Translations under genes and position numbers: made by a program | Notes under the pieces: model-generated | The model's input: the letters and a program-made list of their open reading frames with translations, nothing else | Databases searched by the model: none | Told to the model about the DNA's origin: nothing | Shown here: positions 1-64,000 of the stretch, piece after piece | Layout: each line of letters starts with the position of its first letter | How positions within the stretch are numbered: position 1 is the stretch's first letter | Source of the DNA: a virus | Taxonomy: Duplodnaviria; Caudoviricetes | IMG/VR virus record: IMGVR_UViG_3300024181_000003 | Span: 13,801-77,800 of that record | Strand: one strand, 5' to 3' | Length of the DNA: 64,000 nucleotides

Positions 1-808
1 AGAGCGTGTCAAAACCAACCGCTTCAAGCAATCTGCCGAAGCCGTTGCAGTCATTGAGACGACCCAAGTAGCAAAGCAGATGAAGCAAGAGAGCGAAAAG
101 CTCGCTGCTGAGGCCGTCGCAGAAAAAGACCCCGTTAAAATGCGGGAGTCGGTCGAAAAATCGGTTCAGGCAGAGCGCGAAGCTCGCATCGCCGAAGAAA
201 CCGCCAGACAGCACGGCAAGATCATTGCTGACACTTGGATGGAAGACCACAAAGAAGACTTTGTACCTTGTTTGGCATCCTCAAACATCATAGGTGAGTA
301 CATGAAAGCTAACAATCTTTCACTCACTTATGAGAATCTTGAGAAGGCCTTCGAGGCCACGAAAACTCGACTGCCAAAGGTCGAGAAACAACCAGCAGTC
401 GAACCAACCCCTGTTACAAAGGTGGACAATCCGCCCGAAGTAACACCCGCAACGCCAGCCGCAGCCCCGGTGTTAATCACGCCGCCTGCCGCAGAGCCAG
501 CGGTGACAGAACCAACAGCGAACCCGCCAGCGGTGATACCTACCGCAGCGGCTCCCGCCTCGAACTCTACGCCTGTAGCAGCGGACAAATCCGCAGAAGC
601 TGCCCGTAGACCGGGGGTGAACGGCAGTGTTATGCCGGGAACGATGTCTGCAGCACGTCCCACGGTACAAGCACAACCGACTGACACCAGAGCCACACTA
701 CTGAAAGAGATTGCAAAGATGCCAGCGCAGGAATACCGCAAGAAGCTTCGTGACCCAAATTACGTCAAGAAGTTGAATGCGGCTGGAATCAAAGTAGTCG
801 GTTCATAA
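1..808 (+). CDS. Putative capsid scaffolding protein (5' truncated by window edge)
   Basis: Frame is open from position 2 to the stop at 808. Charged helical N-part, Pro/Ala/Thr-rich linker, basic C-terminal tip; lies directly upstream of the capsid gene. Confidence 0.55.
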   Translation, partial: ERVKTNRFKQSAEAVAVIETTQVAKQMKQESEKLAAEAVAEKDPVKMRESVEKSVQAEREARIAEETARQHGKIIADTWMEDHKEDFVPCLASSNIIGEYMKANNLSLTYENLEKAFEATKTRLPKVEKQPAVEPTPVTKVDNPPEVTPATPAAAPVLITPPAAEPAVTEPTANPPAVIPTAAAPASNSTPVAADKSAEAARRPGVNGSVMPGTMSAARPTVQAQPTDTRATLLKEIAKMPAQEYRKKLRDPNYVKKLNAAGIKVVGS

Positions 809-843
809 CACCTCAACGGTGAAACTCTAGGTAGAGAACCGAA

Positions 844-932
844 ATGAGCGGACCAACTCCCTCAGCATCAAACGTATCAAATGTACTCACCGCACAGGCT
901 ATCCTGTTCGACAAGGAACTTATTCCTAACCT
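844..932 (+). CDS. Major capsid protein, exon 1
   Basis: ATG 844 reads MSGPTPSASNVSNVLTAQAILFDKELIPNL and hits TAA unless spliced; joins exon 2 in frame (CT|A AAG GGT = L-K-G). Confidence 0.8.
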
Positions 933-1138
933 AAATTAACTTTGGGTCATCCGCGAGGATGAGAATTTTCTCTAATGGACTTGAACTCTGAGACTGAGAA
1001 CAAGGCGCAAGCGAAAGCAGCGTGAGAGACTAAATGAGAAAACGCCGAAAGGCGATGCGATAGTCCGTTCTGTTGGTAACATGAACCAACAGAGGTTGAC
1101 AGAAATGATCAACCCCTCGAAAGAGGTAACAAATAAAG
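933..1138 (+). ncRNA. Group I self-splicing intron, 206 nt, no internal ORF
   Basis: Exon ends in U932 and intron ends in G1138. P1 ACCU/GGGU with U.G; P10 CUUU(940-943)/AAAG; P2 CAUCC-GCGA-GGAUG; P3 UUUUCUC(966-972)/GAGAAAA(1036-1042); P7 GACUA(1028-1032)/UAGUC(1061-1065); P8 CGCC-GAAA-GGCG; P9 CUGUUGGU/ACCAACAG. Removal restores the frame. Confidence 0.88.
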
Positions 1139-2081
1139 AAAGGGTGAGACGGACGCATTTGTGGCCGTAGCAGAACGCCGTGTGCAGGGATTGCACATGG
1201 GCATCAACCGTCAGTTCTTCCAGTACAACACCCTATCGGGTGACACTGTACAGGCCGCTGACGGCAACGTTGGAGCACCAGAAGTTATCTCCCAGATCAG
1301 CGCCCCGGCGCAGGTCGGCGAGTGGAACAACTACTCCAACTTCTCGGCATTCGCAATCGCTTCGTCGATTGACGAATTGGTCGGGAACTCGGCAGTCGAA
1401 CTCGGCTATCAGGCCGGTCAGTCGATTTCCGAACTGTACAGCGCAGTAGCAGACAGCGCATCTTCTGTGGACGGCAACGTTTCGCAGAACTCGCTTCTGT
1501 CTTCGCCGTACACGCTTGATCTTGCGACCATCCGCGAGATGAAGCAGCAGCTGGTGTCGAACGACGTGCTTCCTTGCAAAAAGGGCATGTTCTACGGCGT
1601 CATCTCGCCGAACGTTCTGGGCGACATCTACAACGCAACGACCGTCAACAACTCGATCGTTGATTTGTTCAAGCGCACAGACGGCGGCATGAAGAAGTTC
1701 GACGAAATCGCTGGCTCTGACCAGACGAAGGAAATCGAACTGCCGGGCACGAACATCATGTTCCGTCAGACCCCGTTTGTCACGAAGACGGCTAACTACC
1801 AGTCCTCGGGCAAGACCGCATACCGCACCTACATCTTCGGCAACTACGCGATGATCGGTGTGTGGCTGCAGGTTCCGGGCGACACGGACCTTGATGAAGG
1901 CGACTGGCGTACGATCGACTGCAAAGTCGTGACCGACGCTCCTCCGTCTTCGTTCGACCCGACGGCAACCATCGGTGGCTGGGCATCTTACCGCTTCCAC
2001 CAGACGGTTACCCTTCCGCCTGCAACGGGTACCAACACCCAGCGCATCCGCTACATCGATAGCGTTCCGGCTATTCAATAG
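1139..2081 (+). CDS. Major capsid protein, exon 2 (spliced product 343 aa; N4-gp56-like HK97 fold suspected)
   Basis: RRVQGLHMGINRQFFQYNTL resembles the N-terminal E-loop region of N4-gp56-like capsids; size and position after the scaffold fit. Confidence 0.75.
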
Positions 2082-2094
2082 CCATAACAATTTC

Positions 2095-2123
2095 TTGACA
2101 CGGGTTGCAACCTGTGCTAAGAT
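2095..2123 (+). promoter_or_regulatory. Sigma70-type promoter for the downstream endonuclease
   Basis: TTGACA-N17-TAAGAT with extended -10 TG. Confidence 0.7.
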
Positions 2124-2126
2124 TAA

Positions 2127-2163
2127 GAGTAGGAGGGTGCGCCTAGAACGCATCCTCCGACTC
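2127..2163 (+). promoter_or_regulatory. Strong 5'-UTR hairpin
   Basis: GAGTAGGAGGGTGCG / CGCATCCTCCGACTC, 14 of 15 pairs, between the promoter and ATG 2183. Confidence 0.55.
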
Positions 2164-2182
2164 ACTCTTTCTAGGAGAGCGT

Positions 2183-2764
2183 ATGACGCAATTAAACGAT
2201 TTGACCGCACGCATTTTTGGTCGGCTAACTGTAGAAAAAAGACTCCCTAACCATACCACGTCTGGGGGCAACTCGGTGGTGATGTGGCTCTGCAAATGCA
2301 TGTGTGGTACAGCGATATCCGTTTCGTCCAACTCATTGGTTGAAAATAAAACAAAATCATGTGGTTGTTTACAACGAGAAAGCACTAGAAAGTTGGGGTG
2401 GGCCAACACCAAACATGGCGGATATTCCGCATCTGCTACATACGAAGAGCAAGTTAAACACCAAGCCCTTGTGAACATAAAAGAAAGAGCCAGACGCAGA
2501 GGCTACGATTCCGATTTGACGGTCGAAGACCTTCCAGAGCTAACGGCGTTCTGTCCTGTGTTGGGTATAAAATATAATCGAGGCTCATTGAAAGACAAGA
2601 ACGCATCCCCGTCGATAGACAGAAAAAACACAAATCTTCCCTATCTTAAAAAGCACAGAGATAATCTTGTTTTCATTTCGCATCGAGCCAACAGAATTAA
2701 AACAGACGCTACTGTCGCTGAGATTAGAAAAGTTTTAGAATACGTAGAAGCACAAGGACAATAA
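2183..2764 (+). CDS. Free-standing HNH-like homing endonuclease
   Basis: N-terminal DLT..IFGRLTV...WLCKCMCG...KSCGC; C-terminal CPVLG...PSIDR...SHRANRIK; AT-rich relative to neighbours. Confidence 0.7.
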   Translation: MTQLNDLTARIFGRLTVEKRLPNHTTSGGNSVVMWLCKCMCGTAISVSSNSLVENKTKSCGCLQRESTRKLGWANTKHGGYSASATYEEQVKHQALVNIKERARRRGYDSDLTVEDLPELTAFCPVLGIKYNRGSLKDKNASPSIDRKNTNLPYLKKHRDNLVFISHRANRIKTDATVAEIRKVLEYVEAQGQ

Positions 2765-2765
2765 A

Positions 2766-3437
2766 ATGGGTGTAGACAATAGAATTGAAACAGTAGCAGG
2801 TTTGAAACACGTCGAGGACCCGATCAGAGAGCATCATGATCTCCCTACGACCCGGGCGACCATCCAAGAAATCTTGGCTGGTGGAACACCCAACTGGGTG
2901 AAGTGGCCCGAAGACTATAAAGAGTACGCTCGTGAGGCTTTTGCAGCCGAGAAAGCAATCTCCGATGAGATGGCCGAGCAGTACCAGATCGAAGACCAAG
3001 AGCACCTGACAAACGAGGTAGCTCGCAAGATTAATCCGATGTCCACTGACCAGTTTTTGTACAAACTTCGTCAGGCTGGCATCAAATGCTTCACTGTCTA
3101 CAACGGATTGCCCCAGACCTTGGGTCTATGGTGCATCCCTCCCAAGCGGACCAGCGTTGCCCGGTACATCTGCTACGTGCAGGACCCGGCAATGTACGAG
3201 TGGTCTGTTCTTCGTGTAGACCGTCACGGCATTCCGATCGGTGAGAAGTTCCGTGGATGGCGCACGGTCATTACTGAACTGATCAAGAAAGACATCCTGA
3301 CCGAATATCAGGCACATCAAGTTTTTGGACACGCCTCTCAACACCCATGCTACGCCCGGTACCAACGCACGTTGTGGGAAATCCGCAACGGCAAGAAGTT
3401 CACCGACGTCGCTATTGAAGAGAAGGATGTCCTTTAA
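2766..3437 (+). CDS. Hypothetical protein (head module)
   Basis: 223-aa ORF with phage-typical codon usage, tightly packed. Confidence 0.6.
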   Translation: MGVDNRIETVAGLKHVEDPIREHHDLPTTRATIQEILAGGTPNWVKWPEDYKEYAREAFAAEKAISDEMAEQYQIEDQEHLTNEVARKINPMSTDQFLYKLRQAGIKCFTVYNGLPQTLGLWCIPPKRTSVARYICYVQDPAMYEWSVLRVDRHGIPIGEKFRGWRTVITELIKKDILTEYQAHQVFGHASQHPCYARYQRTLWEIRNGKKFTDVAIEEKDVL

Positions 3438-3518
3438 AGGCTAGCCGTTGGCCTTAAAAGTTACGGCAACAATACATGACGCACGTCCAACGCTTGGCCG
3501 TGCAAAAGGACAAAATAC

Positions 3519-4166
3519 ATGTCAGACGTAAAGAAGCCGAAGTCGGTCTTCGATCAGCTTGCCGAAGGCACTGTTCCGACCACCGAGGCAGCACTACCAC
3601 CAGCATCACCCGCACCAGTTGCAGCACCGACAGGCGTTGACAGCAACGTCCTAGCTCAGTTGCTCAACTACCTCATCCTCAAAGAGGGTCGTGAGGCAGC
3701 AGCGGCAGAAGAGCAGTTGGTCAGAGAGAAGGCCCGTCAAAAGCAGCGCGACCGCAACGCCAAGGACCAAGACGCAAAGTCCCTTGTCAAGCAGGCACGT
3801 TGTAAGCACTTGAAGGGCGGCAAGAAAGGTCCTAAGACACAGAACAAGGACTACGCCGTTTATCAGCACGTTTTCATCGCATTCACAACGTACATCCGTT
3901 GCCGTATTTGCGGTATGAAGTGGTTCCCGCAAGACACAATCGATTACCTGATGAGAAACGGTAAGAAGATTTCTAACCACACGAAGATCGGTTGGCGCGA
4001 AGCGGTTGCTATGACCGATGCTTCGACCGACACGATGTCGAAGTCGGAAGCAATTCCGAACGCAAATCCGACCGGAGCGGCGCAGTTCACAGACGCATTC
4101 GGTAACACCACCAACAACAGAGTCACCGACCTAGAAGGCAACCTAGTCGATAACGTCGAGTTGTAA
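3519..4166 (+). CDS. Hypothetical protein with coiled coil and possible Zn site
   Basis: 215 aa; RBS AGGA; CKH...HVF...CRIC motif. Confidence 0.6.
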   Translation: MSDVKKPKSVFDQLAEGTVPTTEAALPPASPAPVAAPTGVDSNVLAQLLNYLILKEGREAAAAEEQLVREKARQKQRDRNAKDQDAKSLVKQARCKHLKGGKKGPKTQNKDYAVYQHVFIAFTTYIRCRICGMKWFPQDTIDYLMRNGKKISNHTKIGWREAVAMTDASTDTMSKSEAIPNANPTGAAQFTDAFGNTTNNRVTDLEGNLVDNVEL

Positions 4167-4175
4167 GGCACATTC

Positions 4176-4195
4176 GGGGGCAGGCAACTGCCCCC
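4176..4195 (+). terminator. GC-rich hairpin, possible terminator or processing site
   Basis: GGGGGCAG-GCAA-CTGCCCCC just after a stop codon; U-tract is weak. Confidence 0.45.
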
Positions 4196-4312
4196 TCTCA
4201 ATTAAAAATGAACTCCGTCTCGAACACACCTACAACACAGCCAATTTCCCACGGCTGCATTTCTCATCACATTATTGCGCTCTTTCAAACTGCGCTACAG
4301 GTGTTTTAATAC

Positions 4313-5131
4313 ATGAGCCTTGTTCTGACTCCTCTCTTTTCGGATGCTTTGACGACAACTGCGAATCCGTTGAACCCGACAAACTGGACCACGGCCACCG
4401 GGGCAACAAATTTGAAAGTTACCGGCGGCAACTGTGAAGGAACATCAGTAGGTGGTTTTAACGCAGAGTACTGGAGCAATGGCGTCTTCCCGAACGACCA
4501 GTACGGCTCTATCAAAATCACTGGCGCAATCCCGCTAGGCTCAGGTAGCACTCTTCTTGTAGGCGCACGCTGCAACGCGGATGCGTCTCAAGGATTCTTT
4601 TTAGAAGCTTTCGACAACGCCAGCACAGCAGGGCATTTGGATTTGGTGATCGCGGACGCGGCAAGCAACACCCTTTTTGACAGCCCGTCTCTTCCTTACT
4701 CTGTCGGAGATGTGTTTACCATTGCGGTTGTGGGCACAACCGTGTATGCGATTCAAAACGGAGTAGTGATCGGCAGCGTGGTCAGCAGCTTGTATTCGTC
4801 TGGTTTTGTCATGCTGGGAACTATACCCTTCTCTGCCCTAACGGATGTCAAGGCCAATAGTTTCGTAGCTGGCAGCGCAGCGGTCGCCGCTCTTGCCTAC
4901 AGCGTACCAGACTGCCGCAACTCTTATTGCGGCTTGGTGCAGACAACCCACGTATACCCGAATGGCAACAGAACCGTTCAGGGCACCGTGATCTACGACG
5001 TCGAGACCAGCAACAACGCAGCTATACCGCCAACAGATTCGCGGACAGCAGGAGCACCAGTAGACAGTCGTACTGCATCGAACAAACCTCAGAACAGCAG
5101 AACGCCCGGAACCTTTGGGCCGGGAGAGTAA
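4313..5131 (+). CDS. Beta-rich lectin-like virion protein with DSR-repeat C-terminal tail
   Basis: W/Y/G-rich beta-sandwich-like body; ends PPTDSRTAGAPVDSR...NSRTPGTFGPGE. Confidence 0.6.
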   Translation: MSLVLTPLFSDALTTTANPLNPTNWTTATGATNLKVTGGNCEGTSVGGFNAEYWSNGVFPNDQYGSIKITGAIPLGSGSTLLVGARCNADASQGFFLEAFDNASTAGHLDLVIADAASNTLFDSPSLPYSVGDVFTIAVVGTTVYAIQNGVVIGSVVSSLYSSGFVMLGTIPFSALTDVKANSFVAGSAAVAALAYSVPDCRNSYCGLVQTTHVYPNGNRTVQGTVIYDVETSNNAAIPPTDSRTAGAPVDSRTASNKPQNSRTPGTFGPGE

Positions 5132-6028
5132 ATGCCCCTTGTATTTCACACGACTCACACTGATGCGTTGAACGGCCCGGACTCAACTCTAAACACCACC
5201 ACAGGTGATGGAGTGTTGAAGAGCGTCACCTTCGCGGACCAACCGGTTCTACCGTTGGTTGTCAAGAATAACATTCTTACTCCGTCTGACCCGACGCGTT
5301 ATTGGGGCTACGGAACTTTTGTCAACCCATTGCCGGAAACAGGCGGCAGATGGATGGAGTTTGAAATTGGAAAGTTCATGACAGGTAACTGGCCTGCCAT
5401 AACCGACTCCACGATCACATTTTATTTGTACACAGACCCCAACTTCGAGTACCCCACGTCGTACGCAGGATTTGAGGTATATGCCGGGTACTTTGATGTT
5501 AGTCAGCAGATGAACGTGGCCGTGCTCGACAGCACGACCGATACTTACGACGCGAATCCGCCGCCAGATAATCCGCAAGGCTATTACGGCTTCAAGTACT
5601 GGCGTCCATATATGCCGCAACAGGGCGATGTGTGGCGAATGGCCGTGGTTGGAACAACGTGGTGGCTCTTCTTGAACGGCGTTGAGTACGGCACCGGAAG
5701 TTTTGGCGCGGCTGCTCTCGCAGGCAAGGCGGCCAGTATCTGGCTCGGCGAAGACCCTTTGTACGACGCCGGATTGAACGATCTTGGGATTATAAACTTT
5801 AAGGCAGGCACCGTCGAGTTGAGCGCGTATAGCCAGCCTGACAGTCGAGTAAAATCAAATTATCTTCGCGTGTCGCAAGACACGATGATCTACGATGTTC
5901 AGATCAGCAGCAACCCAACAGTTCCGCCAGTGGATAGTCGCACAGCCGGGGCACCACAAGATTGTCGAGTATCGAGTATCGTGCCCGGAAATAGCAGAAC
6001 GCCCGGCACATATGGGCCCGGAGAGTAG
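5132..6028 (+). CDS. Beta-rich lectin-like virion protein with the same C-terminal tail
   Basis: Ends PPVDSRTAGAPQDCR...NSRTPGTYGPGE; abuts the previous gene. Confidence 0.6.
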   Translation: MPLVFHTTHTDALNGPDSTLNTTTGDGVLKSVTFADQPVLPLVVKNNILTPSDPTRYWGYGTFVNPLPETGGRWMEFEIGKFMTGNWPAITDSTITFYLYTDPNFEYPTSYAGFEVYAGYFDVSQQMNVAVLDSTTDTYDANPPPDNPQGYYGFKYWRPYMPQQGDVWRMAVVGTTWWLFLNGVEYGTGSFGAAALAGKAASIWLGEDPLYDAGLNDLGIINFKAGTVELSAYSQPDSRVKSNYLRVSQDTMIYDVQISSNPTVPPVDSRTAGAPQDCRVSSIVPGNSRTPGTYGPGE

Positions 6029-6065
6029 AATTTAATTCGCAAGTCAGATAGCAGTGAGGAAGACA

Positions 6066-6788
6066 ATGGCAGTAGACAAACCCGTCGATCTTAATTCGGC
6101 ATTCGGAGCGATAGTCAGAGCGAAAGAGGCTCTTGAGGAACGGCAACAAGACAGCATCCGTGGACCGCAAGGCCCTAGAGGTGAACAGGGACCCCAAGGA
6201 CCACGAGGCGAAAGAGGCCCGATGGGCTTGCGTGGAGAGACCGGACATCAGGGTGAAGAAGGACCGCAAGGACCTCGTGGCGTACAAGGTAAGCAGGGCG
6301 CAACCGGCCCGATGGGTGAAATAGGACCCAAGGGCGATCGTGGACCGAAGGGTGAACAAGGACCAGAGGGTCCTCGTGGCGAAAAAGGCGAGCCGGGTCC
6401 GCAGGGCGAGCGCGGCGAGCGTGGACTGCAAGGCCCGAAAGGCGACAAAGGTCCGCAAGGTTTGACAGGCGAACGCGGCTTCAAAGGTCCGCAGGGCGAT
6501 CGTGGTGAAACCGGACCACGCGGCGAGAAAGGCGAAAAGGGCGACACAGGTCTGACCGGCAACCAAGGCGAGCGTGGTCCTCAGGGCGAGCGTGGTCCGC
6601 AAGGCATGACCGAAGAACAGATTAGACAGGTTGTGATAGCCGCGTTGTCAGACGCAGGTGTTATCACCGAACAAGCCGCGAAGCTTGTAGCGATTCGCGC
6701 AGAATTGAAGAAGATGATAGCGGAGACTGACGCAAGACACATCAGTGAAGTATCGGCTTTGGTGCGTCGAGTGGACAAACTGTTTTAA
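6066..6788 (+). CDS. Collagen-like fibre protein
   Basis: About 50 uninterrupted Gly-X-Y triplets flanked by short helical domains. Confidence 0.85.
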
Positions 6789-6791
6789 CCT

Positions 6792-8378
6792 ATGAGCAAC
6801 TCACTTGTAAGTCCATCACCGAACCCGGGCATGGTGCTGTGCGGAATTTACAACGCCACACCTCCTGCGCCATCAAACGGTCAAGCACTCGGCTTCCAGA
6901 TGGACAGCCAAGGCAACTTGATGGTCAACGTTGTCGCTGGCGGCGGTGGGGGCGGCGGCAACGTCAATCTAACAGGTATCAACAGCGTAGCACCGTCGGT
7001 CACGAATCCTTTGTTCGTGGAGCTATCGGACGGCTCTGCTGCGTTCGGTACAGCAGGTAATCCGCTGAGTGTCAACGTTCTATCAGGCGGTGGTTCAAAC
7101 GCTTCGGTCGGCCTGACAGGCGCGACCGCACCAACGTCCGCAACGGAAACCGGTGGCATAGATTCGGCGGGTAAGTTACAATCTCCTGCGGTCAATCTTT
7201 TGAGTCGTCAGCCGGTCGATACAGACTTTGCTCTTGAAACGATGTCCATGATTCATGGGCATACGACAGCAGGCGGCGGCAGCTACGTAGACGTAAAGGT
7301 CAATCCTTCCGGTTCACTTTCGACACAGGATGGCGCGGACGGCAGCACAGCTGCTGCGGTTCCTTCTCTTGCTATACAAGTTGGTGGCTCTGACGGCACC
7401 AATTTGCGTGCGCTGGCTACCGGCACAGACGGCGTACTGAAAGAGAATCTTGCACAGGTCGCAGGTGCGACCGTAGCGACAGCGGCGTCTGGTATTCAGA
7501 AAGTCGGTCTAACAGACGGTAGCGGAACGGCGATCACAAGCACAGGCGCGGCTCTCGACGTAAACATCAAGAGCGGTATTTCAAACCCGCTTCCGATTAG
7601 TGGTACGGTCACAACGAACGCAGATACGACAATCGGTGGAACTGTTGCGCCGAGTAAAGAACTTTTGGTTGCAGGAAAAACCAACGACGGTACGCCTCAA
7701 TATCAGCCCATTCCAGAAGGTGCTGGCGGTCGCTCTGTTATTGTTGAAGGAATTGGCGGCGGCACAGCAATTCCAGTCACTGGAACTCTGACTGCCGTAA
7801 CAAGCATCACCAACCAAGTTGACGAGAATTTGAAACAAGTCGGCGGTGCTAACGTATCAACTGCAGCATCCGGCGTTCAGAAGGTCGGCGTCGTAGGCAA
7901 CGCAGGCGCGGCGTTTGACGCACCTGTAACAGGCACGGCCCCGGCCAACGCTGTCTATCAAGGCTTGCGTGCCGCAACCACATATCCGACAGCAGGCACA
8001 GACGGCCAGATGGTCGCCTCGATGTCAGACAAGGCCGGACGTTCGGTTGTGGTAGCGAACGCACCCCGTGATTTGATCGGTACTGCGGTCGTATCTAATA
8101 ACTCTACGGCGTCGGGCGTCAGCTTCATCGGAGCAGGCGCATCTGGTGTGTTCAACGACATCATCACATTTATTGCAACCAACCGCTCCTCGACTGCAAC
8201 AGTTATCACTTTGACTGACGGCACTGCGTCGTACACTTTCGCTATCGCCGGAAATGGCGGTATCGTGATCAATTTCCCAACGCCACTCCCTGCAACATCG
8301 TCTGCCACTGCGTGGACAATTGGTAACTCCGCAACGGTTGCTTGCGACTACATCGCGGTCTACGCGAAGAACAAGTAA
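6792..8378 (+). CDS. Gly/Ala/Thr-rich fibre-like structural protein
   Basis: 528 aa; internal repeat ENL.QV.GA.V.TAASG.QKVG present twice. Confidence 0.6.
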   Translation: MSNSLVSPSPNPGMVLCGIYNATPPAPSNGQALGFQMDSQGNLMVNVVAGGGGGGGNVNLTGINSVAPSVTNPLFVELSDGSAAFGTAGNPLSVNVLSGGGSNASVGLTGATAPTSATETGGIDSAGKLQSPAVNLLSRQPVDTDFALETMSMIHGHTTAGGGSYVDVKVNPSGSLSTQDGADGSTAAAVPSLAIQVGGSDGTNLRALATGTDGVLKENLAQVAGATVATAASGIQKVGLTDGSGTAITSTGAALDVNIKSGISNPLPISGTVTTNADTTIGGTVAPSKELLVAGKTNDGTPQYQPIPEGAGGRSVIVEGIGGGTAIPVTGTLTAVTSITNQVDENLKQVGGANVSTAASGVQKVGVVGNAGAAFDAPVTGTAPANAVYQGLRAATTYPTAGTDGQMVASMSDKAGRSVVVANAPRDLIGTAVVSNNSTASGVSFIGAGASGVFNDIITFIATNRSSTATVITLTDGTASYTFAIAGNGGIVINFPTPLPATSSATAWTIGNSATVACDYIAVYAKNK

Positions 8379-8387
8379 GGTGCGCTG

Positions 8388-9104
8388 ATGGCACTTGCGC
8401 ACGTTCAAAGCAAAGTTAACAGCAATACAAGCACGACGACGATAGCTGGCGCGTACGCGAGTAACGTCACATCCGGTAACTTATTGGTTGTTCTTTGGGA
8501 AATTCAAGGAACGGCACTGACTCAGCCAACCACTGTGTCTATATCTGACACGATCGGCAATGTGTGGATTCCTGTGTACGGCAGCATTCAAAACGTCACA
8601 GGTGTCACCCCGAAAGTATCCGTCCAAGGTTGGTGTTGTGTGACCAAATCGTCCGGTGCAAACACCGTGACGCTAACGTACAACGCCAGCGGTACTGTCG
8701 GGCTGAGCATGCTATGCACTTCTGAGTTTTCCGGGTGGACCGGCACCACAGCTACGATCGACTCTGGTGTATTCGCAACATCGGCTGGCGGCGCTGCCGG
8801 AACCTATGCGTTCCCGACACTGACGTTCGTAACCAACCACGCTAATGAAGTCATTTTTGCTATTGAAATTGTGAGCGGAACAAACTCAATCACGTCAAGC
8901 ACCTATACAGCGCCATTCACAAAAACGGCAACAGGGACGGCGAACCTTAATTGCGGCTATCATCTGCCGGGTGCAGCAGGCACGTATAATGAAAACGGAA
9001 CTTGGGTTACAGCTGCATCATCCAACGGCATTATCGCTTTTGGAGTTGCGATCGCACAGCCGTCACTGTCAAATGCTTTAATGTTGATGGGTTGCGGGAC
9101 TTAG
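8388..9104 (+). CDS. Putative tail or fibre protein
   Basis: S/T/G-rich; SNVTSGNLLVV...SISDTIGN module is shared with 16301..18043. Confidence 0.55.
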   Translation: MALAHVQSKVNSNTSTTTIAGAYASNVTSGNLLVVLWEIQGTALTQPTTVSISDTIGNVWIPVYGSIQNVTGVTPKVSVQGWCCVTKSSGANTVTLTYNASGTVGLSMLCTSEFSGWTGTTATIDSGVFATSAGGAAGTYAFPTLTFVTNHANEVIFAIEIVSGTNSITSSTYTAPFTKTATGTANLNCGYHLPGAAGTYNENGTWVTAASSNGIIAFGVAIAQPSLSNALMLMGCGT

Positions 9105-9111
9105 GAGATAT

Positions 9112-9444
9112 ATGGCAAAACAGATCATAATTTTGGGCGTCTCTACGTCGCCTCTTCTTAATAACATCAACTGCGTCTTCTGGTATCCGATCACGTCATC
9201 TGCAAAGGCGGTGTCCGGCATCAGCGCATGGCCCGGCGCATCGGCTGCGGAGAATGCTGCTATTCAGAATGGCTCGGTGTTGGAAGAAACGGGTTCTTTC
9301 CAAATCCCTGTCGGCTTCGGTTCAGTAAACACCAAAGCATTTCTGCTGCAGTACTGGACCAACAGAAACACTCAGTTAAACGGTGTTGGGCCCGGCTTTC
9401 TAGCCAACGTGTTTGACGACTCAATCACCGGCTGGAGTGCTTGA
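9112..9444 (+). CDS. Hypothetical virion protein
   Basis: 110 aa; RBS AGGAG; stop overlaps the next start. Confidence 0.6.
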   Translation: MAKQIIILGVSTSPLLNNINCVFWYPITSSAKAVSGISAWPGASAAENAAIQNGSVLEETGSFQIPVGFGSVNTKAFLLQYWTNRNTQLNGVGPGFLANVFDDSITGWSA

Positions 9445-10037
9445 TGCAAAACTCTTACCGCGTCTCAGTCGCTACTGGAACATTGGCAGCTGCGCTGGCC
9501 GCAGGTGCTCAGGTGTTCCAGTTCAAGTGGACCGATGCGTCTAAATTGGCTGTTATAAACAGAATCAGAACCTATTTCCAGCCATTGACGCCGTTCACTG
9601 CGGCGACACTGACAGATCACACATCGTTTGATGCCTTTGTGGCACGAGCGTACGCAGGCGGTGGCGGCGGAACGGCACTAACCCTAACGGGCAACAACGC
9701 GAAGATGCGTACCAACATGAACACATCGTTGGCAGCGATCAACATCTCAACCACGGCGGCGTTGACCCCGGCAACCACTCTGGACTCTCAGCCGTTCTGC
9801 CAGAGCATTCGCAAAGGTAACCGCGTCAATCCCGCATCGGCAACGGAAGAAACCATTCAGCCGGTCGGGGCCGATATCGATTTTTACGCGGACGGTTTCT
9901 TGGATACGCCTCTCGTGCTGGCTCAAAACGAGGGTTTTGTAATCCGTAATCGTACGGTCTGGCCAGCAGCGGGTACCGGTGTGTTGATCGTGGAAGTTCA
10001 CTGGTCGGAAGTATCGGAATACCCGATAGCATCGTAA
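9444..10037 (+). CDS. Hypothetical virion protein
   Basis: TGATG-coupled 197-aa ORF. Confidence 0.6.
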   Translation: MQNSYRVSVATGTLAAALAAGAQVFQFKWTDASKLAVINRIRTYFQPLTPFTAATLTDHTSFDAFVARAYAGGGGGTALTLTGNNAKMRTNMNTSLAAINISTTAALTPATTLDSQPFCQSIRKGNRVNPASATEETIQPVGADIDFYADGFLDTPLVLAQNEGFVIRNRTVWPAAGTGVLIVEVHWSEVSEYPIAS

Positions 10038-10046
10038 AGAGGAACC

Positions 10047-11360
10047 ATGGCAAACAGCATTTCAGGACAAGCGCTAGCAGGCGCAACGATTACGCTGTCC
10101 GGCGCGGCGTCAGCCACGACGACTGCGAATCCGCTAGGTCAGTACAGCTTTTCAGGTCTGGCCGCAGGCGCGTACGTCGTAACCCCGACAAAGACTGGGA
10201 TTAAGTTCACTCCAACCTCGTCTAACCAGACGATTGTTGCTACCGACATTATCGGCGTAAACTTTCTCGGCCAATCAGTCGGCTCACAAGGCTCGACCTA
10301 CACCATTCAAAACATCATCGATCGCGTACAGAGCTTCGGCGACATCGAACCCGTTCTGAATGTCGGTGGCTTCTCTTTGGAGCCTGCGCTGACAATTGCA
10401 AACGACGTCATGAACGCAATCTGCGCCACTCCGTTCCCGCACAAGTGGAACTCGGTCGGACTGCCTCTGTTCTACACATGGTCTTGGCAGCAAGACTACG
10501 CTCTGGTCAACCCGGACGGCTCTTCGGTCTACAACATCGAATGGCTCGAAGATGGCACGGCTATCAACATCAGCAGCACGTCGATTCCGAAGCCATGGTG
10601 CCGCGTTGAGTGCGGACGCAGCCTGCCGATGCGTACAGGCACGTACTCGATGAACTCAGGCACGATGCTTGGCGACCCTGCGTACTTGGCATCAAGCTTG
10701 CCGAACGATCAGTTGTACTACGGCGTGTGGGGCGATGCTAACAACGGCAACTCTACACTCGGAAATAACCCAGTCGCAGGTTCGGTCTACACCAATCCTT
10801 TGACTGCTGTGAACCAACCAGCTAACCCGATCAACCAGATCGTAGATGCAAACGGAAATCTTCTTGTGCTGACCGGATACGGCACCGAGGGCTCGACGGC
10901 ACCGTTGGCTTCGGTCGGCGCACTGCCCGGCACGACAGTATCAGGCACGGGCGCAAGCACCGTCTGGACCGTCGTAGACCCGATCGGCCTAGGCATTCGC
11001 ATTCTCAACGTTCCGTCGCAGACCGGCGTGACGTGGCAGTTCAATCTGTTCGGCCAGATGCCACCAGTTCGTTTCACGTCGCTCGATCAGTCCTTGGCAC
11101 CGTTGCCGGACAAGTACGAACCGTTCTTCCGTGCAGGCTTTATCGCACAGTGCTATCGCTACTCACCTGAGGCAAAGATTCGTGCTAAGTTCAAAGAAGA
11201 GTGGCCGCTGTGGCTCAAGTCTTTGACCGACATGAGAGTCGCACAAGACCGTGAACTAGAAGAGTACTCATTCATTCCAGACCGTGGTGTCATGGGGTCT
11301 GGTCGCCGTCGCAGCACCTTCCAAGGCGCAGCGTGGCCTTACAATTACCCAAGACCATAA
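10047..11360 (+). CDS. Putative head-tail adaptor with N-terminal prealbumin-like (carboxypeptidase-regulatory-like) domain
   Basis: N-terminal ALAGATITLSG...GQYSFSGLAAGAYVVTPTK; the rest is paralogous to 11370..12302. Confidence 0.55.
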   Translation: MANSISGQALAGATITLSGAASATTTANPLGQYSFSGLAAGAYVVTPTKTGIKFTPTSSNQTIVATDIIGVNFLGQSVGSQGSTYTIQNIIDRVQSFGDIEPVLNVGGFSLEPALTIANDVMNAICATPFPHKWNSVGLPLFYTWSWQQDYALVNPDGSSVYNIEWLEDGTAINISSTSIPKPWCRVECGRSLPMRTGTYSMNSGTMLGDPAYLASSLPNDQLYYGVWGDANNGNSTLGNNPVAGSVYTNPLTAVNQPANPINQIVDANGNLLVLTGYGTEGSTAPLASVGALPGTTVSGTGASTVWTVVDPIGLGIRILNVPSQTGVTWQFNLFGQMPPVRFTSLDQSLAPLPDKYEPFFRAGFIAQCYRYSPEAKIRAKFKEEWPLWLKSLTDMRVAQDRELEEYSFIPDRGVMGSGRRRSTFQGAAWPYNYPRP

Positions 11361-11369
11361 CGGAGCACC

Positions 11370-12302
11370 ATGTCATACACGCTACAACAGTCGATCAACT
11401 GGGCACAGACGTTCATTCAGTATTCTCCTATTACTGCGGGTCTTGGCCAAGAGCCTGCGGTGTCCGTGGCATCCATGATCAGAAGCACAATGCTTGGACC
11501 TCCGCAGACGTGGGACTTCAACCGCGCCGAATACACGTTTCAGACCGTCAAGGGCCAGCAGGACTACACGGTTCTGTTCACGGCTATCCCCGATTTCGGC
11601 TATCTTGAAAAGGCGACCCTGACGGACTCGACCGGCAAGGTATGGGAAATCAAAGACGTTTACAACAGCGACCCGTTGGGTGTGGCATCCGATCAACAGA
11701 GACCAGACGCGATTGGATTCCAGAAGACATCGAGCACTGCGTATACGGTTCGTTTTGTTGGAGCGCCGAACGCGGTATACACCGCGACCCTGATCTATCA
11801 AAAGAAGCCTCAGGCGTTCGGGCCGTTCTTTATTAGCGCCTGCGGAACCGCCGCAGCTGGCAACACGACCTACACCGGTGTATTCGACCCGCTGTCGTTC
11901 CCGGCTGGCGCTACAGCCCAGATCACCGGCTTCGTGACGCATACCGGTAACAACGGCTCGTTCGTTGTTGTTTCATGCACCGCGACATCGTTGGTGCTTG
12001 TCAACGGCGCGGGTGTGGCAGAAACCATATCGGCGTACGCAAACAACTTCGACTGGGCACCAATCCCAGACTGGTTCATCGACATCTACAACAATCTGTT
12101 CTTGAGCGAAATGCTGACTGTTGTCGATGATGCAAAATCGCAGATGTACCGCCAGCGCGGCGTGGCCGCATTCCTGACCAAGTCTCAGGGCTTGACGGAT
12201 ACTCAGAAGAACGCATTCATTCAGCAGTGGCTGGCCCGTGATACCGAACGAATGGTAGGGGCTATGACAACGCAGATTAGCACGCAGGCCAAGGCTATAT
12301 AA
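11370..12302 (+). CDS. Putative head-tail adaptor paralog with an inserted beta module
   Basis: YTLQQSINWAQTF...EPAVSVA...WDFN aligns with YTIQNIIDRVQSF...EPALTIA...HKWN of the previous gene. Confidence 0.55.
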   Translation: MSYTLQQSINWAQTFIQYSPITAGLGQEPAVSVASMIRSTMLGPPQTWDFNRAEYTFQTVKGQQDYTVLFTAIPDFGYLEKATLTDSTGKVWEIKDVYNSDPLGVASDQQRPDAIGFQKTSSTAYTVRFVGAPNAVYTATLIYQKKPQAFGPFFISACGTAAAGNTTYTGVFDPLSFPAGATAQITGFVTHTGNNGSFVVVSCTATSLVLVNGAGVAETISAYANNFDWAPIPDWFIDIYNNLFLSEMLTVVDDAKSQMYRQRGVAAFLTKSQGLTDTQKNAFIQQWLARDTERMVGAMTTQISTQAKAI

Positions 12303-12305
12303 AAC

Positions 12306-15300
12306 ATGGCATCATTGATAGAACAGAACGGTGGTGGTCCACAGAAGCAGCCGAAGTACACGCCGATCTTCATGGACCGTAGCTTTACGGGAGTCTTCAC
12401 ACAGCGCTCGCCTCTGCACGACCCGTCCGACATCTACACCTCGAAGTACTACGGTGGTCGTCCAGACGCGTTGTGGACAGGTTCGAACGTTGAGTTGACG
12501 AACCGCCTGACTCTGCAGCGTCGTCCCGGCCTCGTTGCGTTCGCGGTCAGCCCGTATCGTTACCCGACCCAGCCGTTGTATTCTTACTCGTTCCAGCTAT
12601 CAAACGGCACGATCAGACTGATCGTTGACACACAGAGCACAGGGCCGTCGGTATCTGAAACCTTGACTTCGGTTACTGCGTCAGTCAACGGCGCGGCAGT
12701 TTACACCGGTACGATCACCGGCGGCGCAAGTAACGGTCTGCGCGGTAGCAGCTTCACGGTATCGGGCTTCGTAAACAGCGCCAACAACGGCGTCTTCGCC
12801 TGCACCGCATCCACAGCCACAACCCTGACCCTCGCCAACACATCTGCGGTATCCGAGACCCACGCAGGCGTGGCCGCAACGATCGTTCTGACATCGGTTG
12901 CAAACGCCAGCGGCGGCACAACAGTTTACACAGGCACGATCACCAACGGCGGCAGCAATGCGTTTGTCGGCATGAAGTTTTTGATTGCCGGTTTCACGAG
13001 CAACGCCAACAACGGTACCTTTGTCGTCACCGCATCGAGCACAACAACGTTGACTTTGGCGAACGCAAACGGCGTATCCGAAACAGCGAACGCCACAGCG
13101 GTGTCTGGTGGCGCGGTCTACTGGGATAAGCAAGACGGTACAGTACAACTTCTATTCGCTAAATCAGCCACCGCAGGCCAAACGCACTTCATCGGGTCTG
13201 GCGGCATTCTATATGCAGGCGACGGTGTTGATACGTTCAAGTACACTCCGCTCAACACCAACGGCACGATCTGGAACTGGGGCATTGTCGCACCAACGAC
13301 TCAGCCGTCAGTCTCGCTGACTCCGTCCGGCTCTGCGGCGACCCGCTGGCAGGCGAACACGAATTTCACGACGATGGGTCTGACAAAGGACACGAACAGC
13401 CCTTCTTTGATCTGGCAGCTTATCAGCGTCAACGCGGACGGCACGAACACCGCCACGTCGCAGTTTGGAACTGCGGGAACCGGTGAGCCGAACTGGGGCG
13501 CTGCTGCGACCGAGGGCACGACACTTGTTGACAGCGGCGTAACGTGGCTCAACATGGGCCCGGTTAGCGCAATCACAACGCTCACGTTTTATACAGACCT
13601 TGGCATCGGCGGCGGATATGCTGCGGAAAACTTCTCTCGACCGGGACAAGGCACAGCAGTCAACGCCGTGTACGGAAACTTCAAGAACTCTGGCGGATTG
13701 GGCGAAACCGCATCGACTCTTCCTGCGTTCAGCGGCGTGTATCCGGGCGGTAGCGGCTACTCTAACGGCAACACCATCTGGCGTGCGATCGGCAGCTACA
13801 ACACACCGACCCAAATGGCCGCGATGCGCTGGAAGCCAACGCATTCGTACTCGACTTGGTCTCCTACGGGCGCTAACGCATCTATCGCGGGAACACCGAA
13901 CTTCGTTCTGACTGGCAACCTGCCTGCGGCATCCGGCACAACTGTTAACCTGTTCATCCCGAAGGTCGGTGGCACATCAGGTTCCGGCTACAACCCATTC
14001 CCATCTACGGGAACGTTCGGCACGACCGTTGATGACGGTCAACTAACGTGGCTCTGCTTGGGCCCTTCTTTGTGGCAGGCAAACTTCGCGTACACACCTT
14101 GGGTTGTACAGGGCACCCCGTTCGGCTGCATCTACGATGGCGCAAACTTCCAAGTCTGCGTAACAGGTAGCGGCGGCGCAACCAGCGGCTCTCACATTCC
14201 GGGCACCGTAATTACGACAGCCACCAGCATCACAGTCACCAACACCAGCACCACCACGACGTTCACGAGAAACTCGGGAAGCTGGTCGTACACCCCGGTT
14301 GCCGGAGAACAGATATTTACTTCTGGTTTTGCGAACGCGGCGAACAACGGCACGTTCAAAGTCGTTTCCGCAACATCCAACACCATCATAGTCAGCACCA
14401 ACACTGGCGCACCGGAAACATCGGCGGTTGGCGTAATTACGTTGAACCCATGGGCAACCACGTACGGCGGCACCACAGTTGATGGCGGTCTTGTGTGGAC
14501 CTGTGTCGGCCAGAACGTACCTTGGGTTGCAGGCTCTGGCACCACAGGCATCTGGCATCTTCCGACGGTCGGCTTCCAGCCACCGGGTCCGAGCGAGCCG
14601 TTCGGCGGCTCCGAGGTCGCAGAAAGCGGATTCGTGCAAGCGGTAACCAACTCCGGCACGTCTGCGGCAAGCGCACCGTCATGGCCGGTTGTAATCGGTG
14701 GCACGGTAACAGAAGCCGGTACGGCTCCGAAGCCAACTTGGCAGACTGCGTCTGCGGTCTCGACTCAGTCTCTTGCGTGGTCGTTCGGTTTGGCATACGC
14801 GTACAGCTTCAAGGCTCGTGCGCTAGACGACTTCTATTCACCGCTTCCGCTTGGCGGCGGCTTCACACCTCCGAACGCGCCGAATCTCGGCATACCGTTC
14901 GGCTCTGAAACGAACGCGATTTCATCTGCGTCCCCGGTCAACCAGATCGTTGGCGCGAACACAGGCTCGGTCAACACGATTCAAGGCGATTATTCGTCAG
15001 ACCCACAGGTTGATACGATCGTAATCTGGCGGTCTGCTGACGCCGCATCCGGCTCAGGCGCTATGTTCGAGTTGACAGAAATCCCGAACGTTCCGGCGCT
15101 GGCAGGCGTGGTCAAGTGGAAGTTTACCGACTTCCTGCCGAGCGTAGCGACCAGCACGTTCCCGGGTTTGAATACTCTTCTACCTGCGCCGATCAACGGC
15201 GTCAACGACCCACCGTTCTCAACCTTCTTGCCGATGGCTTACAACTTCCAGCGCATCTGGGGCGCAGACGGTCAGTTCGTTCCGTTCTCAGCAGGCCCGG

Positions 15301-16301
15301 ACATCGGCGTCGGCAACCCCGACGAAGCGTTCGCGGTTTCTGACTCGCTTCCGTTCCTTGCGCCGGTCACTCGTCTCGTCAAGACTCCACAAGGTCTCGT
15401 AACGTTTCTGACCGACAGCATCGAAGTGATCGCTGGCGGCCCGACAACGTCGTCGTTCTTCTCAGTAACGTGGGCACCGAACATCGGATTGCTGTCGTAT
15501 AACGCACTCGATGTGTTTGCGGGAGAAATTTACTTCTTCTCAAGCGACAACCAGTTCCGCGTCATGACCCCGTCTTTGAACATCCAGAACGCAGGCTTCC
15601 CGTTGGGCGATCAGTTCGCCAACCAGCCGACGTCTGGCGTATCGGACACGACATGGGACCCGGCACAGGTCTACGTGGCATCGCACCAGAACGGCACCGA
15701 CAACTGCATCGTGGTTGCGGACGGCAACACCGGATGGTACCGTCTGAACCCGCGCCAAGCAGGCGCTATGCCGAATCCTGAGCCTGTGTGGTCTCCGTTT
15801 GCATCTATCACGAACGGATGCCAGATGGTTCAGTCGGTCGAAACTGCACCGGGCATCAAGAAGCTTTTGGTCGGTTCACAAATCCAGAACCAGCCGCTGT
15901 TGTACCGCGACCAGACCGTTTACACAGACAACGGTACGCAGTACGGCGCAAGCTTCGAAATGGGCAACATCACGTTGGCTCACCCGGGCCAGTTGGCTCT
16001 ACTCAAGTTTGTCGAGTTCGATTTCTCATCCACGAACTTTAGACCGACGATCAGCTATCTGTTGAACGAAGTAAGCGGAACGTTTACGCCGTTCACCAAG
16101 GCTCCACAGTTTGACCCGCCGTCACTGTACGGAGCAACGATCACACCGACCTCATACAGCCCGAACCGCTATTACTTCTCGGGCAACGCCAGCTTGGCGA
16201 GATGCCGCCACCTTCGTCTCAAGGTGGACTTTGGCACGACTTCAACCGGAGACGAGTTGCTGACAGCGACCATTTTCGGTCGTCTGATGATTGAGACTTA
16301 A
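12306..16301 (+). CDS. Large tail nozzle/stabilisation-like protein with inserted repeats
   Basis: 1331 aa, located after the adaptors and before the ejection genes as in podoviruses; contains two repeat families. Confidence 0.55.
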   Translation: MASLIEQNGGGPQKQPKYTPIFMDRSFTGVFTQRSPLHDPSDIYTSKYYGGRPDALWTGSNVELTNRLTLQRRPGLVAFAVSPYRYPTQPLYSYSFQLSNGTIRLIVDTQSTGPSVSETLTSVTASVNGAAVYTGTITGGASNGLRGSSFTVSGFVNSANNGVFACTASTATTLTLANTSAVSETHAGVAATIVLTSVANASGGTTVYTGTITNGGSNAFVGMKFLIAGFTSNANNGTFVVTASSTTTLTLANANGVSETANATAVSGGAVYWDKQDGTVQLLFAKSATAGQTHFIGSGGILYAGDGVDTFKYTPLNTNGTIWNWGIVAPTTQPSVSLTPSGSAATRWQANTNFTTMGLTKDTNSPSLIWQLISVNADGTNTATSQFGTAGTGEPNWGAAATEGTTLVDSGVTWLNMGPVSAITTLTFYTDLGIGGGYAAENFSRPGQGTAVNAVYGNFKNSGGLGETASTLPAFSGVYPGGSGYSNGNTIWRAIGSYNTPTQMAAMRWKPTHSYSTWSPTGANASIAGTPNFVLTGNLPAASGTTVNLFIPKVGGTSGSGYNPFPSTGTFGTTVDDGQLTWLCLGPSLWQANFAYTPWVVQGTPFGCIYDGANFQVCVTGSGGATSGSHIPGTVITTATSITVTNTSTTTTFTRNSGSWSYTPVAGEQIFTSGFANAANNGTFKVVSATSNTIIVSTNTGAPETSAVGVITLNPWATTYGGTTVDGGLVWTCVGQNVPWVAGSGTTGIWHLPTVGFQPPGPSEPFGGSEVAESGFVQAVTNSGTSAASAPSWPVVIGGTVTEAGTAPKPTWQTASAVSTQSLAWSFGLAYAYSFKARALDDFYSPLPLGGGFTPPNAPNLGIPFGSETNAISSASPVNQIVGANTGSVNTIQGDYSSDPQVDTIVIWRSADAASGSGAMFELTEIPNVPALAGVVKWKFTDFLPSVATSTFPGLNTLLPAPINGVNDPPFSTFLPMAYNFQRIWGADGQFVPFSAGPDIGVGNPDEAFAVSDSLPFLAPVTRLVKTPQGLVTFLTDSIEVIAGGPTTSSFFSVTWAPNIGLLSYNALDVFAGEIYFFSSDNQFRVMTPSLNIQNAGFPLGDQFANQPTSGVSDTTWDPAQVYVASHQNGTDNCIVVADGNTGWYRLNPRQAGAMPNPEPVWSPFASITNGCQMVQSVETAPGIKKLLVGSQIQNQPLLYRDQTVYTDNGTQYGASFEMGNITLAHPGQLALLKFVEFDFSSTNFRPTISYLLNEVSGTFTPFTKAPQFDPPSLYGATITPTSYSPNRYYFSGNASLARCRHLRLKVDFGTTSTGDELLTATIFGRLMIET

Positions 16302-18043
16302 TGGCTACTGACCCGATCAATGCAGAAGCGGGTCTTGGTGAAAACTGGCTGCCGGTAGATCAGAAACCGATCATACCCGGAGCCAGACCCGAGACGCTAG
16401 CAAACCCAGAGAACAGATTCCTGCAGGGAAGCATTCCGCAATCGTTTCAGCTGGGTCCGCACTTCGTTGAAACGGAGGCTATGACTGCGAGCGCACCTCG
16501 GTTCTCTTTGATGCCTCTGGGCGTTCAAGGAAACCCGGTCTCGAACGCAGGCGTAACGAGCACAGCCACAAAGATCGTTCAAAACACCCCGTCAACTCCG
16601 TCAACACCAACCGCGTCTACGATCGAGTTGACGATTCCGGGCATATTCACCCCGACAGATCAGACGGTTACACTGCCGGGACCTTTGGTATTCTCTTTGG
16701 CAACCGAGCCAGCCGGAACGTTCTTTTCTGTTCCTTCCGGCGGATTGGCTGCTGTGGAGAACGTTACCTCTGGTGGCTTGGGCGAAGGCGCAGGCGTCAG
16801 CGGAACGTTGAGTTTGTCGGCTTCTCCAACCACGGCAACGTCTTGGGGAATTTATCTGGCTTCGTACAACGGAACTCTGACGACACCATCAGGTTTTACT
16901 GCGTTTTCCGGTGCGACCTCGCACAACGCAGGATTTTTCAACAGCTTTACAGGGACGTCAGCTGTCGCAATCTCGCAAGCAGTTGCAGCGAACTCAACAG
17001 CTAACGGCATATTTGCGATTTTTAACGGCGCTGCTCCGGGCATCGTTCAACAAGCTTCTGCCGCGTTCGTAGGTGTTACGCCCCTTAACAAGGCTTTCAC
17101 CTCTAACAACACGGCAGGAAACACCATTATCGTGATGGTTTCCGCAATCAACAACACCAACGGCCCGTTCTCTTTGAGCATATCAGACACGGCTGGCAAC
17201 ACATACACCACTATCGGATACGTTCAAACTGGTGGTGTGTGGCAACCGTCCGTGCTACTCGCAATTGCTACAAACATCGCGGCTGGTGCAAACACAGTTC
17301 ATGCGGCTATCACAGGAACAGCGGCTGGTGGAAACTCGGGTGTCTTGACGATCGTTGAATACCCACCTCTGACGGCAGCACCGGCTATTCCGATATTCAA
17401 ACCCATCTTTTCTAGCGACGTGCCACCGGTTAATCTTGGCTCATTCGGTAACGGTGGTGTGTCGGGAATTTTGAAGGTAGGAAACGGCGGCACGGGCTCT
17501 GACTTGGGTGCAACAGGTGGGGCGAGTTTGTTTCTGTCGCAGCTGGGCGCAGGTGCAGCTATTACACCTACTCAGCCGGACTTCTCCGACCTCGCCGGTA
17601 TTCTGAAAGCAACCAAGTATAACAACGTTGCTCTCGTATCGAACGGCATTCCGTCAGAAATAGCAACAGTAGATCGAACAGCACAAACAGCATCGATCGC
17701 AGCAACCAATCTGATTGCCTCGGTTCCGTCAACAGGCCAATACAGACTGTCTTGGAATGCGAAAGTGACCACCGTCGCGGGGACGAGTTCAACTATCGGA
17801 CCTCTGGTGATCACATACACCGATGCAGACAACACTCTTCAAACAATCACGATGGTCGCACAAAACAGCGCCGGGACGATGGAGACCTCAGATTCGGGAA
17901 ACACAACCACTACGGTTATGTTGGGCATGCCGGTGATGTTGAATTGTCGTTCGGCTACAGCTATTCAGTATGCGTTCACCTATGCGTCGAACGCAGCAGC
18001 AACAATGCAGTATAATTTGCACATCAAGCTTGAAGCTTTATAA
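16301..18043 (+). CDS. Putative tail fibre or spike protein
   Basis: 580 aa, S/T/G/A-rich, TAATG-coupled. Confidence 0.55.
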   Translation: MATDPINAEAGLGENWLPVDQKPIIPGARPETLANPENRFLQGSIPQSFQLGPHFVETEAMTASAPRFSLMPLGVQGNPVSNAGVTSTATKIVQNTPSTPSTPTASTIELTIPGIFTPTDQTVTLPGPLVFSLATEPAGTFFSVPSGGLAAVENVTSGGLGEGAGVSGTLSLSASPTTATSWGIYLASYNGTLTTPSGFTAFSGATSHNAGFFNSFTGTSAVAISQAVAANSTANGIFAIFNGAAPGIVQQASAAFVGVTPLNKAFTSNNTAGNTIIVMVSAINNTNGPFSLSISDTAGNTYTTIGYVQTGGVWQPSVLLAIATNIAAGANTVHAAITGTAAGGNSGVLTIVEYPPLTAAPAIPIFKPIFSSDVPPVNLGSFGNGGVSGILKVGNGGTGSDLGATGGASLFLSQLGAGAAITPTQPDFSDLAGILKATKYNNVALVSNGIPSEIATVDRTAQTASIAATNLIASVPSTGQYRLSWNAKVTTVAGTSSTIGPLVITYTDADNTLQTITMVAQNSAGTMETSDSGNTTTTVMLGMPVMLNCRSATAIQYAFTYASNAAATMQYNLHIKLEAL

Positions 18044-18055
18044 GAGGAGAAAACG

Positions 18056-18892
18056 ATGGACATCAAGGTATCTGGAATACAAGGGGTCCCCATCACCGAG
18101 ACCACTCCTACGGATGGTCAGGTTCTTACATATATAGGCGCAAACTCAGACTGGGAACCAAAAACTTCTGTTAATGCGCCGGGTTTTAACGATGTTACCA
18201 AAACTGGATTCAGAGAAGACTTTCTAAACTTCTTAGCTAATACTAATGTTACTTCCGAGATTGCGGTCGGGTGCGACACGGGATGGTTGGCTAATAGAAT
18301 TGTCGGAACTGGCGGCTCAAACTCTTCTGTTAATTTCGGTAGTTCCACTTTTGCAAACCCCGGAACTATTTCTGTAGGATGGGGAAACCCTATTTCTTCT
18401 GGCGACGGCACGGTTTTGTATAAAGCATCGGGCGACGGTACAACTTTTGGTATTTTAGGTGCAAACAGTCCGTGGGAAGCCGATTTTATTTTTGCTGTTA
18501 ATGGGAATACCGATGTTTGTATTCGTGTCGGTTTCTGTGACCAAGGCGATCAAACAGCAGACCCATCAGCCGACGGTTTTTGGGTACGCTATGACACATC
18601 AGCAGGAGATACAAAATTTACTTGGGAGACTAGACACAGCTCAGTAAGTACGGTTAGCGTAACCAATTCTATAAACGTTGACGCTAATTTTCATCATTTC
18701 AAAATTCGTAGCGTTGTGTCTGGAACCGTAGGTTTTAGTGTTGATGGCGGAACCGAATACACAACAACGTCTCACGTTCCACCGAGCCAAGACATGATTA
18801 TGTTCTTACAAGATGTATCCAGAGGTACGCAGGGATTTCAAAGTCTGTTAGTTGATTTTGTTAGTTACTTTGCCACCCCCGGAAGGGCGTAA
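18056..18892 (+). CDS. Putative receptor-binding fibre with lectin-like C-terminus
   Basis: PTDGQVLTY...WEP fibre motif at the N-terminus; visibly lower GC. Confidence 0.55.
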   Translation: MDIKVSGIQGVPITETTPTDGQVLTYIGANSDWEPKTSVNAPGFNDVTKTGFREDFLNFLANTNVTSEIAVGCDTGWLANRIVGTGGSNSSVNFGSSTFANPGTISVGWGNPISSGDGTVLYKASGDGTTFGILGANSPWEADFIFAVNGNTDVCIRVGFCDQGDQTADPSADGFWVRYDTSAGDTKFTWETRHSSVSTVSVTNSINVDANFHHFKIRSVVSGTVGFSVDGGTEYTTTSHVPPSQDMIMFLQDVSRGTQGFQSLLVDFVSYFATPGRA

Positions 18893-18939
18893 CAACACGT
18901 CCTCGTGTACAACCCTCACATCAAATTGGAGTCGATGTA

Positions 18940-19392
18940 ATGATTAGAATAGACGAAGTCAACGACACAGACCGTGATACTCTTGAGTCATGGTCTGTAC
19001 TCGACATTGACCCAGATCATCACGATCTTCGGGCCGACTACTGGTACACCGGGGCGTATGGCACCTATCTATGCTTCAAAATGGCAGACGACAAGGGTCC
19101 GATTGTCTATGTTCGCATGGATAAGGGTGACGCAGACATGTGTCGCTTCCATGCTCAGTTCGCGCCAGCTGGTGTGGTCAGCAAAGAGCGTTTGATTCAG
19201 GCCATGATGTTGGCCTTCGAGATCATGAAGCCACAGCTGAAAGAAGACGGCTTCAACGGCATGATCACAATGACGAAATTCCCACTCCTAGCGGCGTGGC
19301 TGATGAAGTATCAAAAGTTTGTTCGTTTTGAACAGACGGACAACTACAAGTTGGTTTTCGCAACCGAGGTTGCGGGGAGCAAAGGCGCATGA
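18940..19392 (+). CDS. GNAT-like protein (position typical of podovirus acetyltransferase)
   Basis: 150 aa alpha/beta; sits immediately before the ejection genes. Confidence 0.4.
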   Translation: MIRIDEVNDTDRDTLESWSVLDIDPDHHDLRADYWYTGAYGTYLCFKMADDKGPIVYVRMDKGDADMCRFHAQFAPAGVVSKERLIQAMMLAFEIMKPQLKEDGFNGMITMTKFPLLAAWLMKYQKFVRFEQTDNYKLVFATEVAGSKGA

Positions 19393-20201
19393 AGGTAATC
19401 ACCAAGGCAGTTCTCGACATGGAGACAATGGAGTGGATTCACGTCGAGTCCTACGACTACGAGGGGCCGGTTGACCGTTGCTGCGGTTCTTCGGGGGAAG
19501 AGAAGAGTCTTGAGGGCTCATCCTCGGCATTCGCCAAGACTCTGCAGGGAGTTTTTGGTACTGCGCTGGAATCCCAGAAGGGCGTCCTTTCGAAACTCGC
19601 CGGAGTCATCAACAGAATCAGCACAGGCATGACGGGTCCGGGCTACGGGGCTCAAGAACAAGCTGACAGAGTCAACCAGATTAAGACCACGACTGCTGCG
19701 GCAGAAAGAAACACTCAACAGGCTCTCCAAGACCGCTCTGCAGGACAGGTGTTCGGTGGCCAGTCTGATTCGAGTGGCTTGGGACGTACTTCGGCTATCA
19801 ATAAGCAGGTAGCCGGACAGGTCACATCCAACCTTGAGAACAAAGAATCTGATCTTCTCAACCAAGAGATGATTCAGAATTACGAGCAGGGCCGTGCAAA
19901 CGCAGTTACGACAGCCAGCGGCTTGAACACACTGGCAGGTGACTACGGCGCAGAGGCAGGCATGGGCGAGACCGGGGCCATCAACGAAAACCAGATCGCG
20001 TTCCAGCAGGCCAACAAGATCAACCAAGAGAACAACCAGTGGCAGTCGGATTTGGCGGGTCTGGCAACAGGCCTAGTCAAGACGGGCGCATCGGTTGCAA
20101 CAGGCGGTTTGAGTGGCGGCTGGAAGGGCGCACTGACTGCACTTGGCGGTGGAGGCGGCACTCCTAGTTTTAGAGACAGTGGCACAGGACAGCCCGGATA
20201 A
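19389..20201 (+). CDS. Putative DNA ejection/pilot protein 1
   Basis: Leader ...YDYEGPVDRCCG followed by a Q/N/G/A-rich helical body and Gly-rich hydrophobic end. Confidence 0.55.
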   Translation: MKVITKAVLDMETMEWIHVESYDYEGPVDRCCGSSGEEKSLEGSSSAFAKTLQGVFGTALESQKGVLSKLAGVINRISTGMTGPGYGAQEQADRVNQIKTTTAAAERNTQQALQDRSAGQVFGGQSDSSGLGRTSAINKQVAGQVTSNLENKESDLLNQEMIQNYEQGRANAVTTASGLNTLAGDYGAEAGMGETGAINENQIAFQQANKINQENNQWQSDLAGLATGLVKTGASVATGGLSGGWKGALTALGGGGGTPSFRDSGTGQPG

Positions 20202-20258
20202 TCGTAGTTCCCAGATCAACCAATTTCAGTAAGGGCACAGGCCCCATGGAGAAGTTAG

Positions 20259-22232
20259 ATGCCAGTATCAATTCCGGGCAGTATGCAATCGTTCGACACA
20301 CAGTCGAATGGTCAAACGGATGCAGTTGATGCATTGCAGAAGTATATGCAGCCCACCACGCCGGGTCAACCGAGCGGAGATGGTGCTGCGCCTGATCTAA
20401 CAGGCGGCGTCGGAGAGCTACCACCGTCACCGGGCGCGTTCCCGCGTCCCGGGTCGTTCGGTGATAAGCTATCGGACAGCCTACGCTCGGTGATTAAGTC
20501 GCCAGCGGCTCCTGCGGTCATGGCACAGCCTGCTGGATGGGCTAAGATGATGATCGGTGCAACCATGGATGCGCTGTCTGGTAAGGGCGGCGCATTGCTA
20601 GGCAATTTGGGTGACGCGGCAGCAGCCACGGCACCAGTGCCCGAGGGCGGTGGCGCGTTGACCGGCGTGCTGAGAACGCTAGGTGCTGGACAGCAACGTG
20701 CTGCGGCAGAGAAGCAGCAGACCTTTGAGAATAAGTTGAAGACCGACAAGGCTGCGGACGAGCACCTTGAGAACGAAGCTCGCGTTGCTTTACTACAGGG
20801 TCAGACCCGCTTGAACGCAATCAACGTCACCAAGGCTGAGAACGAGGTTCAGGACGGCATCTACAACATGAACAAGACCGTCAGCGATCAACTAGCCAAG
20901 AACCATCACATCGAGAAGGGTGTCAGCCAAGCACAGCTCGACCAGATGTTGAAGGCCAACCCCGACTACTTGAAGACGCATCGTGCGTTGCCGATTGGCC
21001 GTGAAGAGATTCTTGATGGTAGCGGCAAACCGACCGGCAAGTTCGATCAGATGTGGGATGTTATTACTGCAGACCCACTCGATAAGAACCAACATGTTCA
21101 GCCGGATGCTAAGACCGCTTCCGACTGGAAGGCTGCGGGAATCGAAGTTGACCCGAAGCAAAACCTTAGCGCCGACGACATGATCACGTTGAACAATCGT
21201 GCAACCGGAATCTTGCTTGTCAAGAACGCAACCAACAAGGCGAGAGAAGAGGCCTTGACACAGGAACAGTTCGATCAGGTCAAGCAGGACATGGAGTCGC
21301 CTGCCGTCCAGCACGCAATCAGTGCGGACACGGCACGTCCTCTGCAAGGTCTGCAGAATGATTATAACCTGCACGTTCAGACAATTAAGAAGGACCAACA
21401 ACAGATTGCTGCGATCTCCGCTAAGAACCCGAACGACCCACAACTGGCTCAAATACAGTCGGACCTCGCCAACAAGCAGACAGAGCTGGGCGCACTGCAG
21501 CACTTCATGATCTACGGCGTCGATGCCAAGATGCGCGAAGACGAGCAGAAGGCGAGATTCGAAGAAGAGCAGGCAGCGTGGCAGAATCGTCGTGCTGCGG
21601 CCATGGAGAGAAAAGAGTCTGTGGACAAGTCTCTGGCGCAGTCTTACCAGATTCAGAACAAAGAGTTCGACACGATGCGTAAGCCGATCTCCGAGAAGTT
21701 GGGCGAGTACACGAACCTGCAGATGGGCCTTGATATGCGTAACGCAGAAGGCGATGCGATCGTCGCACCTATGTTGCTAAAGGCATTGGTGGCAGGCGGC
21801 GGCGTCCGTATCACTCAGGCCGAAATCAACATGGTGCTCGGAGCACGTTCGTTGCTCGGAACAACCGAAGCGGAAATGAGAAAGATTCTGTCTGGTCAAA
21901 AGTTCTCTGACGAACAGCGTCAGCAGATTCGTACTCTATCCGAGTTTCTGCAGAAGAAGATTCAAGCCAAGAAGCAGATTCTCGAAGCGGGTCAGGCATC
22001 TATCGACGCAGCTGACACCGTTGCTGGACAACGCCAAGCTGTAAGAGATACCCGTCAACAGATCGACGAGTTGGATGCAGGGGTAAATGCAAACAAGCAG
22101 GACCCGGACGTGATCGGGCGCAAGCTTGGTGCCAGCCAGCATGTTTCGACACCAGATGGCAAGACAACGATCTACAACGTCAACAACCAGTGGGTAACCG
22201 CTGACGGCAAGCCATACGTGGCAGGGAAGTAA
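20259..22232 (+). CDS. Putative ejection protein 2
   Basis: 657 aa, helical, Q/K/A-rich, Gly-rich hydrophobic N-part. Confidence 0.55.
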   Translation: MPVSIPGSMQSFDTQSNGQTDAVDALQKYMQPTTPGQPSGDGAAPDLTGGVGELPPSPGAFPRPGSFGDKLSDSLRSVIKSPAAPAVMAQPAGWAKMMIGATMDALSGKGGALLGNLGDAAAATAPVPEGGGALTGVLRTLGAGQQRAAAEKQQTFENKLKTDKAADEHLENEARVALLQGQTRLNAINVTKAENEVQDGIYNMNKTVSDQLAKNHHIEKGVSQAQLDQMLKANPDYLKTHRALPIGREEILDGSGKPTGKFDQMWDVITADPLDKNQHVQPDAKTASDWKAAGIEVDPKQNLSADDMITLNNRATGILLVKNATNKAREEALTQEQFDQVKQDMESPAVQHAISADTARPLQGLQNDYNLHVQTIKKDQQQIAAISAKNPNDPQLAQIQSDLANKQTELGALQHFMIYGVDAKMREDEQKARFEEEQAAWQNRRAAAMERKESVDKSLAQSYQIQNKEFDTMRKPISEKLGEYTNLQMGLDMRNAEGDAIVAPMLLKALVAGGGVRITQAEINMVLGARSLLGTTEAEMRKILSGQKFSDEQRQQIRTLSEFLQKKIQAKKQILEAGQASIDAADTVAGQRQAVRDTRQQIDELDAGVNANKQDPDVIGRKLGASQHVSTPDGKTTIYNVNNQWVTADGKPYVAGK

Positions 22233-22233
22233 A

Positions 22234-25200
22234 ATGGGACTCAATGACCAGCTAGCACCGCCGCCGGGATTTGGTACTCCGGTTAGCATCGCATCTGCTC
22301 CTGCAAAATCGGCAGCTGCGGCACCTGCTGCGTTAGCACCTCCACCGGGATTCGGCACGCCCGTTGACATCAACGCTCAGTCGCAAGATCAGGGACAAGA
22401 CCAGCAGTCAACGGATACGACGTACAAGCCGTTCGACACAGAAAATGTCGGTAGCTCTCTAGGCAGAATCGTTACGAACAACACTGCGGAAAAAGCAACC
22501 TACGACAAAGTCGCCAAGGAATACGAAGGTCTGTCGGACATCCTGCACGGTGATTTCCACCAAGGTATGTCCAAAATCGTTAGCGGCGGCGACGAGCCTG
22601 TCACCAACATCGGCAAGTACATTTGGGACGCAGCCAAGAAGCACACCGTTCATGCTGTCTCAGGTGAACTGACCGAAACTGCGGTCGGCGCAGCCACCCG
22701 CACAGAAGCGATGCTTCGCGGCTTCAACGACATCAAGGAAGGAAAGTACGCCGAGGGCTTGAAAGAAGTTGTCAGCGCCGCTGCGTCAAACGCAGGTATC
22801 GGCAAGAGTATCGTGCCGGGCTCAGAAGTTGAGAAGGCGTTTCGTCACTACCTGCCGAACTTCTCTGGCATGGCTATGCCGGAAGAGGACCACACTCGCA
22901 CATCTGCGCTACCGACAGTTAACATCAGCCAGTACATCGACAAGAATGCACACCCGGTCTACAAGGCAATTGCTGAAAATGCCGAAGGATTCAGCAGTCC
23001 AGAGAACATCGCCCTGATGGCCGCAACCGACGGCCTAGGTATGATCGCATCTGCAAAGCAGGCAGGCATGATGTCGAGAATGCTGTCCGCTGGTTGGACC
23101 GCGTCCGCAATCCAAGGCGCATACCAGCACATGGGCGCGTTCAAGCAGGCGTGGGACGAGGGCAACGAGCCGGAAGCACTCTACCAGTTCACGCACGGAG
23201 TTTTGAGTGGTGCGTTGGCGACCCGCGCAGGCCAGCACGCAGGCAATTTGAGCACAGAGCCGAGCCTACTCAACGGCAAGCCGGTGTTCGACAAGATCAG
23301 AAACGTTGCTATGGAGCACGGCATACTGAAACCGAACGAATCGGCAGACGCGGCGGTTCAGGCTCTCAAGCCCGGCCCGAAGTCTGTTGACCGCTTCAAG
23401 AAGGATTGGGACACTGCGGTCGGAGACATCAAGGCGTACAGCGACGAGAAGGGTCAGAAGATCAGCACGGTCGGCGACCTGCACGAAGCTGTGCCTGAGA
23501 TGAAGGATGCAATCTGGACGAAGGAAGTCGAGCCTGCGACCAACAAGCATTTGAGCGAAAAAGTCGATATGTCGCCGGTCAAAACCGCCGTTCTTGACGG
23601 AATCACCGACGAGGTTCGTGAGTTCGAACCGGTCGAGACAGCTGCTGCGGAAAAGTTCGCAGAAAAAGTCGGGAAGAGCCGCACTGTCGGGGACGCAACC
23701 GATCTTCTGACGTACATCGACGCCAAACTGAACTCGTACTTTGCAAAGAACCCGGGCGCACGTCGTGTCGATCTGTCAACCAACCCAGAGACCGCGATGT
23801 GGGAAAACGCTCGTCGCACAATCCGTGATCAGTTGTTGACTCACCTTGAGGACGCAGGCGAGGACGGAATCCGTGATGCACGTATCCGCTACGGCGCACT
23901 ATCCGGCCTAGAAGACACAATCACGTCAGCTGCTGGACGTCTGGAGAGAAATCCATACGCAACCGCATCGTTGAGCCATCTGGGTGTAGCTGGCCTGCTT
24001 GGTTCATCGGTCGGTCTTCCGCTCATGATGGCACACAGCCTGTACACAGGCGGCGTAGCTCCTGCGCTGGCAATCGGGGCAGAGTTGTTGAGACGCTACA
24101 ACAAGAACCCGAACGTTCTGACCGAACACGCAATCAAACTGGGCGAAGGTAAAGAGGCCCCGACACCGGGTGCCGCGCCTGCGCCAGTAAACTTTGGACC
24201 GGGCGGCCCACTGGGCGCAGACATGAGCCCAGACCTGCACGCCGGGCTGTCAACCTATCTCGACAAGACTGTCGGCGATCATACGCCGGAAGAACTTGAG
24301 ACGATGTTCCAGCAGAAGCTGGCCGCAAACCGTAAGGGCGGCAGAGTGCTTGACAAGACCGGCTCCGTTCACAACTCGGAAGAGCTAGAACTTTACAAGA
24401 TGCTCAACACCGAGAAGGCGAATGCTGCGGCGGCACGCCAGAAGGAAAACCAGAAGAAGCTCGACGATGCGGCCAAGGAAGAGAAGAAAGCGGCTGCGGC
24501 GGTCGAGAAGATCGGTGAAGAAGGCGAAACCAAGGCCGAGGAAAACGTTCCCGCAGCCAAGGAACTCGTGAAAGGCGCGAAGACGCCGGGCGAGAAAGCT
24601 GCGGCAGACAAAGCTGCTGCGGACAAGGCCGCTTTTGACGAAGCAAACGAAGGCAGCAACGTTAAGACCACGCCGGAATCCTTCAAGAAGACCGGAGAGG
24701 TCAAGACACCAAAGGGCGAGAACCTGAAAACCGAAGAGGGCGTCGAAGGCGACAACCTAGATGAAGACGAGCTGCAGACCGCTCAGAGCAGAACTCCTGA
24801 GACTCAGTTCCAGCAACGCTATAACATGACCGTGGACCACGCAGACGGCACCAGAACCGAGGAGCCCATCGACGCACACTCGTTCAAGCAGGCGTTGAAG
24901 CTTGGCCAGAAGAAGTTCCCTGACGCCAAGAGCATTGAGCTAGGTGCTGCGGACGTAACCCAGATACCGAGACAGCAGGGCTACGTGGTTCCGACAGGCA
25001 AGCATTTGAACACACCGGGCATGACCCGTGGCATGCCGATCGAAAAGACGATGCGACACGAGCTAGGCCACTACATGGTCGGGCACAATGAGGGCTTCGA
25101 GGCAGACGCAATCGAGCGCCACACGCACCCAGATATGCCGAAGTCGGCTAACGCAGCCATTCAGTGGAATTTGCCGGACACCACGCGTAACATAATCCAC

Positions 25201-28200
25201 AAAACGCCCGAGAGAGTCCCGGCACTTATCCGTATGATTATGGGTGGTGTAGCTGCGGACGAGGTGTTTTCTGGTGTAGGCCGCGACGAGCACGGCGTCC
25301 AGCTAGACCCGAGCCGCCCGAGTTCAGACGGCAGTTTAGCTTTGCGTATCATGAAAGAAGCCGGATTCAGCGATGATGTGGCCAAGAAGATGATGAACGA
25401 GGCCATTAACCAAGCAAAAGAACACTTGACAAAGCAGCACGTCTCGGATATAATTAACGAGAATGCCGACGTGCGCGAACCGGGCTTGTCAAAGCAGTAC
25501 CATTTCAGCGGTGAGAGATTAAAGTCGATGGGTGAAGAGGCCCAACGGAGAGCAAATGAAGGAAACAAAACAGAAGCCCCTATCAACAGAGGAGCTGGCG
25601 AAGCAGGCGATCGAGGAAATCAAGAATTCAACGCCAGAGCAGAAGCTGGCAATCCGCCAGCACCTACAGAAACAACTCCTAAAGAAGTAGCACAGGCTGC
25701 CGAGCAGCGTGGTCTGAACCGCCGCTCAGTCGGCAACCCAGAGCACGACCGCATCATCGAAAGCGCTGGTGCTATTCCTGCAGGCGTGGCCTTTCCGGGC
25801 GACCCAGAATCGGAGATCAAACTGTTCCACGACCCAAAGACGGGCTCAACGCTAGGCTTCAAGCCGGGCGAAGAGGTTACCCCGGAAGCGGTTCAGCGGA
25901 AGATGGACGCCAGCCGCAAGCAGTTCGGCGTGGCCGAAACAGTAGCGCCGGAAGAGCACGAACACCTGCTTGACCGTTGGCTGACCGAAAAAAGCGGCTA
26001 CCACCCAGACCTGCAGGCAGTGATCAAGGAAACACGTTCGCTATCCCAGACCCCAGAGGGAATCAAGAACGGCGGCGGATTCATCACACCGGACGGTCAG
26101 TTCTCGATGATGCGGCCCGGCCAGCAGCACCCACAGGTTATCGAAAGAGCCAACGCAGAGCGTCAAGGCGGCCCAGTTGACAACCGTCCCGACTTCCTGA
26201 ACGACACAGGCGCAATTCGTACTCGCTACACAGAAGGTCGTGGCGGTCCTACGCTAGCCGTGTCGATGCCGGAAGATGGTATCACGCCAGCCCAGATCAA
26301 GGCGGTCAGAATGGCCGCTGGTCAGATCGGGAGAAACGCAAACCTGATTTTGGAAACCGCAGGCAAAGAAGGCGTGGCACCCCGCTCAGAGCAGAAAGAA
26401 TTTGCCAAGGTGTCCGACGTTCAGCCGATGCTTGAAAAGCTTGGCATGATCAAGGGCCGGGACTTCGCACAGAAGGCCGTGGATTACGTCAAGGGCGGCG
26501 GATTTACTATCCACCCGAACGGACAAGTTCCGACCGAAGGCCATCAGATCGAAGTGATGCCAGAGCGTCGTAAGATTCTGTCAGGTCCGATCACCGAGGA
26601 CGCAGTCCGTCAGTACCACAACGAAAACAAAGACCTGTTCGATGAGCACCCAGAACTTCACATCGGCGGCTACAATGGCTCGCAGGGTGGTGAACTCAAC
26701 ATCTCCGCACACGGCGACCCAGAGCGTGCTGCGGCTGTTGGCAACAAGCTAGATCAGGAAGCTGCGTGGGACAATGAGAAGAAAGAACTCGTGCCGCTGC
26801 AGGGCAAGAACCAGCAGACTCAGTTCCCGAACTACCCGCTCGAACAGCGTTTGGAAGAACTCAACCCGGGTCGTAATGATTTTAACTTCGGCCACAACGT
26901 TGCTGAACCAGCAGCGCCAACAAATGAGACTCCCGATCAGCAGAAGGGTTTGATCTCTACTGCGCTACCGAAGGGCAAGAAAGCAATCGCAAACCCGCTG
27001 ACATCCGACGTACACATCGGCATCAAATCCGTAACCCCAGAGGCGATGGAGAAGATCGCAGACAAGGTCAAGGAGATGCCCGGCTTCCGTATCGCCAAGA
27101 ATCTCAAGGACCCAGTCAAGGTTGTCAACTCCTACATCCGTCAGTTCGCTGACAACTTGAAAGACGTTTACAACCGTGTTCCAGAGCAGACTCGCCAAGC
27201 CACTGCAAAGTGGTACGAGTCCGCTAACGGAATCGCAGACCGCATGGCCACACAGTTCGGCAAGACCTTGAAGCAAGGTGCTGGCGTACTGGCTGCGCTG
27301 TCTCCGCAAAAGGACTGGGACCAGAACGTGTCGCTTGCAAAGCGTGTCTACGATATCTACCACACCAAGGGCGACATGACAATGACGCCTGAGATGGAGG
27401 CCAAGGTAGGCGACTTGGTCGGTGAAGAGCAGATCGACGAAGAGACCGGCAAAAAGAACCGTAAGAACGACAAACTCGGCAAGCTTGCTGAACAGATCAA
27501 GGGCAAGACCTTCAACGAACTGCAGACTCCGCTTGAGAAGGCGGCGTTCGTACGTTTATACGACGAAGCGCACAACACCGGCGAGGGCCGCAACTTCCGT
27601 TCGATCGACCCGGGCACCGGCGAAGAGGGTGACTTTGTTCGCACAGACAAGGGCAACCCACGCAAGGTCGCTTGGGGCAGCTTGAACGAAATTGCAAAGG
27701 CGGTTTCGATTTTGGACAATGGCAGCCGTGAAAACATCAGCGACAATCTTGGCGAAGCGCACAAGGTCCGCAACTTCTATAACAACATCCTAGACCCGAA
27801 CAATCCGGCTGGACACGTCACCGTTGACACGCACGCCGTGGCTGCGGGACACCAGCGCATGTTGAGCGGAAATAGTCCAGAGGTCGGGGCAAACTTCGGC
27901 CAGTTGAGCGCCGCTGAGACCGGCTTGAAGGGCATGTACGCTGTCAACGCAGAAGCATACCGCCAAGCAGCCAAGGAACTCGGGTTACAGCCTCGACAGC
28001 TACAATCGATCGTTTGGGAAGAAATCCGTAAGCAATTCCCTGACGAGATGAAGCGTGTCGAGAAGCACCAAGACGCAATCAACGACATCTGGCAGTCCTA
28101 CAAGGACGGTAAGATCACTCAGAAAGCTGCACAGGACGCAGTCCGTGATTACGCAACCAAGGCCTACGCAGACATGGTGGCCAACAAGCCTGCGAACAAG

Positions 28201-28281
28201 GGCAAGGAAGAGCCGGGCAAAATTTCGGCGCAGCGTTTCCTATCCCTGATGTCGGGGCTTGACAAATTGGCCGGACAGTGA
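22234..28281 (+). CDS. Giant multi-domain (polyvalent) ejection protein with zincin and HhH-GPD-like domains
   Basis: 2015 aa; LAPPPGFGTPV twice at the N-terminus; HELGH...GGVAADEV near 25057-25270; HKVRNF...VTVDTHA...QLQSIVW near 27760-28030. Confidence 0.65.
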   Translation: MGLNDQLAPPPGFGTPVSIASAPAKSAAAAPAALAPPPGFGTPVDINAQSQDQGQDQQSTDTTYKPFDTENVGSSLGRIVTNNTAEKATYDKVAKEYEGLSDILHGDFHQGMSKIVSGGDEPVTNIGKYIWDAAKKHTVHAVSGELTETAVGAATRTEAMLRGFNDIKEGKYAEGLKEVVSAAASNAGIGKSIVPGSEVEKAFRHYLPNFSGMAMPEEDHTRTSALPTVNISQYIDKNAHPVYKAIAENAEGFSSPENIALMAATDGLGMIASAKQAGMMSRMLSAGWTASAIQGAYQHMGAFKQAWDEGNEPEALYQFTHGVLSGALATRAGQHAGNLSTEPSLLNGKPVFDKIRNVAMEHGILKPNESADAAVQALKPGPKSVDRFKKDWDTAVGDIKAYSDEKGQKISTVGDLHEAVPEMKDAIWTKEVEPATNKHLSEKVDMSPVKTAVLDGITDEVREFEPVETAAAEKFAEKVGKSRTVGDATDLLTYIDAKLNSYFAKNPGARRVDLSTNPETAMWENARRTIRDQLLTHLEDAGEDGIRDARIRYGALSGLEDTITSAAGRLERNPYATASLSHLGVAGLLGSSVGLPLMMAHSLYTGGVAPALAIGAELLRRYNKNPNVLTEHAIKLGEGKEAPTPGAAPAPVNFGPGGPLGADMSPDLHAGLSTYLDKTVGDHTPEELETMFQQKLAANRKGGRVLDKTGSVHNSEELELYKMLNTEKANAAAARQKENQKKLDDAAKEEKKAAAAVEKIGEEGETKAEENVPAAKELVKGAKTPGEKAAADKAAADKAAFDEANEGSNVKTTPESFKKTGEVKTPKGENLKTEEGVEGDNLDEDELQTAQSRTPETQFQQRYNMTVDHADGTRTEEPIDAHSFKQALKLGQKKFPDAKSIELGAADVTQIPRQQGYVVPTGKHLNTPGMTRGMPIEKTMRHELGHYMVGHNEGFEADAIERHTHPDMPKSANAAIQWNLPDTTRNIIHKTPERVPALIRMIMGGVAADEVFSGVGRDEHGVQLDPSRPSSDGSLALRIMKEAGFSDDVAKKMMNEAINQAKEHLTKQHVSDIINENADVREPGLSKQYHFSGERLKSMGEEAQRRANEGNKTEAPINRGAGEAGDRGNQEFNARAEAGNPPAPTETTPKEVAQAAEQRGLNRRSVGNPEHDRIIESAGAIPAGVAFPGDPESEIKLFHDPKTGSTLGFKPGEEVTPEAVQRKMDASRKQFGVAETVAPEEHEHLLDRWLTEKSGYHPDLQAVIKETRSLSQTPEGIKNGGGFITPDGQFSMMRPGQQHPQVIERANAERQGGPVDNRPDFLNDTGAIRTRYTEGRGGPTLAVSMPEDGITPAQIKAVRMAAGQIGRNANLILETAGKEGVAPRSEQKEFAKVSDVQPMLEKLGMIKGRDFAQKAVDYVKGGGFTIHPNGQVPTEGHQIEVMPERRKILSGPITEDAVRQYHNENKDLFDEHPELHIGGYNGSQGGELNISAHGDPERAAAVGNKLDQEAAWDNEKKELVPLQGKNQQTQFPNYPLEQRLEELNPGRNDFNFGHNVAEPAAPTNETPDQQKGLISTALPKGKKAIANPLTSDVHIGIKSVTPEAMEKIADKVKEMPGFRIAKNLKDPVKVVNSYIRQFADNLKDVYNRVPEQTRQATAKWYESANGIADRMATQFGKTLKQGAGVLAALSPQKDWDQNVSLAKRVYDIYHTKGDMTMTPEMEAKVGDLVGEEQIDEETGKKNRKNDKLGKLAEQIKGKTFNELQTPLEKAAFVRLYDEAHNTGEGRNFRSIDPGTGEEGDFVRTDKGNPRKVAWGSLNEIAKAVSILDNGSRENISDNLGEAHKVRNFYNNILDPNNPAGHVTVDTHAVAAGHQRMLSGNSPEVGANFGQLSAAETGLKGMYAVNAEAYRQAAKELGLQPRQLQSIVWEEIRKQFPDEMKRVEKHQDAINDIWQSYKDGKITQKAAQDAVRDYATKAYADMVANKPANKGKEEPGKISAQRFLSLMSGLDKLAGQ

Positions 28282-28287
28282 TATACT
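28259..28287 (+). promoter_or_regulatory. Near-consensus sigma70 promoter overlapping the end of the giant gene
   Basis: TTGACA-N17-TATACT with extended -10 TG. Confidence 0.75.
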
Positions 28288-28304
28288 GGCTCTAAGGTGA
28301 ATTT

Positions 28305-28478
28305 ATGACCGACTACGTACTAGACTACATGAAGAAAAACGACATCCCGGTGACTCGTAAGAACTACATTGAGTTGAACTGGATGGGACAGGCTGACCCA
28401 AATCAGCCGTTGCCTGCGGAACTCGAAGCCGAGATGCCGGAAGAACTGCAACATTCTGATCTCAAATCTGAGAAATAG
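28305..28478 (+). CDS. 57-aa acidic protein absent from the ORF track
   Basis: MTDYVLDYMKKNDIPVTRKNYIELNWMG...AELEAEMPEEL; AAGGTG RBS; directly downstream of the promoter. Confidence 0.65.
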   Translation: MTDYVLDYMKKNDIPVTRKNYIELNWMGQADPNQPLPAELEAEMPEELQHSDLKSEK

Positions 28479-28482
28479 GTCA

Positions 28483-29028
28483 ATGCCCAATCGTATCACA
28501 GATATCAGAGATAGAAGATTCGGTAAATTGGTTGCTCTGACCTTCATGAGGAAATCATTCGCTAATGGATACGGAAAGCGAGTGGTTTGGAAGTGTCGGT
28601 GTGACTGTGGAAGAAAAACGTGGGTTGTGGGGAGCACGCTTCGTAGAGGACGACAGACCAGCTGCGGCTGCTCTCGTAGAAAGCCGCTATCGGCCCAGCG
28701 AGTACTGTATTCTCAATATCGATTCAAAGCCAAGATTAGAAACATCCGATGGTCTTTGTCTTTTAAAGATTTTTGTTTTCTGATTTCTAAACCGTGTTAT
28801 TACACAGGACGACCACCGTCAAACGTTTTTAAAATTCGTCGTAACAAAGGCCAGAAGGTGCTGATCTATAGTGGTATAGATCGATTGAACAACCGCAGAG
28901 GATACGAAAAATCAAATTGCGTTCCTTGTTGCGCCGAAGCCAATCGGGCTAAACTAGCCATGACATCAAAAGAGTTTATAAATTTGTGCAAGGCCGTGGT
29001 AAAACAATCTCAGAAAGGAGGACAATAA
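28483..29028 (+). CDS. Free-standing HNH-like homing endonuclease
   Basis: DRRFGKLV...WKCRCDCG...TSCGC; GIDRLNNRRGY...CVPCCAEANRAK; AT-rich. Confidence 0.7.
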   Translation: MPNRITDIRDRRFGKLVALTFMRKSFANGYGKRVVWKCRCDCGRKTWVVGSTLRRGRQTSCGCSRRKPLSAQRVLYSQYRFKAKIRNIRWSLSFKDFCFLISKPCYYTGRPPSNVFKIRRNKGQKVLIYSGIDRLNNRRGYEKSNCVPCCAEANRAKLAMTSKEFINLCKAVVKQSQKGGQ

Positions 29029-29029
29029 C

Positions 29030-29224
29030 ATGCCAGCAACAAAAAACGGGGGCGGGGACGCCCTTGCAAGGGGCGCTATAAGAGCAAAGTTTGGACCAGC
29101 CGAGCGTAAGCTGACGGACAAGCAGTTTGAAGCTATGTTCGAAGGTTTCGATGCGGAAAAGTTCGTCAAGAACGAAGCGCCGAAGGTATCAGGCACCAAA
29201 GAAACAACTCGTAAGAGCCGTTAA
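29030..29224 (+). CDS. Small hypothetical protein, last gene of the + arm
   Basis: GGAGG RBS; 64 aa. Confidence 0.55.
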   Translation: MPATKNGGGDALARGAIRAKFGPAERKLTDKQFEAMFEGFDAEKFVKNEAPKVSGTKETTRKSR

Positions 29225-29982
29225 AGTCTCTCCAAATCCCTCGTATACCGATCGCCGGTAGGCAACGTTGATAGCAGACGTCGCAGACCGGCGATTCTTT
29301 CCTCGATCGTTCCCGTCACATGATAACCGGCCATCCGCTCCTCGTAGGCCCAGTAGCCTTGGTGTGCCACAACTGGCTGCGCCGGATAAGCAACCTTGCC
29401 GTGCATGCTGCGAATCACCCTACGAATTAATCCGTCGTCCAGATCGCTCATCTCGTCCCACTGCGGTGGGAAGCACGTATCCAGATAGCTGCGTAGAAAC
29501 ATAAAGTAGCCGTCGTTTATGTGCGGTACCAGATTCTCCAAAAGTTCACGGGTCAAACAAGCGCCCGGGTTCGTGTAGTAGTCCCCATAAATCTCGGTGA
29601 ACTTTGAGCGGCGTCCGCACGTAGCCAGATATTTACCAGTCGCCAAAGTCTCCAAACTCCAATCCAACCATTCAGGCGTCACAGCCACGTCCTCCTCGAC
29701 CAGAAAGACCCGCTCTGCGCCCATCTCGTAGCCGTTCTTCAACGACTGCAGGATGTTCCAACAGCCGCTTGGTGCGTGGATGTGCGATTCTCTTTCGAAT
29801 ACGCCTGCGCCCCGAGGTGCGTATCTTGCGAAGACCCACATCGCCTCGTCTTTCTTTTCTTGACTGACGTCGTCGAGGAAGACCATTACCGGCGGTAGGT
29901 CGGGGATTACGTCTAGTCGTTCGAGGGTCAACGCAAGGAACTCCGGTCGGTGAGCTACGGGCATTACGATTACCGATTCCAT
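29221..29982 (-). CDS. GT-A fold glycosyltransferase
   Basis: VIVMPVAHRPEFL..TLE.L and VFLVEEDV..TP acidic motif. Confidence 0.6.
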   Translation of the reverse strand: MESVIVMPVAHRPEFLALTLERLDVIPDLPPVMVFLDDVSQEKKDEAMWVFARYAPRGAGVFERESHIHAPSGCWNILQSLKNGYEMGAERVFLVEEDVAVTPEWLDWSLETLATGKYLATCGRRSKFTEIYGDYYTNPGACLTRELLENLVPHINDGYFMFLRSYLDTCFPPQWDEMSDLDDGLIRRVIRSMHGKVAYPAQPVVAHQGYWAYEERMAGYHVTGTIEERIAGLRRLLSTLPTGDRYTRDLERL

Positions 29983-30092
29983 TATCGCACACGACCTTTG
30001 AAGTAGTCGGCCTTGTCGCTGTTCAGTATCTGCATGGACGAGCCGTGCCAGCAGTGGTCAACAACTCTGACTCTGATGGTGAAGCTTCTCAT
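29982..30092 (-). CDS. 36-aa hypothetical peptide
   Basis: MRSFTIRVRVVDHCWHG...; TAATG-coupled to the glycosyltransferase start. Confidence 0.4.
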   Translation of the reverse strand: MRSFTIRVRVVDHCWHGSSMQILNSDKADYFKGRVR

Positions 30093-30093
30093 A

Positions 30094-30339
30094 TTAGTTC
30101 TTTTTCGAACTAGAGTTGCTGCCGCTTCTGAACAGCACGCCAGCCAACATGTTGAGCACGAAGCCCTGCCAGAACGTCACCTTGGTCGCCCCGAAGACAG
30201 CCAGCACGACCGATGGTGCGAAGATGTAGCCGATCGCCCAAGCCGTGAAGAAGCCAAGCAACAGTGACAAACCGAGAAAGACAGCGGTGGCGATCACCAA
30301 CGTCATGAACAAATCAACAAACGATAGAGATTTTCCCAT
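30094..30339 (-). CDS. Small membrane protein
   Basis: GGAGG RBS before ATG 30339; two hydrophobic stretches. Confidence 0.55.
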   Translation of the reverse strand: MGKSLSFVDLFMTLVIATAVFLGLSLLLGFFTAWAIGYIFAPSVVLAVFGATKVTFWQGFVLNMLAGVLFRSGSNSSSKKN

Positions 30340-30414
30340 ACACCCTCCTATGAACTTGAGTCGTTCGCCGAAGGCCCCCAGCATGTAGGGAGGACCCTCG
30401 ACACTCGAATCGAG

Positions 30415-31134
30415 TTACGGTTTTTGGCCGCTGCCAGTGCCCGGGGTCTGCTTAGGACCGTTGCCGGGGAATGGCGGCTTGTTGACATCGTGTCCGCCGT
30501 TCACTCCACCGTTGCCGGGGATGCCGCAGTCTTGAATACAGTGACCGCCCGGAGGTGGGTTTCCCCCGCCTCCACCAGTACCTCCTCCAGTTCCGCCACC
30601 GCCGCCATTACCGCCTCCCGAGCCTCCGCTGCCGCCAGAGCCGCCTCCTGACCCACTTCCACCACCGCTACCGCCGTTTCCTCCACCATTGCCGCCTCCT
30701 GTGCCACCGCCATTTCCACCGCCGTTACCACCGCCTCCACCTGATGGTGGCTTCGGGGGCTTGACCGTTGGCTTGTGTGCGCCCGGGTGCGTGCCGTAAG
30801 AGAAACAGCCAAGAGGGCTGACGGTCTGAATGAAGGCCGACAGCTTAGGGTGTTTCTGGTACAGACGGTACGCCAGATAGTTGCCGCCGATCAAAATCGG
30901 AAGACCGATCTCGGCTGCAGTCGCCGGGTTCGCTGCCAATCCAATTCCAACTCCGCACGTTGCGCCTGCAATGGCCGCGCGGACGATAAACGGCTTCTTG
31001 GGCCGCTTCGATTTTGCTACAACTGCCGGGCCCGATGGCTGCGTGCCTGCTCCCGCTGGTTCTTGCGCCAAAGCGCCGCCAGCAAGCAACAGAAACGAAG
31101 CCGCTAGTACGAGACATTTGTCCTTGATATTCAT
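30415..31134 (-). CDS. Secreted Gly-rich protein
   Basis: Signal-peptide-like N-terminus (AxA), hydrophobic middle, long GGN/GGS/GGT tract at about 30590-30745. Confidence 0.6.
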   Translation of the reverse strand: MNIKDKCLVLAASFLLLAGGALAQEPAGAGTQPSGPAVVAKSKRPKKPFIVRAAIAGATCGVGIGLAANPATAAEIGLPILIGGNYLAYRLYQKHPKLSAFIQTVSPLGCFSYGTHPGAHKPTVKPPKPPSGGGGGNGGGNGGGTGGGNGGGNGGSGGGSGSGGGSGGSGGSGGGNGGGGGTGGGTGGGGGNPPPGGHCIQDCGIPGNGGVNGGHDVNKPPFPGNGPKQTPGTGSGQKP

Positions 31135-31195
31135 AGGTTCGTATCCTTCACTCGTCGCAGCCGCCCGGTAATCCTATTTTGGGGCGGTCTGTTTG

Positions 31196-31567
31196 CTACA
31201 GAGATTCTGGTGACACAAGCTTGGTTACTGTGAATCCCAAATTCTCAAGATCGTTGGCCATTTCGGCGACATCGGTGTCGGTCAACTTCATCGCCAGCCG
31301 GGGTTCGTAGGTCCACTTGGTATCCTCACCCTTAAATCCATAGAAGTATTTCTTGCCCGACTGCAGAATGTAGGTGGCTGTTTTGGCCTCGATCTCGTAG
31401 CGGCGTTGGCGCTCGACCTCGATGCGCTTGGTGAACTGCTGAACCGTCTCGCCGTAATAGACCTGCTTGAACCGGTTATGGTGCTGAACTACCGGGATGT
31501 TATTAGCGCCGATCTCTTTCAGATAGGCCTCGGCGATTACGTGAACGTCTTCGTGAAATTTGCTCAT
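31196..31567 (-). CDS. Hypothetical protein
   Basis: 123 aa with RBS. Confidence 0.55.
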   Translation of the reverse strand: MSKFHEDVHVIAEAYLKEIGANNIPVVQHHNRFKQVYYGETVQQFTKRIEVERQRRYEIEAKTATYILQSGKKYFYGFKGEDTKWTYEPRLAMKLTDTDVAEMANDLENLGFTVTKLVSPESL

Positions 31568-31578
31568 ATATCCTCTTT

Positions 31579-31794
31579 CTACTTTTCTCGTTCGCAATCA
31601 ACAACCACGTACGGGCCGGAAGCCGGGTTGAGCACATGGACGGTCGGTGCCTTGTGATCGAGACAGGTCACCACGATTCGCTGCTGCGCCACCTCGTACT
31701 TCAAATTCTCTTGGACAGTGGCGTAGCAGCAGGCGGCCATGAAGAGAAAGAGTGCAATAATCCGCTTGATGCCGAGAATCCTGAGATGCTTCAT
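31579..31794 (-). CDS. Small secreted or membrane protein
   Basis: N-terminal hydrophobic segment, two C-terminal Cys; ATGA overlap with the recombinase stop. Confidence 0.55.
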   Translation of the reverse strand: MKHLRILGIKRIIALFLFMAACCYATVQENLKYEVAQQRIVVTCLDHKAPTVHVLNPASGPYVVVDCEREK

Positions 31795-32708
31795 GCCGCC
31801 CCCAATCGAAAGCCGAGTCCGGCCTTCTTGGTGAAATCCTTGCGTGCTTCGACGTCTTCGCCGATTCGATCATACAAATCGGTGATCGACTTGTCGGCGT
31901 GCCCGGTCCAGAACTTCACTAGGCCCTCGGGCACACCGGTTTTACGGAGGCGGGTTACACGGAAACGACGCAGAGAGTGGAAGCCCGGCACGCCGACCTT
32001 GGCCAAGTGCTCGTAGGCTGTCATGCGGCGGTAGACGCCGCCGGTCTCGGACTGGAACAGGGGCTTCTGGGGCTCCGGCTGTCCAATCCATGTCTGCAGG
32101 TATTGGTTGAGTTCAGGCGACAGGTCAACGGTGCGCTTGCCAGCTGCCGTCTTGGTGCTGTTCTGTATCTCGCCCAAACTGACCGTCTTAGTGACAGAAA
32201 TTGTCATGTTTTGCTGGTCCCAGTCCTCGGACGTCAAAGCCAGCGCCTCGCCGATTCTAAGCCCGGTTCCGGCCAGCAGGGCAATCAGAGCCTTATCTTG
32301 GCCGATCGCCTCTCCTATGGCGGTCTGTATGCGATCAGGGCTAACCGTAGGGGCCTTCTGGTCCTGTATGACAGGCAAATCGATGAAGTCGTTGTTCCAC
32401 TTGCGGGGGAAGAGTTCGTTACCGTTGGCGTCCACAGCCGCTGAGACGACCGACTTGACTACAGCAACCACCCGGGAGATGGTGGCGGGTGCCAAACCCT
32501 TCCCTGCGAGTTTTGCGACGAAGGACTTGAGGACCCCGTTCTCAACCTTGGAGAGGTCGAGAGACCCGAGGTCCGGCAAAATGTGACAATCGAGAGCGTT
32601 CTGATAGGATGCAACGGTCGAGGGCTTGGCCGGGTTACGCTTGCGGCTGCCGATCTCGGCGATGAATTTCACAGACTGCTCTTGAAAGTTCATATATGCT
32701 CCATTCAT
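31791..32708 (-). CDS. int: Tyrosine recombinase/integrase
   Basis: GLRIGEALAL, HSLRR, GH..KSIT.LY catalytic motifs. Confidence 0.85.
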   Translation of the reverse strand: MNGAYMNFQEQSVKFIAEIGSRKRNPAKPSTVASYQNALDCHILPDLGSLDLSKVENGVLKSFVAKLAGKGLAPATISRVVAVVKSVVSAAVDANGNELFPRKWNNDFIDLPVIQDQKAPTVSPDRIQTAIGEAIGQDKALIALLAGTGLRIGEALALTSEDWDQQNMTISVTKTVSLGEIQNSTKTAAGKRTVDLSPELNQYLQTWIGQPEPQKPLFQSETGGVYRRMTAYEHLAKVGVPGFHSLRRFRVTRLRKTGVPEGLVKFWTGHADKSITDLYDRIGEDVEARKDFTKKAGLGFRLGAA

Positions 32709-32714
32709 GAACCC

Positions 32715-32743
32715 ATTTTACTACGAGATCGGTTTTGTGTCAA
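32715..32743 (-). promoter_or_regulatory. Sigma70 promoter, motif-family copy 1
   Basis: TTGACA-N17-TAAAAT followed by GGGTTCATGA. Confidence 0.75.
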
Positions 32744-32850
32744 CAACTATTTCGTACCAGTACTCTCCTCGACTTCCTGTGTCCAAAAACGAACGTAGTC
32801 TGCGCCACCCCAATCGATTTCCGTTTGCGGGTAGCCGTCTCGCAACAGCG

Positions 32851-33115
32851 TGTGACGTACTCCGTCCCCTGAAAGGGACGGCTTCTCAACCCACGGCAGC
32901 ATTACTGCACCGCCGTTAACGGTTGAAGGCTCAGTCCGAGCCTGAGTCGTCCTGACAGAACCCTTGCCACGACGGCAGACGATTTTGCCGCCACGAAGCA
33001 AGAGCCGGGAGACGGTCTTGTGACGTACTCCGTCCCCTGAAAGGGACGGCTTCTCAACCCACGGCAGCATTACTGCACCGCCGTTAACGGTTGAAGGCTC
33101 AGTCCGAGCCTGAGT
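32851..33115 (-). repeat. Perfect 97-bp direct repeat (32851-32947 and 33019-33115) made of the tnpB 3' end and IS right end
   Basis: Identical copies with 168-bp period; each has GAAG-CCGTCCC/GGGGACGG hairpin and ends in TCAC. Confidence 0.95.
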
Positions 33116-34170
33116 ATTTCTAAACTGCTGGCGTGGTCTCTTGTTGTTCGCAACCCGCACGAACATTTGTGCAGCCTGTCCGAAAGTTTCTTCGGAGCCT
33201 TCTTGCCGCACTTAGGGCAACGCTGGCTGGTTCCTCGGGGGTCTACTCTCACCAGTTGGCGACCAGCGTATTCTGCTTTGTACGCCAACATGTTTAGGAA
33301 AGACGACCATCCGACATCAGCAACTGACTTCGCTAGCATTCCACTAGCAAGACCTTTGACGTTCAAATCTTCTACGGCGATGAAGCCGTTTGCGTCTACG
33401 ATTTCACGAGACAGTTTATGCTGAAAGTCTCGACGCTGGTTCACGATGTCTCGGTGAATGTTCTGTACGAACTGCACCGCTTTGCGCCAACGCTTTGAGT
33501 ACTTCTTGCGACGTGATACACGACGCTGGGCACGACGCAAACGCTTCTGTGCTGTTGCGAACCAACGGGGGTTATCTACGATTTCACCCGTTGACAACGT
33601 AGCGAATGATTCGAGTCCAACATCAATGCCGACTTGGTTCGTGTTCTCGGGCAACGGTTGTGCCGAGACTTCGCAACTGAAACATGCGTACCAGTGATTG
33701 CCCTCACGCTTGACCGAGACTGTTTTAATTTTGCCATCCACTGCACGGTGAAGTTTGATTTTGATTTCACCAACGCCTTGCACAAACAGATGCTTCTCTC
33801 GCAACTTGTTGCCGTCTCCGTGCGAGGGAAACGTGATGCTGTCATAGCGACGATGCGATTTGAACCTCGGGTAGCCAGCCTTGCCACCTTGTTTCACACG
33901 GCGAAAGAATGCCTTGAACGCTTTGTCTACACGCTTGAGCACGTCCTGCCCACAGTGACAGTTGGGCAGGTTGATGTCTCCCGCTGCTCGTACTTCCGAT
34001 AGTTGGCGGCATTGCTCGAACAGGTTGACCGACTTGCGGTGGCTACGATATGCGTCTCGACGTTCCTGCAACGCTGCGTTATACAGACGGCACGCTTCTG
34101 ACAACTGTCCACGCAGCAGTTCTTGTTGCACTGCCGTGGGGTACAGTCTGTATTTGAACGTCTTTCGCAT
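33070..34170 (-). CDS. tnpB: TnpB RNA-guided nuclease
   Basis: N-terminal KTFKYRLYPT; RuvC-I GIDVG, RuvC-II VEDL, Zn finger CPKC..CSC, RuvC-III RDH; D-E-D triad intact. Confidence 0.93.
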   Translation of the reverse strand: MRKTFKYRLYPTAVQQELLRGQLSEACRLYNAALQERRDAYRSHRKSVNLFEQCRQLSEVRAAGDINLPNCHCGQDVLKRVDKAFKAFFRRVKQGGKAGYPRFKSHRRYDSITFPSHGDGNKLREKHLFVQGVGEIKIKLHRAVDGKIKTVSVKREGNHWYACFSCEVSAQPLPENTNQVGIDVGLESFATLSTGEIVDNPRWFATAQKRLRRAQRRVSRRKKYSKRWRKAVQFVQNIHRDIVNQRRDFQHKLSREIVDANGFIAVEDLNVKGLASGMLAKSVADVGWSSFLNMLAYKAEYAGRQLVRVDPRGTSQRCPKCGKKAPKKLSDRLHKCSCGLRTTRDHASSLEILRLGLSLQPLTAVQ

Positions 34171-34586
34171 TAGCGTCCTTTTTGGTTCTCAATATATTTC
34201 TTGACCGTTGCTTCTGAAACATGACCGACTGTGCCAGCGTAGTACGAACGACTCCACAAGGTTGGCATCCTCGACACCAAGTGCGGGAACTCCTGCCGAA
34301 GTATTCGGCTGCTGGCACCCTTGAGACGGTTGACGATTTCCGCTACACACCTTGTTGGGTCAGATGTGACAAACAGGTGTACGTGGTCCGGCATCACTTC
34401 CATAGTTTCGATGAGCACGCCGTACTGCTGTGCCGTGGCGTACAGGATGTGCTTGAGCCTTGTCTCCACATCACCAACGAGAACTCTGCGACGATACTTC
34501 GGGCAAAATACGATGTGATATGACAGATTGAAGACGGCTCCAGCGTTCTTGGTATAGCGACTGTCCTTCGGTTGCTGTATCTCCAT
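34170..34586 (-). CDS. tnpA: TnpA Y1 HUH transposase
   Basis: YHIVFCPKYRR, PDHVHLF, LWSRSYY, KKYIENQK; likely start ATG 34586. Confidence 0.93.
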   Translation of the reverse strand: MEIQQPKDSRYTKNAGAVFNLSYHIVFCPKYRRRVLVGDVETRLKHILYATAQQYGVLIETMEVMPDHVHLFVTSDPTRCVAEIVNRLKGASSRILRQEFPHLVSRMPTLWSRSYYAGTVGHVSEATVKKYIENQKGR

Positions 34587-34762
34587 GTTAGAAGTCTGCC
34601 ATACTTCTATCCTGTTTGTCAAGTACTTTAACGCCCTCACCTGTCGCCTGAAGGCGACAGCCCGTCGGGCGATTTATTGTCGAGGTCTGTCAGATCGCAC
34701 TTGTCTGACAGCTTGCCGTAGCGCCATACAAAGCCCGGGGTTTTATCGCTCATGATCACTCC

Positions 34763-35323
34763 TTAGAACGGGATGTCGTCGAGGCCGATATCTTGGTGGC
34801 CTTGTTCGTCGATCGCCGAGTCAGGACGCTCAACTTCTTGATCTCGTCCAACCGTCCCAACCAGTACATCCTCGCCATCGGTGTAATGGCCGATTTCAGA
34901 TAGTACCGCAGACGACGCCTCCGATAACGCAGTAACGAGTTCATGATCTTCCTCTATTTCTCCCGGGCCCACAGCGTCACTTCCGGGTGCTCGTCCAGCA
35001 ATTCCTGAATCATCTTTTGAATCTCCCGGCGCATCAGGCCCAGACGGTGCTGCTCCTGTCCCAGTTGGTCCAGCCGGGTCAGTAGCCAGCTCATTTGTCT
35101 CTGCGCTTCGTGTTTGTTCATCGGATTCCTCCATCGCCTTGGCGATATCTGCTATCATTAGCGAACCCTTGTAGTGTTCGGTGACAGCGTCGATCGGCTC
35201 TTCCGGTTTCGGAATGATCGGCTGCGTCAACTCAACAAACTCGCCGTCGACAACGACTCGACGGTCCTGTCTCGGGCTACGTGCCCACTGTCTCAGCCAG
35301 CTTGGTACGTTTCGGTTTATCAT
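34763..35323 (-). CDS. Acidic low-complexity protein ending in DDIPF
   Basis: 186 aa; last five residues match the SSB C-terminal tip. Confidence 0.6.
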   Translation of the reverse strand: MINRNVPSWLRQWARSPRQDRRVVVDGEFVELTQPIIPKPEEPIDAVTEHYKGSLMIADIAKAMEESDEQTRSAETNELATDPAGPTGTGAAPSGPDAPGDSKDDSGIAGRAPGSDAVGPGEIEEDHELVTALSEASSAVLSEIGHYTDGEDVLVGTVGRDQEVERPDSAIDEQGHQDIGLDDIPF

Positions 35324-35457
35324 TTCAGTCCTTCCTTTCGTAGCGCACTCTTGGCCACGAGTAACAGTTCAAGATAGTCGCAGGCTTCGTTGTACGTATA
35401 ATGCCCGGACAGAAAGTCATACCAGATCGCAAGTCTGATTGAGTTCAGTTTATCCAT
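35320..35457 (-). CDS. 45-aa hypothetical protein
   Basis: MDKLNSIRLAIWYDFLSGH...; overlaps both neighbours. Confidence 0.5.
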   Translation of the reverse strand: MDKLNSIRLAIWYDFLSGHYTYNEACDYLELLLVAKSALRKEGLK

Positions 35458-35671
35458 TGGCTCCCTCGTTGTATCCGGTGTGATGGCCTTCGTCGTAGCC
35501 TTCGTTCCAAGTCTGCTTGAGCAAATCCTGCAGAAAATACATGTGGAAACGAGCGTCCGAATCGGTCTTGCTCGTACCGATTATGTGCCCATTGACGACG
35601 AGGTCGAACGACGCCTTCTCTTTGCCGTCCCGTTCTTGCGTCGATTTGACAACTTCAAATTTGATGTCCAT
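35450..35671 (-). CDS. Hypothetical protein with YxEG repeats
   Basis: Ends WNEGYDEGHHTGYNEG; similar to 39470..39691. Confidence 0.55.
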   Translation of the reverse strand: MDIKFEVVKSTQERDGKEKASFDLVVNGHIIGTSKTDSDARFHMYFLQDLLKQTWNEGYDEGHHTGYNEGANG

Positions 35672-36066
35672 TATGCACCCCACAGCGGAAGATAATCGAG
35701 AATGCCCTCGATCTGCTTCTTGGTTGCGTAGACCGCCAAGCCGGTAATTGGCCGGATGTCACCGTAGACTTCTTTGTTCTCGTCAGCGAACGTGCTCCAA
35801 TCCAGTTTCTTCTTGATTGCCAAGCTTAGAATGTGGCCGACTTCCCGGGAGTCCCGGGCCTGCAAAACGATCGTTGTGATCTCTTGGTAGAGCGGCAACG
35901 CGAGGTGACCGTGTGGAAGCGTGGTCAAACCGGACTCGTGCCGCAGCTTGGCCGCGACATGACAGGCCTGCGCTATCTGGCGGCCCGATGGCTGGACAAC
36001 AGTCCTGCAATCACGTACCTCAACGACAGCTGGCACAACAACGTAGATGCGTTTTTCGTCAGTCAT
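35671..36066 (-). CDS. Peptidyl-tRNA hydrolase II (Pth2)-like protein
   Basis: IYVVV...GRQIAQACH...TIVLQA...D.....ITGLAV pattern. Confidence 0.65.
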   Translation of the reverse strand: MTDEKRIYVVVPAVVEVRDCRTVVQPSGRQIAQACHVAAKLRHESGLTTLPHGHLALPLYQEITTIVLQARDSREVGHILSLAIKKKLDWSTFADENKEVYGDIRPITGLAVYATKKQIEGILDYLPLWGA

Positions 36067-36235
36067 AGGTCATCATATAGGCCCCGAAGCCAATGAGAAG
36101 AAAAAACACAGAGATGGCGGAAAACAACGGAAACGTGAGCGTAAACCAACCCAGTCCGGCGATAATCGCGGAGCCGCCAACAACACACCCCAACAATATT
36201 GTATAGTTTTTGAAGAACTCGGGAAGCTTGTTCAT
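36059..36235 (-). CDS. 58-aa membrane protein, twin B
   Basis: Starts MNKLPEFFKN; two hydrophobic segments; ends AYMMTYD. Confidence 0.65.
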   Translation of the reverse strand: MNKLPEFFKNYTILLGCVVGGSAIIAGLGWFTLTFPLFSAISVFFLLIGFGAYMMTYD

Positions 36236-36408
36236 CGGAATGTCATCTCGTATGCGATAAGTGCGACTATGGCCAGAAGGAGCAACGGGAAACCGATAAA
36301 CGGGTACAAGACCGCGAACCACATGTACAGCGGCACGCCGACACACACTCCGATAAAGATGCCTAGAGTGTGGAAGAAGTTTTTGAAGAACTCAGGTAGT
36401 TTGTTCAT
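36232..36408 (-). CDS. 58-aa membrane protein, twin A
   Basis: Starts MNKLPEFFKN; two hydrophobic segments; ends AYEMTFR; ATGA overlaps. Confidence 0.65.
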   Translation of the reverse strand: MNKLPEFFKNFFHTLGIFIGVCVGVPLYMWFAVLYPFIGFPLLLLAIVALIAYEMTFR

Positions 36409-36635
36409 GTGTATTGGCTCCATGACCCGACGCTTTCGTCGTAAAAGAATCCAAGTTCGTCCAGACGCTGGCCATCCTTTGTCAGTACGCCCGGGTTGCC
36501 GTCGTTGGTCGAAATCCAAATCTGATCGTGGGCTGACTCGATGAAGTACTGCGTATCCACGCCCTTTTCCATGTATCGGGCCAAGATGGTCAGGGCCTCG
36601 ATAAAGTTGGTGACCGATCTTTTTTCTCTTCTCAT
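36405..36635 (-). CDS. Hypothetical protein
   Basis: 76 aa, coupled overlaps. Confidence 0.55.
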   Translation of the reverse strand: MRREKRSVTNFIEALTILARYMEKGVDTQYFIESAHDQIWISTNDGNPGVLTKDGQRLDELGFFYDESVGSWSQYT

Positions 36636-36808
36636 TAGATGCCCCCTCTCGCAACCTTCTGCGCGTACTCGGCTGGCTTCTTACTTTCCGCCCTTGCTAC
36701 CTGCATACCTTGCCAGAATGCTGCCTGTAGCCGCTCCTGGTAGCGTTTGAAGGGCATCGTGATCGTCGCCTCGCGCACCTGCTTCGCCTTCGTTCGCTGC
36801 GGTTTCAT
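36635..36808 (-). CDS. Hypothetical basic protein
   Basis: MKPQRTK...; GGAGG RBS; ATGA overlap. Confidence 0.5.
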   Translation of the reverse strand: MKPQRTKAKQVREATITMPFKRYQERLQAAFWQGMQVARAESKKPAEYAQKVARGGI

Positions 36809-37701
36809 GGCTTCCTCCGCTCGGCGCGAGGCTTCGGGCAAACATATCCCTGTGCGTGCTTATCTCCACGATGTTCACTCCACGGAAATCCACAGCGATT
36901 ACAGTTCTCATCCGGCTCCGCCGATAGCTGTGGCCGCTCGGCGCGAGCGTGTTTTGTGCCTGCGTAAAAGGCGACCTCGCAATCTTTGTAGATGCCACCA
37001 TGACGCTGACCTTGACTAATCGTTATTAAATCCCACCACTTGTTGAAAGCATCGTGGTCAGAATCACCCATGCACTCACTATCAAGGTCTTGCAAGGGCC
37101 GCTCGGCTGGCTTCTCCGCGAGGGCGGCGAAATTCATCACGATGTAGGATTCCACCGCCCAAAGCTGCTCGGGTGTAAGCGTTAGTCGTTTTGCTTCCAG
37201 CCACTCACGCATAGGCATCGAAACTTGATTTTCTAGCGGCAAAGGCTTCTCCGCGAGTGCGGCGCGCTTTGGACAAACGTACCCTTGTGCGTGCTTGTCC
37301 CCATGATGCTCGCTCCACGGGGAACCGCAGCGGGGGCAATTCTGGTCCTCCGCTGGCGGGGCGAGCCGCTCAAGTAGCTTGCTCTTCCTGTCGTCGTTGC
37401 CGAACTCAACCATGCACTTTGGACAAATATTGTAGTCCTCCGGCGGATATGGCATCGAATCATAGTCACAGTCGGGGCAGGTCCATTTCGCTGACGGCAT
37501 GCCGTCGATCATGTGGCTGACCATCTCTTTCGCTTGCGTATAGTCAAACAGATTTGTCCCTACCGGTTCACTCTTTCTCGGATACGCCGTGTTCTCGTTG
37601 ACCACACGCTTAAAACTAATACCGCCGTCAGGATTAAAGTTTTCAGGCAATCGCCACATAAGAAAACGATTGACCATGTGTTTAATTTGTTCGTCGTTCA
37701 T
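36805..37701 (-). CDS. Mosaic protein with Zn ribbon and a duplicated C/H-rich module
   Basis: CPDC..CPKC ribbon; NC.RCG.PWSEH.GDKHAQGYVCPK present twice. Confidence 0.6.
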   Translation of the reverse strand: MNDEQIKHMVNRFLMWRLPENFNPDGGISFKRVVNENTAYPRKSEPVGTNLFDYTQAKEMVSHMIDGMPSAKWTCPDCDYDSMPYPPEDYNICPKCMVEFGNDDRKSKLLERLAPPAEDQNCPRCGSPWSEHHGDKHAQGYVCPKRAALAEKPLPLENQVSMPMREWLEAKRLTLTPEQLWAVESYIVMNFAALAEKPAERPLQDLDSECMGDSDHDAFNKWWDLITISQGQRHGGIYKDCEVAFYAGTKHARAERPQLSAEPDENCNRCGFPWSEHRGDKHAQGYVCPKPRAERRKP

Positions 37702-38144
37702 CAGTTCCCCTCGTATCCGTCGATCAGTATGCGGCGATTCGCGCCTTGTGCGTCCACCTGCAACATGCAGGCCTGCCACTTCGGCCCATGGAAATTTATC
37801 GTCTCGTCCCACGTTTTGACGTGGCACATCTCGTGCAGCAGGCTCGTGTACGAGGTCCGCCGGACGGGCACGGTGCGCTTGTTCAGGTGTATGATGAAGT
37901 CACCGCTGGCCGTCTTGGTCGTGGATGCCATAATCTTCGGGTCTGTTTCAGCCAAGTCGATGGTGATGTCTTCCGGCAACTGGCCGCCAAAGTACGCTTG
38001 GTTCGCACCTGCGTAGAATGCTCTCAGGTCGGTGATGTTTGTGCTCCACGGCTCCATCGACGGCTTGGTCTGCCCCATCTGGGTCAGGCCGAGGTAGAGC
38101 ATGGCGGCACCGATCGTGATCAGAATCTTCCAACGCAGTTTCAT
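37701..38144 (-). CDS. SprT-like metalloprotease with N-terminal membrane anchor or signal
   Basis: LLHEMCH...HGPKWQACM; MKLRWKIL followed by a hydrophobic stretch. Confidence 0.75.
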   Translation of the reverse strand: MKLRWKILITIGAAMLYLGLTQMGQTKPSMEPWSTNITDLRAFYAGANQAYFGGQLPEDITIDLAETDPKIMASTTKTASGDFIIHLNKRTVPVRRTSYTSLLHEMCHVKTWDETINFHGPKWQACMLQVDAQGANRRILIDGYEGN

Positions 38145-38359
38145 TCCTTCACCTTCCAGAGCCGGGGGTTTTTGGCGAACGTTTCGAACTGGGCGTCTGT
38201 GTTCTTTCGGTCCCACTTGATGGTGTCAATCCGATCTTTGATAGCAGCTTTCGCAATATCCGCTCGAATTGGCGCACCGTCCACACGAGCGATAACAGCA
38301 CGAAGGATGCCACGAGGTATAAGATTAAAGTCCTTTTGGTAGTAGACGTCATCATTCAT
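38141..38359 (-). CDS. Hypothetical protein
   Basis: 72 aa; ATGA overlap. Confidence 0.5.
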   Translation of the reverse strand: MNDDVYYQKDFNLIPRGILRAVIARVDGAPIRADIAKAAIKDRIDTIKWDRKNTDAQFETFAKNPRLWKVKE

Positions 38360-38416
38360 AGACCCGTCACTTTCCAGCCTGACAGCCAATAAAGAATCAG
38401 GCCGAAGATTGCCATC

Positions 38417-38872
38417 TCAATCAGGGTCGCTACTAGCCACGTCGTTGGAATTTGTCTCAGGCGTTTCATCATGACCCATTTTACCACGGTCCTCGCCGGG
38501 TGTCAAGCCTTTTTCGAGAAAAAGACAGTACTCTTCCAGCGCTGCCAGCGCCTCTTCGAATGTCGTGAACGGCCCGTTCTCCATCTGCCAAGCCTCGTCG
38601 TAGAACCACCAAGAGCCGTCCTCGTGTTCGTGGATGGGGTTGCCCGGCTGGTCCGGGTCCGGCACGAAGTCGCAGACCGGTTTTGGCGCTGGCCGAAGCA
38701 GGTCTTCGCTGGCCAACTCGCCGACCGGCTTGACGATCTTCAACTGGCGGCCCGTGGACTCACCTCGGCGGAATACCAGCACTCGCTCGTCGTTCAGATT
38801 TTGCGGCAGGTATTCGCCGTCGTTCAAAATCACCAATGCCAAGGTGCCATCTTTGCCCGGCCCGATTACCAT
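38417..38872 (-). CDS. Hypothetical acidic protein
   Basis: GGAGG RBS; HEHEDGSWWFYDE...GPF motif. Confidence 0.55.
   Translation of the reverse strand: MVIGPGKDGTLALVILNDGEYLPQNLNDERVLVFRRGESTGRQLKIVKPVGELASEDLLRPAPKPVCDFVPDPDQPGNPIHEHEDGSWWFYDEAWQMENGPFTTFEEALAALEEYCLFLEKGLTPGEDRGKMGHDETPETNSNDVASSDPD
38478..38506 (-). promoter_or_regulatory. Sigma70 promoter, motif-family copy 2
   Basis: TTGACA-N17-TAAAAT followed by GGGTCATGA. Confidence 0.7.
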
Positions 38873-39135
38873 GTCTCCCTCCACTCGTTGTGAACGAGGT
38901 TGCCGTTGACGTACACCTGAACTTCAAAATTCGATTCGCCGCACGGTGTCTCTTCGTCTGAGAACTCGATGCCTTGTGCCTCTCCAAACATCAGCTTGCG
39001 GTTGCAGTCACACGAGCCGTTGCCCATCTCGTAGTAGAAAGCTTGGTTGTCAACGTACTCGTCCTCGACCGTGGTTCGGTAGTCAACGACCACGCCGGTT
39101 GCGAACTCTCGGATTCTGACGGTTACGGGGTTCAT
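38866..39135 (-). CDS. Hypothetical protein
   Basis: GNGSCDCNR motif; ATGA overlap. Confidence 0.55.
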   Translation of the reverse strand: MNPVTVRIREFATGVVVDYRTTVEDEYVDNQAFYYEMGNGSCDCNRKLMFGEAQGIEFSDEETPCGESNFEVQVYVNGNLVHNEWRETW

Positions 39136-39374
39136 TTCTTCTCCAGTTTTTCGAGTTTGTCGACGAGTGCGTGAACCCAGTTCCAGCCCAGATATTCGGG
39201 GCCTAACAGTTTTATGGCTCGATCGTAGGACATGTTGATCTCTTCCCACGCCGACTTGTATGGGTCCGGCGAGTAGAATGTCAGATCATGCTCCTTGCCC
39301 TTGTTGAGCGAACAGCTTGTGTATACCGAACACCAACGTTCGCCTTGTCCACACGCCCTGCAATGACGTCCCAT
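39132..39374 (-). CDS. Hypothetical protein with N-terminal Cys cluster
   Basis: CRAC..C...C; GGAGG RBS. Confidence 0.5.
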   Translation of the reverse strand: MGRHCRACGQGERWCSVYTSCSLNKGKEHDLTFYSPDPYKSAWEEINMSYDRAIKLLGPEYLGWNWVHALVDKLEKLEKK

Positions 39375-39469
39375 GTTGCCTCCTGTCTAAATCGGAAACC
39401 GTGGCCGCTGGGGAGCCGGTTTGGGCTTCGGTAACTTCGTTGTGTCGATCGGTGGTTGATATACCGACG

Positions 39470-39691
39470 TCATAGGTTCTCGCCCTCGGACTTGCCGTCA
39501 GAAAAACCTTCGTCGTATCCTTCGCCGTGCCCGTCGCCGAATCCCTCATCGTAAGAGTTTCCGATCTCGTCGTTAATGAACCTCGACAGCTGTTCCGCTC
39601 CGAGATATGTTCTCGTCCGGCTGATCACCTTGCCCTCAAGTACGACCTCGAAGGTGCCGTTTGCTGCTTCCCTTACCTGTGTTCGAATCAT
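39470..39691 (-). CDS. Hypothetical protein with YxEG repeats
   Basis: YDEGFGDGHGEGYDEGFSDG. Confidence 0.6.
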   Translation of the reverse strand: MIRTQVREAANGTFEVVLEGKVISRTRTYLGAEQLSRFINDEIGNSYDEGFGDGHGEGYDEGFSDGKSEGENL

Positions 39692-40026
39692 CGTCCCTCC
39701 TGTTTAGTGCCCTGCGCCATCGTTTCTTCTTGTTTACCGTACTGTGACGTTGGATGTTTCATCAGCACCCACGATAATCCAAGCGTACTTATTGCGCTTG
39801 TACGGCACACCGAGAGCCTTCAAGAAAAACTCGGTAGTGTCCATCCAGTGCCCAAAAATCAATCGTGATAATGTTCTCATTGTTTCCTCCTGTTATAGAT
39901 AATCTGTTCTTTAGCGTGCTCCACACTTGGGGCACTTACCACAAAAATAATCCTCGTTGCACTTATTGCAGTGCTTGGGTTTCACTTTGTGCTTCATCGT
40001 TTCCTCCTGCTACGAAATGGTGTATT

Positions 40027-40149
40027 CTACCGCCCCACCACGTTCGCAAGTATGCTGTTGAACCACTCAATGAGTCTCGCAACCACAACGATGAAGCCGG
40101 TGATCACGACCGCGACTGCCCCGATCATCTTCCATTCGTGCTTTGTCAT
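40027..40149 (-). CDS. 40-aa single-pass membrane peptide
   Basis: MTKHEWKMIGAVAVVITGFIVVVAR... Confidence 0.45.
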   Translation of the reverse strand: MTKHEWKMIGAVAVVITGFIVVVARLIEWFNSILANVVGR

Positions 40150-40157
40150 TCGGCCCC

Positions 40158-40307
40158 CTAAAGTACTCTTGGCGGCACATCGCCGCCCTTTCCCGTCACC
40201 CAGATCGTTATGCACGGCACTAGGTTGACGCAAATCCGCTTGTGAACGTCGGAGATGTGGACCCCGACCCAGAAGCTCTTCCACCGAAATATGATTCCGG
40301 CCTTCAT
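40158..40307 (-). CDS. 49-aa hypothetical protein
   Basis: MKAGIIFRWKSFWVGVH...; ATGA overlap. Confidence 0.5.
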   Translation of the reverse strand: MKAGIIFRWKSFWVGVHISDVHKRICVNLVPCITIWVTGKGGDVPPRVL

Positions 40308-40492
40308 TTGCCTCTCGCATTCTGGTTCAAAATTGCAATATCGTCCAAGTGCTTCTTTTTCTCGAACTGTTTCTCTAAGTCCTTCGCTTGATAATAGCCC
40401 GGGTTGCACCGGCGCATGTGAACTTTAAGGTCTAACACCGTTGCTCCGCACGCAAGACAAATTGGGTATTCATTAGGTCCGTACATCACCAC
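40304..40492 (-). CDS. Small Zn-finger-like protein
   Basis: CLAC...H...C. Confidence 0.5.
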   Translation of the reverse strand: MVMYGPNEYPICLACGATVLDLKVHMRRCNPGYYQAKDLEKQFEKKKHLDDIAILNQNARGK

Positions 40493-40923
40493 ACCTCCCT
40501 GAATGCATCGGCCAGCGCGAGGTGCAACATGCAGGCTTGGAACGCTTCTCCGTGCGCATCAAAATTCTTGCCGTGGCTTTCGATGTGGCACATTTCGTGA
40601 TCTATCGTTAACTCCATCGTGACCGGTGCAGCGTTCATCTCTCGGTCAACAGTTATCCGACAATGCTCTGGTGAGCTGCATATAGTGGAGCCAAGAAGGC
40701 GGCCCAAATTTTCATCAAACAATTTGTCCACCACCACTATTTTCACATCCTCGGGCAACCGGTTGGAAAAATAATCCTGATTCATAATCTTGTAATGGGC
40801 CTCCAACCGCTCGCTGGTCCTCCCGACCACCTTCGGATAGGAGGCGGCAGAGTGAGTTTGGGTGAGGCAACTGTACAAAACTCCAAAACCGATTGCTAGA
40901 AGTATTTTCCAACGTAGTTTCAC
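40486..40923 (-). CDS. SprT-like metalloprotease with N-terminal anchor (paralog)
   Basis: GTG start reading MKLRWKILLAIG; IDHEMCH...HGEAFQACM. Confidence 0.75.
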   Translation of the reverse strand: MKLRWKILLAIGFGVLYSCLTQTHSAASYPKVVGRTSERLEAHYKIMNQDYFSNRLPEDVKIVVVDKLFDENLGRLLGSTICSSPEHCRITVDREMNAAPVTMELTIDHEMCHIESHGKNFDAHGEAFQACMLHLALADAFREVW

Positions 40924-41111
40924 TCTTTCACCTCTTCTGCGAGCATTTCGACGGCGGTAGCTAGATTTCGCTGGCGGCTGCCGTCGTTCAGAATGATGTG
41001 GTACCAACGACCGCCGTCTGACTTCTTGGCGACAAATGTGCCGCTGCCATCTTTCATCCGAAACTTTTTATAGCCCTTCTCGACGGGTTGAATGTTGACG
41101 AGATCGGTCAT
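40920..41111 (-). CDS. Hypothetical protein
   Basis: 63 aa, coupled overlaps. Confidence 0.5.
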   Translation of the reverse strand: MTDLVNIQPVEKGYKKFRMKDGSGTFVAKKSDGGRWYHIILNDGSRQRNLATAVEMLAEEVKE

Positions 41112-41237
41112 ACGAATCTGCCTACGAACGCGATAACTCGGCACAAAACAATTTGGACTTCCAGCCACATGCTAGCGATAAAAGGAAGAATCGCTGGCAG
41201 CATGGAAGGAAGTCCGTGTTGTGGGCAGAAAAGAGCT

Positions 41238-41666
41238 TCAAACATTCGGTTCTGGGTCCTTTCGATCGATCGTAACCCCGGTGCCGTAGTAGCCGTTCGA
41301 GTTGCCGTACCAGCGCAGCACGACCGTGCCCTTGGCGGTGCCGATGCGGTAGAAGGTCCACTCCCAACATTCGACATACCGATCACTCATCGGCCCGACA
41401 TCCTTCGGCCAATTAGCAACGTCGCTCTGGGTGCCGCTGTTCGAGTTTTCCTCGGCACGAACGATCGGAGAGCCGATCAGGTCGTTCCAGTCCCCGGCGA
41501 CGTCTTCGAGCGTAACCTGCTCGCAGCAGTCCTGTGAGTGATACATGTAGAACTCGGTGCCGTCGTCAGCCGCGAAGGTGATCTTGTCCTCCATGTCGGT
41601 GACGTAGACAGCCTTCAACGTCTTGCCGATCAGTTCTTCGATTCTGGTGTAGTAGTTGTAACGCAT
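41238..41666 (-). CDS. Hypothetical phage protein
   Basis: HSQDCCE...WTFY...WYGNSNGYY; GGAG RBS. Confidence 0.65.
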   Translation of the reverse strand: MRYNYYTRIEELIGKTLKAVYVTDMEDKITFAADDGTEFYMYHSQDCCEQVTLEDVAGDWNDLIGSPIVRAEENSNSGTQSDVANWPKDVGPMSDRYVECWEWTFYRIGTAKGTVVLRWYGNSNGYYGTGVTIDRKDPEPNV

Positions 41667-41673
41667 AACTCTC

Positions 41674-42042
41674 CTAGAGCGGGTACGTGTGCAAACGACC
41701 CTTTGGATTTACTTGGTCGGGACGCAGGCTCTTTTCTGCTGTCCGAGTGTTGCGGAGAACCGCAGACAGCACGGTCGCCCACGCGATTGTCAGACCGGCC
41801 ACCGGCAGACGCTTGTGGCCTTCCTTGACATGCTCCCGGCGCACAGTGCGGTCTAGCGTGCGCTGCAGTTGCTGGTGGGACATGCCCTTGATGGATTTGC
41901 CGAACAGCTCGACGCGTTCACGTTCGGCCTTGGCAGCGGCTGCCGCCTCTTCCTTGGCCTTGAGTGCCGCCGCTTGTTCTTCCGGCGTCATGGGTACTGG
42001 CACCGCTTTGTGTGGCTTTTGGTGCCGATTCGGCTTACTCAT
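41674..42042 (-). CDS. Hypothetical basic protein
   Basis: 122 aa with RBS. Confidence 0.55.
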   Translation of the reverse strand: MSKPNRHQKPHKAVPVPMTPEEQAAALKAKEEAAAAAKAERERVELFGKSIKGMSHQQLQRTLDRTVRREHVKEGHKRLPVAGLTIAWATVLSAVLRNTRTAEKSLRPDQVNPKGRLHTYPL

Positions 42043-42454
42043 CGTTGTCCTCTTTCTTGGGCAGCGGTTCCATGCCCAATTCCTTTCGGATTGCGTTCAG
42101 ACGGCCAAACTCGTCGTAGCTGTCCCAACGATACATCCGCTTGTCGAACTCGGTCTGCAGCATTTCGTACCACGTCCGCAACTGTTCGACGTTGTCGAGC
42201 CAAACTGCGCTGTCGTGCATCTCTTTTTCGATCTGTTCGTCTGTCGAGCCGTCGGCTTCCCAGCCATCGCAGCCAGAGCACGAGCCGTAAGACCACTCGT
42301 AGGCAACGTATGCGCCGTCTTTCTTGCCGAAGAAGTGAGCGTGTCCCTGATAATCCGACTCAGAGTTTTCCCACAGCACGTCGTACTTGCCGAATACGTT
42401 GAGTGCGTTGTCGCCGTAGCGGCACGAGTATGCAATTGTTGATGTGAAATCCAT
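42035..42454 (-). CDS. Hypothetical protein
   Basis: YGSCSGCDGWE motif; TAATG-coupled. Confidence 0.6.
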   Translation of the reverse strand: MDFTSTIAYSCRYGDNALNVFGKYDVLWENSESDYQGHAHFFGKKDGAYVAYEWSYGSCSGCDGWEADGSTDEQIEKEMHDSAVWLDNVEQLRTWYEMLQTEFDKRMYRWDSYDEFGRLNAIRKELGMEPLPKKEDNDE

Positions 42455-42678
42455 TACTTCCTCCGCTTGGTCTTTTGAACTTCGACAAACGACTTGATCG
42501 ACATGCTCTTGGCATCCTCTGGATAGATGTTGTTGTGTCTCGCCAACCCATCTTTCGCCGCAGCCAACGAGGTGTACGCCTGAGAGACGTACTCGCTCGC
42601 TACGGTCGAGTTGTTGGCTGTCGGCCAGCCGCTCGAATAACCTTGGTACCACAGCACGTAGAGTTTGCGCTTCGCCAT
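42454..42678 (-). CDS. Hypothetical protein
   Basis: 74 aa; TAATG-coupled. Confidence 0.55.
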   Translation of the reverse strand: MAKRKLYVLWYQGYSSGWPTANNSTVASEYVSQAYTSLAAAKDGLARHNNIYPEDAKSMSIKSFVEVQKTKRRK

Positions 42679-43085
42679 TAGCCCTCCCACACGTAGCCCT
42701 GTACGGGCACTTCGCCAGTACGCTCTTCCGGCTTGATTGAATCTGCGTAGATCACCAGAACGCTGGGCTTCTTGACATACTCTTTCAGCGTCTGGTAGTC
42801 CTTCGAAAAACTGTAACCGCTCGTGCTTGGACGCTCGACGTACTCGTTGGTTGCGTTGTCGAAGTCGCAGCCGCGCTCGTAGGCGGTTGCCTGTTCGAGC
42901 GTCGAATCTTCCGCGATCGAGTAGTCCTCGCCGCAGCAGGTGCAGGTGACGCGGTTTGGGTTGTGGCCGAAACGGTTGTAGAAAACCGTCACGGCTTCGG
43001 ACTCACCGGCTTCGATGTAGATGTACTCATACGGCTCTTCCTTAGTGCCGCCGCCCGAGTGCATGTCCATGAAACATGTCCACAT
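42678..43085 (-). CDS. Hypothetical protein
   Basis: FMDMHSGGG...CTCCGEDY; directly behind a consensus promoter. Confidence 0.6.
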   Translation of the reverse strand: MWTCFMDMHSGGGTKEEPYEYIYIEAGESEAVTVFYNRFGHNPNRVTCTCCGEDYSIAEDSTLEQATAYERGCDFDNATNEYVERPSTSGYSFSKDYQTLKEYVKKPSVLVIYADSIKPEERTGEVPVQGYVWEG

Positions 43086-43086
43086 A

Positions 43087-43350
43087 TTACCCTCTTCCTG
43101 TCGGATATGCCACCGACCACGTCGATCTGTAAACTGGCCGAAAAGTCTTTCGCTTTCCACTCTCAACGACATTATACGCCGGGTTGCCGTCGTTGTCAAG
43201 CACTATTTCGCTGGACGAGAACTTGATCGCTTGGCGCTCGAACTCATCGCCCTCGGTGCGGAAACGACGGTAGATGTCGTCTCGCTGGGCCTTGTCTTGC
43301 ATCGTCAGCACTTCGAAATGGTTTACGGTACCGTCTTGGTTTTGAGTCAT
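43087..43350 (-). CDS. Hypothetical protein
   Basis: 87 aa; GGAG RBS. Confidence 0.5.
   Translation of the reverse strand: MTQNQDGTVNHFEVLTMQDKAQRDDIYRRFRTEGDEFERQAIKFSSSEIVLDNDGNPAYNVVESGKRKTFRPVYRSTWSVAYPTGRG
43171..43199 (-). promoter_or_regulatory. Perfect consensus sigma70 promoter
   Basis: TTGACA-N17-TATAAT. Confidence 0.8.
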
Positions 43351-43517
43351 ATTTTCTCCCTGTGTTCTTTGGTTGTCAGGGCTGCGAAGATCACGAACCC
43401 CACGAGATTAGGAATCAAAAGCCACGGTAACGACATGTGGGTTGCGATGGCGAATGCGGACCCTGTGCCCTGCAACAGACCTAGCATGAAACCGTAATAT
43501 GTGTAGCTGGGTTTCAT
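43347..43517 (-). CDS. 56-aa two-TM protein (holin candidate)
   Basis: MKPSYTYYGFMLGLLQG...FVIFAALTTKEHREKI; charged C-terminal tail; near the transglycosylase. Confidence 0.4.
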   Translation of the reverse strand: MKPSYTYYGFMLGLLQGTGSAFAIATHMSLPWLLIPNLVGFVIFAALTTKEHREKI

Positions 43518-43702
43518 TAATTGTCCCTTACTCTCTGGTACTTGACGGTGTCAGTGCCGTCAGCGTTGTGGATGATCGCGGTGATCAGTTCCTGAGGACC
43601 ACGAAGAGCGTTGCGTTCTTTCCGCTGCTTGCGGAAGAACTCGGCGCTGCCTGCGTTACGACGTGCGAAATGATCTTTGACGTTCTTCTTTCGAGTTGCC
43701 AT
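43517..43702 (-). CDS. Small basic protein
   Basis: GGAGG RBS; 61 aa. Confidence 0.5.
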   Translation of the reverse strand: MATRKKNVKDHFARRNAGSAEFFRKQRKERNALRGPQELITAIIHNADGTDTVKYQRVRDN

Positions 43703-43710
43703 TCATCCTC

Positions 43711-44274
43711 CTAGAATACGACGATTTGCGCCGCCGTCAAAACTTTGTTGACGTAGATGTGTCCGTGGACTTCGCTATATCCGTTGTAGTGATGGAGCCC
43801 TTCTACCAGCCCGTATTTTCGTACATAGGCGGATAGGATGTTGGCACCGATTCTGATGTTTTTCTCGGGGTCTGTGAGGTCGGCCCGGTGTCCCCAGACT
43901 TTGGCGTTAACTTGCATGAGCCCAACTGAGCCAAGACCGTCTTTAGCTTGTACGTTACCATGGGATTCGACGGTGACCACACCTGCCAAGAGACGCGGAG
44001 ATAGTCCATATTCGATTGCGACTTTTGCCGTGATCTCGGAGAACGTCTCACGGACGTGATTCGTCCGGTATACCATCCGGGCGGCAGCAACAGCTCGCTC
44101 GTATTTTTTCTTGGCCGCTTGACGGGCTTTTTCGCTTTGCTCACGCTTTACCTCACTTTTGATGTGCGCCTCTGTCACAGGCACGAACTTGATCGGCTTG
44201 GGGGCTGGCGTGACGAACCAGAAAGAGGTCGCCAGAGCCAGATATCCTGCCAGTACGATGAACGTCCGTGTCAT
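43711..44274 (-). CDS. Lytic transglycosylase (SLT) with N-terminal TM segment
   Basis: VES catalytic Glu, GLMQ, NIRIGANIL, HYNG. Confidence 0.85.
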   Translation of the reverse strand: MTRTFIVLAGYLALATSFWFVTPAPKPIKFVPVTEAHIKSEVKREQSEKARQAAKKKYERAVAAARMVYRTNHVRETFSEITAKVAIEYGLSPRLLAGVVTVESHGNVQAKDGLGSVGLMQVNAKVWGHRADLTDPEKNIRIGANILSAYVRKYGLVEGLHHYNGYSEVHGHIYVNKVLTAAQIVVF

Positions 44275-44364
44275 AATCCTCCAGATTAAAGTCGGAACCA
44301 TATTTAAGGCCCGGGCATCCCGGGGTAGAGAGGCTGGTTCCGGCCACCCCTCATTTCGTGAACC

Positions 44365-44393
44365 ATTTTACTACAGGACGGCGCTCGTGTCAA
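44365..44393 (-). promoter_or_regulatory. Sigma70 promoter, motif-family copy 3
   Basis: TTGACA-N17-TAAAAT followed by GGTTCACGA. Confidence 0.75.
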
Positions 44394-44919
44394 GCGCATT
44401 TTTCGGGTGCAGCTCGCACCACAGACACAGAGGTGGGTTCTGCTGCTCGTAAAAGGCAATCGGGTCGCCGCAGGAGATGCAGGGCGGCCCGTCCAACTTG
44501 TGGATTATGAGCGGTTTAGCGACAGATTCTTTGTAAGGCATGTCGGCTTGGCCGATGTAGTCGAACAGCTCGCCGGGCTTGTGGGGGATAATGACCGGCG
44601 GCTGCTCCTCGTCCAACTTTTGCTCTTTTTTCGCCTTCTTTACGAGAACGGCGGCCTCTTTCTTGACAGCCAGATTCTTCTCGTACCGCTCGGCCATGGG
44701 TGCGTAGACGGCGTAGGCTTCCTCGGTGATCTCCAAGCCGGACGGTGGCTTGTTTTCCCGAAGCTTCTGCAACACGGGCACCTTGGCGGTATACCAGACC
44801 CATGCTGGCGGCCCGTCGGTCTTGAAGCCAGCCGCTTTGACAGCGGCCAGATCGCCGTGGAAGTCGGTCGAGAACTGCGCCTCGAATCGATTCCAGCCCG
44901 AGTTGTAGCGAATGATCAA
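44371..44919 (-). CDS. Hypothetical protein with C-terminal Zn ribbon
   Basis: 182 aa; CISC...CLWC. Confidence 0.55.
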   Translation of the reverse strand: MIIRYNSGWNRFEAQFSTDFHGDLAAVKAAGFKTDGPPAWVWYTAKVPVLQKLRENKPPSGLEITEEAYAVYAPMAERYEKNLAVKKEAAVLVKKAKKEQKLDEEQPPVIIPHKPGELFDYIGQADMPYKESVAKPLIIHKLDGPPCISCGDPIAFYEQQNPPLCLWCELHPKNALDTSAVL

Positions 44920-45260
44920 AGTTTACAGTATCCCGGTCCTGTTGAACAAAGTCTGATGAGTGTCGGAGACATCAGTTGGCCACACAAACGACAGCAAATT
45001 TTCGATACGCCTGTTTTTGGCTCGGGGTCTTCGGCGACACAGTAGCCGTTCGCAATGATGCACAACTGGGCCGAGTGTGGAGACATTTGCTTGCCGCAGT
45101 GAAGACAGAATCGAACGCCTTCTGGTGCCTTGGGCGGCACCTTGTCGTCCTTCGTGACCGAAACGATCGGCACGGTCGCCTTGTCCTTGTTCTTCTCAAG
45201 ATACTGCCGCTCTCGTTTGTCAAGATCGGTGGTCCATTCGCGCCATTCTCGTTCGGTCAT
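44916..45260 (-). CDS. Protein with two CxxC ribbons
   Basis: CLHCGKQMSP..C and CRLCGQLMSP..C. Confidence 0.5.
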   Translation of the reverse strand: MTEREWREWTTDLDKRERQYLEKNKDKATVPIVSVTKDDKVPPKAPEGVRFCLHCGKQMSPHSAQLCIIANGYCVAEDPEPKTGVSKICCRLCGQLMSPTLIRLCSTGPGYCKL

Positions 45261-45481
45261 GTTTCTGTGCTCCGAGCCAAGTCTATCAGGGTCAGTTTGT
45301 TTTGTAAAGAGGCGTTCTCTTTACGGAGTTGATCGAGACCTTCGAATACGATCTGCCACATGTGCAGGACATTGTCGAAGTGCTCTTGCTGGTCGGGCTC
45401 CGGGCTTCCGTATTTCTCGTTGATCTCGGTGTCCAGCCAGCCTTGGGCGTAAACAACCGTGCTGAGTTTGTGTGAGTTCAT
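45257..45481 (-). CDS. Hypothetical protein
   Basis: 74 aa; GGAGG RBS; ATGA overlaps. Confidence 0.5.
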   Translation of the reverse strand: MNSHKLSTVVYAQGWLDTEINEKYGSPEPDQQEHFDNVLHMWQIVFEGLDQLRKENASLQNKLTLIDLARSTET

Positions 45482-45822
45482 AATCCGCCTTCCATGGTCT
45501 TCTTTTTCTTCTTGATCTCTTCTTCCCGTTGTTTCTCCCACTCTTCTTGCAGATGGTGGAAGTAGTACTGATTCTTGAGTTCTTTGTTAACAAAACTGAC
45601 GGCCACGAACATCGAGTGACAGGTGACGCATACCTCGCCGACCTTGGGGACAATAAAATTTTCTTCGCGCAAGGCCGATATCGGCCAACGACAGTATGGG
45701 TTGCTGCACTTCTTGCTGTAGTTCTCGGCTACCGCCGCCATGAACTGCACATTCTTATCGCAAACTTCTGACGCACCCTCTTCTCCGATACGCCACGTCT
45801 TGAAACGATTTTTGTCGATCAT
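45478..45822 (-). CDS. Hypothetical Cys-containing protein
   Basis: CSNPYC...CVTC. Confidence 0.5.
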   Translation of the reverse strand: MIDKNRFKTWRIGEEGASEVCDKNVQFMAAVAENYSKKCSNPYCRWPISALREENFIVPKVGEVCVTCHSMFVAVSFVNKELKNQYYFHHLQEEWEKQREEEIKKKKKTMEGGL

Positions 45823-45823
45823 G

Positions 45824-46228
45824 TCAAGAATTCCACCTTTTAATATACTCCAGAACTTTTAGAAGAAGACCCGGATGATTTTCTTCAAATCCAACAGCGA
45901 AGTTACAATACCAATGAATGAGTTGCCGGACTTTCTTACTTTGATGGTTGTGGTCTGTGTGAGCCTTTCTGAAATTTTCGGGTAGCGGCTCCCCACACAA
46001 TCCGCACAAACCTTCTTGATTTTTATACATTCTTTCTTTGTCGGCCAATGTGATACCGCACACGTATTTTAGATAACGGCCCTGTTTTACGGGGTCTTTT
46101 CTATACGATTCTCTTTTCCGTCTTCTGTCTGCGATTTTTCGGTACTCTTTTCTGTCTCGTATGCGATCGTACGCTCTGGCTTTTTCTTTATCTTTATATG
46201 GCATCAGCTGTTTACTCGCTTTCCCCAA
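45824..46228 (-). CDS. Endonuclease VII-like HNH endonuclease
   Basis: Q.G.CGLC...DHNH...VR.L...CN..VG; AT-rich. Confidence 0.75.
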   Translation of the reverse strand: MGKASKQLMPYKDKEKARAYDRIRDRKEYRKIADRRRKRESYRKDPVKQGRYLKYVCGITLADKERMYKNQEGLCGLCGEPLPENFRKAHTDHNHQSKKVRQLIHWYCNFAVGFEENHPGLLLKVLEYIKRWNS

Positions 46229-46740
46229 CCAGCCGCAAACTTGTTGGTCTGTGGCTTGTTCATCACAACTTTCAAAATGTGTGCAACCAGCGCCGACTTG
46301 TATGAGTTCAGCAACGAGTTCTCCTCGGACTGGTTGATTGCGTTCAGCGTATCTGGTCCGAAACTTCCATCGATCTCGGTGCCGTAGGTCGGGTTGAGCG
46401 TTGCCTGCAACAAACGGACTGCCACGCCGACGCCGAATAGCACGCCCATGTCGAAAAGCTTCTCCGCAATTAACTGGGAGTCGATCTGGGAATAGCCTGT
46501 CTTCCAGTAACCCTCGGCGTACACATCCTCTACCATGTTCTGCAGCGGGACGTCTGTGTCGAGAATCCTCGGGAAGTCTGGGCTGTTCTTGTAATTGTCG
46601 ATGATCTGCCAGCCGGACCAGTTGGCGTGGTTTCTGCGACTGACGCCACGGTACGTTTCACCGCCCGGGTCGCACGGGTCGTTGAGGTAACCGCCCTCGT
46701 TGACCAGAGTCTTGAGAACTGCTTCATGAAAGTTTGCCAT
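46204..46740 (-). CDS. GH108-family lysozyme (endolysin)
   Basis: EGGYLNDPCDPGGETYRG; LFDMGV..G; DGSFGPDTL peptidoglycan-binding motif; GW..R. Confidence 0.85.
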   Translation of the reverse strand: MANFHEAVLKTLVNEGGYLNDPCDPGGETYRGVSRRNHANWSGWQIIDNYKNSPDFPRILDTDVPLQNMVEDVYAEGYWKTGYSQIDSQLIAEKLFDMGVLFGVGVAVRLLQATLNPTYGTEIDGSFGPDTLNAINQSEENSLLNSYKSALVAHILKVVMNKPQTNKFAAGWGKRVNS

Positions 46741-47227
46741 AGTATGTTTCCTTTGTGATCGGGTCCTTATCAACTGCCCGAAAATACTCCTTTTCTTCGA
46801 TGCGCTTAATCCAATTGCAGGTTGGGCAAAGTAGTTGAAATCGCTTCGGGTGTTTCAAAACTTTTTTAAGTATCTGCAGGTTCCACAATTTTAACCGATC
46901 TTTGTTTCCGTTCCCTCTTTTATGATCTATATGTAAAATTCTCAAATCTCTGCAGCCTAACGTCTCATCGTCGTTTAAGTGACGACACTTTGGGTTAGCG
47001 CATTTTCCTCCCAAAAGAGTCAAGACTTGTCTTCGCAGTGCTCGGACGTACGCTCTTGTGTAATCACGCAGTTTAACTCTATTCTTAGCGCTCCATAGCC
47101 TCCGATAGCGTATACAAGACGCACACTGCTTTCTATCCTTAGCCAGTTTTCGCTTTCCACACTGCGGACATAATCCTAGTTTTGTGGCATCCTTTCGTTT
47201 TCTCGCTGCTCGATCTTTGGCTGTCAT
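46724..47227 (-). CDS. HNH endonuclease
   Basis: LGGKC..C...LHIDH..G.G...LLCPTCNWIK; AT-rich. Confidence 0.7.
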   Translation of the reverse strand: MTAKDRAARKRKDATKLGLCPQCGKRKLAKDRKQCASCIRYRRLWSAKNRVKLRDYTRAYVRALRRQVLTLLGGKCANPKCRHLNDDETLGCRDLRILHIDHKRGNGNKDRLKLWNLQILKKVLKHPKRFQLLCPTCNWIKRIEEKEYFRAVDKDPITKETYYGKLS

Positions 47228-47862
47228 TGTTTTTTCGGACCACATGACTGATATTTATCGGGATGTGCAATAAACTTTTGCATTTCTACAGGCGAGTAGT
47301 TCGTATACTCAAGTGCGAACAGGCGCTGCCACGGGTTCTTCAACTGCTTGGTCGGGTCGAATGACAACAGTTCAGCGTCCCGCTCCAATCGTTCCGGCTT
47401 GTGGAAGCCGTCCCAGATATTGTGCAGGTGTCCGTGGATGTTGTAGATTGCGCCTGGTGGCAGGATAGCTGAGGGCTCGTGGGTCAGCCACATCTGGCGG
47501 AACATCAAAGAGTCGCAGGCGAACTGAAAGCCGCCCTTCTGCATCCACCATGTGTTTGACTGCGAGCGGTCGTGGTTACCACGGATGAGAATTTTGGTGC
47601 CGGGCAGGTCGGCGATACGGTCTTCCCGTTTACCGATCAGCACGTCGCCCAAGTGGATAACTAAATCCTCTGGCTTGACGGTACGTTTCCAGTTATTCAA
47701 AACCAGTTCGGTAAAATTGGCCGGACGCTGACAGTAGGTCAGCATGACGCCGCCTTCTTTGTCATGGTTCAGATGCGTATCTGCAATCAAGTATACGTTC
47801 ATATTTTCACTATCCTCAATGTAGCTGTCGTGCCAGTCGCCAATTTTATAGAAGTCCGTCAT
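47224..47862 (-). CDS. Calcineurin-like metallophosphoesterase
   Basis: DTH, HLGD, GNHD, THEP, HGHLH. Confidence 0.85.
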   Translation of the reverse strand: MTDFYKIGDWHDSYIEDSENMNVYLIADTHLNHDKEGGVMLTYCQRPANFTELVLNNWKRTVKPEDLVIHLGDVLIGKREDRIADLPGTKILIRGNHDRSQSNTWWMQKGGFQFACDSLMFRQMWLTHEPSAILPPGAIYNIHGHLHNIWDGFHKPERLERDAELLSFDPTKQLKNPWQRLFALEYTNYSPVEMQKFIAHPDKYQSCGPKKQ

Positions 47863-48307
47863 ACGCCCCGGCCATGAACAGTCGGAACAGTTCAGCTTGG
47901 TAGATCATGCCGTGCCCGGGGTTATGGGTCGGATGCCCTACATAAGTGCTCTCTAGCGCTGCGTGCGCCATCTCGTGCAGCAAGAGCAGGCAAGCGATCG
48001 ACTCAGACCGTCCGTAGGTCGAGTCAATCCAAATCTCGTTGACCGCCGGTCGCCACGCTGCGTCAGCCTCGTGGCACTTGTTGATCTTTCGAAGCTGGGC
48101 CGGGCTGACCAGCCGGACCTTGACCGTCCGGTTGATTCGGTTGCCGAAAAACGTTTCGTTAAAGCCGTGGAACAGAATTTGCATGTCCTTCTCTTTCAGG
48201 ATATGGCGCTTTTCTCGCTTCGGTTTCTTGGCCGAAACGTCAAGCAGCCTGTCTATATCTTCCTTCGTCAGTTTCTTGAATTTCTTTCTGTTCGACTTGA
48301 ACGTCAT
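47846..48307 (-). CDS. SprT-like metalloprotease (soluble)
   Basis: FNETFFG; LLHEMAH...HG..YQ. Confidence 0.7.
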   Translation of the reverse strand: MTFKSNRKKFKKLTKEDIDRLLDVSAKKPKREKRHILKEKDMQILFHGFNETFFGNRINRTVKVRLVSPAQLRKINKCHEADAAWRPAVNEIWIDSTYGRSESIACLLLLHEMAHAALESTYVGHPTHNPGHGMIYQAELFRLFMAGAYDGLL

Positions 48308-48600
48308 AGTTCGGCCCCCTCTGGAAATCTCGTAGTTTTGAATGCAACCTTTTGTCGCTTTTCTTCTTTTTCTTTCTCCTCACGACAAAACCAGCATTGC
48401 TTCAAACCGTCTTCGATCACGCTCTCCAACACGATTCGCTTATCAACGGCCAACTCATACGCTAGTTGGCTCAACTTGATCTCTGTGTTAAACTCCGGGT
48501 GTTTTTGACAGACCACGTAGAATCTGCCCATCGGGTCCGCAGCACTGACACACTGTATCAGACGACCCTTGGAATTTTCGTATTCCCACTGTTGACTCAT
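48304..48600 (-). CDS. Hypothetical protein
   Basis: MSQQWEY...CWFC; ATGA overlaps. Confidence 0.5.
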   Translation of the reverse strand: MSQQWEYENSKGRLIQCVSAADPMGRFYVVCQKHPEFNTEIKLSQLAYELAVDKRIVLESVIEDGLKQCWFCREEKEKEEKRQKVAFKTTRFPEGAEL

Positions 48601-49424
48601 ATCCGTATCCACCTCTCCGGTATTAGATCGCTGGTGTCCATCGACTTGTCGAGGAACCAACGCTTCGGCGCAACGATCACTTGGTCCTGTTTTGTTTCTC
48701 CGAGCCATGCGCCCCACCAACTGAATGAACTGTTTGCCATTACAGCGTGCTGGCAACTAGCCATGAGTGTCAGATCGTGCTCTTCTTGGCCATTGTGGGT
48801 CGTTGTTGTCGGACGGTCGCCGCCGATTACCCGCCACTCGTACGGTAGCTTAAAATTGTCTTGAACCCATGCCGGGTCGTCTGAGAATACGAAGACCTTC
48901 GGGTTGACACGCTGCGCCACCAACTCAAGCGCACCCAAATAGTAGTTCATGTCCATCTCGCCGTGGAATGTGTTGCCGATGTAGTCTGTGCGGCGCACGG
49001 TCAAGAATGTCGAACGCTCACCCGCTTCCCAGATATCCCACATGTCCTTGGCGACCTGTCCACTCGTTGGTCGAGTCTTGGGCAAGAAAATGTGTCGAAT
49101 GTCGGTCGAGTGGTTTTTGAAATACTTTTCAGACTGCCAATAGCCCTCGATGCACATGTTGTCGTGAACTCGTTCGTCGATCTTCGGGTTGTACGCGAAG
49201 CCGCTTTCGTATAGCGTCGGTGCAACACCCGTTACTATCTTCTCTCGAACGCCAACCCAACGGCCAAGCATGTAAACACGTCTGAAATCTGTGCTCTCGA
49301 CGTCTGGCACACGGCTGATGTCCAGCTGCATCTCGACGCCTAGACGCTTGGCTTGTGCGTAGCCCATGCTATATTGAAATAGTTGATTTCCCATCCCACC
49401 TTTAAGGACCACGGTGATGCTCAT
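48597..49424 (-). CDS. GT11 alpha-1,2-fucosyltransferase
   Basis: GGMGNQLFQY, GYWQSEKYF, VRRTDY, FSDD, NSSFSWWGAWL. Confidence 0.9.
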   Translation of the reverse strand: MSITVVLKGGMGNQLFQYSMGYAQAKRLGVEMQLDISRVPDVESTDFRRVYMLGRWVGVREKIVTGVAPTLYESGFAYNPKIDERVHDNMCIEGYWQSEKYFKNHSTDIRHIFLPKTRPTSGQVAKDMWDIWEAGERSTFLTVRRTDYIGNTFHGEMDMNYYLGALELVAQRVNPKVFVFSDDPAWVQDNFKLPYEWRVIGGDRPTTTTHNGQEEHDLTLMASCQHAVMANSSFSWWGAWLGETKQDQVIVAPKRWFLDKSMDTSDLIPERWIRI

Positions 49425-49936
49425 GAGATTCCTCCCTTCCTACGAAGCCAAGCCAATCTTAGTTTTCTTTTGGTTTCTTTAGAAAACTTTCTACCTAACA
49501 AGGCAGCAGAGATTTTGAGTCCGAATCCCTTTGGCTTAGGTTTTCCTTTTTGAGACTTGCTCATTAGCCGTTTTGTTTCTTCGCTGTGCTTAGTGCCCCG
49601 TTTTGCATCTCCGATCTTCTTTCTTGTTTGCGCCGAATGCTTCCCAGCGAGATGCCCACCAAGATCGACGTTGTATCCATTTTGATGGGATAGGGATTGT
49701 AAGCTTTTAATTAACAGTATCTCAGACTTAGAGGCTTCTTTTCTTGTACGAAAACGACTTTCTTCTCCGATAACAAAGTTCTCCACGCCATATTTCCGCA
49801 TCGCTCTATATAGAGGATGGTTTGTTTCTTGTCTCGCTTCGTAGCAATGCTCCCTCCATCGAGATGCCATATCACGAGTCTGTCCAACATACACTTTCCC
49901 GTTTCTGAGATTTTTAATAGTGTAAACAATCCTCAT
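49421..49936 (-). CDS. GIY-YIG homing endonuclease with NUMOD3-like repeats
   Basis: IVYTIKN...VYVGQT; NGYN; HSAQTRKKIG, HSEETKRLMS, FSKETKRKL. Confidence 0.85.
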   Translation of the reverse strand: MRIVYTIKNLRNGKVYVGQTRDMASRWREHCYEARQETNHPLYRAMRKYGVENFVIGEESRFRTRKEASKSEILLIKSLQSLSHQNGYNVDLGGHLAGKHSAQTRKKIGDAKRGTKHSEETKRLMSKSQKGKPKPKGFGLKISAALLGRKFSKETKRKLRLAWLRRKGGIS

Positions 49937-50634
49937 ATCTCATTCCATTTCTCGCCTTTTGCCCTGATTGCTGCGAAGCCCGGGTGTTTGGCGGCCAAGT
50001 ATTTGTACAGCGACTTCTTGTTGTTATCTGCCCAGTTGTTCATGCCTGTGTCGTTGAGTCGATAGTGAAACAACGGCTCGTGGACAACTTCGTGCTTGTA
50101 GCCCTGCTTGAGAATGCGAAGCCACATGTCCCAGTCCTCCCAGCCACGAAGGTTAGGGTCCCAAGGCCCGGCCATAAGAATCGCCTGCGACCGAACCAAC
50201 GACGTCACCGTGATGTTGTTCGCCTGCAGTTCGGATTCGTAGGTCTGTGTCCATGCTGGCGTGATCGTGCCTTCGAGTTTACCGTGGTAGATCATCTCGG
50301 TTGACACGATGCCGACGTTCGGCTCCATTCTCGCAATCGTCTTCTCGACGTAGGTTGGGTCGATGTAGTCGTCTGCATCAAGCGGCAGCACGTAATCGGT
50401 ATAGACCTCGGCGAACGCCGCGTTCCTGCCACCACAGATTCCCCACGGCTCCTCGTTCGGGTTGTACAGATACATAACGCCGTGGTCGCCGCAGACTTCA
50501 AGCGTGCGATCGGTCGAGTGATCGTCGGCCACGATGATGTCGGCGACCTCGTGGGTCTGGGCTATGACACTACGAATCGCACGATCGAGCATATCGGCCA
50601 TGTTGCGGGTCGGGATGATCACTGTGACGTTCAT
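49933..50634 (-). CDS. GT2 glycosyltransferase
   Basis: VTVIIP, DDHSTD, RNAA, LDADD, EDWD.W. Confidence 0.9.
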   Translation of the reverse strand: MNVTVIIPTRNMADMLDRAIRSVIAQTHEVADIIVADDHSTDRTLEVCGDHGVMYLYNPNEEPWGICGGRNAAFAEVYTDYVLPLDADDYIDPTYVEKTIARMEPNVGIVSTEMIYHGKLEGTITPAWTQTYESELQANNITVTSLVRSQAILMAGPWDPNLRGWEDWDMWLRILKQGYKHEVVHEPLFHYRLNDTGMNNWADNNKKSLYKYLAAKHPGFAAIRAKGEKWNEI

Positions 50635-51335
50635 TCGTAGTTCTTCTTTTCCAAGCAGACGAGTCTCGGAGTCATGTTTTCGATTCCCCACTCACGCCAC
50701 TTCGCCTTGTAGTGTTCGCCAGCGTTCTCCGGGTAACAATACTCTGGGGTCAAGACCATGGCAGGCGGATTGTCGTACAGATAACGGTTCAGGTGCGACT
50801 CGTCGTGCCACACCGCCGTGATGCCGTTGTTCAAGTCCACGTAAGTCTTAGCCTCGATCGTGTGCGCCATGTGCCAGAAGCTTGCACGGTTGCCGCCGAC
50901 AAAGCCGCCAGCGAAGTACCAATTCTTAGAGCCTTCGGGAATCCAAGCCTGCGACTCTGATCTGCGCTCTGGCGTGCCCGGCGTTCCTACGTAACCCGGG
51001 TGCAGCGTTGCCGTGATGCCGCTGGCGAAGATTTCCGGGCCGACCGTGTTGACGAATAGCATGTCGATATCGCAATAGAAGATATTGTCGTACATCGCCA
51101 ACGCACGTTTCTCTTGACCGATCAATGTACGGTAGCGCCACAGCGTCTCGTCCGGGAAGCCAAGCGCCGATTTGTAGATCACATGCTCGGCACGGTACGG
51201 GCAACCAACTGCCGGACGGTCAACGAACAGCACAACCTCGTGCTCAACGAAGTGCTTCCGGGCAGACGCCAACAGCGGCTCGATAAACTTCTGATATCGA
51301 TCGCCGGTCGCTATGACGCACAGTGCCGTTCTCAT
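50631..51335 (-). CDS. GT6 (ABO-like alpha-1,3-Gal/GalNAc transferase)
   Basis: IATG.Y..F, DID, LHPGY, YFAGGFVGG, WHDESHLNRY, L.PEYC. Confidence 0.9.
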   Translation of the reverse strand: MRTALCVIATGDRYQKFIEPLLASARKHFVEHEVVLFVDRPAVGCPYRAEHVIYKSALGFPDETLWRYRTLIGQEKRALAMYDNIFYCDIDMLFVNTVGPEIFASGITATLHPGYVGTPGTPERRSESQAWIPEGSKNWYFAGGFVGGNRASFWHMAHTIEAKTYVDLNNGITAVWHDESHLNRYLYDNPPAMVLTPEYCYPENAGEHYKAKWREWGIENMTPRLVCLEKKNYE

Positions 51336-52015
51336 CGATTCTCCGAGTGCATCTCTTCCATCCACTTGAACTTCGGGTCATACGTGCTGCCACCGAATTT
51401 CGCCTGAGGGAAGTGCAGCGAGTATTCGCCGTGGTTGAAACTCTTGCCTGTGATCTCGCCTGCCATGATGAGCGGTGACAGCACCTGACCGACCCACAAG
51501 TCTTCGGCCCAGCTGGTCGGCGCTTCGTAGTGCAGCAGGCCGATGGCTCGCTGGCTCAGATAATAGCCCCAGCCGCCGCTGGCCCAAGCGTAACACTTCG
51601 GGTGCTTCTCGACAAAGCCGTTGCGGTCAGGCGCATCGTAGTAAAACGTTGTGCCGAACTGGCGACCGAAGACCCCGGCGTAGTCGTAGCTCTCGAATCC
51701 GGTCTTGAGAACCGCACGCTTGACGTAGGTATCGGTGTCGCACAGAAAAATGTTATCGACCATTTTGCCGCTGGCCCAGCGAACGATCGCACGGGTCTTG
51801 TACGGCAGCCCGTTGTAGTCGTCCGGTGCATCGACAGCCACCTCGTCTTTCTCGTAGCGAATGATGTTGGTTGGGTGCGTACTTTTGCCGACGAAAAAGC
51901 GAGTCTCGACGCCGAGCGACTTGAGGGTCTGGCCCCAAGTTTGGCGGATGATCTGGTGGTAGCCACGCTCACGATCTTGCTGGCAGGATTTAACGCAAAC
52001 CATTAGGGGTGACAC
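51332..52015 (-). CDS. GT31-like beta-1,3-glycosyltransferase
   Basis: IRQTWG, DDY..L..KT, CDTDTYV, SGG.GY.LS, EDLWVG; GTG start behind GGAGG. Confidence 0.8.
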   Translation of the reverse strand: MSPLMVCVKSCQQDRERGYHQIIRQTWGQTLKSLGVETRFFVGKSTHPTNIIRYEKDEVAVDAPDDYNGLPYKTRAIVRWASGKMVDNIFLCDTDTYVKRAVLKTGFESYDYAGVFGRQFGTTFYYDAPDRNGFVEKHPKCYAWASGGWGYYLSQRAIGLLHYEAPTSWAEDLWVGQVLSPLIMAGEITGKSFNHGEYSLHFPQAKFGGSTYDPKFKWMEEMHSENR

Positions 52016-52859
52016 GCTTGACCTCCTTGGGTCTCGGCTGATTAAAGCCATAGAACTCTTTCAGGTTTCTCTTCTGCATGAAAAGGTTGTGGCCCTGCTG
52101 CGCCCGGGCACGCAACTTGTGATAGTCCGGGTGTATATAAATCTCGTTGTCGGACTTTATCGTCTCGATCTTTGCGTTCTCAATCCAGACAACCAGCTTG
52201 CCTGCCAGTTTCAGATCGAGGAACCAGTCGGCGTGCTCTCCACCGATCGGTCGAATGTTCTCATCCCACGGTACGTCCTTGAACAATTGGGACCGGCCCA
52301 TAAAATAATTAATGCCCATATCGACCCGCCATGCCGGGTACGGCTTGAGGATGGTCGGGTTTTCCCACCCACGGTCGAGAAGCTGCAGGGCGATGTACTC
52401 GTTCGGCTCGTAGAGAAGATGGCCTTCGTAGCGCATGTTCTCGTAGGTTCCGACAACCAGATCGACGTTATCGTTGCCGTCCAGCGTATCGACCATCCGT
52501 TCGATGCCCTCGCGGACATACTTCAAACTGAAATCATAGTCGTCCGACGCCACGATCGTGTACCGATCACCAGCCACGTCGTTGACTGCGCCAGCACCAG
52601 CATTGCGCTTGGCGGTCAGGCCGCTGTCGTACGGCAGTTCGAACCACTCGTGGTACAGCGTGTTGCCTATGTACGGGCCGCTTTTTCGAACAGCCTCGCC
52701 GACACGCCAAACAGCGTTGTAACTTTCTTCCTTATCATCTGCTGCAACGATCACCTCGACCTCGGGCAAATTCTTCCGAATGCCACGAAGGCACTCCACC
52801 AGATAACCTGTGCGGTGGAATGCCGTCACGACGATCGAAAGCTTGTGGAGGTCAGCCAT
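51990..52859 (-). CDS. GT2-like glycosyltransferase
   Basis: SIVVTAFHR..L, VIVAADD, KRN.G, SDDYD, GEHADWF. Confidence 0.75.
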   Translation of the reverse strand: MADLHKLSIVVTAFHRTGYLVECLRGIRKNLPEVEVIVAADDKEESYNAVWRVGEAVRKSGPYIGNTLYHEWFELPYDSGLTAKRNAGAGAVNDVAGDRYTIVASDDYDFSLKYVREGIERMVDTLDGNDNVDLVVGTYENMRYEGHLLYEPNEYIALQLLDRGWENPTILKPYPAWRVDMGINYFMGRSQLFKDVPWDENIRPIGGEHADWFLDLKLAGKLVVWIENAKIETIKSDNEIYIHPDYHKLRARAQQGHNLFMQKRNLKEFYGFNQPRPKEVKRVTPNGLR

Positions 52860-53784
52860 GCCGTGGGCCCACGCCTATGATTACACTTTCATTTCTACGA
52901 AGAACGCCGTCGACTAGCGTCCGGGCTTGCTGCAGCGGTAAAGTAAATCCGGCTGCATTCTTGTGCCCACCGCCATCCAGTGACGAAGCGATTTTGCTGA
53001 CATCGAAGTCACCGATGCTGCGGAGCGAGAACTGAACTAAGCCATCGCCACGCTCGAACCACGTCATGCCATAGTCTGCCAGCCCGGCCAGCACGTTGCC
53101 GATTTCGCTGCAGTTCAGATAAGTGACGTTGAGCACGGCCACGGTGTCGCCGTCAAGCGTTCCCATCTGCGTGTGCTTTACCGCTTCACGAACATAGTGT
53201 TCGATGTGGGCCAGTGCGCCTGCGCCCAGAGAGACAGCATCGCTTTCATCCAAATCCAAAAGAACGTCCCACGCTTCGAACGTGAACGGCAAAGTGCCGA
53301 TGTATGCATTGATCTCTTTCGAGTTTGTCAACTTCCAGTTCCAAAGATCACGGTCCTCGACATAGTCAACGTACCACGGACGCTCTGCACCGTCATTGCG
53401 TCTCTCGCCTCGTGCGTTTGGCAAGCCACTGTCCCTGCCGAACAGGTAATCCCACGTCAAACCTGCGCCGCTTCGCTTCATGTCAAATACGATCTTGGCG
53501 CATGCGGCCTGTGGCAGACCACCGATCTTCGATTCAGCCGTTTTATGGTGGTCGAGAATCATCGTGTACGAAGCTGCGTCGATCAGAGCGATGTTTTGCT
53601 CTTTGGTCGGCAATGAAAAATCGGTCATGAGAACTCGTTTACCACGGCAGTGCTCGATCAGTTCATCGATGCCCGTCTGACCATGGGCACGGAAGATCAC
53701 CTCAGCATCCGGGTACTTCTTCTTTGCGATGTATGCCGCACAGAACCCATCCGGGCACGCTGCGTGTGAGATGATTATGTCCAT
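52852..53784 (-). CDS. DHH/DHHA1 phosphoesterase
   Basis: H..CPDG..AA, LDHH, SLRS, GGGHKNAAG. Confidence 0.85.
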   Translation of the reverse strand: MDIIISHAACPDGFCAAYIAKKKYPDAEVIFRAHGQTGIDELIEHCRGKRVLMTDFSLPTKEQNIALIDAASYTMILDHHKTAESKIGGLPQAACAKIVFDMKRSGAGLTWDYLFGRDSGLPNARGERRNDGAERPWYVDYVEDRDLWNWKLTNSKEINAYIGTLPFTFEAWDVLLDLDESDAVSLGAGALAHIEHYVREAVKHTQMGTLDGDTVAVLNVTYLNCSEIGNVLAGLADYGMTWFERGDGLVQFSLRSIGDFDVSKIASSLDGGGHKNAAGFTLPLQQARTLVDGVLRRNESVIIGVGPRHG

Positions 53785-54041
53785 GTCTTGTCCTCTGGGC
53801 CGCAGGTGCAGCCGTCTTCGTTAATTTTTATTTTTCGGAACGCCAGCTCTTCTCTGATGCCTTTCGTTTTGTAATCCACAACCCAGCCGCCGACTGGCTC
53901 AGACGACCAGCCGCACATCATGAAGTGGAAAATCTTATCCAGAAGTTTCAAAAGTTCTTCTGTCTCCATGCCACGATAATTGGCTTCGACATGCTTATAC
54001 TTCGGCCAATCGGTCAGTATGATTTTAGAACTTTTTTCCAT
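53775..54041 (-). CDS. Hypothetical protein
   Basis: AT-rich 88-aa ORF with GGAAAG RBS. Confidence 0.45.
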   Translation of the reverse strand: MEKSSKIILTDWPKYKHVEANYRGMETEELLKLLDKIFHFMMCGWSSEPVGGWVVDYKTKGIREELAFRKIKINEDGCTCGPEDKTWT

Positions 54042-54399
54042 TCTTTCCCTTCCGGTGTTCGACTGTATGATCTTTTCGAATCGCATTAAAAGCCATCTTC
54101 TCGACGTATGCGCCGCCCAAATCCAGACCGTGCCCGGCACAGTAGTCGAGGATGCGGATGAGTGCGTCTGCCATCTCGACCTCTTCCATCGAACGGTGCG
54201 GCAGCTTGTCGTCGGGCAGGTTCTTGCGGTGCCCTTCCATGGCCTCGGCGATCTCGCTAACAATCAACATCATCATCTCGGCCTTGTTGCGTTTGAGCGG
54301 TGCGCCCGATTCGAGATCGACCCACCACTTCTTGTTGGCTGCGTGAACCTCCTGCGCCAGCTTGTTGATTACCCGTGCTTGAATTTTGTTATCCGCCAC
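54025..54399 (-). CDS. MazG-like nucleotide pyrophosphohydrolase
   Basis: SEIAEAMEG.R...EVEMADALIRILD. Confidence 0.8.
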   Translation of the reverse strand: MADNKIQARVINKLAQEVHAANKKWWVDLESGAPLKRNKAEMMMLIVSEIAEAMEGHRKNLPDDKLPHRSMEEVEMADALIRILDYCAGHGLDLGGAYVEKMAFNAIRKDHTVEHRKGKNGKKF

Positions 54400-56035
54400 A
54401 TTCGCCTCCTTTGGTCAAATCGCAGACTGTGCTGCCTGATTCTTCGTAGATGTGTCCCTCGTTAGCCAACGCCACAGACAGCGGAACCGGGTTGAGCGGC
54501 TGGCCGGGACGGGCCTGATCTGGGTAGACAGTAAGGCCACGCAGACCGGGCAGGTACTTGACGAGCATATTACCGAAATCCCGCACTCTGGTGTCATTGT
54601 TAAATTCGGTTCCCCACTTGGGTAGATTGATGGTGCTTGAAATACCGTGGTCCACGAACTTCTGGACCCACGCTTGAAAGGCCACTCGCCTCTCAACATC
54701 CTGAGCGAGGTCATAGGCATCTTCGATCAACTCCAGAGGGACGCCCTTATCAAGCAAGCGCTTGGCGGTCGGGTCCACAACGTATTGGTACATCCACATA
54801 TCACCCTTCAAGTAGCGGCGCTTATACGCGGCCACGAAGATCGGTTCGATTCCGGTCGTTGTCTCGGCAACGATGCCGATGGTGCCGACCGGGGCGATTG
54901 CCCGGGTTTTAACCGGCACGCTCAGTTCCCACTGCTTTGCATACTTTCGTGCAAACGCGCCGGATTGCTCGTAAATATGCAAGTACTTTGCTAGCTCTTC
55001 GTCCGGGCCGTACTTCCGATTATGACAAAGCAGCCACTCGTGGAGTCCCATGAGGCCGAGTCCAAGTCTACGATTTTTGTTTCTAACTTTGTCCACCCCG
55101 GCAAAAGGAATATCTGAGTAGACAGTACCTGCCAAGAGGAAGGCAGTAGCCAATTCCACAACCTTTTCCATTTCTTCCAGAGACTCAATTCTCGCCATGT
55201 TAATGGAGCCAAGATTACACACGTCGGAGTCGTCTGGGCTTGTAACCTCTGTGCACGCGTTGCGTAGTGTCTCTCGACTATTTTTCCCGAGGTCAATAGA
55301 GAAACCGGGTTCGCCCGTTTCCAGCATATGTCGTACCGTTGACCAATATACGGATTGTGCAAGCGTATGATTCTCGTGACTTTCATCGTGGTATGCCTCA
55401 AAGAAGTCGTCGTTTAGAAGGACTGAGATGTTCGTCATGTCCATCGTGGCCGGGAAGTTGAAGTCCTTGGCCTTGAGCGCCAGCACTTCCGGCGTCCAAT
55501 CCTTCAGACGGATAAACTTTTGAATGTCTGCGTGGTCCCAAGCCAGCCCGGCCCAGATTGCAGACCGGCGGCTGCCGCCCTGCATGATGTATCGGCCAGA
55601 CTCGTTGACCATCTTCATCAACGCAATCGGACCTGTCGAGTAGCCGCCCGTCTTACGAATCAGCTTGCCCTCAGGACGGATGTCGCTATAGTCAGACCCA
55701 ATACCACCACCCGTCATAAGCGACAAGGTTGCCTTCTGCATCAAATCCGACCAGCCTTCCCGGGAGTCTTCCGCTCGAAACAGAAAGCAGTTGTTGACCT
55801 GATGGAACAAGCGGCCCGTTGCGGCGAGATATCGACCGCCCGGCACGAACTTTCGTTCTTCGATGATCTTGCGTGTCGCCTCCACTTGCGATTTCGGTGC
55901 GTGAACCGCACGTAGGACATGTTTTGAAACTCTGTACGCTATGTTGGCCCATGTTTCCTTCTCCCCTTCCTTGTTCAAATGGGAGTACTTCTGCTCCATA
56001 ATCGTTTGTGCGAACTTACTCATCTCAACGGGCAT
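54389..56035 (-). CDS. nrdJ: Compact class II (B12-dependent) ribonucleotide reductase
   Basis: PGGRYL, NNC, NACTE, CNLGSIN, LGLGLMG, APVGT, C-terminal C.....ECG pair; no beta-subunit gene nearby. Confidence 0.8.
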   Translation of the reverse strand: MPVEMSKFAQTIMEQKYSHLNKEGEKETWANIAYRVSKHVLRAVHAPKSQVEATRKIIEERKFVPGGRYLAATGRLFHQVNNCFLFRAEDSREGWSDLMQKATLSLMTGGGIGSDYSDIRPEGKLIRKTGGYSTGPIALMKMVNESGRYIMQGGSRRSAIWAGLAWDHADIQKFIRLKDWTPEVLALKAKDFNFPATMDMTNISVLLNDDFFEAYHDESHENHTLAQSVYWSTVRHMLETGEPGFSIDLGKNSRETLRNACTEVTSPDDSDVCNLGSINMARIESLEEMEKVVELATAFLLAGTVYSDIPFAGVDKVRNKNRRLGLGLMGLHEWLLCHNRKYGPDEELAKYLHIYEQSGAFARKYAKQWELSVPVKTRAIAPVGTIGIVAETTTGIEPIFVAAYKRRYLKGDMWMYQYVVDPTAKRLLDKGVPLELIEDAYDLAQDVERRVAFQAWVQKFVDHGISSTINLPKWGTEFNNDTRVRDFGNMLVKYLPGLRGLTVYPDQARPGQPLNPVPLSVALANEGHIYEESGSTVCDLTKGGECGG

Positions 56036-56699
56036 GCTTCAAACTCCGATCGGTTCCTCGAAGGCCCTTGACGTACAGACCTCGGTTAATTCCACGGCTG
56101 ACCTTCTGTTGCCGGGTCTTGCGGTCTGCTTTACGACGATACCCTTTCTTGAAGAGTTGGATGGCGATGGCACGGGCGGCCAGCATCTGGTCCTCTTCCT
56201 TATCGTACGCCCCGGCCAAGGTCGGGAATAATTCACGGGTCAGTTCAACGACCTGCAACATGTTTGGATTCGGGCGACGAAACTTGCGCTTGCCTGCGAA
56301 CTGCTTTGCGCCGACAATGGCCTTGATGGTTGGCTTCTGATTGTGCAGCGGCACGGTTGCGTAGACGGTTGTCCGTTCGCCGGTCTCGATATCTTCGTCA
56401 ATCCACAGTTCCTTGAAACGCTGTTCGCACTTCTGCGAATCACGATGGCGTAATACGCACACTAGGCATTTGATCATTTTGCCCAGTTCCGGGTGGCGGC
56501 CAGAGAATGACTTGCCCCTGATCTCTGCCGTGGCTGCGTCTGCTGCCTTCTGAGCCTCTGGAGAGACTACGAATACAGGCTTGTCTTCCGGCACGGTGCC
56601 ACCGGGCACGATCTCGTATTGGCTAACCACGTTCTCGGTCACGCCATCTTCGGTGTACTTGCGGACGCTCTTCTCGATTTTTTCGAACTCTTCGCTCAT
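56025..56699 (-). CDS. Hypothetical protein with Zn site
   Basis: CLVC..RH....C. Confidence 0.55.
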   Translation of the reverse strand: MSEEFEKIEKSVRKYTEDGVTENVVSQYEIVPGGTVPEDKPVFVVSPEAQKAADAATAEIRGKSFSGRHPELGKMIKCLVCVLRHRDSQKCEQRFKELWIDEDIETGERTTVYATVPLHNQKPTIKAIVGAKQFAGKRKFRRPNPNMLQVVELTRELFPTLAGAYDKEEDQMLAARAIAIQLFKKGYRRKADRKTRQQKVSRGINRGLYVKGLRGTDRSLKHAR

Positions 56700-57697
56700 A
56701 CCGCCTCCGTCCAAATCGCTGGGTCGTTCCTCGACCAGCTAATGCCTGCCGCAACTATTCTGTCACCACACTCCTGATAGTCGCCCTCTTCGATCTTCTT
56801 CAACGAGTACGCCAGCAGCGCTTGATTGCGGTCGCTGTACGTATCTGTTGCTGCCGGGTCCTTGGATGATGCAACCGGTGCCCTGTCCATGACCAACTCT
56901 TCTTGGTCGAGGCCGGGCTCGTCGTCGCCACCGATCTGAGAAATGATCGGCACGCCCATATCGAAGTCTCGGCCCTGCTGTGTCAAACGACCGTTCACAG
57001 GCTCGGGTTTAATACCTATTTTCACTCGAAATAAAAGAATATCGACCCCGTACTCTTCGATACGCTCGAAAGCAGAAAAATCGCCGTCCATAGATTTTTC
57101 TACATCACTCACCGAAATAGGCGTTATCCGAGGAGGGTTTGATGGCGCTATTCTATACTTTTCTGATCTATCGAATGCTTTTTTGTAAAACGCTGTTGCC
57201 GATGCTTCGGTTTCTCTGAGCGGCTCGTTTCCGGCGTATGCTCGATGTATGTGTGGCTTCTCAATGGTGGGGACTCGTGGTGTTCTCATTCGCATATCCA
57301 TGCGATACTTTTCTGTTTTCAGGTCGATCGGTTTAGTTGCCGCTGGTAAGATTCGCTCAAGTTCTTTTCTTTGAACTCCGATAGACGATACCAAGACGAT
57401 ATCGCTACTGTAACGAAAGTCTTGTTCTCTGAACTCTAATACTTTTTCAGAGCCTTTGCAGAGATCGCAAGTCTTTTTCTCTTGCGGAGTCATAGAACAA
57501 CAAAATGGGCAATTAACAGCCACACTTTCTCTGATACGCTCGATAGCGATCCATCTGGCGGCCCGCTCCTTAACAAGGGCGTTTGCCTCGTCGTATTCTA
57601 TCATTTTCTTACATTGGCACTTGGGCGCTGGCGGTTCTGAGAGCCCAATGGCCACCAACTCTTGTCCGATACACCCTGAGTGCATTCTGACCTTCAT
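56696..57697 (-). CDS. Hypothetical protein with Cys motifs
   Basis: CQC; CPFC..CDLCKG; AT-rich middle. Confidence 0.55.
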   Translation of the reverse strand: MKVRMHSGCIGQELVAIGLSEPPAPKCQCKKMIEYDEANALVKERAARWIAIERIRESVAVNCPFCCSMTPQEKKTCDLCKGSEKVLEFREQDFRYSSDIVLVSSIGVQRKELERILPAATKPIDLKTEKYRMDMRMRTPRVPTIEKPHIHRAYAGNEPLRETEASATAFYKKAFDRSEKYRIAPSNPPRITPISVSDVEKSMDGDFSAFERIEEYGVDILLFRVKIGIKPEPVNGRLTQQGRDFDMGVPIISQIGGDDEPGLDQEELVMDRAPVASSKDPAATDTYSDRNQALLAYSLKKIEEGDYQECGDRIVAAGISWSRNDPAIWTEAV

Positions 57698-57721
57698 CTC
57701 GTCCCTCCCATAGGTCCAGCA

Positions 57722-58129
57722 TTATACGGCATGCTTTTTGGGTCTTCCTCGTTTTCTCGCACCTAGGAGGCCTCTACCGTCGGTACGTAAACCTTGGGAG
57801 GCCCGACGAATGCTGCGTACAACACACTCAATTTTGAGTGGGCTCGTCCCTAGTTCTTGAGCAACCTGTGTGTCTGTGTACCCCAATCTAAAAAACAGAT
57901 TGATTACCGCAGCCCATCTAGCAGCTGCATCTCGTTGTTTAGCGTTTGTTTTCAATTTTGGAAACGAGCGAAGTAATACTTTCTGAACCTCGCTGTCTTT
58001 GAAAACCCAAGAGGGTGTCTGACGTCGAACATGTGATTTGTAAGTTCTGGGCTTAACGATCTGGTGTCCCCCGCCCATGAAAGTATCGTTGCTGTCCAGA
58101 GACTGTCTTAGCTTTTTTCCTGTTTTCAT
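57722..58129 (-). CDS. Putative HTH DNA-binding protein
   Basis: GYTDTQVAQELGTS...V..I; AT-hook-like KRGRPKK. Confidence 0.55.
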   Translation of the reverse strand: MKTGKKLRQSLDSNDTFMGGGHQIVKPRTYKSHVRRQTPSWVFKDSEVQKVLLRSFPKLKTNAKQRDAAARWAAVINLFFRLGYTDTQVAQELGTSPLKIECVVRSIRRASQGLRTDGRGLLGARKRGRPKKHAV

Positions 58130-58131
58130 GT

Positions 58132-58401
58132 CTACTCTGCCCTCAGTATTTTTAGAATCTCTGCCGCATTTTCATGACCAATCAAAGCCTTTTTGGCTTT
58201 TTTGAGCATCTTTCTTTTTGTTTTGGTTCCCCGACCATCAGAATCTGTTCCAGAGTACGGTCGGGTCAAGGATTGATGGCGCTCCAAAGAACCAGACCTC
58301 TCATAGTGATGTGGGTCCGCTCCTGTCAGTTCTTCGTCGAACTGATGCTCTTGAAAAAATACCGTCTGCGGTGCTGGCGGCAACTTCGTTATCTTAACCA
58401 T
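58132..58401 (-). CDS. Hypothetical basic protein
   Basis: MVKITKLPPAP... Confidence 0.5.
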   Translation of the reverse strand: MVKITKLPPAPQTVFFQEHQFDEELTGADPHHYERSGSLERHQSLTRPYSGTDSDGRGTKTKRKMLKKAKKALIGHENAAEILKILRAE

Positions 58402-59605
58402 TCGGCTCACCCTCGTCTCCGAAGAGATCGTCAAGACTCTCCTCGTTGGATTTTGTAAAATTCAACTCTTTATACTTCTCGTCGCCCAGAACGAAGGCGA
58501 TGAAGAACGGGTCGTTCTTGTCGTCGTGTGGGAAGCGGATTCCGAATGTGTTCGGATACGCCCTGCGTTGCCATGCGTTCACGATGTTGATGATTTGTCT
58601 TGCGGCGATTTCCCCAGCATCGTTAGCAGATTGCTCCGAAACATATCCAGCATTGAACTGTAGACGTTGTTTTGTAACAACTGCTGGGGCAACGATTTCC
58701 GCATATTGAGAAAGCCACTCATCTCGTCGCTGCTTGGCGGCTTTGGTGGTGTCGAGTTTTCCATCTTCTTTCCTTCCCTGCGCCTTCTCCATCATCTCGA
58801 TCATGGACTCGTTGGCGACCAGCACGAGGTTATCGTTGTCGTCGATCTGAGCGACTATCGCTTCTTGGCCTGCGGCCAGCGTACGGGTGTCTTCGAGGAG
58901 CGTAACCGAAGAACCTTTTTGAATATTGTGCGATTTCTTGACGAACCAGAGAAGTGCAACGTCACGGATTCCAGACAGCCATGAATAGCGGCGAAGCTGT
59001 GTATCATACGCTGCAATTCCATAAGCCTCTGGAAAGTCAACTCCCGACGTCTTGATGTCGATAATGACCGGGCGAAGTGGTCCAAATTCAGCTTTCCAAT
59101 CAAGTTTAGGGAGCATGGGATGGTTAGGGTCCACATAGGCGATGATGTCGAGTTTACCTGCGTCTTCGATTTCTCCATAGTTCGGGTCATTTGGGAAGAC
59201 CTCCTTCTTTGCTTCTTTCTGAAACAACGTCTGTCCACCCAGAGGAATTGGTAGCGATGGCTGCTTGATGAAATATAACTTTAGCATCTCTAGGCCAGCC
59301 TTGTAAAGCGAGGCCCAGTCCTTCTCGACAGCGGTGTAGCGCAGTTCGGTGTTAGCCGCCTGCTTGGCCCACTCTTCGATGAAGACGTTGAGTGTTGACT
59401 GCTTGTTGCCGTCGTGCTCGTGATACCACTGGATGGCGTTCTCGACCGCACGGCCAAACATGAACGCGGCCTTGTTGTCCTTCTCTTTCCAGCCCTCGAT
59501 CTTCTGCAGGTAGTACTTCATCGGGCACTGATCGAACGTATTTCCTGCCGAATAGGAGTGTTTTCTCCAAGGTTTTCCAGAACTACTGATATAGAGGTAA
59601 GCCAC
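58394..59605 (-). CDS. PD-(D/E)XK nuclease (RecB/AddB-like)
   Basis: HSYS..NTF..CP..YY; GRAVE.AI; GKLDII; IDIKTS; QL..Y. Confidence 0.75.
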   Translation of the reverse strand: MAYLYISSSGKPWRKHSYSAGNTFDQCPMKYYLQKIEGWKEKDNKAAFMFGRAVENAIQWYHEHDGNKQSTLNVFIEEWAKQAANTELRYTAVEKDWASLYKAGLEMLKLYFIKQPSLPIPLGGQTLFQKEAKKEVFPNDPNYGEIEDAGKLDIIAYVDPNHPMLPKLDWKAEFGPLRPVIIDIKTSGVDFPEAYGIAAYDTQLRRYSWLSGIRDVALLWFVKKSHNIQKGSSVTLLEDTRTLAAGQEAIVAQIDDNDNLVLVANESMIEMMEKAQGRKEDGKLDTTKAAKQRRDEWLSQYAEIVAPAVVTKQRLQFNAGYVSEQSANDAGEIAARQIINIVNAWQRRAYPNTFGIRFPHDDKNDPFFIAFVLGDEKYKELNFTKSNEESLDDLFGDEGEPNG

Positions 59606-59626
59606 TATTTTAGCCCTCCCAATCGT

Positions 59627-59899
59627 TTAGGGACTGTCTTCAAATATTCTCGCATTTGACGGAGTCCCCATCCTTTGGGGGTGTCTTCCGGCCATGCGAA
59701 GCTCCAAATTATGTTCTCGATTATCTGCTCGTTTTCCGTTTTTATGATGGACCGTCTCGCCTTTTCGAAGTTTTCTACCTAGCGTTTTCTCCATGATAAA
59801 GCGATGTTCTAGGACTGCTGCTCCTTCGCCAACTCTGATCATCTTATATCCCTGCGGAGTAGTAGAGCCGCCCTTAAATTGAGAGCATGGTCGGCACAC
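59627..59899 (-). CDS. HNH endonuclease
   Basis: EHR.IME..LGR.L...E.VHHKNG.R.DNR..NLEL. Confidence 0.8.
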   Translation of the reverse strand: MCRPCSQFKGGSTTPQGYKMIRVGEGAAVLEHRFIMEKTLGRKLRKGETVHHKNGKRADNREHNLELRMAGRHPQRMGTPSNARIFEDSP

Positions 59900-60083
59900 A
59901 CCTCGGCTTTTTATCAGCTTTGGATAAAATACAATCCATCGAGGCTTTAAAGCCGCGCACGAGTATCCTTTATCGGACAGGTTACGAACATTAAAACTCG
60001 TGGCTTTTTCACACGATGCTTAATGTTAATGATAGCTGGGATTTTCTTCTTCATACCCGCCAATGTTATACGATTATTTGGCA

Positions 60084-60293
60084 CTACCCGCGCCTCGGGT
60101 CGGTGAACGTGAAATGGCCGTCGATTCGGTTCTCTTGGAAGTCCGGGCCCTCGTATTCGTCTTCGGTCCCTTCCTCGAAAGAGTTGGCCCACTCCTCGAA
60201 CTTTTCTTCTAACTCGACTGGTACGTAGTAGTCATGTCCGCTGTCGTCGCCCATAATTCGGTAACGTTGCGGCGCTTTAACTTTGTTCGCCAT
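60084..60293 (-). CDS. Small acidic protein
   Basis: GGAG RBS; DDSGH.Y.VP motif. Confidence 0.6.
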   Translation of the reverse strand: MANKVKAPQRYRIMGDDSGHDYYVPVELEEKFEEWANSFEEGTEDEYEGPDFQENRIDGHFTFTDPRRG

Positions 60294-61908
60294 TTTGCTC
60301 CTCCAAATTCAAGAACTCGCTGCGGAGTCCGTAGTAACTGATATCAAGAGTATCGGCTGCACGACTGCATGCAACGAAGAAGATGCGCTTCTCTTCAAGC
60401 CACTCGCCGTCCTTGTGCGGCATCAGGCCTTGCTTCGCACCGATCACATAGACGTGCTTCCATTCACGGCCCTTGGCTTGGTGAACTGTGCTCAGAGCCA
60501 GAGACGGATTCTTATCCCGGCCTTCGTAGTTCGGTGCCTTGGCTGCCTCGCAAGCATACGTCAGCTTGCGTAGCCATGTCAAGAACTCTGCCGTCGTGCC
60601 GCCCTTGAAGCCTTTGCCGCCTGCGGCCTTGGGTGCTGCCAGCCTGATGAAGTCAACTAGATTTTCGACCGGCGGCTTCTCGTTCGGTCCACCGACGTTG
60701 CGGTAGATGTGGTTCAGATTGTGCCGCTCCATCAGTTCGCCCAGAACTGTGTGTGCTGGGCGTGGGTCAGCCTTGTGTTCCTTGGCCAGATCGATCAGGT
60801 GCTTGACCTCGTTGGTCTGCCACAAATCCTTCTGGCCGAGAATCATGCTCTTCTTGCCTTGCGTCATAACGACACGTTGGAAGTTGCGGAGCTGTCGGTT
60901 AGTCCGGGCAATCACTACCGATTCGTTCAGTCGGTCTCCGATCTTTTCAACCACTTTATACGCTTCCTGTAAATCATCAGCGTAGCATGTGATTGTTGGT
61001 CGAGTGCCGATTTCTCGGTCGGACAGCATGTGCGATGCGAGCCCGTTGTCAACCGGCAGGATTTGCTTGAAGAAGTCAACGAGAGATTTTGTGCTTCGGT
61101 AATTTTGTCCGAGATAAAGCGTTCGACTTCCGGGGAAATGGGTGGCAAAGTTCGTAAGGTTTCCAGCCACAGCACTGCGCCATTCGTAGATGAGTTGGTT
61201 TTCGTCTCCCACCACAAAGATGTTGCCGCCATAGATGAGTTGTAGCAGCCTGAATTGAACCACGTCAGTGTCCTGACACTCATCGACAGAGATGTATTTC
61301 CGTTGATGTCTTCCACGAACCTCATCGTTTGTCTCCAATAGGGCGACCGTCTCTTTCATCAGAGAGTCAAAATCCAGCCAGCCCTGCTCTCGGCACTTCT
61401 TCTCGTAGTCCCTGTACGCCGCTGCGTAGAAGAACTCGTTCTTGTTCGTGCTGTACGTCTCTTCCAGAGCCTGCTCCGGTGAGATGTTCGAGGCCTTCCA
61501 CTCAGCCAGCTTGTCCTTGAGCGAACGGAAGCTGGTGATGGTCGGGTACATCTTCATCAGGTCTTTCAACAGCTGAAAGTCCTGTCCATAGGTCGGCAGC
61601 ACGAAGTCTCCAACTTTGAACGGCAGATGATCTTTCTCTTTCATGATCAGATCGAGTGCGAACGAGTGGAAGGTGCGGAAGACCTTCTTAGCATCCACCA
61701 GCCCGACCTTGTCCGCCATATTCTCAGCCGCCGCTGCGGTGAACGTCAGGTTGAGAATGTCCTTGGCGAACACGCCCTTGGCGAGGATGTTGCGGTGACG
61801 GGCAACGAGCGTGGTCGTCTTGCCGGAACCCGGCCCGGCGATGCACACAAAGTCCCCGTCGATTGCGTTGGCCGCAACCTCCTGCTCGGCGTTGAGTTTG
61901 TAAATCAA
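60277..61908 (-). CDS. UvrD/Rep-family SF1A helicase (short)
   Basis: AGPGSGKT, TFHSF, VDECQD, VGD.NQ.IY.WR, NYRS, STVHQAKG.E, EE.RIFFVA.SRA. Confidence 0.92.
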   Translation of the reverse strand: MIYKLNAEQEVAANAIDGDFVCIAGPGSGKTTTLVARHRNILAKGVFAKDILNLTFTAAAAENMADKVGLVDAKKVFRTFHSFALDLIMKEKDHLPFKVGDFVLPTYGQDFQLLKDLMKMYPTITSFRSLKDKLAEWKASNISPEQALEETYSTNKNEFFYAAAYRDYEKKCREQGWLDFDSLMKETVALLETNDEVRGRHQRKYISVDECQDTDVVQFRLLQLIYGGNIFVVGDENQLIYEWRSAVAGNLTNFATHFPGSRTLYLGQNYRSTKSLVDFFKQILPVDNGLASHMLSDREIGTRPTITCYADDLQEAYKVVEKIGDRLNESVVIARTNRQLRNFQRVVMTQGKKSMILGQKDLWQTNEVKHLIDLAKEHKADPRPAHTVLGELMERHNLNHIYRNVGGPNEKPPVENLVDFIRLAAPKAAGGKGFKGGTTAEFLTWLRKLTYACEAAKAPNYEGRDKNPSLALSTVHQAKGREWKHVYVIGAKQGLMPHKDGEWLEEKRIFFVACSRAADTLDISYYGLRSEFLNLEEQNGEQS

Positions 61909-63020
61909 TTACCGTCCCCGAACTCGGCATCGAATCCGACGCTGTAGCCGGACTTGCTGCTGAACTTCTCTTTCTTGTTCTTCTTCAAGCGTGCGATGGT
62001 TTCGTCCAGAGGGATGTCGAGCGCCAGATAGGTGGTGGCGATTTCACGCAAATACGCCAGCGACAGACCGTCGGTCTTGTCGATGATTTCCTCCAGCTTG
62101 GCGTCGTCGACGTTCTTGATGGTGTTCTTCAAGTACGCTCGGCGAGTTTCAACGGTCGGTGCATGCAAACCAATCACGGGGTCGAAGCGGCCCGGGCGAC
62201 GAATGAATCGGTCGGCCACTGCGTCCGGCTTGTTCGTTGTGGCGATGTGGACGACGTTGTTAATCTGGTTCTCACCGTCGTACAGCGCCAACGCTTCCGT
62301 TTCTTCGCTGGCAACGTTGCTGCCGTTTGCACTTTCCAGATATGTCTCCAAGTCCTCGACCACGGTCATGATTGGTCGGTTCGGCTCGGTCTTGCGGAAC
62401 TCTTTCAGGCCCTTGACCAAGGTCTCGAAGTCGTCGCCAATCGTGAATATGACGCCGTTCATATCGACAATCTGCTTCTTGAGGAGATTGATGAGCGACG
62501 TCTTGCCAACGCCCGGCGGTCCCCAGAACATGATTCCGCGCTTGTGCAGAAAGCCGTGGTGCCTGTATTTCTCTTCGCCTTCCCAGAACTTTTTAATCTG
62601 ATCGAGCACGTACTGTGTCGGCAGGCCGGGCAGGTCGAATAGGTTGTCGGACAGCGCAACAGACTTGCGTGCCCAGATAACTCCGTTCGAGTCCTCGGCG
62701 TGATAGTATTCGCCAGCCGGGAGTTCTTCGCACACCTTGCTCAACGATGCGTACTTGACTCCCGACGGTGTATCTGCAACTTGCCATCCAGTTCTGATTA
62801 CCGACTCTGTGGTCATTGTTCCTCCAAGGAAATCTTGCAATAGTTTTTGTGCTTCTGATTCAGATTTTGCCGATGCTATCGATTTACCGCTACCACCACC
62901 AGCCCACAAAATAACATGCCAGCTCCGATCGCCCGGGCCACCTATTTGTTCGACGGTGTACCGGCCATTCGCGTACGACATCCAACGATCGCCCCTCGAC
63001 AGTTTGGGTTTCTTCGCCAC
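61905..63020 (-). CDS. AAA+ ATPase (probable internal start at 62816)
   Basis: GPPGVGKT, VEDLE, TTN, RRPGRFD. Confidence 0.88.
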   Translation of the reverse strand: MAKKPKLSRGDRWMSYANGRYTVEQIGGPGDRSWHVILWAGGGSGKSIASAKSESEAQKLLQDFLGGTMTTESVIRTGWQVADTPSGVKYASLSKVCEELPAGEYYHAEDSNGVIWARKSVALSDNLFDLPGLPTQYVLDQIKKFWEGEEKYRHHGFLHKRGIMFWGPPGVGKTSLINLLKKQIVDMNGVIFTIGDDFETLVKGLKEFRKTEPNRPIMTVVEDLETYLESANGSNVASEETEALALYDGENQINNVVHIATTNKPDAVADRFIRRPGRFDPVIGLHAPTVETRRAYLKNTIKNVDDAKLEEIIDKTDGLSLAYLREIATTYLALDIPLDETIARLKKNKKEKFSSKSGYSVGFDAEFGDGN

Positions 63021-64000
63021 TACTTGGCTCCGATCGATTGATTGATATACTCAACCAGTGCCTTGGCTCCGTTGTCCTTCGTGTACGTGTCGAGGAAATC
63101 GAACAAATCTTCCCACTGCGTCAGCGACAGCTTGGCGACATCTGCGCCACCGGTGTACCGGAGCGCGAACGCACGCAGCTTGTTCGGCGGCCCACCGACA
63201 TCCTCTGACGGCATCATGCCGCCTTGCTTCGGAAGGATATCGTTTGAGTAGACCTTCAAACGTTTGCGGAAGTCCTCAAACTTTTCTTTGTCGAGCGTAG
63301 CAGCCACGGATGGAATCTCGCCGATAGCCGCTGCCAACTTTTGACGCACCTCGGGAGTGTCTGGGATGCCTGCCGGGAGCGGGGCCATGATCTTTTTACT
63401 GCTGACGACTGCTTCAACAGGCGCTGAAACGGGGGGTTTTGGTGAAATCTGTTGCGCCGGGGGCACCTCGACATACGAGGTGACGGTCTTGGTCGTCTCC
63501 ACTTTGACAATTTCGGGGAGAGGAAGGTTCAACGTGTGTCCGGTGCTAACGGCACCCTCCTCTCTTTCAGCCGTGGCTATCGGCTCCGAAACCTTCTCTT
63601 CCAAGGAAACTGTGTTGGCCTTCTTTCGTGTTCTCTTGGCCTTTGGCTTGATTTCTGCCGCTCCCGTGTCCGGCTTCGTGTCCACGGAGGTTGTTGATTC
63701 TGCTGGAGAAGCGGGGGCCGCAGCGGGTTTCGTGTCCTGTTGTTTGTCCGCTTGCTGTTTCCATGCGGTGTCGATCTGGTCCTGTTGGCCGACAAACTGC
63801 GGCTCTGAATACTGCGCTTTTTCTTTAAACGGCACGTTTTCAGGTACTTGCTCGGCTACAACTTTCGCCTTGATTTCGCCACCTGTCTGCACGGTGCCCG
63901 GCGCAGCGTTCGGCGCGACGGTCGGGGGCTTCGGTACGACCACTGGGGGGCCGGAGAGCGTGGCTAGGGAGGCCGCAGACGTCGCAACGTTCGATGTCTG
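63020..64000 (-). CDS. Pro/Ala/Thr-rich hypothetical protein (5' truncated by window edge)
   Basis: Frame is open to position 64000; folded-looking C-terminal domain. Confidence 0.55.
   Translation of the reverse strand, partial: QTSNVATSAASLATLSGPPVVVPKPPTVAPNAAPGTVQTGGEIKAKVVAEQVPENVPFKEKAQYSEPQFVGQQDQIDTAWKQQADKQQDTKPAAAPASPAESTTSVDTKPDTGAAEIKPKAKRTRKKANTVSLEEKVSEPIATAEREEGAVSTGHTLNLPLPEIVKVETTKTVTSYVEVPPAQQISPKPPVSAPVEAVVSSKKIMAPLPAGIPDTPEVRQKLAAAIGEIPSVAATLDKEKFEDFRKRLKVYSNDILPKQGGMMPSEDVGGPPNKLRAFALRYTGGADVAKLSLTQWEDLFDFLDTYTKDNGAKALVEYINQSIGAK

Follow-up and report, generated by a model that had tools for sequence, protein, structure and literature searches.

Evidence for a compact group I intron without an endonuclease gene in the major head protein gene of an uncultured soil phage

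The DNA analysed here (the window, 64,000 nucleotides) lies in a 77.8-kb IMG/VR record of an uncultured soil phage, estimated to be 73% complete. Near its start, on the plus strand, an open reading frame at 844–939 runs for 31 codons and ends at an in-frame TAA (937–939), and the same protein resumes in a long frame at 1161–2081, which is called from GTG 1161. Taking out the 206 nt at 933–1138 leaves two exons on the plus strand. Exon 1 (844–932, 89 nt) supplies 29 codons and the first two bases of a leucine codon, ending with U932, while exon 2 (1139–2081, 943 nt including the stop codon at 2079–2081) matches phrog_1357. Joined through the leucine codon CT-A, they encode a product of 343 aa, with a predicted junction of CCUAACCU followed by AAAGGGU in RNA (CCTAACCT followed by AAAGGGT in DNA) and the predicted peptide ELIPNLKGETDAF across it. 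Upstream of this gene, ORF 2–808 encodes a product with abundant Ala, Pro, Glu and Lys that gives no match in Pfam or PHROG; its location and make-up suggest a scaffolding protein. Downstream lies a free-standing HNH endonuclease gene.

Homology to annotated head proteins and a position in the head module identify the 343-aa product as the major capsid (head) protein. Twelve of 16 homologues match phrog_1357 (major head protein; best E 4e-7), the window protein's own match being weak. The nearest cultured relative is Tunturi_3, an Acidobacteriota podophage, whose major head protein (343 aa) is 39% identical to the window protein and is encoded downstream of the portal gene; the paper describing the Tunturi phages does not mention introns. 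Pfam gave no match for the capsid protein, a profile search of PDB sequences returned only spurious kinesin matches, blastn of 700–2200 against GenBank phages found no match, and the AlphaFold model of the capsid protein reached a pLDDT of 32.

A search of 5.8 billion proteins returned 290 homologues, mostly of 340–345 aa. Intron-less homologues (P0008, P0009, P0017 and others; 340–345 aa) are 76–97% identical to exon 1 and about 75–92% identical to exon 2. Aligned with both pieces of the window gene, they run gapless over the junction, where ...LFDKELIPN-L-KGETDAF... corresponds to exon 1, the leucine of CT-A and exon 2. The intron-less DNA of the related locus L012 reads CCTAACCTAAAGGG at this point, also given as attcctaacctaaagggc. 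An earlier note on this DNA had held that 933–1138 breaks the capsid frame and had proposed aligning the 343-aa product with intron-less relatives; the stop at 937–939 and the homologues that read through the junction bear it out. Two 306-aa database entries (P0003 and P0004) are identical to the window from GTG 1161 onwards, and these are truncated gene calls on intron-bearing contigs, not evidence of a shorter capsid. The sole capsid gene of this phage, like that of many relatives, is mis-called as such a 306-aa protein, just as the note had expected of automatic annotation, and the capsids beginning at GTG 1161 that it had named as the observation to overturn a split gene are no more than these calls.

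The 306-aa calls are also what could favour a dead insertion, such as a mobile DNA element or an intron that has decayed, which would have left a capsid pseudogene in a defective phage or a gene restarted at GTG 1161. We consider this very improbable. Both exons are intact, exon 1 being 97% identical to the corresponding part of P0017; the N-terminal 37 residues are almost invariant among the capsid homologues; no ribosome-binding site is visible at GTG 1161; the same allele occurs in other metagenomes (loci L015 and L062), with compensatory changes in the intron; and an HMM of the conserved core of the insert found 67 copies in the related capsid loci, all 67 on the sense strand. The bare interruption, taken alone, would likewise fit a group II intron, an intein, or ribosomes bypassing the gap during translation as they do in T4 gene 60. 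These readings were rejected as improbable in the extreme: the 206 nt are not a multiple of three and carry stop codons in every frame, no group II or other Rfam model matches, and structure and homology are those of a group I intron. To our knowledge, 206 nt also far exceeds the known bypass gaps.

An AAA repeat at the insertion point permits four equivalent placements of the insert, and only in the placement at 933–1138 is it preceded by U and terminated by G. The boundaries were therefore set there, in agreement with the reading of the earlier note. The exon bases ACCU (929–932) and the first intron bases AAA (933–935) pair with an internal guide, UUUGGGU (941–947), to form P1 (929–947; 4 + 3 bp), in which U932 and G944 make the U-G wobble that marks the 5' splice site of group I introns. 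The 5' part of the guide, CUUU (940–943), forms a 4-bp P10 with AAAG (1139–1142) at the start of exon 2; together with the last intron base, G1138, this is the arrangement expected at a group I 3' splice site.

The remaining structure was read off the window copy and comprises P2, P3, P4, P5, P6/P6a, P7, P8, P9, P9.1 and P9.2, all on the plus strand, so that P4, P5, P6, P9.1 and P9.2 are added to the P1, P2, P3, P7, P8, P9 and P10 noticed earlier, all of which are present. P2 (948–961) is the hairpin CAUCC-GCGA-GGAUG with a GNRA loop, and its counterpart in L015 is CACUC-GUAA-GAGUG. The 5' strand of P3, UUUUCUC (966–972), pairs with GAGAAAA (1036–1042), with compensatory changes at 7 of 7 pairs and 99.4% of the cells in the alignment of relatives paired. 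P4 (980–983 with 1001–1004) and P5 (986–988 with 996–998) occupy 980–1004 and are separated on both sides by an invariant AA (J4/5 and J5/4); among relatives P4 occurs as CUUG/CAAG, CUCG/CGAG and CUUC/GAAG. P6 (1005–1008 with 1020–1023) and P6a, which has a GAAA loop, fill 1005–1023, are 100% paired among relatives and show compensatory changes at four pairs. The 5' strand of P7, G(A)GACU (1026–1031), has A1027 bulged, and G1028-C1065 stands at the position of the guanosine-binding pair. P8 (1043–1054) is the hairpin CGCC-GAAA-GGCG, and 1055–1066 contains J8/7 (AUGCGAU) and the 3' strand of P7 (AGUCC), whereby P7 forms a pseudoknot with P3. P9 (1070–1092) has 7 bp, six of them with compensatory changes. 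P9.1 (1094–1114) carries the conserved loop CAGAAAUGA, and P9.2 with its tail (1115–1138) consists of CCUC-GAAA-GAGG, a conserved UAACA (1127–1131) and the terminal G1138. The fold z-score of the insert was −5.5.

Covariation was examined in an alignment (A2) of 25 short inserts of 165–242 nt. In it 91% of the cells are paired, against 35–40% when the partners are slid; double changes occur at 42 of 51 pairs, and none of 500 shuffles reached the observed value. Because the rows of A2 are kin, the shuffle control overstates the significance, which leaves the slide control and the site-specific guides unaffected. Covariation is strong in P3, P4/P5, P6, P8, P9, P9.1 and the P3/P7 pseudoknot of the 25 inserts. 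P7 is 100% paired, with a closing pair that is A-U in 13 inserts and G-C in 12; the G-C pair beside the bulge and the A-U pair next to it are each kept in 25 of 25, and the base bulged 5' of the G-C pair is A or C. We take this G-C pair to be the guanosine-binding site, as in the Tetrahymena ribozyme structures. A competing pairing, AUGGACU (976–982) with AGUCCGU (1062–1068), was rejected, since its 5' partner in relatives is UUGACU with either form of the 3' strand, AGUCC or AGUCU; G(A)GACU or A(C)GACU is preferred as the 5' strand of P7 because it covaries with that strand.

The elements follow the order P3-P4-P5-P6-P7-P3'-P8-P7'-P9, with the P3/P7 pseudoknot, which is the order of the Rfam group I model (RF00028, Intron_gpI), and compensatory changes were found in every core helix. 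The 5' strand of P7 agrees with AGACUA of the RF00028 consensus; the string AGACUA-AA-P3' and the J8/7-P7' motif GAUAUAGUC both have counterparts in that consensus. The guide varies with the insertion site (exon/guide pairs AUCCCU/GGGGAU, ACCU/GGGU, AAGGGU/GCCCUU, GUGGAU/GUCCAC and AAUUCCAU/GUGGAAUU), the U-G wobble being kept throughout, and guides pair on average over 6.0 bp with their cognate exon versus 3.8 bp with non-cognate exons. Against a group I reading we counted an unusually long J3/4 (about 7 nt) and very short P4 and P5.

The covariance search with group I models that the earlier note had called for gave a divided answer. RF00028 found no match in the window or anywhere else in the 77.8-kb record, even with E values up to 10 admitted, and none at its gathering score (50 bits) in 33 related loci; one family member reached only 19.5 bits, and an Rfam re-run on that member returned nothing. 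By this model, then, the window insert is not recognised as a group I intron. The same model was run on known phage introns, where it gave 105 bits for T4 td and 36–40 bits for two more T4 matches, 64–101 bits for three matches in the Twort orf142 region, 43 bits for the Tuc2009 capsid intron, 31 bits for the LittleE capsid intron and 29 bits for the BAKA tail-gene intron. Over the proven phage introns the scores spanned 28–105 bits, and two of the five records passed the cut-off. Since every proven phage intron tried scores with RF00028, its failure here is a real negative for that model.

A covariance model built from the A2 inserts alone (R1) succeeded where RF00028 failed. In the window its only match was 933–1138 (195.7 bits, E 3e-49). 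Run on five complete phage genomes, R1 found the BAKA intron (28204–28451, 70.3 bits, E 1.3e-16; published intron 28186–28450) and the LittleE capsid intron (8860–9095, 48.1 bits, E 7e-11), and gave weak matches that overlap or abut the introns of Twort orf142, T4 td and Tuc2009. BAKA is a Cluster J mycobacteriophage with an ORF-less 265-nt intron in gene 34, a minor tail gene (Pope et al. 2013, PMC3706429), and the LittleE intron, about 820 nt long with an endonuclease gene, lies in gene 13, the major capsid gene (PMC3706429). Splicing of both was proven by RT-PCR, and that of LittleE also by protein sequencing over the junction (PMC3706429). The BAKA intron aligns with the family over its full length, with about 60 invariant columns (alignment A4), and retains the UAACA found in all aligned members; its J8/7-P7' motif is that of the window, and the P9.1 loop is common to the BAKA and LittleE introns. 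Shared with both are P7 AGACU, J8/7-P7' ending in AUAGUC, a P9.1 loop GCAGAAAUGA, the UAACA tail and the U and G boundaries, while BAKA has a P3 of its own (CCUCAC with GUGAGG). The mycobacteriophage introns differ from the window copy in phage group and insertion site; at 206 nt the window copy is the shortest of the three, its P8 being much shorter too, and RF00028 gives about 29–31 bits for them but nothing for the window. The match in sequence and structure is significant and spans the whole intron, and because R1 finds the BAKA and LittleE introns, the window intron joins, as a new member, a family in which splicing has been demonstrated by experiment.

The clean interruption, its boundaries, the covarying structure and the homology to introns spliced in vivo agree with each other, and we place the probability that 933–1138 is a genuine compact group I intron without an endonuclease gene, on the sense strand of the major head gene, at about 0.9. 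The earlier reading of an ORF-less group I intron whose removal is needed to make the capsid protein is thus upheld by the covariation, the junction match and the kinship with BAKA and LittleE. From the structure, splicing of the window copy would probably be autocatalytic. The late capsid transcript would fold through P1–P10 with the P3/P7 pseudoknot, and a free guanosine bound at P7 (G1028-C1065, beside the bulged A1027) would attack after U932, which would be held by its U-G wobble with the guide base G944. The terminal G1138 would next occupy the guanosine site, and exon 2, aligned by P10 (1139–1142 with 940–943), would be joined to exon 1. The spliced message would yield the 343-aa capsid protein and unspliced RNA only a 31-aa peptide, so that production of the most abundant virion protein would hinge on an RNA-catalysed step. 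The idea, also put forward in the earlier note, that splicing serves as a timing switch found no support in the sequence and is speculation.

The reduced architecture leaves room for a variant in which a group I-derived intron no longer splices itself and its removal needs a phage or host protein, or another ribozyme. In favour of this, the P4-P6 domain is strongly cut down, RF00028 fails to recognise the element, and the window intron is the only family copy in the 77.8-kb record, leaving no second copy to help in trans. Against it, the core is intact and conserved throughout, from its helices and the two AA junctions to the P7 bulge and the final G, and BAKA, an intron of similar build, undergoes splicing in vivo. 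We judge a loss of self-splicing unlikely and retain the reading of an intact group I intron.

Among better-known systems, the Lactococcus phage Tuc2009 (orf37/orf38/orf39) offers a parallel in gene organisation: there, too, a group I intron interrupts the major head gene soon after its start, the N-terminal exon having 55 codons versus 30 in the window. In contrast to the window intron, that of Tuc2009 carries a 310-aa ORF; RF00028 gives it 43 bits and R1 only 13.5 bits (E 0.02), which places it in another lineage. With Tuc2009 and LittleE, group I introns in capsid genes are already known, and the window intron is not without precedent. The Staphylococcus phage Twort has three small ORF-less group I introns in orf142, several in one gene as in relatives of the window, but these score 64–101 bits with RF00028 and 17–23 bits with R1, indicating a distant relationship. 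The Azoarcus tRNA-Ile intron (about 205 nt; subgroup IC3, in the anticodon loop) is the textbook minimal group I ribozyme and the commonly cited natural minimum. The window intron resembles it in size and stripped-down build, lacking P5abc and having GNRA loops on short helices; unlike it, the window intron does not reside in a tRNA gene, and its relatives, whose activity is predicted, reach down to 165 nt.

Relatives were gathered with the intron-less homologue P0017, and tblastn of this protein against 69 IMG/VR loci placed inserts after residues 21, 28, 30, 33, 93/94, 119/120, 203, 274 and 276, and further ones after residues 288, 291, 307, 309–312, 315/316 and 338. In this capsid gene the family is present at 15 or more sites. 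One gene can have as many as four inserts, and some relatives have three to four introns in a single capsid gene. The rule of a preceding U and a final G is obeyed by 30 of the 43 distinct placeable inserts, at one of their equivalent placements. Four members measure only 165–173 nt (L022:3090–3254, L054:3090–3261, L052:3085–3256 and L070:3085–3257); they have neither P9.1 nor P9.2, and P2 is missing in three of the four, L054 keeping its P2 hairpin. As these homologous inserts lie at the same or neighbouring sites, the figure of about 205 nt that the earlier note gave as the smallest natural size does not hold.

Some arrangements in the relatives are elaborate. At L026:3823–4660 two tandem introns flank a micro-exon of about 42 nt that encodes PGDTDLDEGDWRTI, and a third intron of the same gene leaves a last exon encoding only PAIQ and the stop codon. 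A different intron of about 630 nt with a LAGLIDADG ORF sits after residue 93/94 at L057:3278–3910 and also in L058, L064 and L065; the L057 copy is not seen by the family HMM and scores 33.4 bits (E 9.5e-5) with RF00028.

The window intron contains no homing endonuclease ORF, its longest open stretch being 60 codons. Introns at the same site in L032 and L046 are 778–839 nt long and carry an HNH ORF of 190–203 aa, and introns at other sites carry HNH or LAGLIDADG ORFs. In the window, a free-standing HNH endonuclease gene (2183–2764, plus strand; phrog_374, 2e-20; no Pfam match) begins 100 nt after the capsid stop codon, with a candidate sigma-70-like promoter at 2095–2123 (TTGACA-17-TAAGAT, TG before the second hexamer). 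The encoded protein shares 56% identity with the ORF carried by the L032 intron at the same site, and 69% with a free-standing homologue that follows the capsid gene in L054 and L055, two loci that likewise have an ORF-less intron at this site. In collaborative homing, an intron is mobilised together with a free-standing endonuclease, as in cyanophage psbA and in DNA polymerase genes of T7-like phages. The window offers a similar picture of an ORF-less intron near a free-standing endonuclease gene that has homologues inside a same-site intron of relatives, and the HNH protein may be a trans-acting mobility partner that aids the spread of the intron. This link is only suggestive, because in L015 and L022 the intron is present but the 1.5–3 kb downstream contain no HNH gene.

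Beyond this capsid family, at least 119 IMG/VR stretches contain the core pattern GACTAA-N18-48-ATGCRATAGTCYG. Among 118 such loci (L071–L188), the HMM matched 113, and only 17 contain this capsid family. Of the adjacent sense-strand ORFs tested, 20 of 30 are major head proteins from at least five PHROG families (phrog_283, 1357, 247/544, 267 and 14242), and the others are a portal protein, a ribonucleotide reductase, GIY-YIG, LAGLIDADG or HNH endonucleases, or have no assigned function. The capsid-gene bias of the family is strong in this sample, although the sample is non-random and a neighbouring ORF need not be the gene that hosts the intron. The bias may reflect conservation of the target sequences, strong transcription late in infection, or transfer between phages that infect the same cell. 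A literature search, with most subscription journals outside its reach, found no paper on the family as a capsid-biased lineage.

More tentatively, and at somewhat less than even odds, the window intron may belong to a very large lineage of 165–245-nt ribozymes, kin to the BAKA and LittleE introns, invisible to Rfam and not yet described as such, with a preference for major capsid genes across many phage groups that are not related to each other. Such a lineage would be retargeted by changes of its guide (at least 15 sites here, up to four copies per gene, with micro-exons of a few codons) and moved by endonucleases that are intron-borne or free-standing, here the HNH gene 100 nt downstream, and would include, at 165 nt, the smallest self-splicing group I introns in nature. 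The wider family offers putative ribozymes that are naturally size-minimised, and a clear case of a single intron lineage that has been redirected to many sites. Rfam-based pipelines will miss this intron; with a family model like R1, many capsid gene calls from soil viromes would be put right.

A comparison of close alleles points to exchange within the family. Exon 1 of the window and of L015 is identical at 89 of 89 positions, and the ends of their introns (933–1138 and L015:1729–1933) are identical as well, while 33 positions differ in the middle of the intron, 20 of them in paired columns. The identical parts comprise P1, P7-P8, P9.1, P9.2 and the 3' tail, and the differing parts P2-P6 and P9, where many of the changes are compensatory. 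This mosaic pattern suggests exchange or recombination between intron copies.

Follow-up and report, generated by a model that had tools for sequence, protein, structure and literature searches.

How could an RNA-guided nuclease gain its first foreign guide without Cas1? Nucleases of the TnpB family load the RNA of a transposon right end together with ~16 downstream bases, and cut DNA in which a target motif is followed by matching sequence. The locus described here, which lies within 64,000 nt of phage DNA (the window), is a natural case in which this question can be tested: it offers exact intermediates and a defined motif, and its foreign target belongs to a co-occurring phage in which three putative natural escape alleles are seen. 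Type V CRISPR arrays have been proposed to come from duplicated omegaRNA segments (PMC10691335).

The locus (Table 1) is a 1,659-nt element of the IS605 group on the minus strand of a temperate phage (phage 1), with both scaffold copies lying 3' of its genes. It combines a Y1 HUH TnpA and a TnpB with subterminal hairpins and matching guide tetramers, as elements of this group do. The closest TnpBs come from a Ca. Udaeobacter MAG (77%) and from Acidobacteriota MAGs (58-63%), and a TnpB identical to that of the window was found in eight other contigs. Profile searches left the TnpB far under the cut-off of the C2c8 and Cas12f2 models, and there is no cas1 in the phage genome. In relatives with the left-end guide CGGA, all 18 of the 18 copies follow a CGAT, whichever fifth base precedes it. 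Under the IS608 pairing rule, which we take to hold here, the guide CGGG predicts the motif CG-N-C, and CGAC was found at the left end as predicted; the right-end guide GAAG pairs with the cleavage motif TCAC, and there is no target duplication. From these pairings we infer that CGAC is the probable target motif of the window TnpB. Unitig L042 and contig L036 both start exactly at CGAC, which would imply several left flanks; no second insertion site was read.

The loop of the left-end hairpin is inverted (TGAA for TTCA) in some copies (L040:273-274 and the end of L050), and in the relatives L061, L063 and L083 the inversion replaces the DNA guide tetramer too. Upstream of the element lies a 186-aa gene (window 34763-35323), in place of which several sister contigs have two shorter ORFs of 55 and 62 aa (compared: L035, L037 and L039).

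Table 1. Features of the locus, in window coordinates.
Feature	Position	Strand	Evidence
5' part of interrupted phage-1 gene, 25 codons, ending in motif CGAC (34679-34682)	34679..34753	-	Left flank common to all sister contigs reaching past the motif; N-terminus homolog in L001
IS left end: guide tetramer CGGG (34661-34664), subterminal hairpin (34641-34660)	34641..34678	-	CGGA/CGAT pairing of relatives; start of unitig L042 at CGAC
tnpA, Y1 HUH transposase, HVH motif and C-terminal Tyr	34170..34640	-	PF01797, E 3e-42; NF033573 above cut-off
tnpB, 366 aa, RuvC D183/E267/D345 and zinc finger intact	33070..34170	-	PF12323, PF01385, PF07282; NF040570 295 bits, cut-off 100
omegaRNA scaffold copy 1, native right end: stem 1, pseudoknot loop, stems 2-3, terminal hairpin, TCAC	33020..33115	-	Layout as in the ISDra2 scaffold (PMC10097598)
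Guide 1: 17 nt identical to HTH repressor-like gene of phage 2, there after TCGAC	33003..33019	-	Sequence match in L140, L141, L143
Segment F, 55-57 nt hairpin, ending in CGAC when the shared AC is counted	32946..33002	-	Source not found in phage genome, IMG/VR, JGI metagenomes or GenBank phages
omegaRNA scaffold copy 2, solo right end, starting 4 nt ahead of stem 1	32852..32947	-	Identity of 100% with copy 1; in L142 the third guide comes after it
Guide 2 (32836-32851) and rest of the 3' half of a small phage gene (YDPP...GFP...TLLRDGYPQ family)	32747..32851	-	72% identical to P0015
Promoter-like site and tyrosine integrase, downstream context	31791..32743	-	PF00589; promoter match 11/12 in sister contig L040

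A repeat finder and exact comparison both returned an exact 97-nt repeat (33019-33115 and 32851-32947); because both flanks begin with A, which accounts for the 97th base, the unit proper measures 96 nt and the spacer between the copies 72 nt. This confirms the claim of an earlier note on this DNA that an identical 96-nt unit recurs 72 nt downstream, and the details it gave are likewise as described: the hairpin AGGCTC/GAGCCT, the stem TCAACC/GGTTGA, the end at TCAC, both flanks, and a second junction that reads CGAC when AC is counted with the flank. There is no third copy of the unit elsewhere in the 77.8-kb phage genome. A solo right end 90% identical to the unit, which starts ~15 nt upstream of the start of the window unit, is fused into a Ser/Thr-kinase-like pseudogene on a bacterial contig (L139:2137-2242).

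The duplication recurs outside the window. The JGI contig L038 has the same two-unit layout, yet 14 substitutions and a 15-nt indel separate it from the window; the ENA contig L142 also has two units. Logan unitigs of SRR7687077 and SRR7687075 end 30 nt inside the unit, a break that implies two predecessors, and the downstream unitig of SRR7687077 begins after TCACA, implying two successors that start with A; in SRR7686990 the unitig passes the unit start unbroken, as expected of a single-unit allele. These ENA, JGI and Logan assemblies may come from the same samples. Single-unit contigs share an integrase haplotype unlike that of the window. The earlier note had named an assembly artefact as the finding that would undo its reading; judged from contigs and unitigs (L038, L142 and the unitig breakpoints) this is unlikely, and we regard the repeat as real with near certainty. 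The joint alternative, that the array is an artefact or else a pair of guides against one uninterrupted gene, is scarcely credible: the contigs were built from short reads, but the independent strain L038, the unitig breakpoints and single-unit alleles tied to another integrase haplotype speak against the former, and flanks from different genes and different phages against the latter. The perfect identity of the two copies is a sign of a recent event and not of selection. Both scaffold copies are crossed by an open frame that continues into the remnant of the guide-2 gene (window 32747-33211) and in L040 gives a 143-aa HTH fusion; this is probably due to chance.

Each copy appears long enough to serve TnpB. 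The ISDra2 scaffold of 116 nt comprises stem 1, a pseudoknot (stem 1 loop with -5 to -3) and stems 2-4, with nothing further 5' required (PMC10097598), and TnpB itself trims the 5' end of the RNA, giving processed scaffolds of 79-466 nt (PMC10278001). The 96-nt unit has its parts in the same order as the ISDra2 scaffold, with stem 1 from the fifth base, and a comparison of 12 related right ends shows 100% pairing in both the pseudoknot and stem 2, with wobble and compensatory changes (three compensatory pairs in stem 2). Stem 1 with a pseudoknot to the 3' end, stem 2, a terminal hairpin and a guide 3' of the end are thus all present, as in an omegaRNA; an Rfam search returned no family for the scaffold. 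The predicted fold is correct for each copy alone, and for copy 2 also together with segment F. This part order, the conserved pairing, the correct fold of copy 2 alone and the 5' trimming by TnpB are why we consider copy 2 structurally complete. The concern raised earlier, that 96 nt might be too short for TnpB, can be set aside, since every helix of a TnpB omegaRNA scaffold is present in each copy.

Whether copy 2 is used is a separate matter. In the predicted equilibrium fold of the two-unit RNA, cross-pairing between the copies removes stem 1 of both. Copy 2 could then be inert repair debris, with copy 1 alone loaded and the locus an ordinary one-guide IS605 element whose flank came by chance from another phage. 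Such a reading would fit the possible misfolding by cross-pairing, single-unit alleles (L035, L036, L041) that are at least as common, the solo right-end remnant with another 5' boundary in the bacterial kinase pseudogene (L139), and the lack of a guide-2 target in any contig fetched. Against it, copy 2 begins just ahead of stem 1, has all helices and folds correctly alone or with F, a search for a terminator between the copies found none, and standalone omegaRNAs have been reported to work in trans (PMC10691335). We think inert debris rather unlikely and lean, slightly, towards copy 2 being loaded by TnpB.

Guide 1 leads to a second phage. The whole HTH gene that it matches, encoding 181 aa, was found by protein search and lies in a second element (L140/L141, phage 2), which has genes for a tail fibre, an HNH protein and a primase and is only distantly similar to the window phage. 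Of the 72-nt spacer, phage 2 accounts for no more than the first 17 nt, and guide 1 was almost certainly derived from it. The two phages occur together in seven assemblies, some of which may share source samples; phage 2 was not found in the parts of IMG/VR records that were searched. The earlier note had proposed one TnpB with two guides against the uninterrupted allele of one phage gene. An intact TnpB, two complete scaffolds and different guides bear out the first part of that proposal; the single target gene does not stand, the flanks being from different genes and phages.

The guide-1 site in phage 2 is variable. TCGAC followed by the guide-1 sequence is intact in L140, L141 and L143, whereas L057 has a substitution at +1, L043 has three (+8, +9 and +12), and in L142 a deletion of 24 nt, which keeps the frame, begins at about +10 and spans the zone where the cut is expected. 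Three of the four variant events in 1,884 nt begin within the 12-nt seed (binomial P ~1e-6), and mutation was not used to retrieve any of the variant contigs. For ISDra2 TnpB, ~12 bases proximal to the target motif are needed and the cut falls 15-21 nt from the motif (PMC10097598); the junction of guide 1 with segment F is at +17. Guide 1 and its damaged target lie on one contig in L142, and since L043 and L142 also carry F and a scaffold, the phages recombine here. We think it likely, from the position of the changes, that the seed-clustered variants are scars due to TnpB, and the target variants support the view that TnpB is active in the population. Mutations in the guide-1 site could, however, equally be selected by a CRISPR spacer of the host. 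Escape alleles would need copy 1 alone (or an IS copy in phage 2), and therefore do not test the array. The foreign target with its seed-clustered, presumably escape, changes is the strongest result of this analysis, and the use of copy 2 is its weakest link.

In phage 2 a PemK/MazF-like toxin gene (L140:7293-7694) lies immediately behind the targeted HTH gene, so that damage to the latter could affect a toxin-antitoxin or immunity pair. An endonuclease gene of phage 2 has a 48-nt in-frame deletion in L140 and L141 (L140:6561-6563) and a deletion of ~180 nt in L043 (minus strand 1046); both remove an ACGAC site that is intact in L057 (162-215), and are possibly scars of an unseen fourth guide. 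The L043 deletion (minus strand 1046) shares its right-hand breakpoint with the junction of the third guide and phage 2 (L037, L040 and L142; L040:1921-1922).

How guide 1 came to its place is suggested by sister alleles, in which contigs with an identical left flank differ on the right side of the element. Type A alleles (L035, L036, L041) have a single scaffold with guide 2 (S2). The type C allele (L040) has a scaffold, a third guide of 16 nt (S3), 394 nt of phage-2 DNA holding a terminator and the start of the HTH gene, segment F, a scaffold and S2. Type B (the window and L038) is type C with the first right end joined right after TCGAC in the HTH gene; it is 393 nt shorter than L040, having lost the terminator and the HTH gene start, and the scaffolds are 168 nt apart in the window as against 561 nt in L040. 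The C-to-B step bears the exact signature of a right end joined to the target motif. TnpA accepts displaced boundaries (bioRxiv 10.1101/2023.03.14.532601), and we infer that it re-joined the right end to the downstream target motif. Three different guides and one or two scaffolds occur across the sister contigs, and the left context (tnpB or F) is seen in all combinations with S2 and S3, as it should be if the scaffold copies recombine. In what order these events took place is uncertain: L040 and L142 are short metagenome contigs across the 96-nt repeat and may be chimeric paths, and no IS-free phage-1 allele was found by which to fix the order. The 27 IMG/VR matches to the 16-nt third guide were rejected as chance, none of the 27 following CGAC.

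We therefore favour, with a probability of about 60%, an active homing element whose guides are reshuffled by right-end re-joining and by recombination between scaffold copies, and whose guide 1 works against phage 2. The bases after the right end have been exchanged repeatedly in the population, and a second complete scaffold now lies 72 nt behind the first. On this account TnpA re-joined the first right end to the downstream TCGAC, which would have made 17 nt of the repressor-like gene of phage 2 into guide 1 and brought copy 2 into the tnpB transcript, while recombination between the 96-nt copies would shuffle the guides. TnpB with guide 1 would then cut phage 2 in co-infected cells, and escape alleles would be selected. 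A weaker part of the proposal is that copy 2 may be processed and loaded too, keeping a guide against IS-free relatives of phage 1.

The flank of copy 2, S2, corresponds to the C-terminal half of a small gene that is widespread in phages; in its homolog P0015 the residues A-D just ahead of the junction are compatible with CGAC at the protein level. F, guide 2 and the right end had no match in IMG/VR and GTDB, and P0011, which gave five weak matches to the translation of the unit, is an unrelated repeat protein. An in-frame reconstruction of 83 aa, used as a query in the role of the empty allele, did not hold up: the sequence is a chimera of three sources, and it matched an N-terminal homolog only. 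The restored ORF consists of 25 phage-1 codons, 17 nt of the phage-2 HTH gene, ~55 nt of segment F and the C-terminal half of a separate small-gene family. Neither junction reconstruction is thus the empty allele, and the choice between the junctions falls away.

The CGAC junction had also suggested that TnpA inserted a solo right end, which is possible but not favoured. TnpA would have placed a solo 94-nt right end (or a whole IS, later imprecisely excised) after the CGAC of F, with F and the guide-2 gene once contiguous. That F ends in CGAC has a chance of 1 in 16 given the shared AC, F is in frame with the guide-2 gene, and its last codons are loosely like the family residues before the junction; however, F does not align with the conserved N-terminal half of the family (4 residues against 14 conserved), the internal cut would fall at ATAC, which matches neither DNA guide, and the F-scaffold is joined to the third guide as well (L142). 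We hold this route to be improbable. An RNA route, in which a mature omegaRNA was reverse-transcribed and inserted, is prompted by L142, where a scaffold and exactly 16 guide bases lie between two unrelated junctions. It would explain why the 5' end of copy 2 is the structural 5' end and why two of the three guides change to unrelated DNA after 16-17 nt, but TnpB cut positions and TACTCA microhomology give the same boundaries at the DNA level, the L139 remnant starts ~15 nt further upstream, and no reverse transcriptase was found in the 73%-complete phage genome; we consider it very improbable. Both routes to copy 2 are less likely than aborted-homing repair. The six bases with which S3 begins are present in the IS as well, at -97, precisely where the 5' junction of copy 2 falls. 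This suggests that an F-CGAC-S3 site, once cut by TnpB, was mended through annealing at this point, with only the scaffold copied. Copy 2 may thus have come from microhomology-driven, aborted homing repair, a tentative route that we would put forward without relying on it.

Returning to the homing element with reshuffled guides, the best reading of the array is a recent homing by-product and not a dedicated acquisition system. It is doubtful that TnpA acts as a guide-acquisition enzyme. In that role it would join the first right end anew to CGAC sites in foreign DNA, the older guide would stay with the second scaffold, and an element excised at its outer end would take the internal anti-phage-2 guide along to new sites. 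If TnpA did acquire guides in this way, the locus would be a Cas1-free, heritable multi-guide system in phage competition, caught at its origin. The favoured reading itself suggests that a transposon TnpB may act in phage-phage competition, beyond restoring its own element.

Exclusion of a co-infecting phage is known for protein-guided homing endonucleases and has been discussed for TnpB (PMC13565253). The free-standing phage homing endonucleases SegF and SegB are likewise phage-borne nucleases that cut a related co-infecting phage and spare their own (PMC13565253), but in the window specificity is set by RNA and altered by DNA rearrangement, not by protein evolution. The nearest single elements are ISDra2 and ISGst2 (IS200/IS605, TnpB-omegaRNA), which share the tnpA-tnpB operon, hairpin ends with DNA guides, a motif left of the element, a scaffold overlapping the tnpB 3' end, a right flank that is the guide, and a homing-type role (PMC10097598; bioRxiv 10.1101/2023.03.14.532601). 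In contrast to these, the window has a second full scaffold, and guides that are not from the original insertion flank, one of which matches a different phage. TnpA has been described as picking an alternative downstream right boundary (bioRxiv 10.1101/2023.03.14.532601), whereas in the window the right end appears re-joined to a downstream motif.

Two whole scaffolds with different guides at one locus correspond to the sequence definition of an omegaRNA array. Standalone omegaRNAs, omegaRNA arrays (repeats >60 bp) and PATEs resemble the window in that a whole scaffold is duplicated, with distinct guides and a sharp 3' boundary (PMC10691335; bioRxiv 10.1101/2023.03.14.532601). In PMC10691335 arrays are described for RpoE-linked TnpBs, which are immobile and inactivated, or for Cas12f-like groups, whereas TnpA and TnpB are both intact here. 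The window further differs from known arrays and PATEs in a copy 2 that has no left end, in intermediates within one population, and in a target with putative escape alleles. A PATE has both ends and no genes, and no left-end match was found ahead of copy 2. A gene-less, PATE-like member of this IS family with a left hairpin and full scaffold (~220 nt) does occur in L189 (G003:C71:2695-2781), and the MAG concerned contains a full TnpB besides. Five MAGs gave 28 right-end matches (25 beside tnpB, two at contig ends, one PATE-like), and there was no array among them. A literature search, with most subscription papers outside its reach, found no paper on a mobile TnpA-TnpB element that has two scaffolds and a guide taken from another phage and for which escape alleles occur in nature.

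As described in a review (PMC13565253), TranC and type V CRISPR-Cas12 precursors share with the window a TnpB followed by repeat-spacer-repeat, and a spacer against another mobile element beside the nuclease motif. Relative to what is described there, the window has no split into tracrRNA and short repeat, an irregular spacer (17 nt of target and 55 nt of filler), two units and no cas1, and its element is probably still mobile. Where CRISPR-Cas12 and TranC loci have short regular repeats, uniform spacers and a separate tracrRNA, this one has a 96-nt full scaffold and a composite 72-nt spacer. Classified by its sequence, the locus is an IS605-group member that falls within the definition of an omegaRNA array, and is not Cas12, TranC or a PATE; it has the look of a transposon-borne nuclease that gathers guides at a stage when no CRISPR machinery is yet in place.

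Follow-up and report, generated by a model that had tools for sequence, protein, structure and literature searches.

A phage operon of five soluble glycosyltransferases with a predicted blood-group-A-like glycan product

In chromosomal O-antigen loci of the E. coli O86 type, wzx/wzy are found along with gmd/fcl and a priming enzyme, and the beta-1,3-galactosyltransferase WbnJ belongs to family GT2. The bacterial beta-1,3-galactosyltransferase steps WbiP and WbgO are GT2 as well (PMC4202792 Table 3). Bacterial GT6 enzymes of the O86/BoGT6a type have an NxN motif, are metal-independent and carry a C-terminal membrane-binding domain; the donor tripeptide x-G-G (LGG in GTA, AGG in BoGT6a) marks the A-synthase subtype, as opposed to MGA or HAA, and in BoGT6a the segment A155-G-G-L sets the specificity for UDP-GalNAc (PMC3516806). 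PaGT6 is the sole member of the DxD prokaryotic clade to have been assayed. It uses the H trisaccharide and 2'-fucosyllactose as acceptors for GalNAc, so that H acceptors are converted to the A determinant, with Mg/Mn, and it is inactive on LacNAc.

On phage genomes, clusters of GT11 and DxD-type GT6 genes with other glycosyltransferase genes are already known. The Prochlorococcus cyanomyophage P-SSM2 (AY939844) has an 'LPS' gene cluster, PSSM2_260-271, which has been annotated since 2005 and for which host cell surface alteration was the proposed role (Sullivan et al. 2005, PMC1079782). The initial annotation of the DNA studied here held that phage GT6 and GT11 genes are individually known; the public P-SSM2 annotation also has them together. 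We analysed a window of 64,000 nucleotides from an uncultured, ~100-kb, soil-type phage, along with the 77.8-kb record from which it was taken.

Gene identities and translational coupling

Six genes are located on the minus strand between 48597 and 52859, as initially annotated, in the order GTa, GT31, GT6, GT2, GIY-YIG and GT11 (Table 1). The translational coupling claimed for them was evident at most junctions. ATGA start/stop overlaps join GT31 to GT6 (ATG 51335), GT6 to GT2 (ATG 50634), GT2 to the GIY-YIG ORF, the latter to GT11, and GT11 to the next ORF, so the operon continues downstream. The DHH and GTa genes overlap by 8 nt, and GTa and GT31 by 14 nt or 62 nt, depending on whether GT31 starts at M17 or at M1; the N-termini of homologs (alignment A3) make M17 (ATG 52003) the likely true start. 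Promoters and terminators showed no excess, and no transmembrane helices were predicted in the glycosyltransferases. Judged from the sequence, the phage does encode an operon of five soluble glycosyltransferases for glycan extension.

Table 1. Coordinates and assignments of the operon genes and their direct neighbours
Gene	Coordinates	Strand	Assignment	Match
DHH	52852..53784	-	DHH/DHHA1 phosphoesterase	Pfam DHHA1 E 2e-8; phrog_4771 E 4.9e-66
GTa	51990..52859	-	Soluble GT-A glycosyltransferase, GT12-like; closest solved relative human B4GALNT1 (beta-1,4-GalNAc-transferase)	
GT31	51332..52051	-	GT31-like beta-1,3-galactosyl/GlcNAc-transferase homolog	PF01762
GT6	50631..51365	-	GT6, DxD prokaryote/phage clade	PF03414
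GT2	49933..50691	-	GT2 glycosyltransferase	PF00535
GIY-YIG	49421..49936	-	GIY-YIG/NUMOD3 free-standing homing endonuclease	PF01541 + PF07460
GT11	48597..49424	-	GT11 alpha-1,2-fucosyltransferase homolog, T-x-R-R-x-D-Y subclade	PF01531
ORF	48304..48600	-	98-aa ORF	ATGA-coupled to GT11 stop

The first gene had been called GT2-like. Its product did not reach the cutoff of the Pfam GT2 model (E 3e-3), and both profile and fold point to a GT12-like (B4GALNT1-like) enzyme instead. A profile of 14 homologs (alignment A2) matched B4GALNT1 (9h6j, E 2.4e-21) over 239 positions (7-245), with chondroitin synthase far behind (8.5e-9), and the AF2 model (pLDDT 83) had 9h6k as its best Foldseek match (E 4.5e-16, 22% identity). 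The motifs DDxD (D106, D107, D109) and GGEH are invariant. In all, 657 homologs were found, which are metagenomic and mostly unnamed. For GT31, the initial assignment was upheld by the Galactosyl_T model (E 1.8e-8, 34.8 bits, cutoff 23), by an invariant DxD (D105-T-D107), and by B3GalT5 as top match of both the A3 profile (8zwp, 2.5e-9; C1GALT1, 9e-6; B3GNT2, 2e-5) and the AF2 model (pLDDT 91; Foldseek 5.6e-11).

Pfam matches also bear out the assignments of GT2, GIY-YIG and GT11. GT2 (Glycos_transf_2, E 3.4e-27; 233 aa from the likely start at ATG 50634) had TuaG/EpsE/PglI-like proteins as its best NCBIfam matches, all sub-cutoff, and a PglI-type beta-1,3-glucosyltransferase (9jma, 2e-11) as nearest PDB match. 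GT31, GT2 and the GT12-like enzyme share 17-22% identity with solved structures and are too distant from characterised enzymes for donor, linkage and acceptor to be fixed. The GIY-YIG ORF (also phrog_314, E 1.9e-35) is absent at this position from relatives in which GT2 and GT11 abut; by this comparison, it is a mobile element inserted between the two genes and stands outside the pathway.

GT11 matched Glyco_transf_11 (E 4.8e-22, 79 bits, cutoff 23.9) and phrog_2644 (E 4.7e-47) and contains the motifs GGxGNQxFQY at its N-terminus and NSSFSWWGAWL at its C-terminus. In place of HxRRxD, of which the first Arg is reportedly the critical residue (PMC4202792), it has TVRRTDY, with both Arg and the Asp kept and His replaced by Thr. 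The initial annotation listed this Thr as a caveat. The residue is there, but T[VI]RR[TSG]DY also occurs in 37 of the 120 nearest GT11 homologs, one of them a 99% identical relative, which argues that the Thr is subclade-typical and no defect. The enzyme is only 34-39% identical to the GT11 of family relatives and belongs to a subclade other than that of the phage family's GT11.

The GT6 was recognised by Glyco_transf_6 with E 7.9e-32 (110.7 bits, cutoff 25); its best PDB matches were BoGT6a (4ayj, 5e-33) and then human GTA. M11 (ATG 51335, in the ATGA overlap with the GT31 stop) is the likely true start and would leave a minimal single domain of 234 aa, the length found in the 96% identical relative P0001; the clade typically has ~230 aa. 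DID (D99-I-D101) and YFAGGFVGG are both present as described earlier, the donor tripeptide is A152-G-G, and the reading given to DxD and AGG agrees with PMC3516806. Its residues Y150, W186 and E189 (the catalytic Glu of W-H-D-E-S) correspond to acceptor contacts of BoGT6a. Our criteria for admission of a 2'-fucosyl group were His at A1, Gly or Ser at A2 and a small residue at A7. H122 and G124 align where alpha3GT, a non-fucose enzyme, has Gln and Trp; A7 was assigned to C237 from motif spacing alone, as this residue lies three positions ahead of the invariant K240. The key residues are conserved across 160 loci. We predict that the enzyme is an alpha-1,3-GalNAc-transferase acting on Fuc-alpha-1,2-Gal. 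The earlier generalisation that bacterial GT6 have NXN was too broad, as DxD is found in every one of the 80 bacterial loci from this clade, which belong to Chlamydiae, Dependentiae, Verrucomicrobia and others; homologs from Parachlamydiaceae MAGs are 40-44% identical to the phage protein.

Conservation and nested co-occurrence in related phages

A family of uncultured phages of ~100 kb conserves the gene set, which in these genomes occupies one fixed site as an island of variable content. In 13 other IMG/VR phage loci, the same five glycosyltransferase types recurred as a set, and 66 of 80 viral GT6 loci had a GT11 homolog within 10 kb of GT6. The arrangement is therefore not due to chance. 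We also collected 25 family loci via an unrelated marker (orf229). GT31 was present in 19 of these, GT11 in 17 and GT6 in 10, and the content was nested: every locus with GT6 also had GT11, and every locus with GT11 also had GT31. GT2 accompanied GT6 in 10 of 10 family loci, and L003 (11469-13547) encodes a fusion of a GT6 paralog to GT32-like and GT2 domains.

A tree built from six core proteins showed the three states of the island (full, H-type and core-only) to be interleaved; G000 (full) was sister to G005 (H-type) with a value of 100, and G004 (full) to G007 (H-type) with 98. There were thus several independent gains or losses. Presence versus absence of the island maps to a single branch, so that independent events come only from within-clade turnover and are few. 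Island content turns over quickly among family relatives.

The observation that the window lacks nucleotide-sugar synthesis genes can be extended, since none was found in the whole 77.8-kb record, which also gave no Bac_transf, Glycos_transf_4 or Epimerase-family matches. Of the assembly functions, the search covered priming transferases, and none was found in this record or in four relatives. With no priming enzyme or sugar-nucleotide gene found, the initial description of the pathway as 'complete' goes too far.

Predicted glycan and candidate acceptors

We infer the linkages, donors, order of action and target of the glycosyltransferases as follows. The five enzymes, soluble and cytoplasmic, would share one long minus-strand transcript with neighbouring nucleotide-metabolism genes and a lysin gene and most likely work one after another on a single glycan. 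The B4GALNT1-like GTa, and probably also GT2, would build or extend a HexNAc/hexose core, to which GT31 would add beta-1,3-Gal. GT11 would then transfer alpha-1,2-Fuc from GDP-fucose, forming an H-like disaccharide, and GT6 would transfer alpha-1,3-GalNAc from UDP-GalNAc to the same Gal, resulting in a blood-group-A-like terminus. All sugar nucleotides would come from the host. Some relatives carry Gmd directly behind GT11. In L037 it scored 453.7 bits (TIGR01472, cutoff 415) and is accompanied by an Fcl-like gene; the Gmd of L002 scored 443 bits, and a homolog is near GT6 in ~35 of 80 viral loci. Given the putative fucose-admitting residues and the AGG of GT6, these Gmd/Fcl-like genes and the clade-typical Thr, a fucosylated, GalNAc-capped (A-like) terminus is the best reading. 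The initially suggested order of beta-Gal, alpha-1,2-Fuc and GT6 cap fits the comparative data (nesting, Gmd/Fcl-like genes and the GT6-GT2 fusion of L003).

The most likely candidate for the acceptor is a host envelope glycolipid, which could be reached from the cytoplasm without phage priming or export genes. The LPS/LOS core and undecaprenyl-linked units would be such glycolipids; the surface of the infected cell would then be remodelled, similar to the proposal for P-SSM2; such a route would rely wholly on host intermediates. To the whole of this, sequential assembly of an A-like glycan on a host envelope glycolipid, we give a roughly even chance.

It is possible, if rather unlikely, that the same glycan is placed on virion proteins of the phage (capsid, decoration or fibre) and shields or tunes the particle, as known from mycobacteriophages, chloroviruses and mimivirus. 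Soluble enzymes and the absence of a recognised phage priming gene would suit a cytoplasmic protein acceptor, and protein O-GalNAc transferases (ppGalNAc-T2) ranked just after B4GALNT1 in the Foldseek search with GTa; the set, however, includes no recognisable protein-initiating transferase. Several fibre-like ORFs have 21-27% Ser/Thr, and a 1331-aa ORF (12306-16301) has a 30-mer with 60%, but this is usual for fibre proteins and does not amount to a mucin-like composition. Across 14 genomes, no virion protein cluster co-varied with the island. Between island-bearing and island-less relatives, the major capsid protein shares 72-88% identity, and it ends at the same residue in both, which excludes an island-linked C-terminal capsid tail. 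The initial suggestion of Ser/Thr-rich virion proteins as the target thus received no specific support.

A product other than an ABH-type glycan, arising from separate acceptors or from other specificities (GT6 with Gal or another sugar, the GT11-like enzyme with another donor), is unlikely in our view. It would be compatible with the CGG tripeptide in 112 of the 119 nearest GT6 homologs, the Thr variant of the GT11 motif, the fast turnover of island content, and the PseB/FnlA-like, RmlD-like and C-methyltransferase genes of L002, which point to unusual deoxy sugars in some islands. Nesting, Gmd/Fcl-like genes next to GT11, conserved and putatively fucose-accommodating residues and the PaGT6 assay argue instead for Fuc-alpha-1,2-Gal followed by the GT6 cap. 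Glycosylation of phage DNA (hypermodified bases) for evasion of restriction, also raised in the initial annotation, is very improbable. The location of the cluster between the DHH and a metallophosphoesterase gene, with RNR and a MazG-like gene close by, would be in line with it. However, the DHH phosphoesterase is a core gene of the family and not island-specific; it is found in 12 of 14 genomes and in the island-less relatives L174, L182 and L183, hence also without any glycosyltransferase. A thymidylate-synthase-type dNMP hydroxymethylase was not detected: PF00303 had no match in the window record and the four relatives (G000-G004; three of the relatives carry terminal repeats, with a completeness rating of 100%), while a control found it in 10 of 14 genomes. 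GT6, GT11, GT31 and GT12 are glycan-on-glycan enzymes, and we know of no DNA-acting member.

Comparison with known systems

In the virion O-glycosylation of Che8-type mycobacteriophages, which Freeman et al. reportedly described in 2023 (cited in PMC11256854), glycosyltransferases are paired with Ser/Thr-rich C-terminal extensions on capsid or tail-tube proteins. The phage-encoded soluble glycosyltransferases without export genes are similar to those of the window, but no island-linked extension of this kind was seen here. From the vertebrate ganglio-series/ABH set (B4GALNT1, B3GALT4/5, FUT1/2, ABO), the window has one homolog per family (GT12-like, GT31, GT11, GT6). B4GALNT1 and B3GalT5 are the top structural matches of GTa and GT31, though at the low identity given above, and unlike the vertebrate enzymes the phage proteins are soluble, with neither a stem nor a transmembrane region. 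What this resemblance predicts is the chemistry, not the acceptor, and it does not imply a ceramide lipid.

WbnJ/WbnK/WbnI of E. coli O86, a group B mimic, follow the same logic as proposed here, with beta-1,3-Gal, GT11 alpha-1,2-Fuc and a GT6 alpha-1,3 cap. The beta-1,3-Gal step is assigned to GT2 in the bacterial O-antigen loci and to GT31 in the window, and no priming phosphoglycosyltransferase or gmd/fcl was found in the 77.8-kb record. BoGT6a, the A synthase of Bacteroides ovatus, shares the AGG tripeptide and the acceptor residues with the phage GT6.

P-SSM2 likewise has a co-directional phage cluster with GT2, GT11, a DxD-type GT6 (34% identical to the GT6 of the window) and further glycosyltransferases, without priming or export genes, and its role is also only a proposed one. 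P-SSM2 is a T4-like marine myovirus, whereas the soil-type phage is distantly related to the podovirus Tunturi_3. The P-SSM2 cluster includes GT1, GT25, a dioxygenase and an epimerase, the stretch examined has neither a GT31 nor a GT12-like gene in its annotation, and the cluster genes are separated by hypothetical ORFs, while those of the window are contiguous and ATGA-coupled. The GT6 itself belongs to the clade of PaGT6 from Parachlamydia acanthamoebae, which is bacterial where ours is phage-borne, and which has the same ~230 aa, DxD motif and single-domain architecture.

Genome setting and operon layout

The viral record that holds the window is 77.8 kb long and is rated 73% complete in IMG/VR. 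Structural genes occupy the plus strand of the window from 1 to 29 kb, and the minus strand from 29 to 64 kb forms one long block with an integrase, lysis-type genes, RNR, a UvrD-type helicase and further replication genes. The glycosyltransferase (GT) genes lie in this block, and the span of 48597-52859 assigned to them in the initial annotation proved exact, running from the GT11 stop codon to the start of the GT-A gene GTa. DHH, although it adjoins them in the cluster, belongs to the core genes of the family and occurs in relatives without a GT island too.

Homolog alignments indicated later starts for GT31 (M17), GT6 (M11) and GT2 (M20). With these, ATGA start/stop overlaps connect GT31/GT6, GT6/GT2, GT2/GIY, GIY/GT11 and GT11 with the next ORF. 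Because of these overlaps, and because a promoter and terminator scan of the region gave matches at chance level only, we conclude that the island genes belong to one polycistronic unit and do not form a self-promoted moron. A hydrophobic segment fit for a membrane helix was not found in any island protein.

Features of the window discussed in the text (positions in the window)
Feature	Position	Strand	Transcription order	Pfam and PHROG matches	Remarks
Capsid gene	1161-2081	+			
SprT-like ORF	40486-41007	-			Metalloprotease domain; minus-strand block
SLT lysis-type gene	43711-44301	-			Minus-strand block
114-aa ORF	45478-45822	-			Cys-rich; no Pfam family
GH108 lysis-type gene	46204-46773	-			Minus-strand block
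Metallophosphoesterase	47224-47862				Just downstream of island
SprT-like ORF	47846-48307	-			Metalloprotease domain; minus-strand block
GT11	48597-49424	-	Seventh	Well above threshold	
GIY-YIG/NUMOD3 homing endonuclease	49421-49936	-	Sixth	Well above threshold	
GT2	49933-50691	-	Fifth	Well above threshold	
GT6	50631-51365	-	Fourth	Well above threshold	
GT31-like	51332-52051	-	Third	Well above threshold	
GTa	51990-52859	-	Second	Not well above threshold	
DHH phosphoesterase	52852-53784	-	First	Well above threshold	
RNR	54389-56035	-			Class II-type
orf229	56025-56714	-			Basic protein; invariant C-x2-C-x2-R-H-R...C motif
orf333	56696-57697	-			Several CxxC pairs

When compared with cultured phages by megablast, the region had zero matches. 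The nearest cultured phage is Tunturiibacter phage Tunturi_3, an Acidobacteriota podovirus (RNR 62% and capsid 39% identical), in which no homologs of the window GT genes were found. RNR occurs in only 3 of 14 clustered family genomes and is thus apparently accessory in the family. No prophage of the window phage family was found in bacterial genome contigs.

Predicted activities of the island enzymes

The donor and acceptor specificities considered here are derived from homology and co-occurrence. GTa, the first GT gene, had been annotated as GT2-like. A 14-sequence profile instead matched the catalytic domain of human B4GALNT1 (E 2.4e-21), far above generic GT-A matches, and the best fold match of the AF2 model (pLDDT 83) was 9h6k (E 4.5e-16), followed by ppGalNAc-T2. 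On these grounds we regard GTa as B4GALNT1-like (GT12-like); its family of 657 members is metagenomic and mostly unnamed. The GT31-like protein, in a 16-sequence profile, matched human B3GALT5 (2.5e-9), C1GALT1 and B3GNT2, and B3GalT5 was also the top fold match of its AF2 model (pLDDT 91); D105-x-D107 and W-A-E-D are invariant in the alignment. The GT2 protein is soluble and typical of its family, and the relatives with names that come nearest to it (TuaG, EpsE and PglI) act on lipid-linked glycans.

The solved structures closest to the window GT6 are BoGT6a of Bacteroides ovatus (E 5e-33) and then human GTA. In BoGT6a, specificity for UDP-GalNAc is set by the A155-G-G-L segment, and 2'-fucosyllactose is bound by His122, Thr134, Tyr153, Trp189 and Glu192; in the non-fucose enzyme alpha3GT, the His is replaced by Gln, and Gly124 and Ile228 by Trp (PMC3516806). 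The window GT6 carries D99-I-D101, an A152-G-G tripeptide and the catalytic segment W-H-D-E-S, and the positions that match BoGT6a in the HMMER alignment are His, Gly, Thr, Tyr, Trp and Glu. Three residues before the invariant Lys240, a position set by spacing only, most relatives have Ala and the window protein has Cys, a small side chain like that of Ala343 in GTA. Our survey of the clade (80 viral and 80 bacterial loci) found DxD in all, His122 in 157/160, Gly124 in 144/160 and Glu189 in 160/160; the donor tripeptide was AGG in 120 and CGG in 32.

Within the GT6 family, the Prochlorococcus cyanophage P-SSM2 and Parachlamydia acanthamoebae (PaGT6) represent a separate minimal DxD clade, and PaGT6 transfers GalNAc with Mg/Mn onto the H trisaccharide or 2'-fucosyllactose and does not use LacNAc (PMC3516806). 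Bacterial homologs of the window GT6 are distant (at most 46% identical) and come mostly from Chlamydiae, Dependentiae and Verrucomicrobia MAGs. The bacterial loci of the minimal DxD clade (L083-L162) are concentrated in MAGs of obligately protist-associated lineages (Dependentiae/Babeliales, Chlamydiae), together with Verrucomicrobia MAGs. By tblastn, GT11 was located near GT6 in 24/80 bacterial loci as against 65/80 viral loci.

In the window GT11, the motif reads TVRRTDY and retains the Asp and both Arg residues, the first of which is reported to be the critical one (PMC4202792). Among 70 GT11 genes adjoining viral GT6 genes, His is nearly universal and Thr is present in the window GT11 only. 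In a large protein collection, T[VI]RR[TSG]DY was found in 37 of the 120 nearest GT11 homologs, among them one relative at 99% identity and the matches ranked next, at 45-51%. We therefore consider Thr a conserved feature of a subclade and not a lesion, and reject the possibility that GT11 is inactive for want of the His. With its family relatives the window GT11 shares only 34-39% identity, compared with 40-56% for GT6, GT31 and GTa, which suggests that this allele, situated beside a homing endonuclease, was replaced.

Nested gene content in the phage family

A single-protein search of viral contigs gave zero matches, and a degenerate DNA pattern for YFAGGFVGG recovered two distant loci only and missed a near relative. 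An alignment-based scan was required and yielded 509 GT6-encoding viral stretches. In the best 80 of these, a GT11 homolog was located within 10 kb in 66, and all five GT types were present in nearly the same order in 13. One database relative, 35.7 kb long, is 96-99% identical.

Directly upstream of the island, every family member has the conserved neighbours orf229 and orf333, which are useful family markers. Using orf229, we sampled the family without reference to any GT and obtained 25 loci, which carried GT31 (19), GTa (17), GT11 (17) and GT6 (10). GT2 accompanied all 10 GT6 loci, with a weak partial match in one other (L166); five loci had no GT, and L174 was too short to judge. The gene content was nested, as GT6 did not occur without GT11, nor GT11 without GT31. 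Maximum-likelihood analysis of six core proteins, concatenated for 14 genomes, places those that lack the island on a single branch. Within the island-bearing clade, full, H-type (lacking GT6) and core-only states are interleaved with strong support, and the window phage, itself full, has an H-type genome as its sister. This interleaving indicates that the nested pattern arose by several gains or losses, with few independent events.

In one relative (L037), GT11 is followed directly by Gmd, which scores over the equivalog cutoff, and then by an Fcl-like gene; next comes the metallophosphoesterase that is also located downstream in the window; Gmd homologs are near GT6 in about 35 of the best 80 viral loci. 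A complete 101.7-kb relative encodes a 692-aa fusion of a GT6 paralog, a GT32-like DXD region (PF04488) and a GT2 domain (L003:11469-13547, plus strand). In combination, the co-occurrence, the nesting, the tree, the Gmd and Fcl-like genes and this fusion support a single fucose-containing glycan on which GT6 would act after GT11.

In another relative the island runs on for 8 kb (L002:12146-20218, plus strand) with RmlD-like, PseB/FnlA-like, sugar C-methyltransferase and Gmd genes and five unannotated ORFs, suggesting for this phage a 6-deoxy sugar that is methylated or N-acetylated.

Candidate acceptors and known systems

The enzymology is predictable; the real questions are the acceptor and the biological role. 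DNA, one of the targets initially put forward, is an unlikely acceptor: no thymidylate-synthase-type hydroxymethylase turned up in the window record or among four relatives (three have terminal repeats and are rated complete), and DHH is not tied to the island. Another proposal was Ser/Thr-rich virion proteins. Their Ser/Thr levels are those usual in fibre proteins, and no virion protein cluster tracked the island in a gene-content correlation among 14 genomes, in which ORF clusters were built with simple BLAST thresholds, under which fast-evolving fibre genes can fall into separate clusters. In island-bearing and island-less phages alike, capsid protein identity is 72-88% and the final residue is the same. 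The acceptor may nevertheless be a conserved core virion protein. We consider it doubtful that the operon decorates its own phage particle with a blood-group-A-like, ganglio-type glycan, roughly GalNAc-alpha-1,3-(Fuc-alpha-1,2)-Gal-beta-1,3-GalNAc-beta-R. If it did, animal-like glycans would coat a family of phages that infect Gram-negative soil bacteria, and swaps of island genes would alter the coat. Multi-step virion glycosylation pathways would then extend for the first time beyond actinobacteriophages and giant viruses, and this could bear on the concentration of the DxD GT6 clade in amoeba-associated Chlamydiae and Dependentiae. Modification of the host surface would need host intermediates (for example LPS core or undecaprenyl-linked units), since a priming transferase was found in none of the five genomes searched, i.e. 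the window record and four relatives.

The sole non-GT gene tracking the island encodes the 114-aa Cys-rich ORF, present in 9/10 island-bearing and 0/4 island-less genomes; this co-variation may be a phylogenetic coincidence. Capsid gene matches in the window and seven relatives (G005, G006, G009, G010, G012-G014) are interrupted by stops and so divided into two to three parts, and the break positions vary by relative.

Close phage relatives that carry none, one, two, three or five enzymes at one site amount to a natural experiment, and the nested order matches H-then-A biosynthetic logic. Pathway order is thereby open to test, as is the biological role, for which superinfection exclusion by a remodelled surface and a particle glycan coat are candidates.

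GT clusters of phages turn up often in metagenomes, and the label that they usually receive, 'auxiliary metabolic genes', comes without a mechanism. A soil virome paper listed GT6 and GT11 among phage auxiliary genes, and one soil study counted both as carbon-sequestration genes (PMC12016548). New here are the recognition of the first gene as GT12-like, an island whose content is nested and repeatedly reshuffled, Gmd behind GT11 in relatives, with an Fcl-like gene in one of them, and the clade-typical Thr motif of GT11. Our data also bring an abundant group of soil phages into the DxD GT6 clade, from which vertebrate ABO-family genes have been proposed to derive. The P-SSM2 cluster has been annotated since 2005 as GT2, GT1, GT11, GT6, epimerase and GT25 (PMC1079782). 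It shares GT2, GT11 and GT6 with the window island but also has GT1, the epimerase and GT25, and the host-surface role proposed for it is the same as the surface route considered here.
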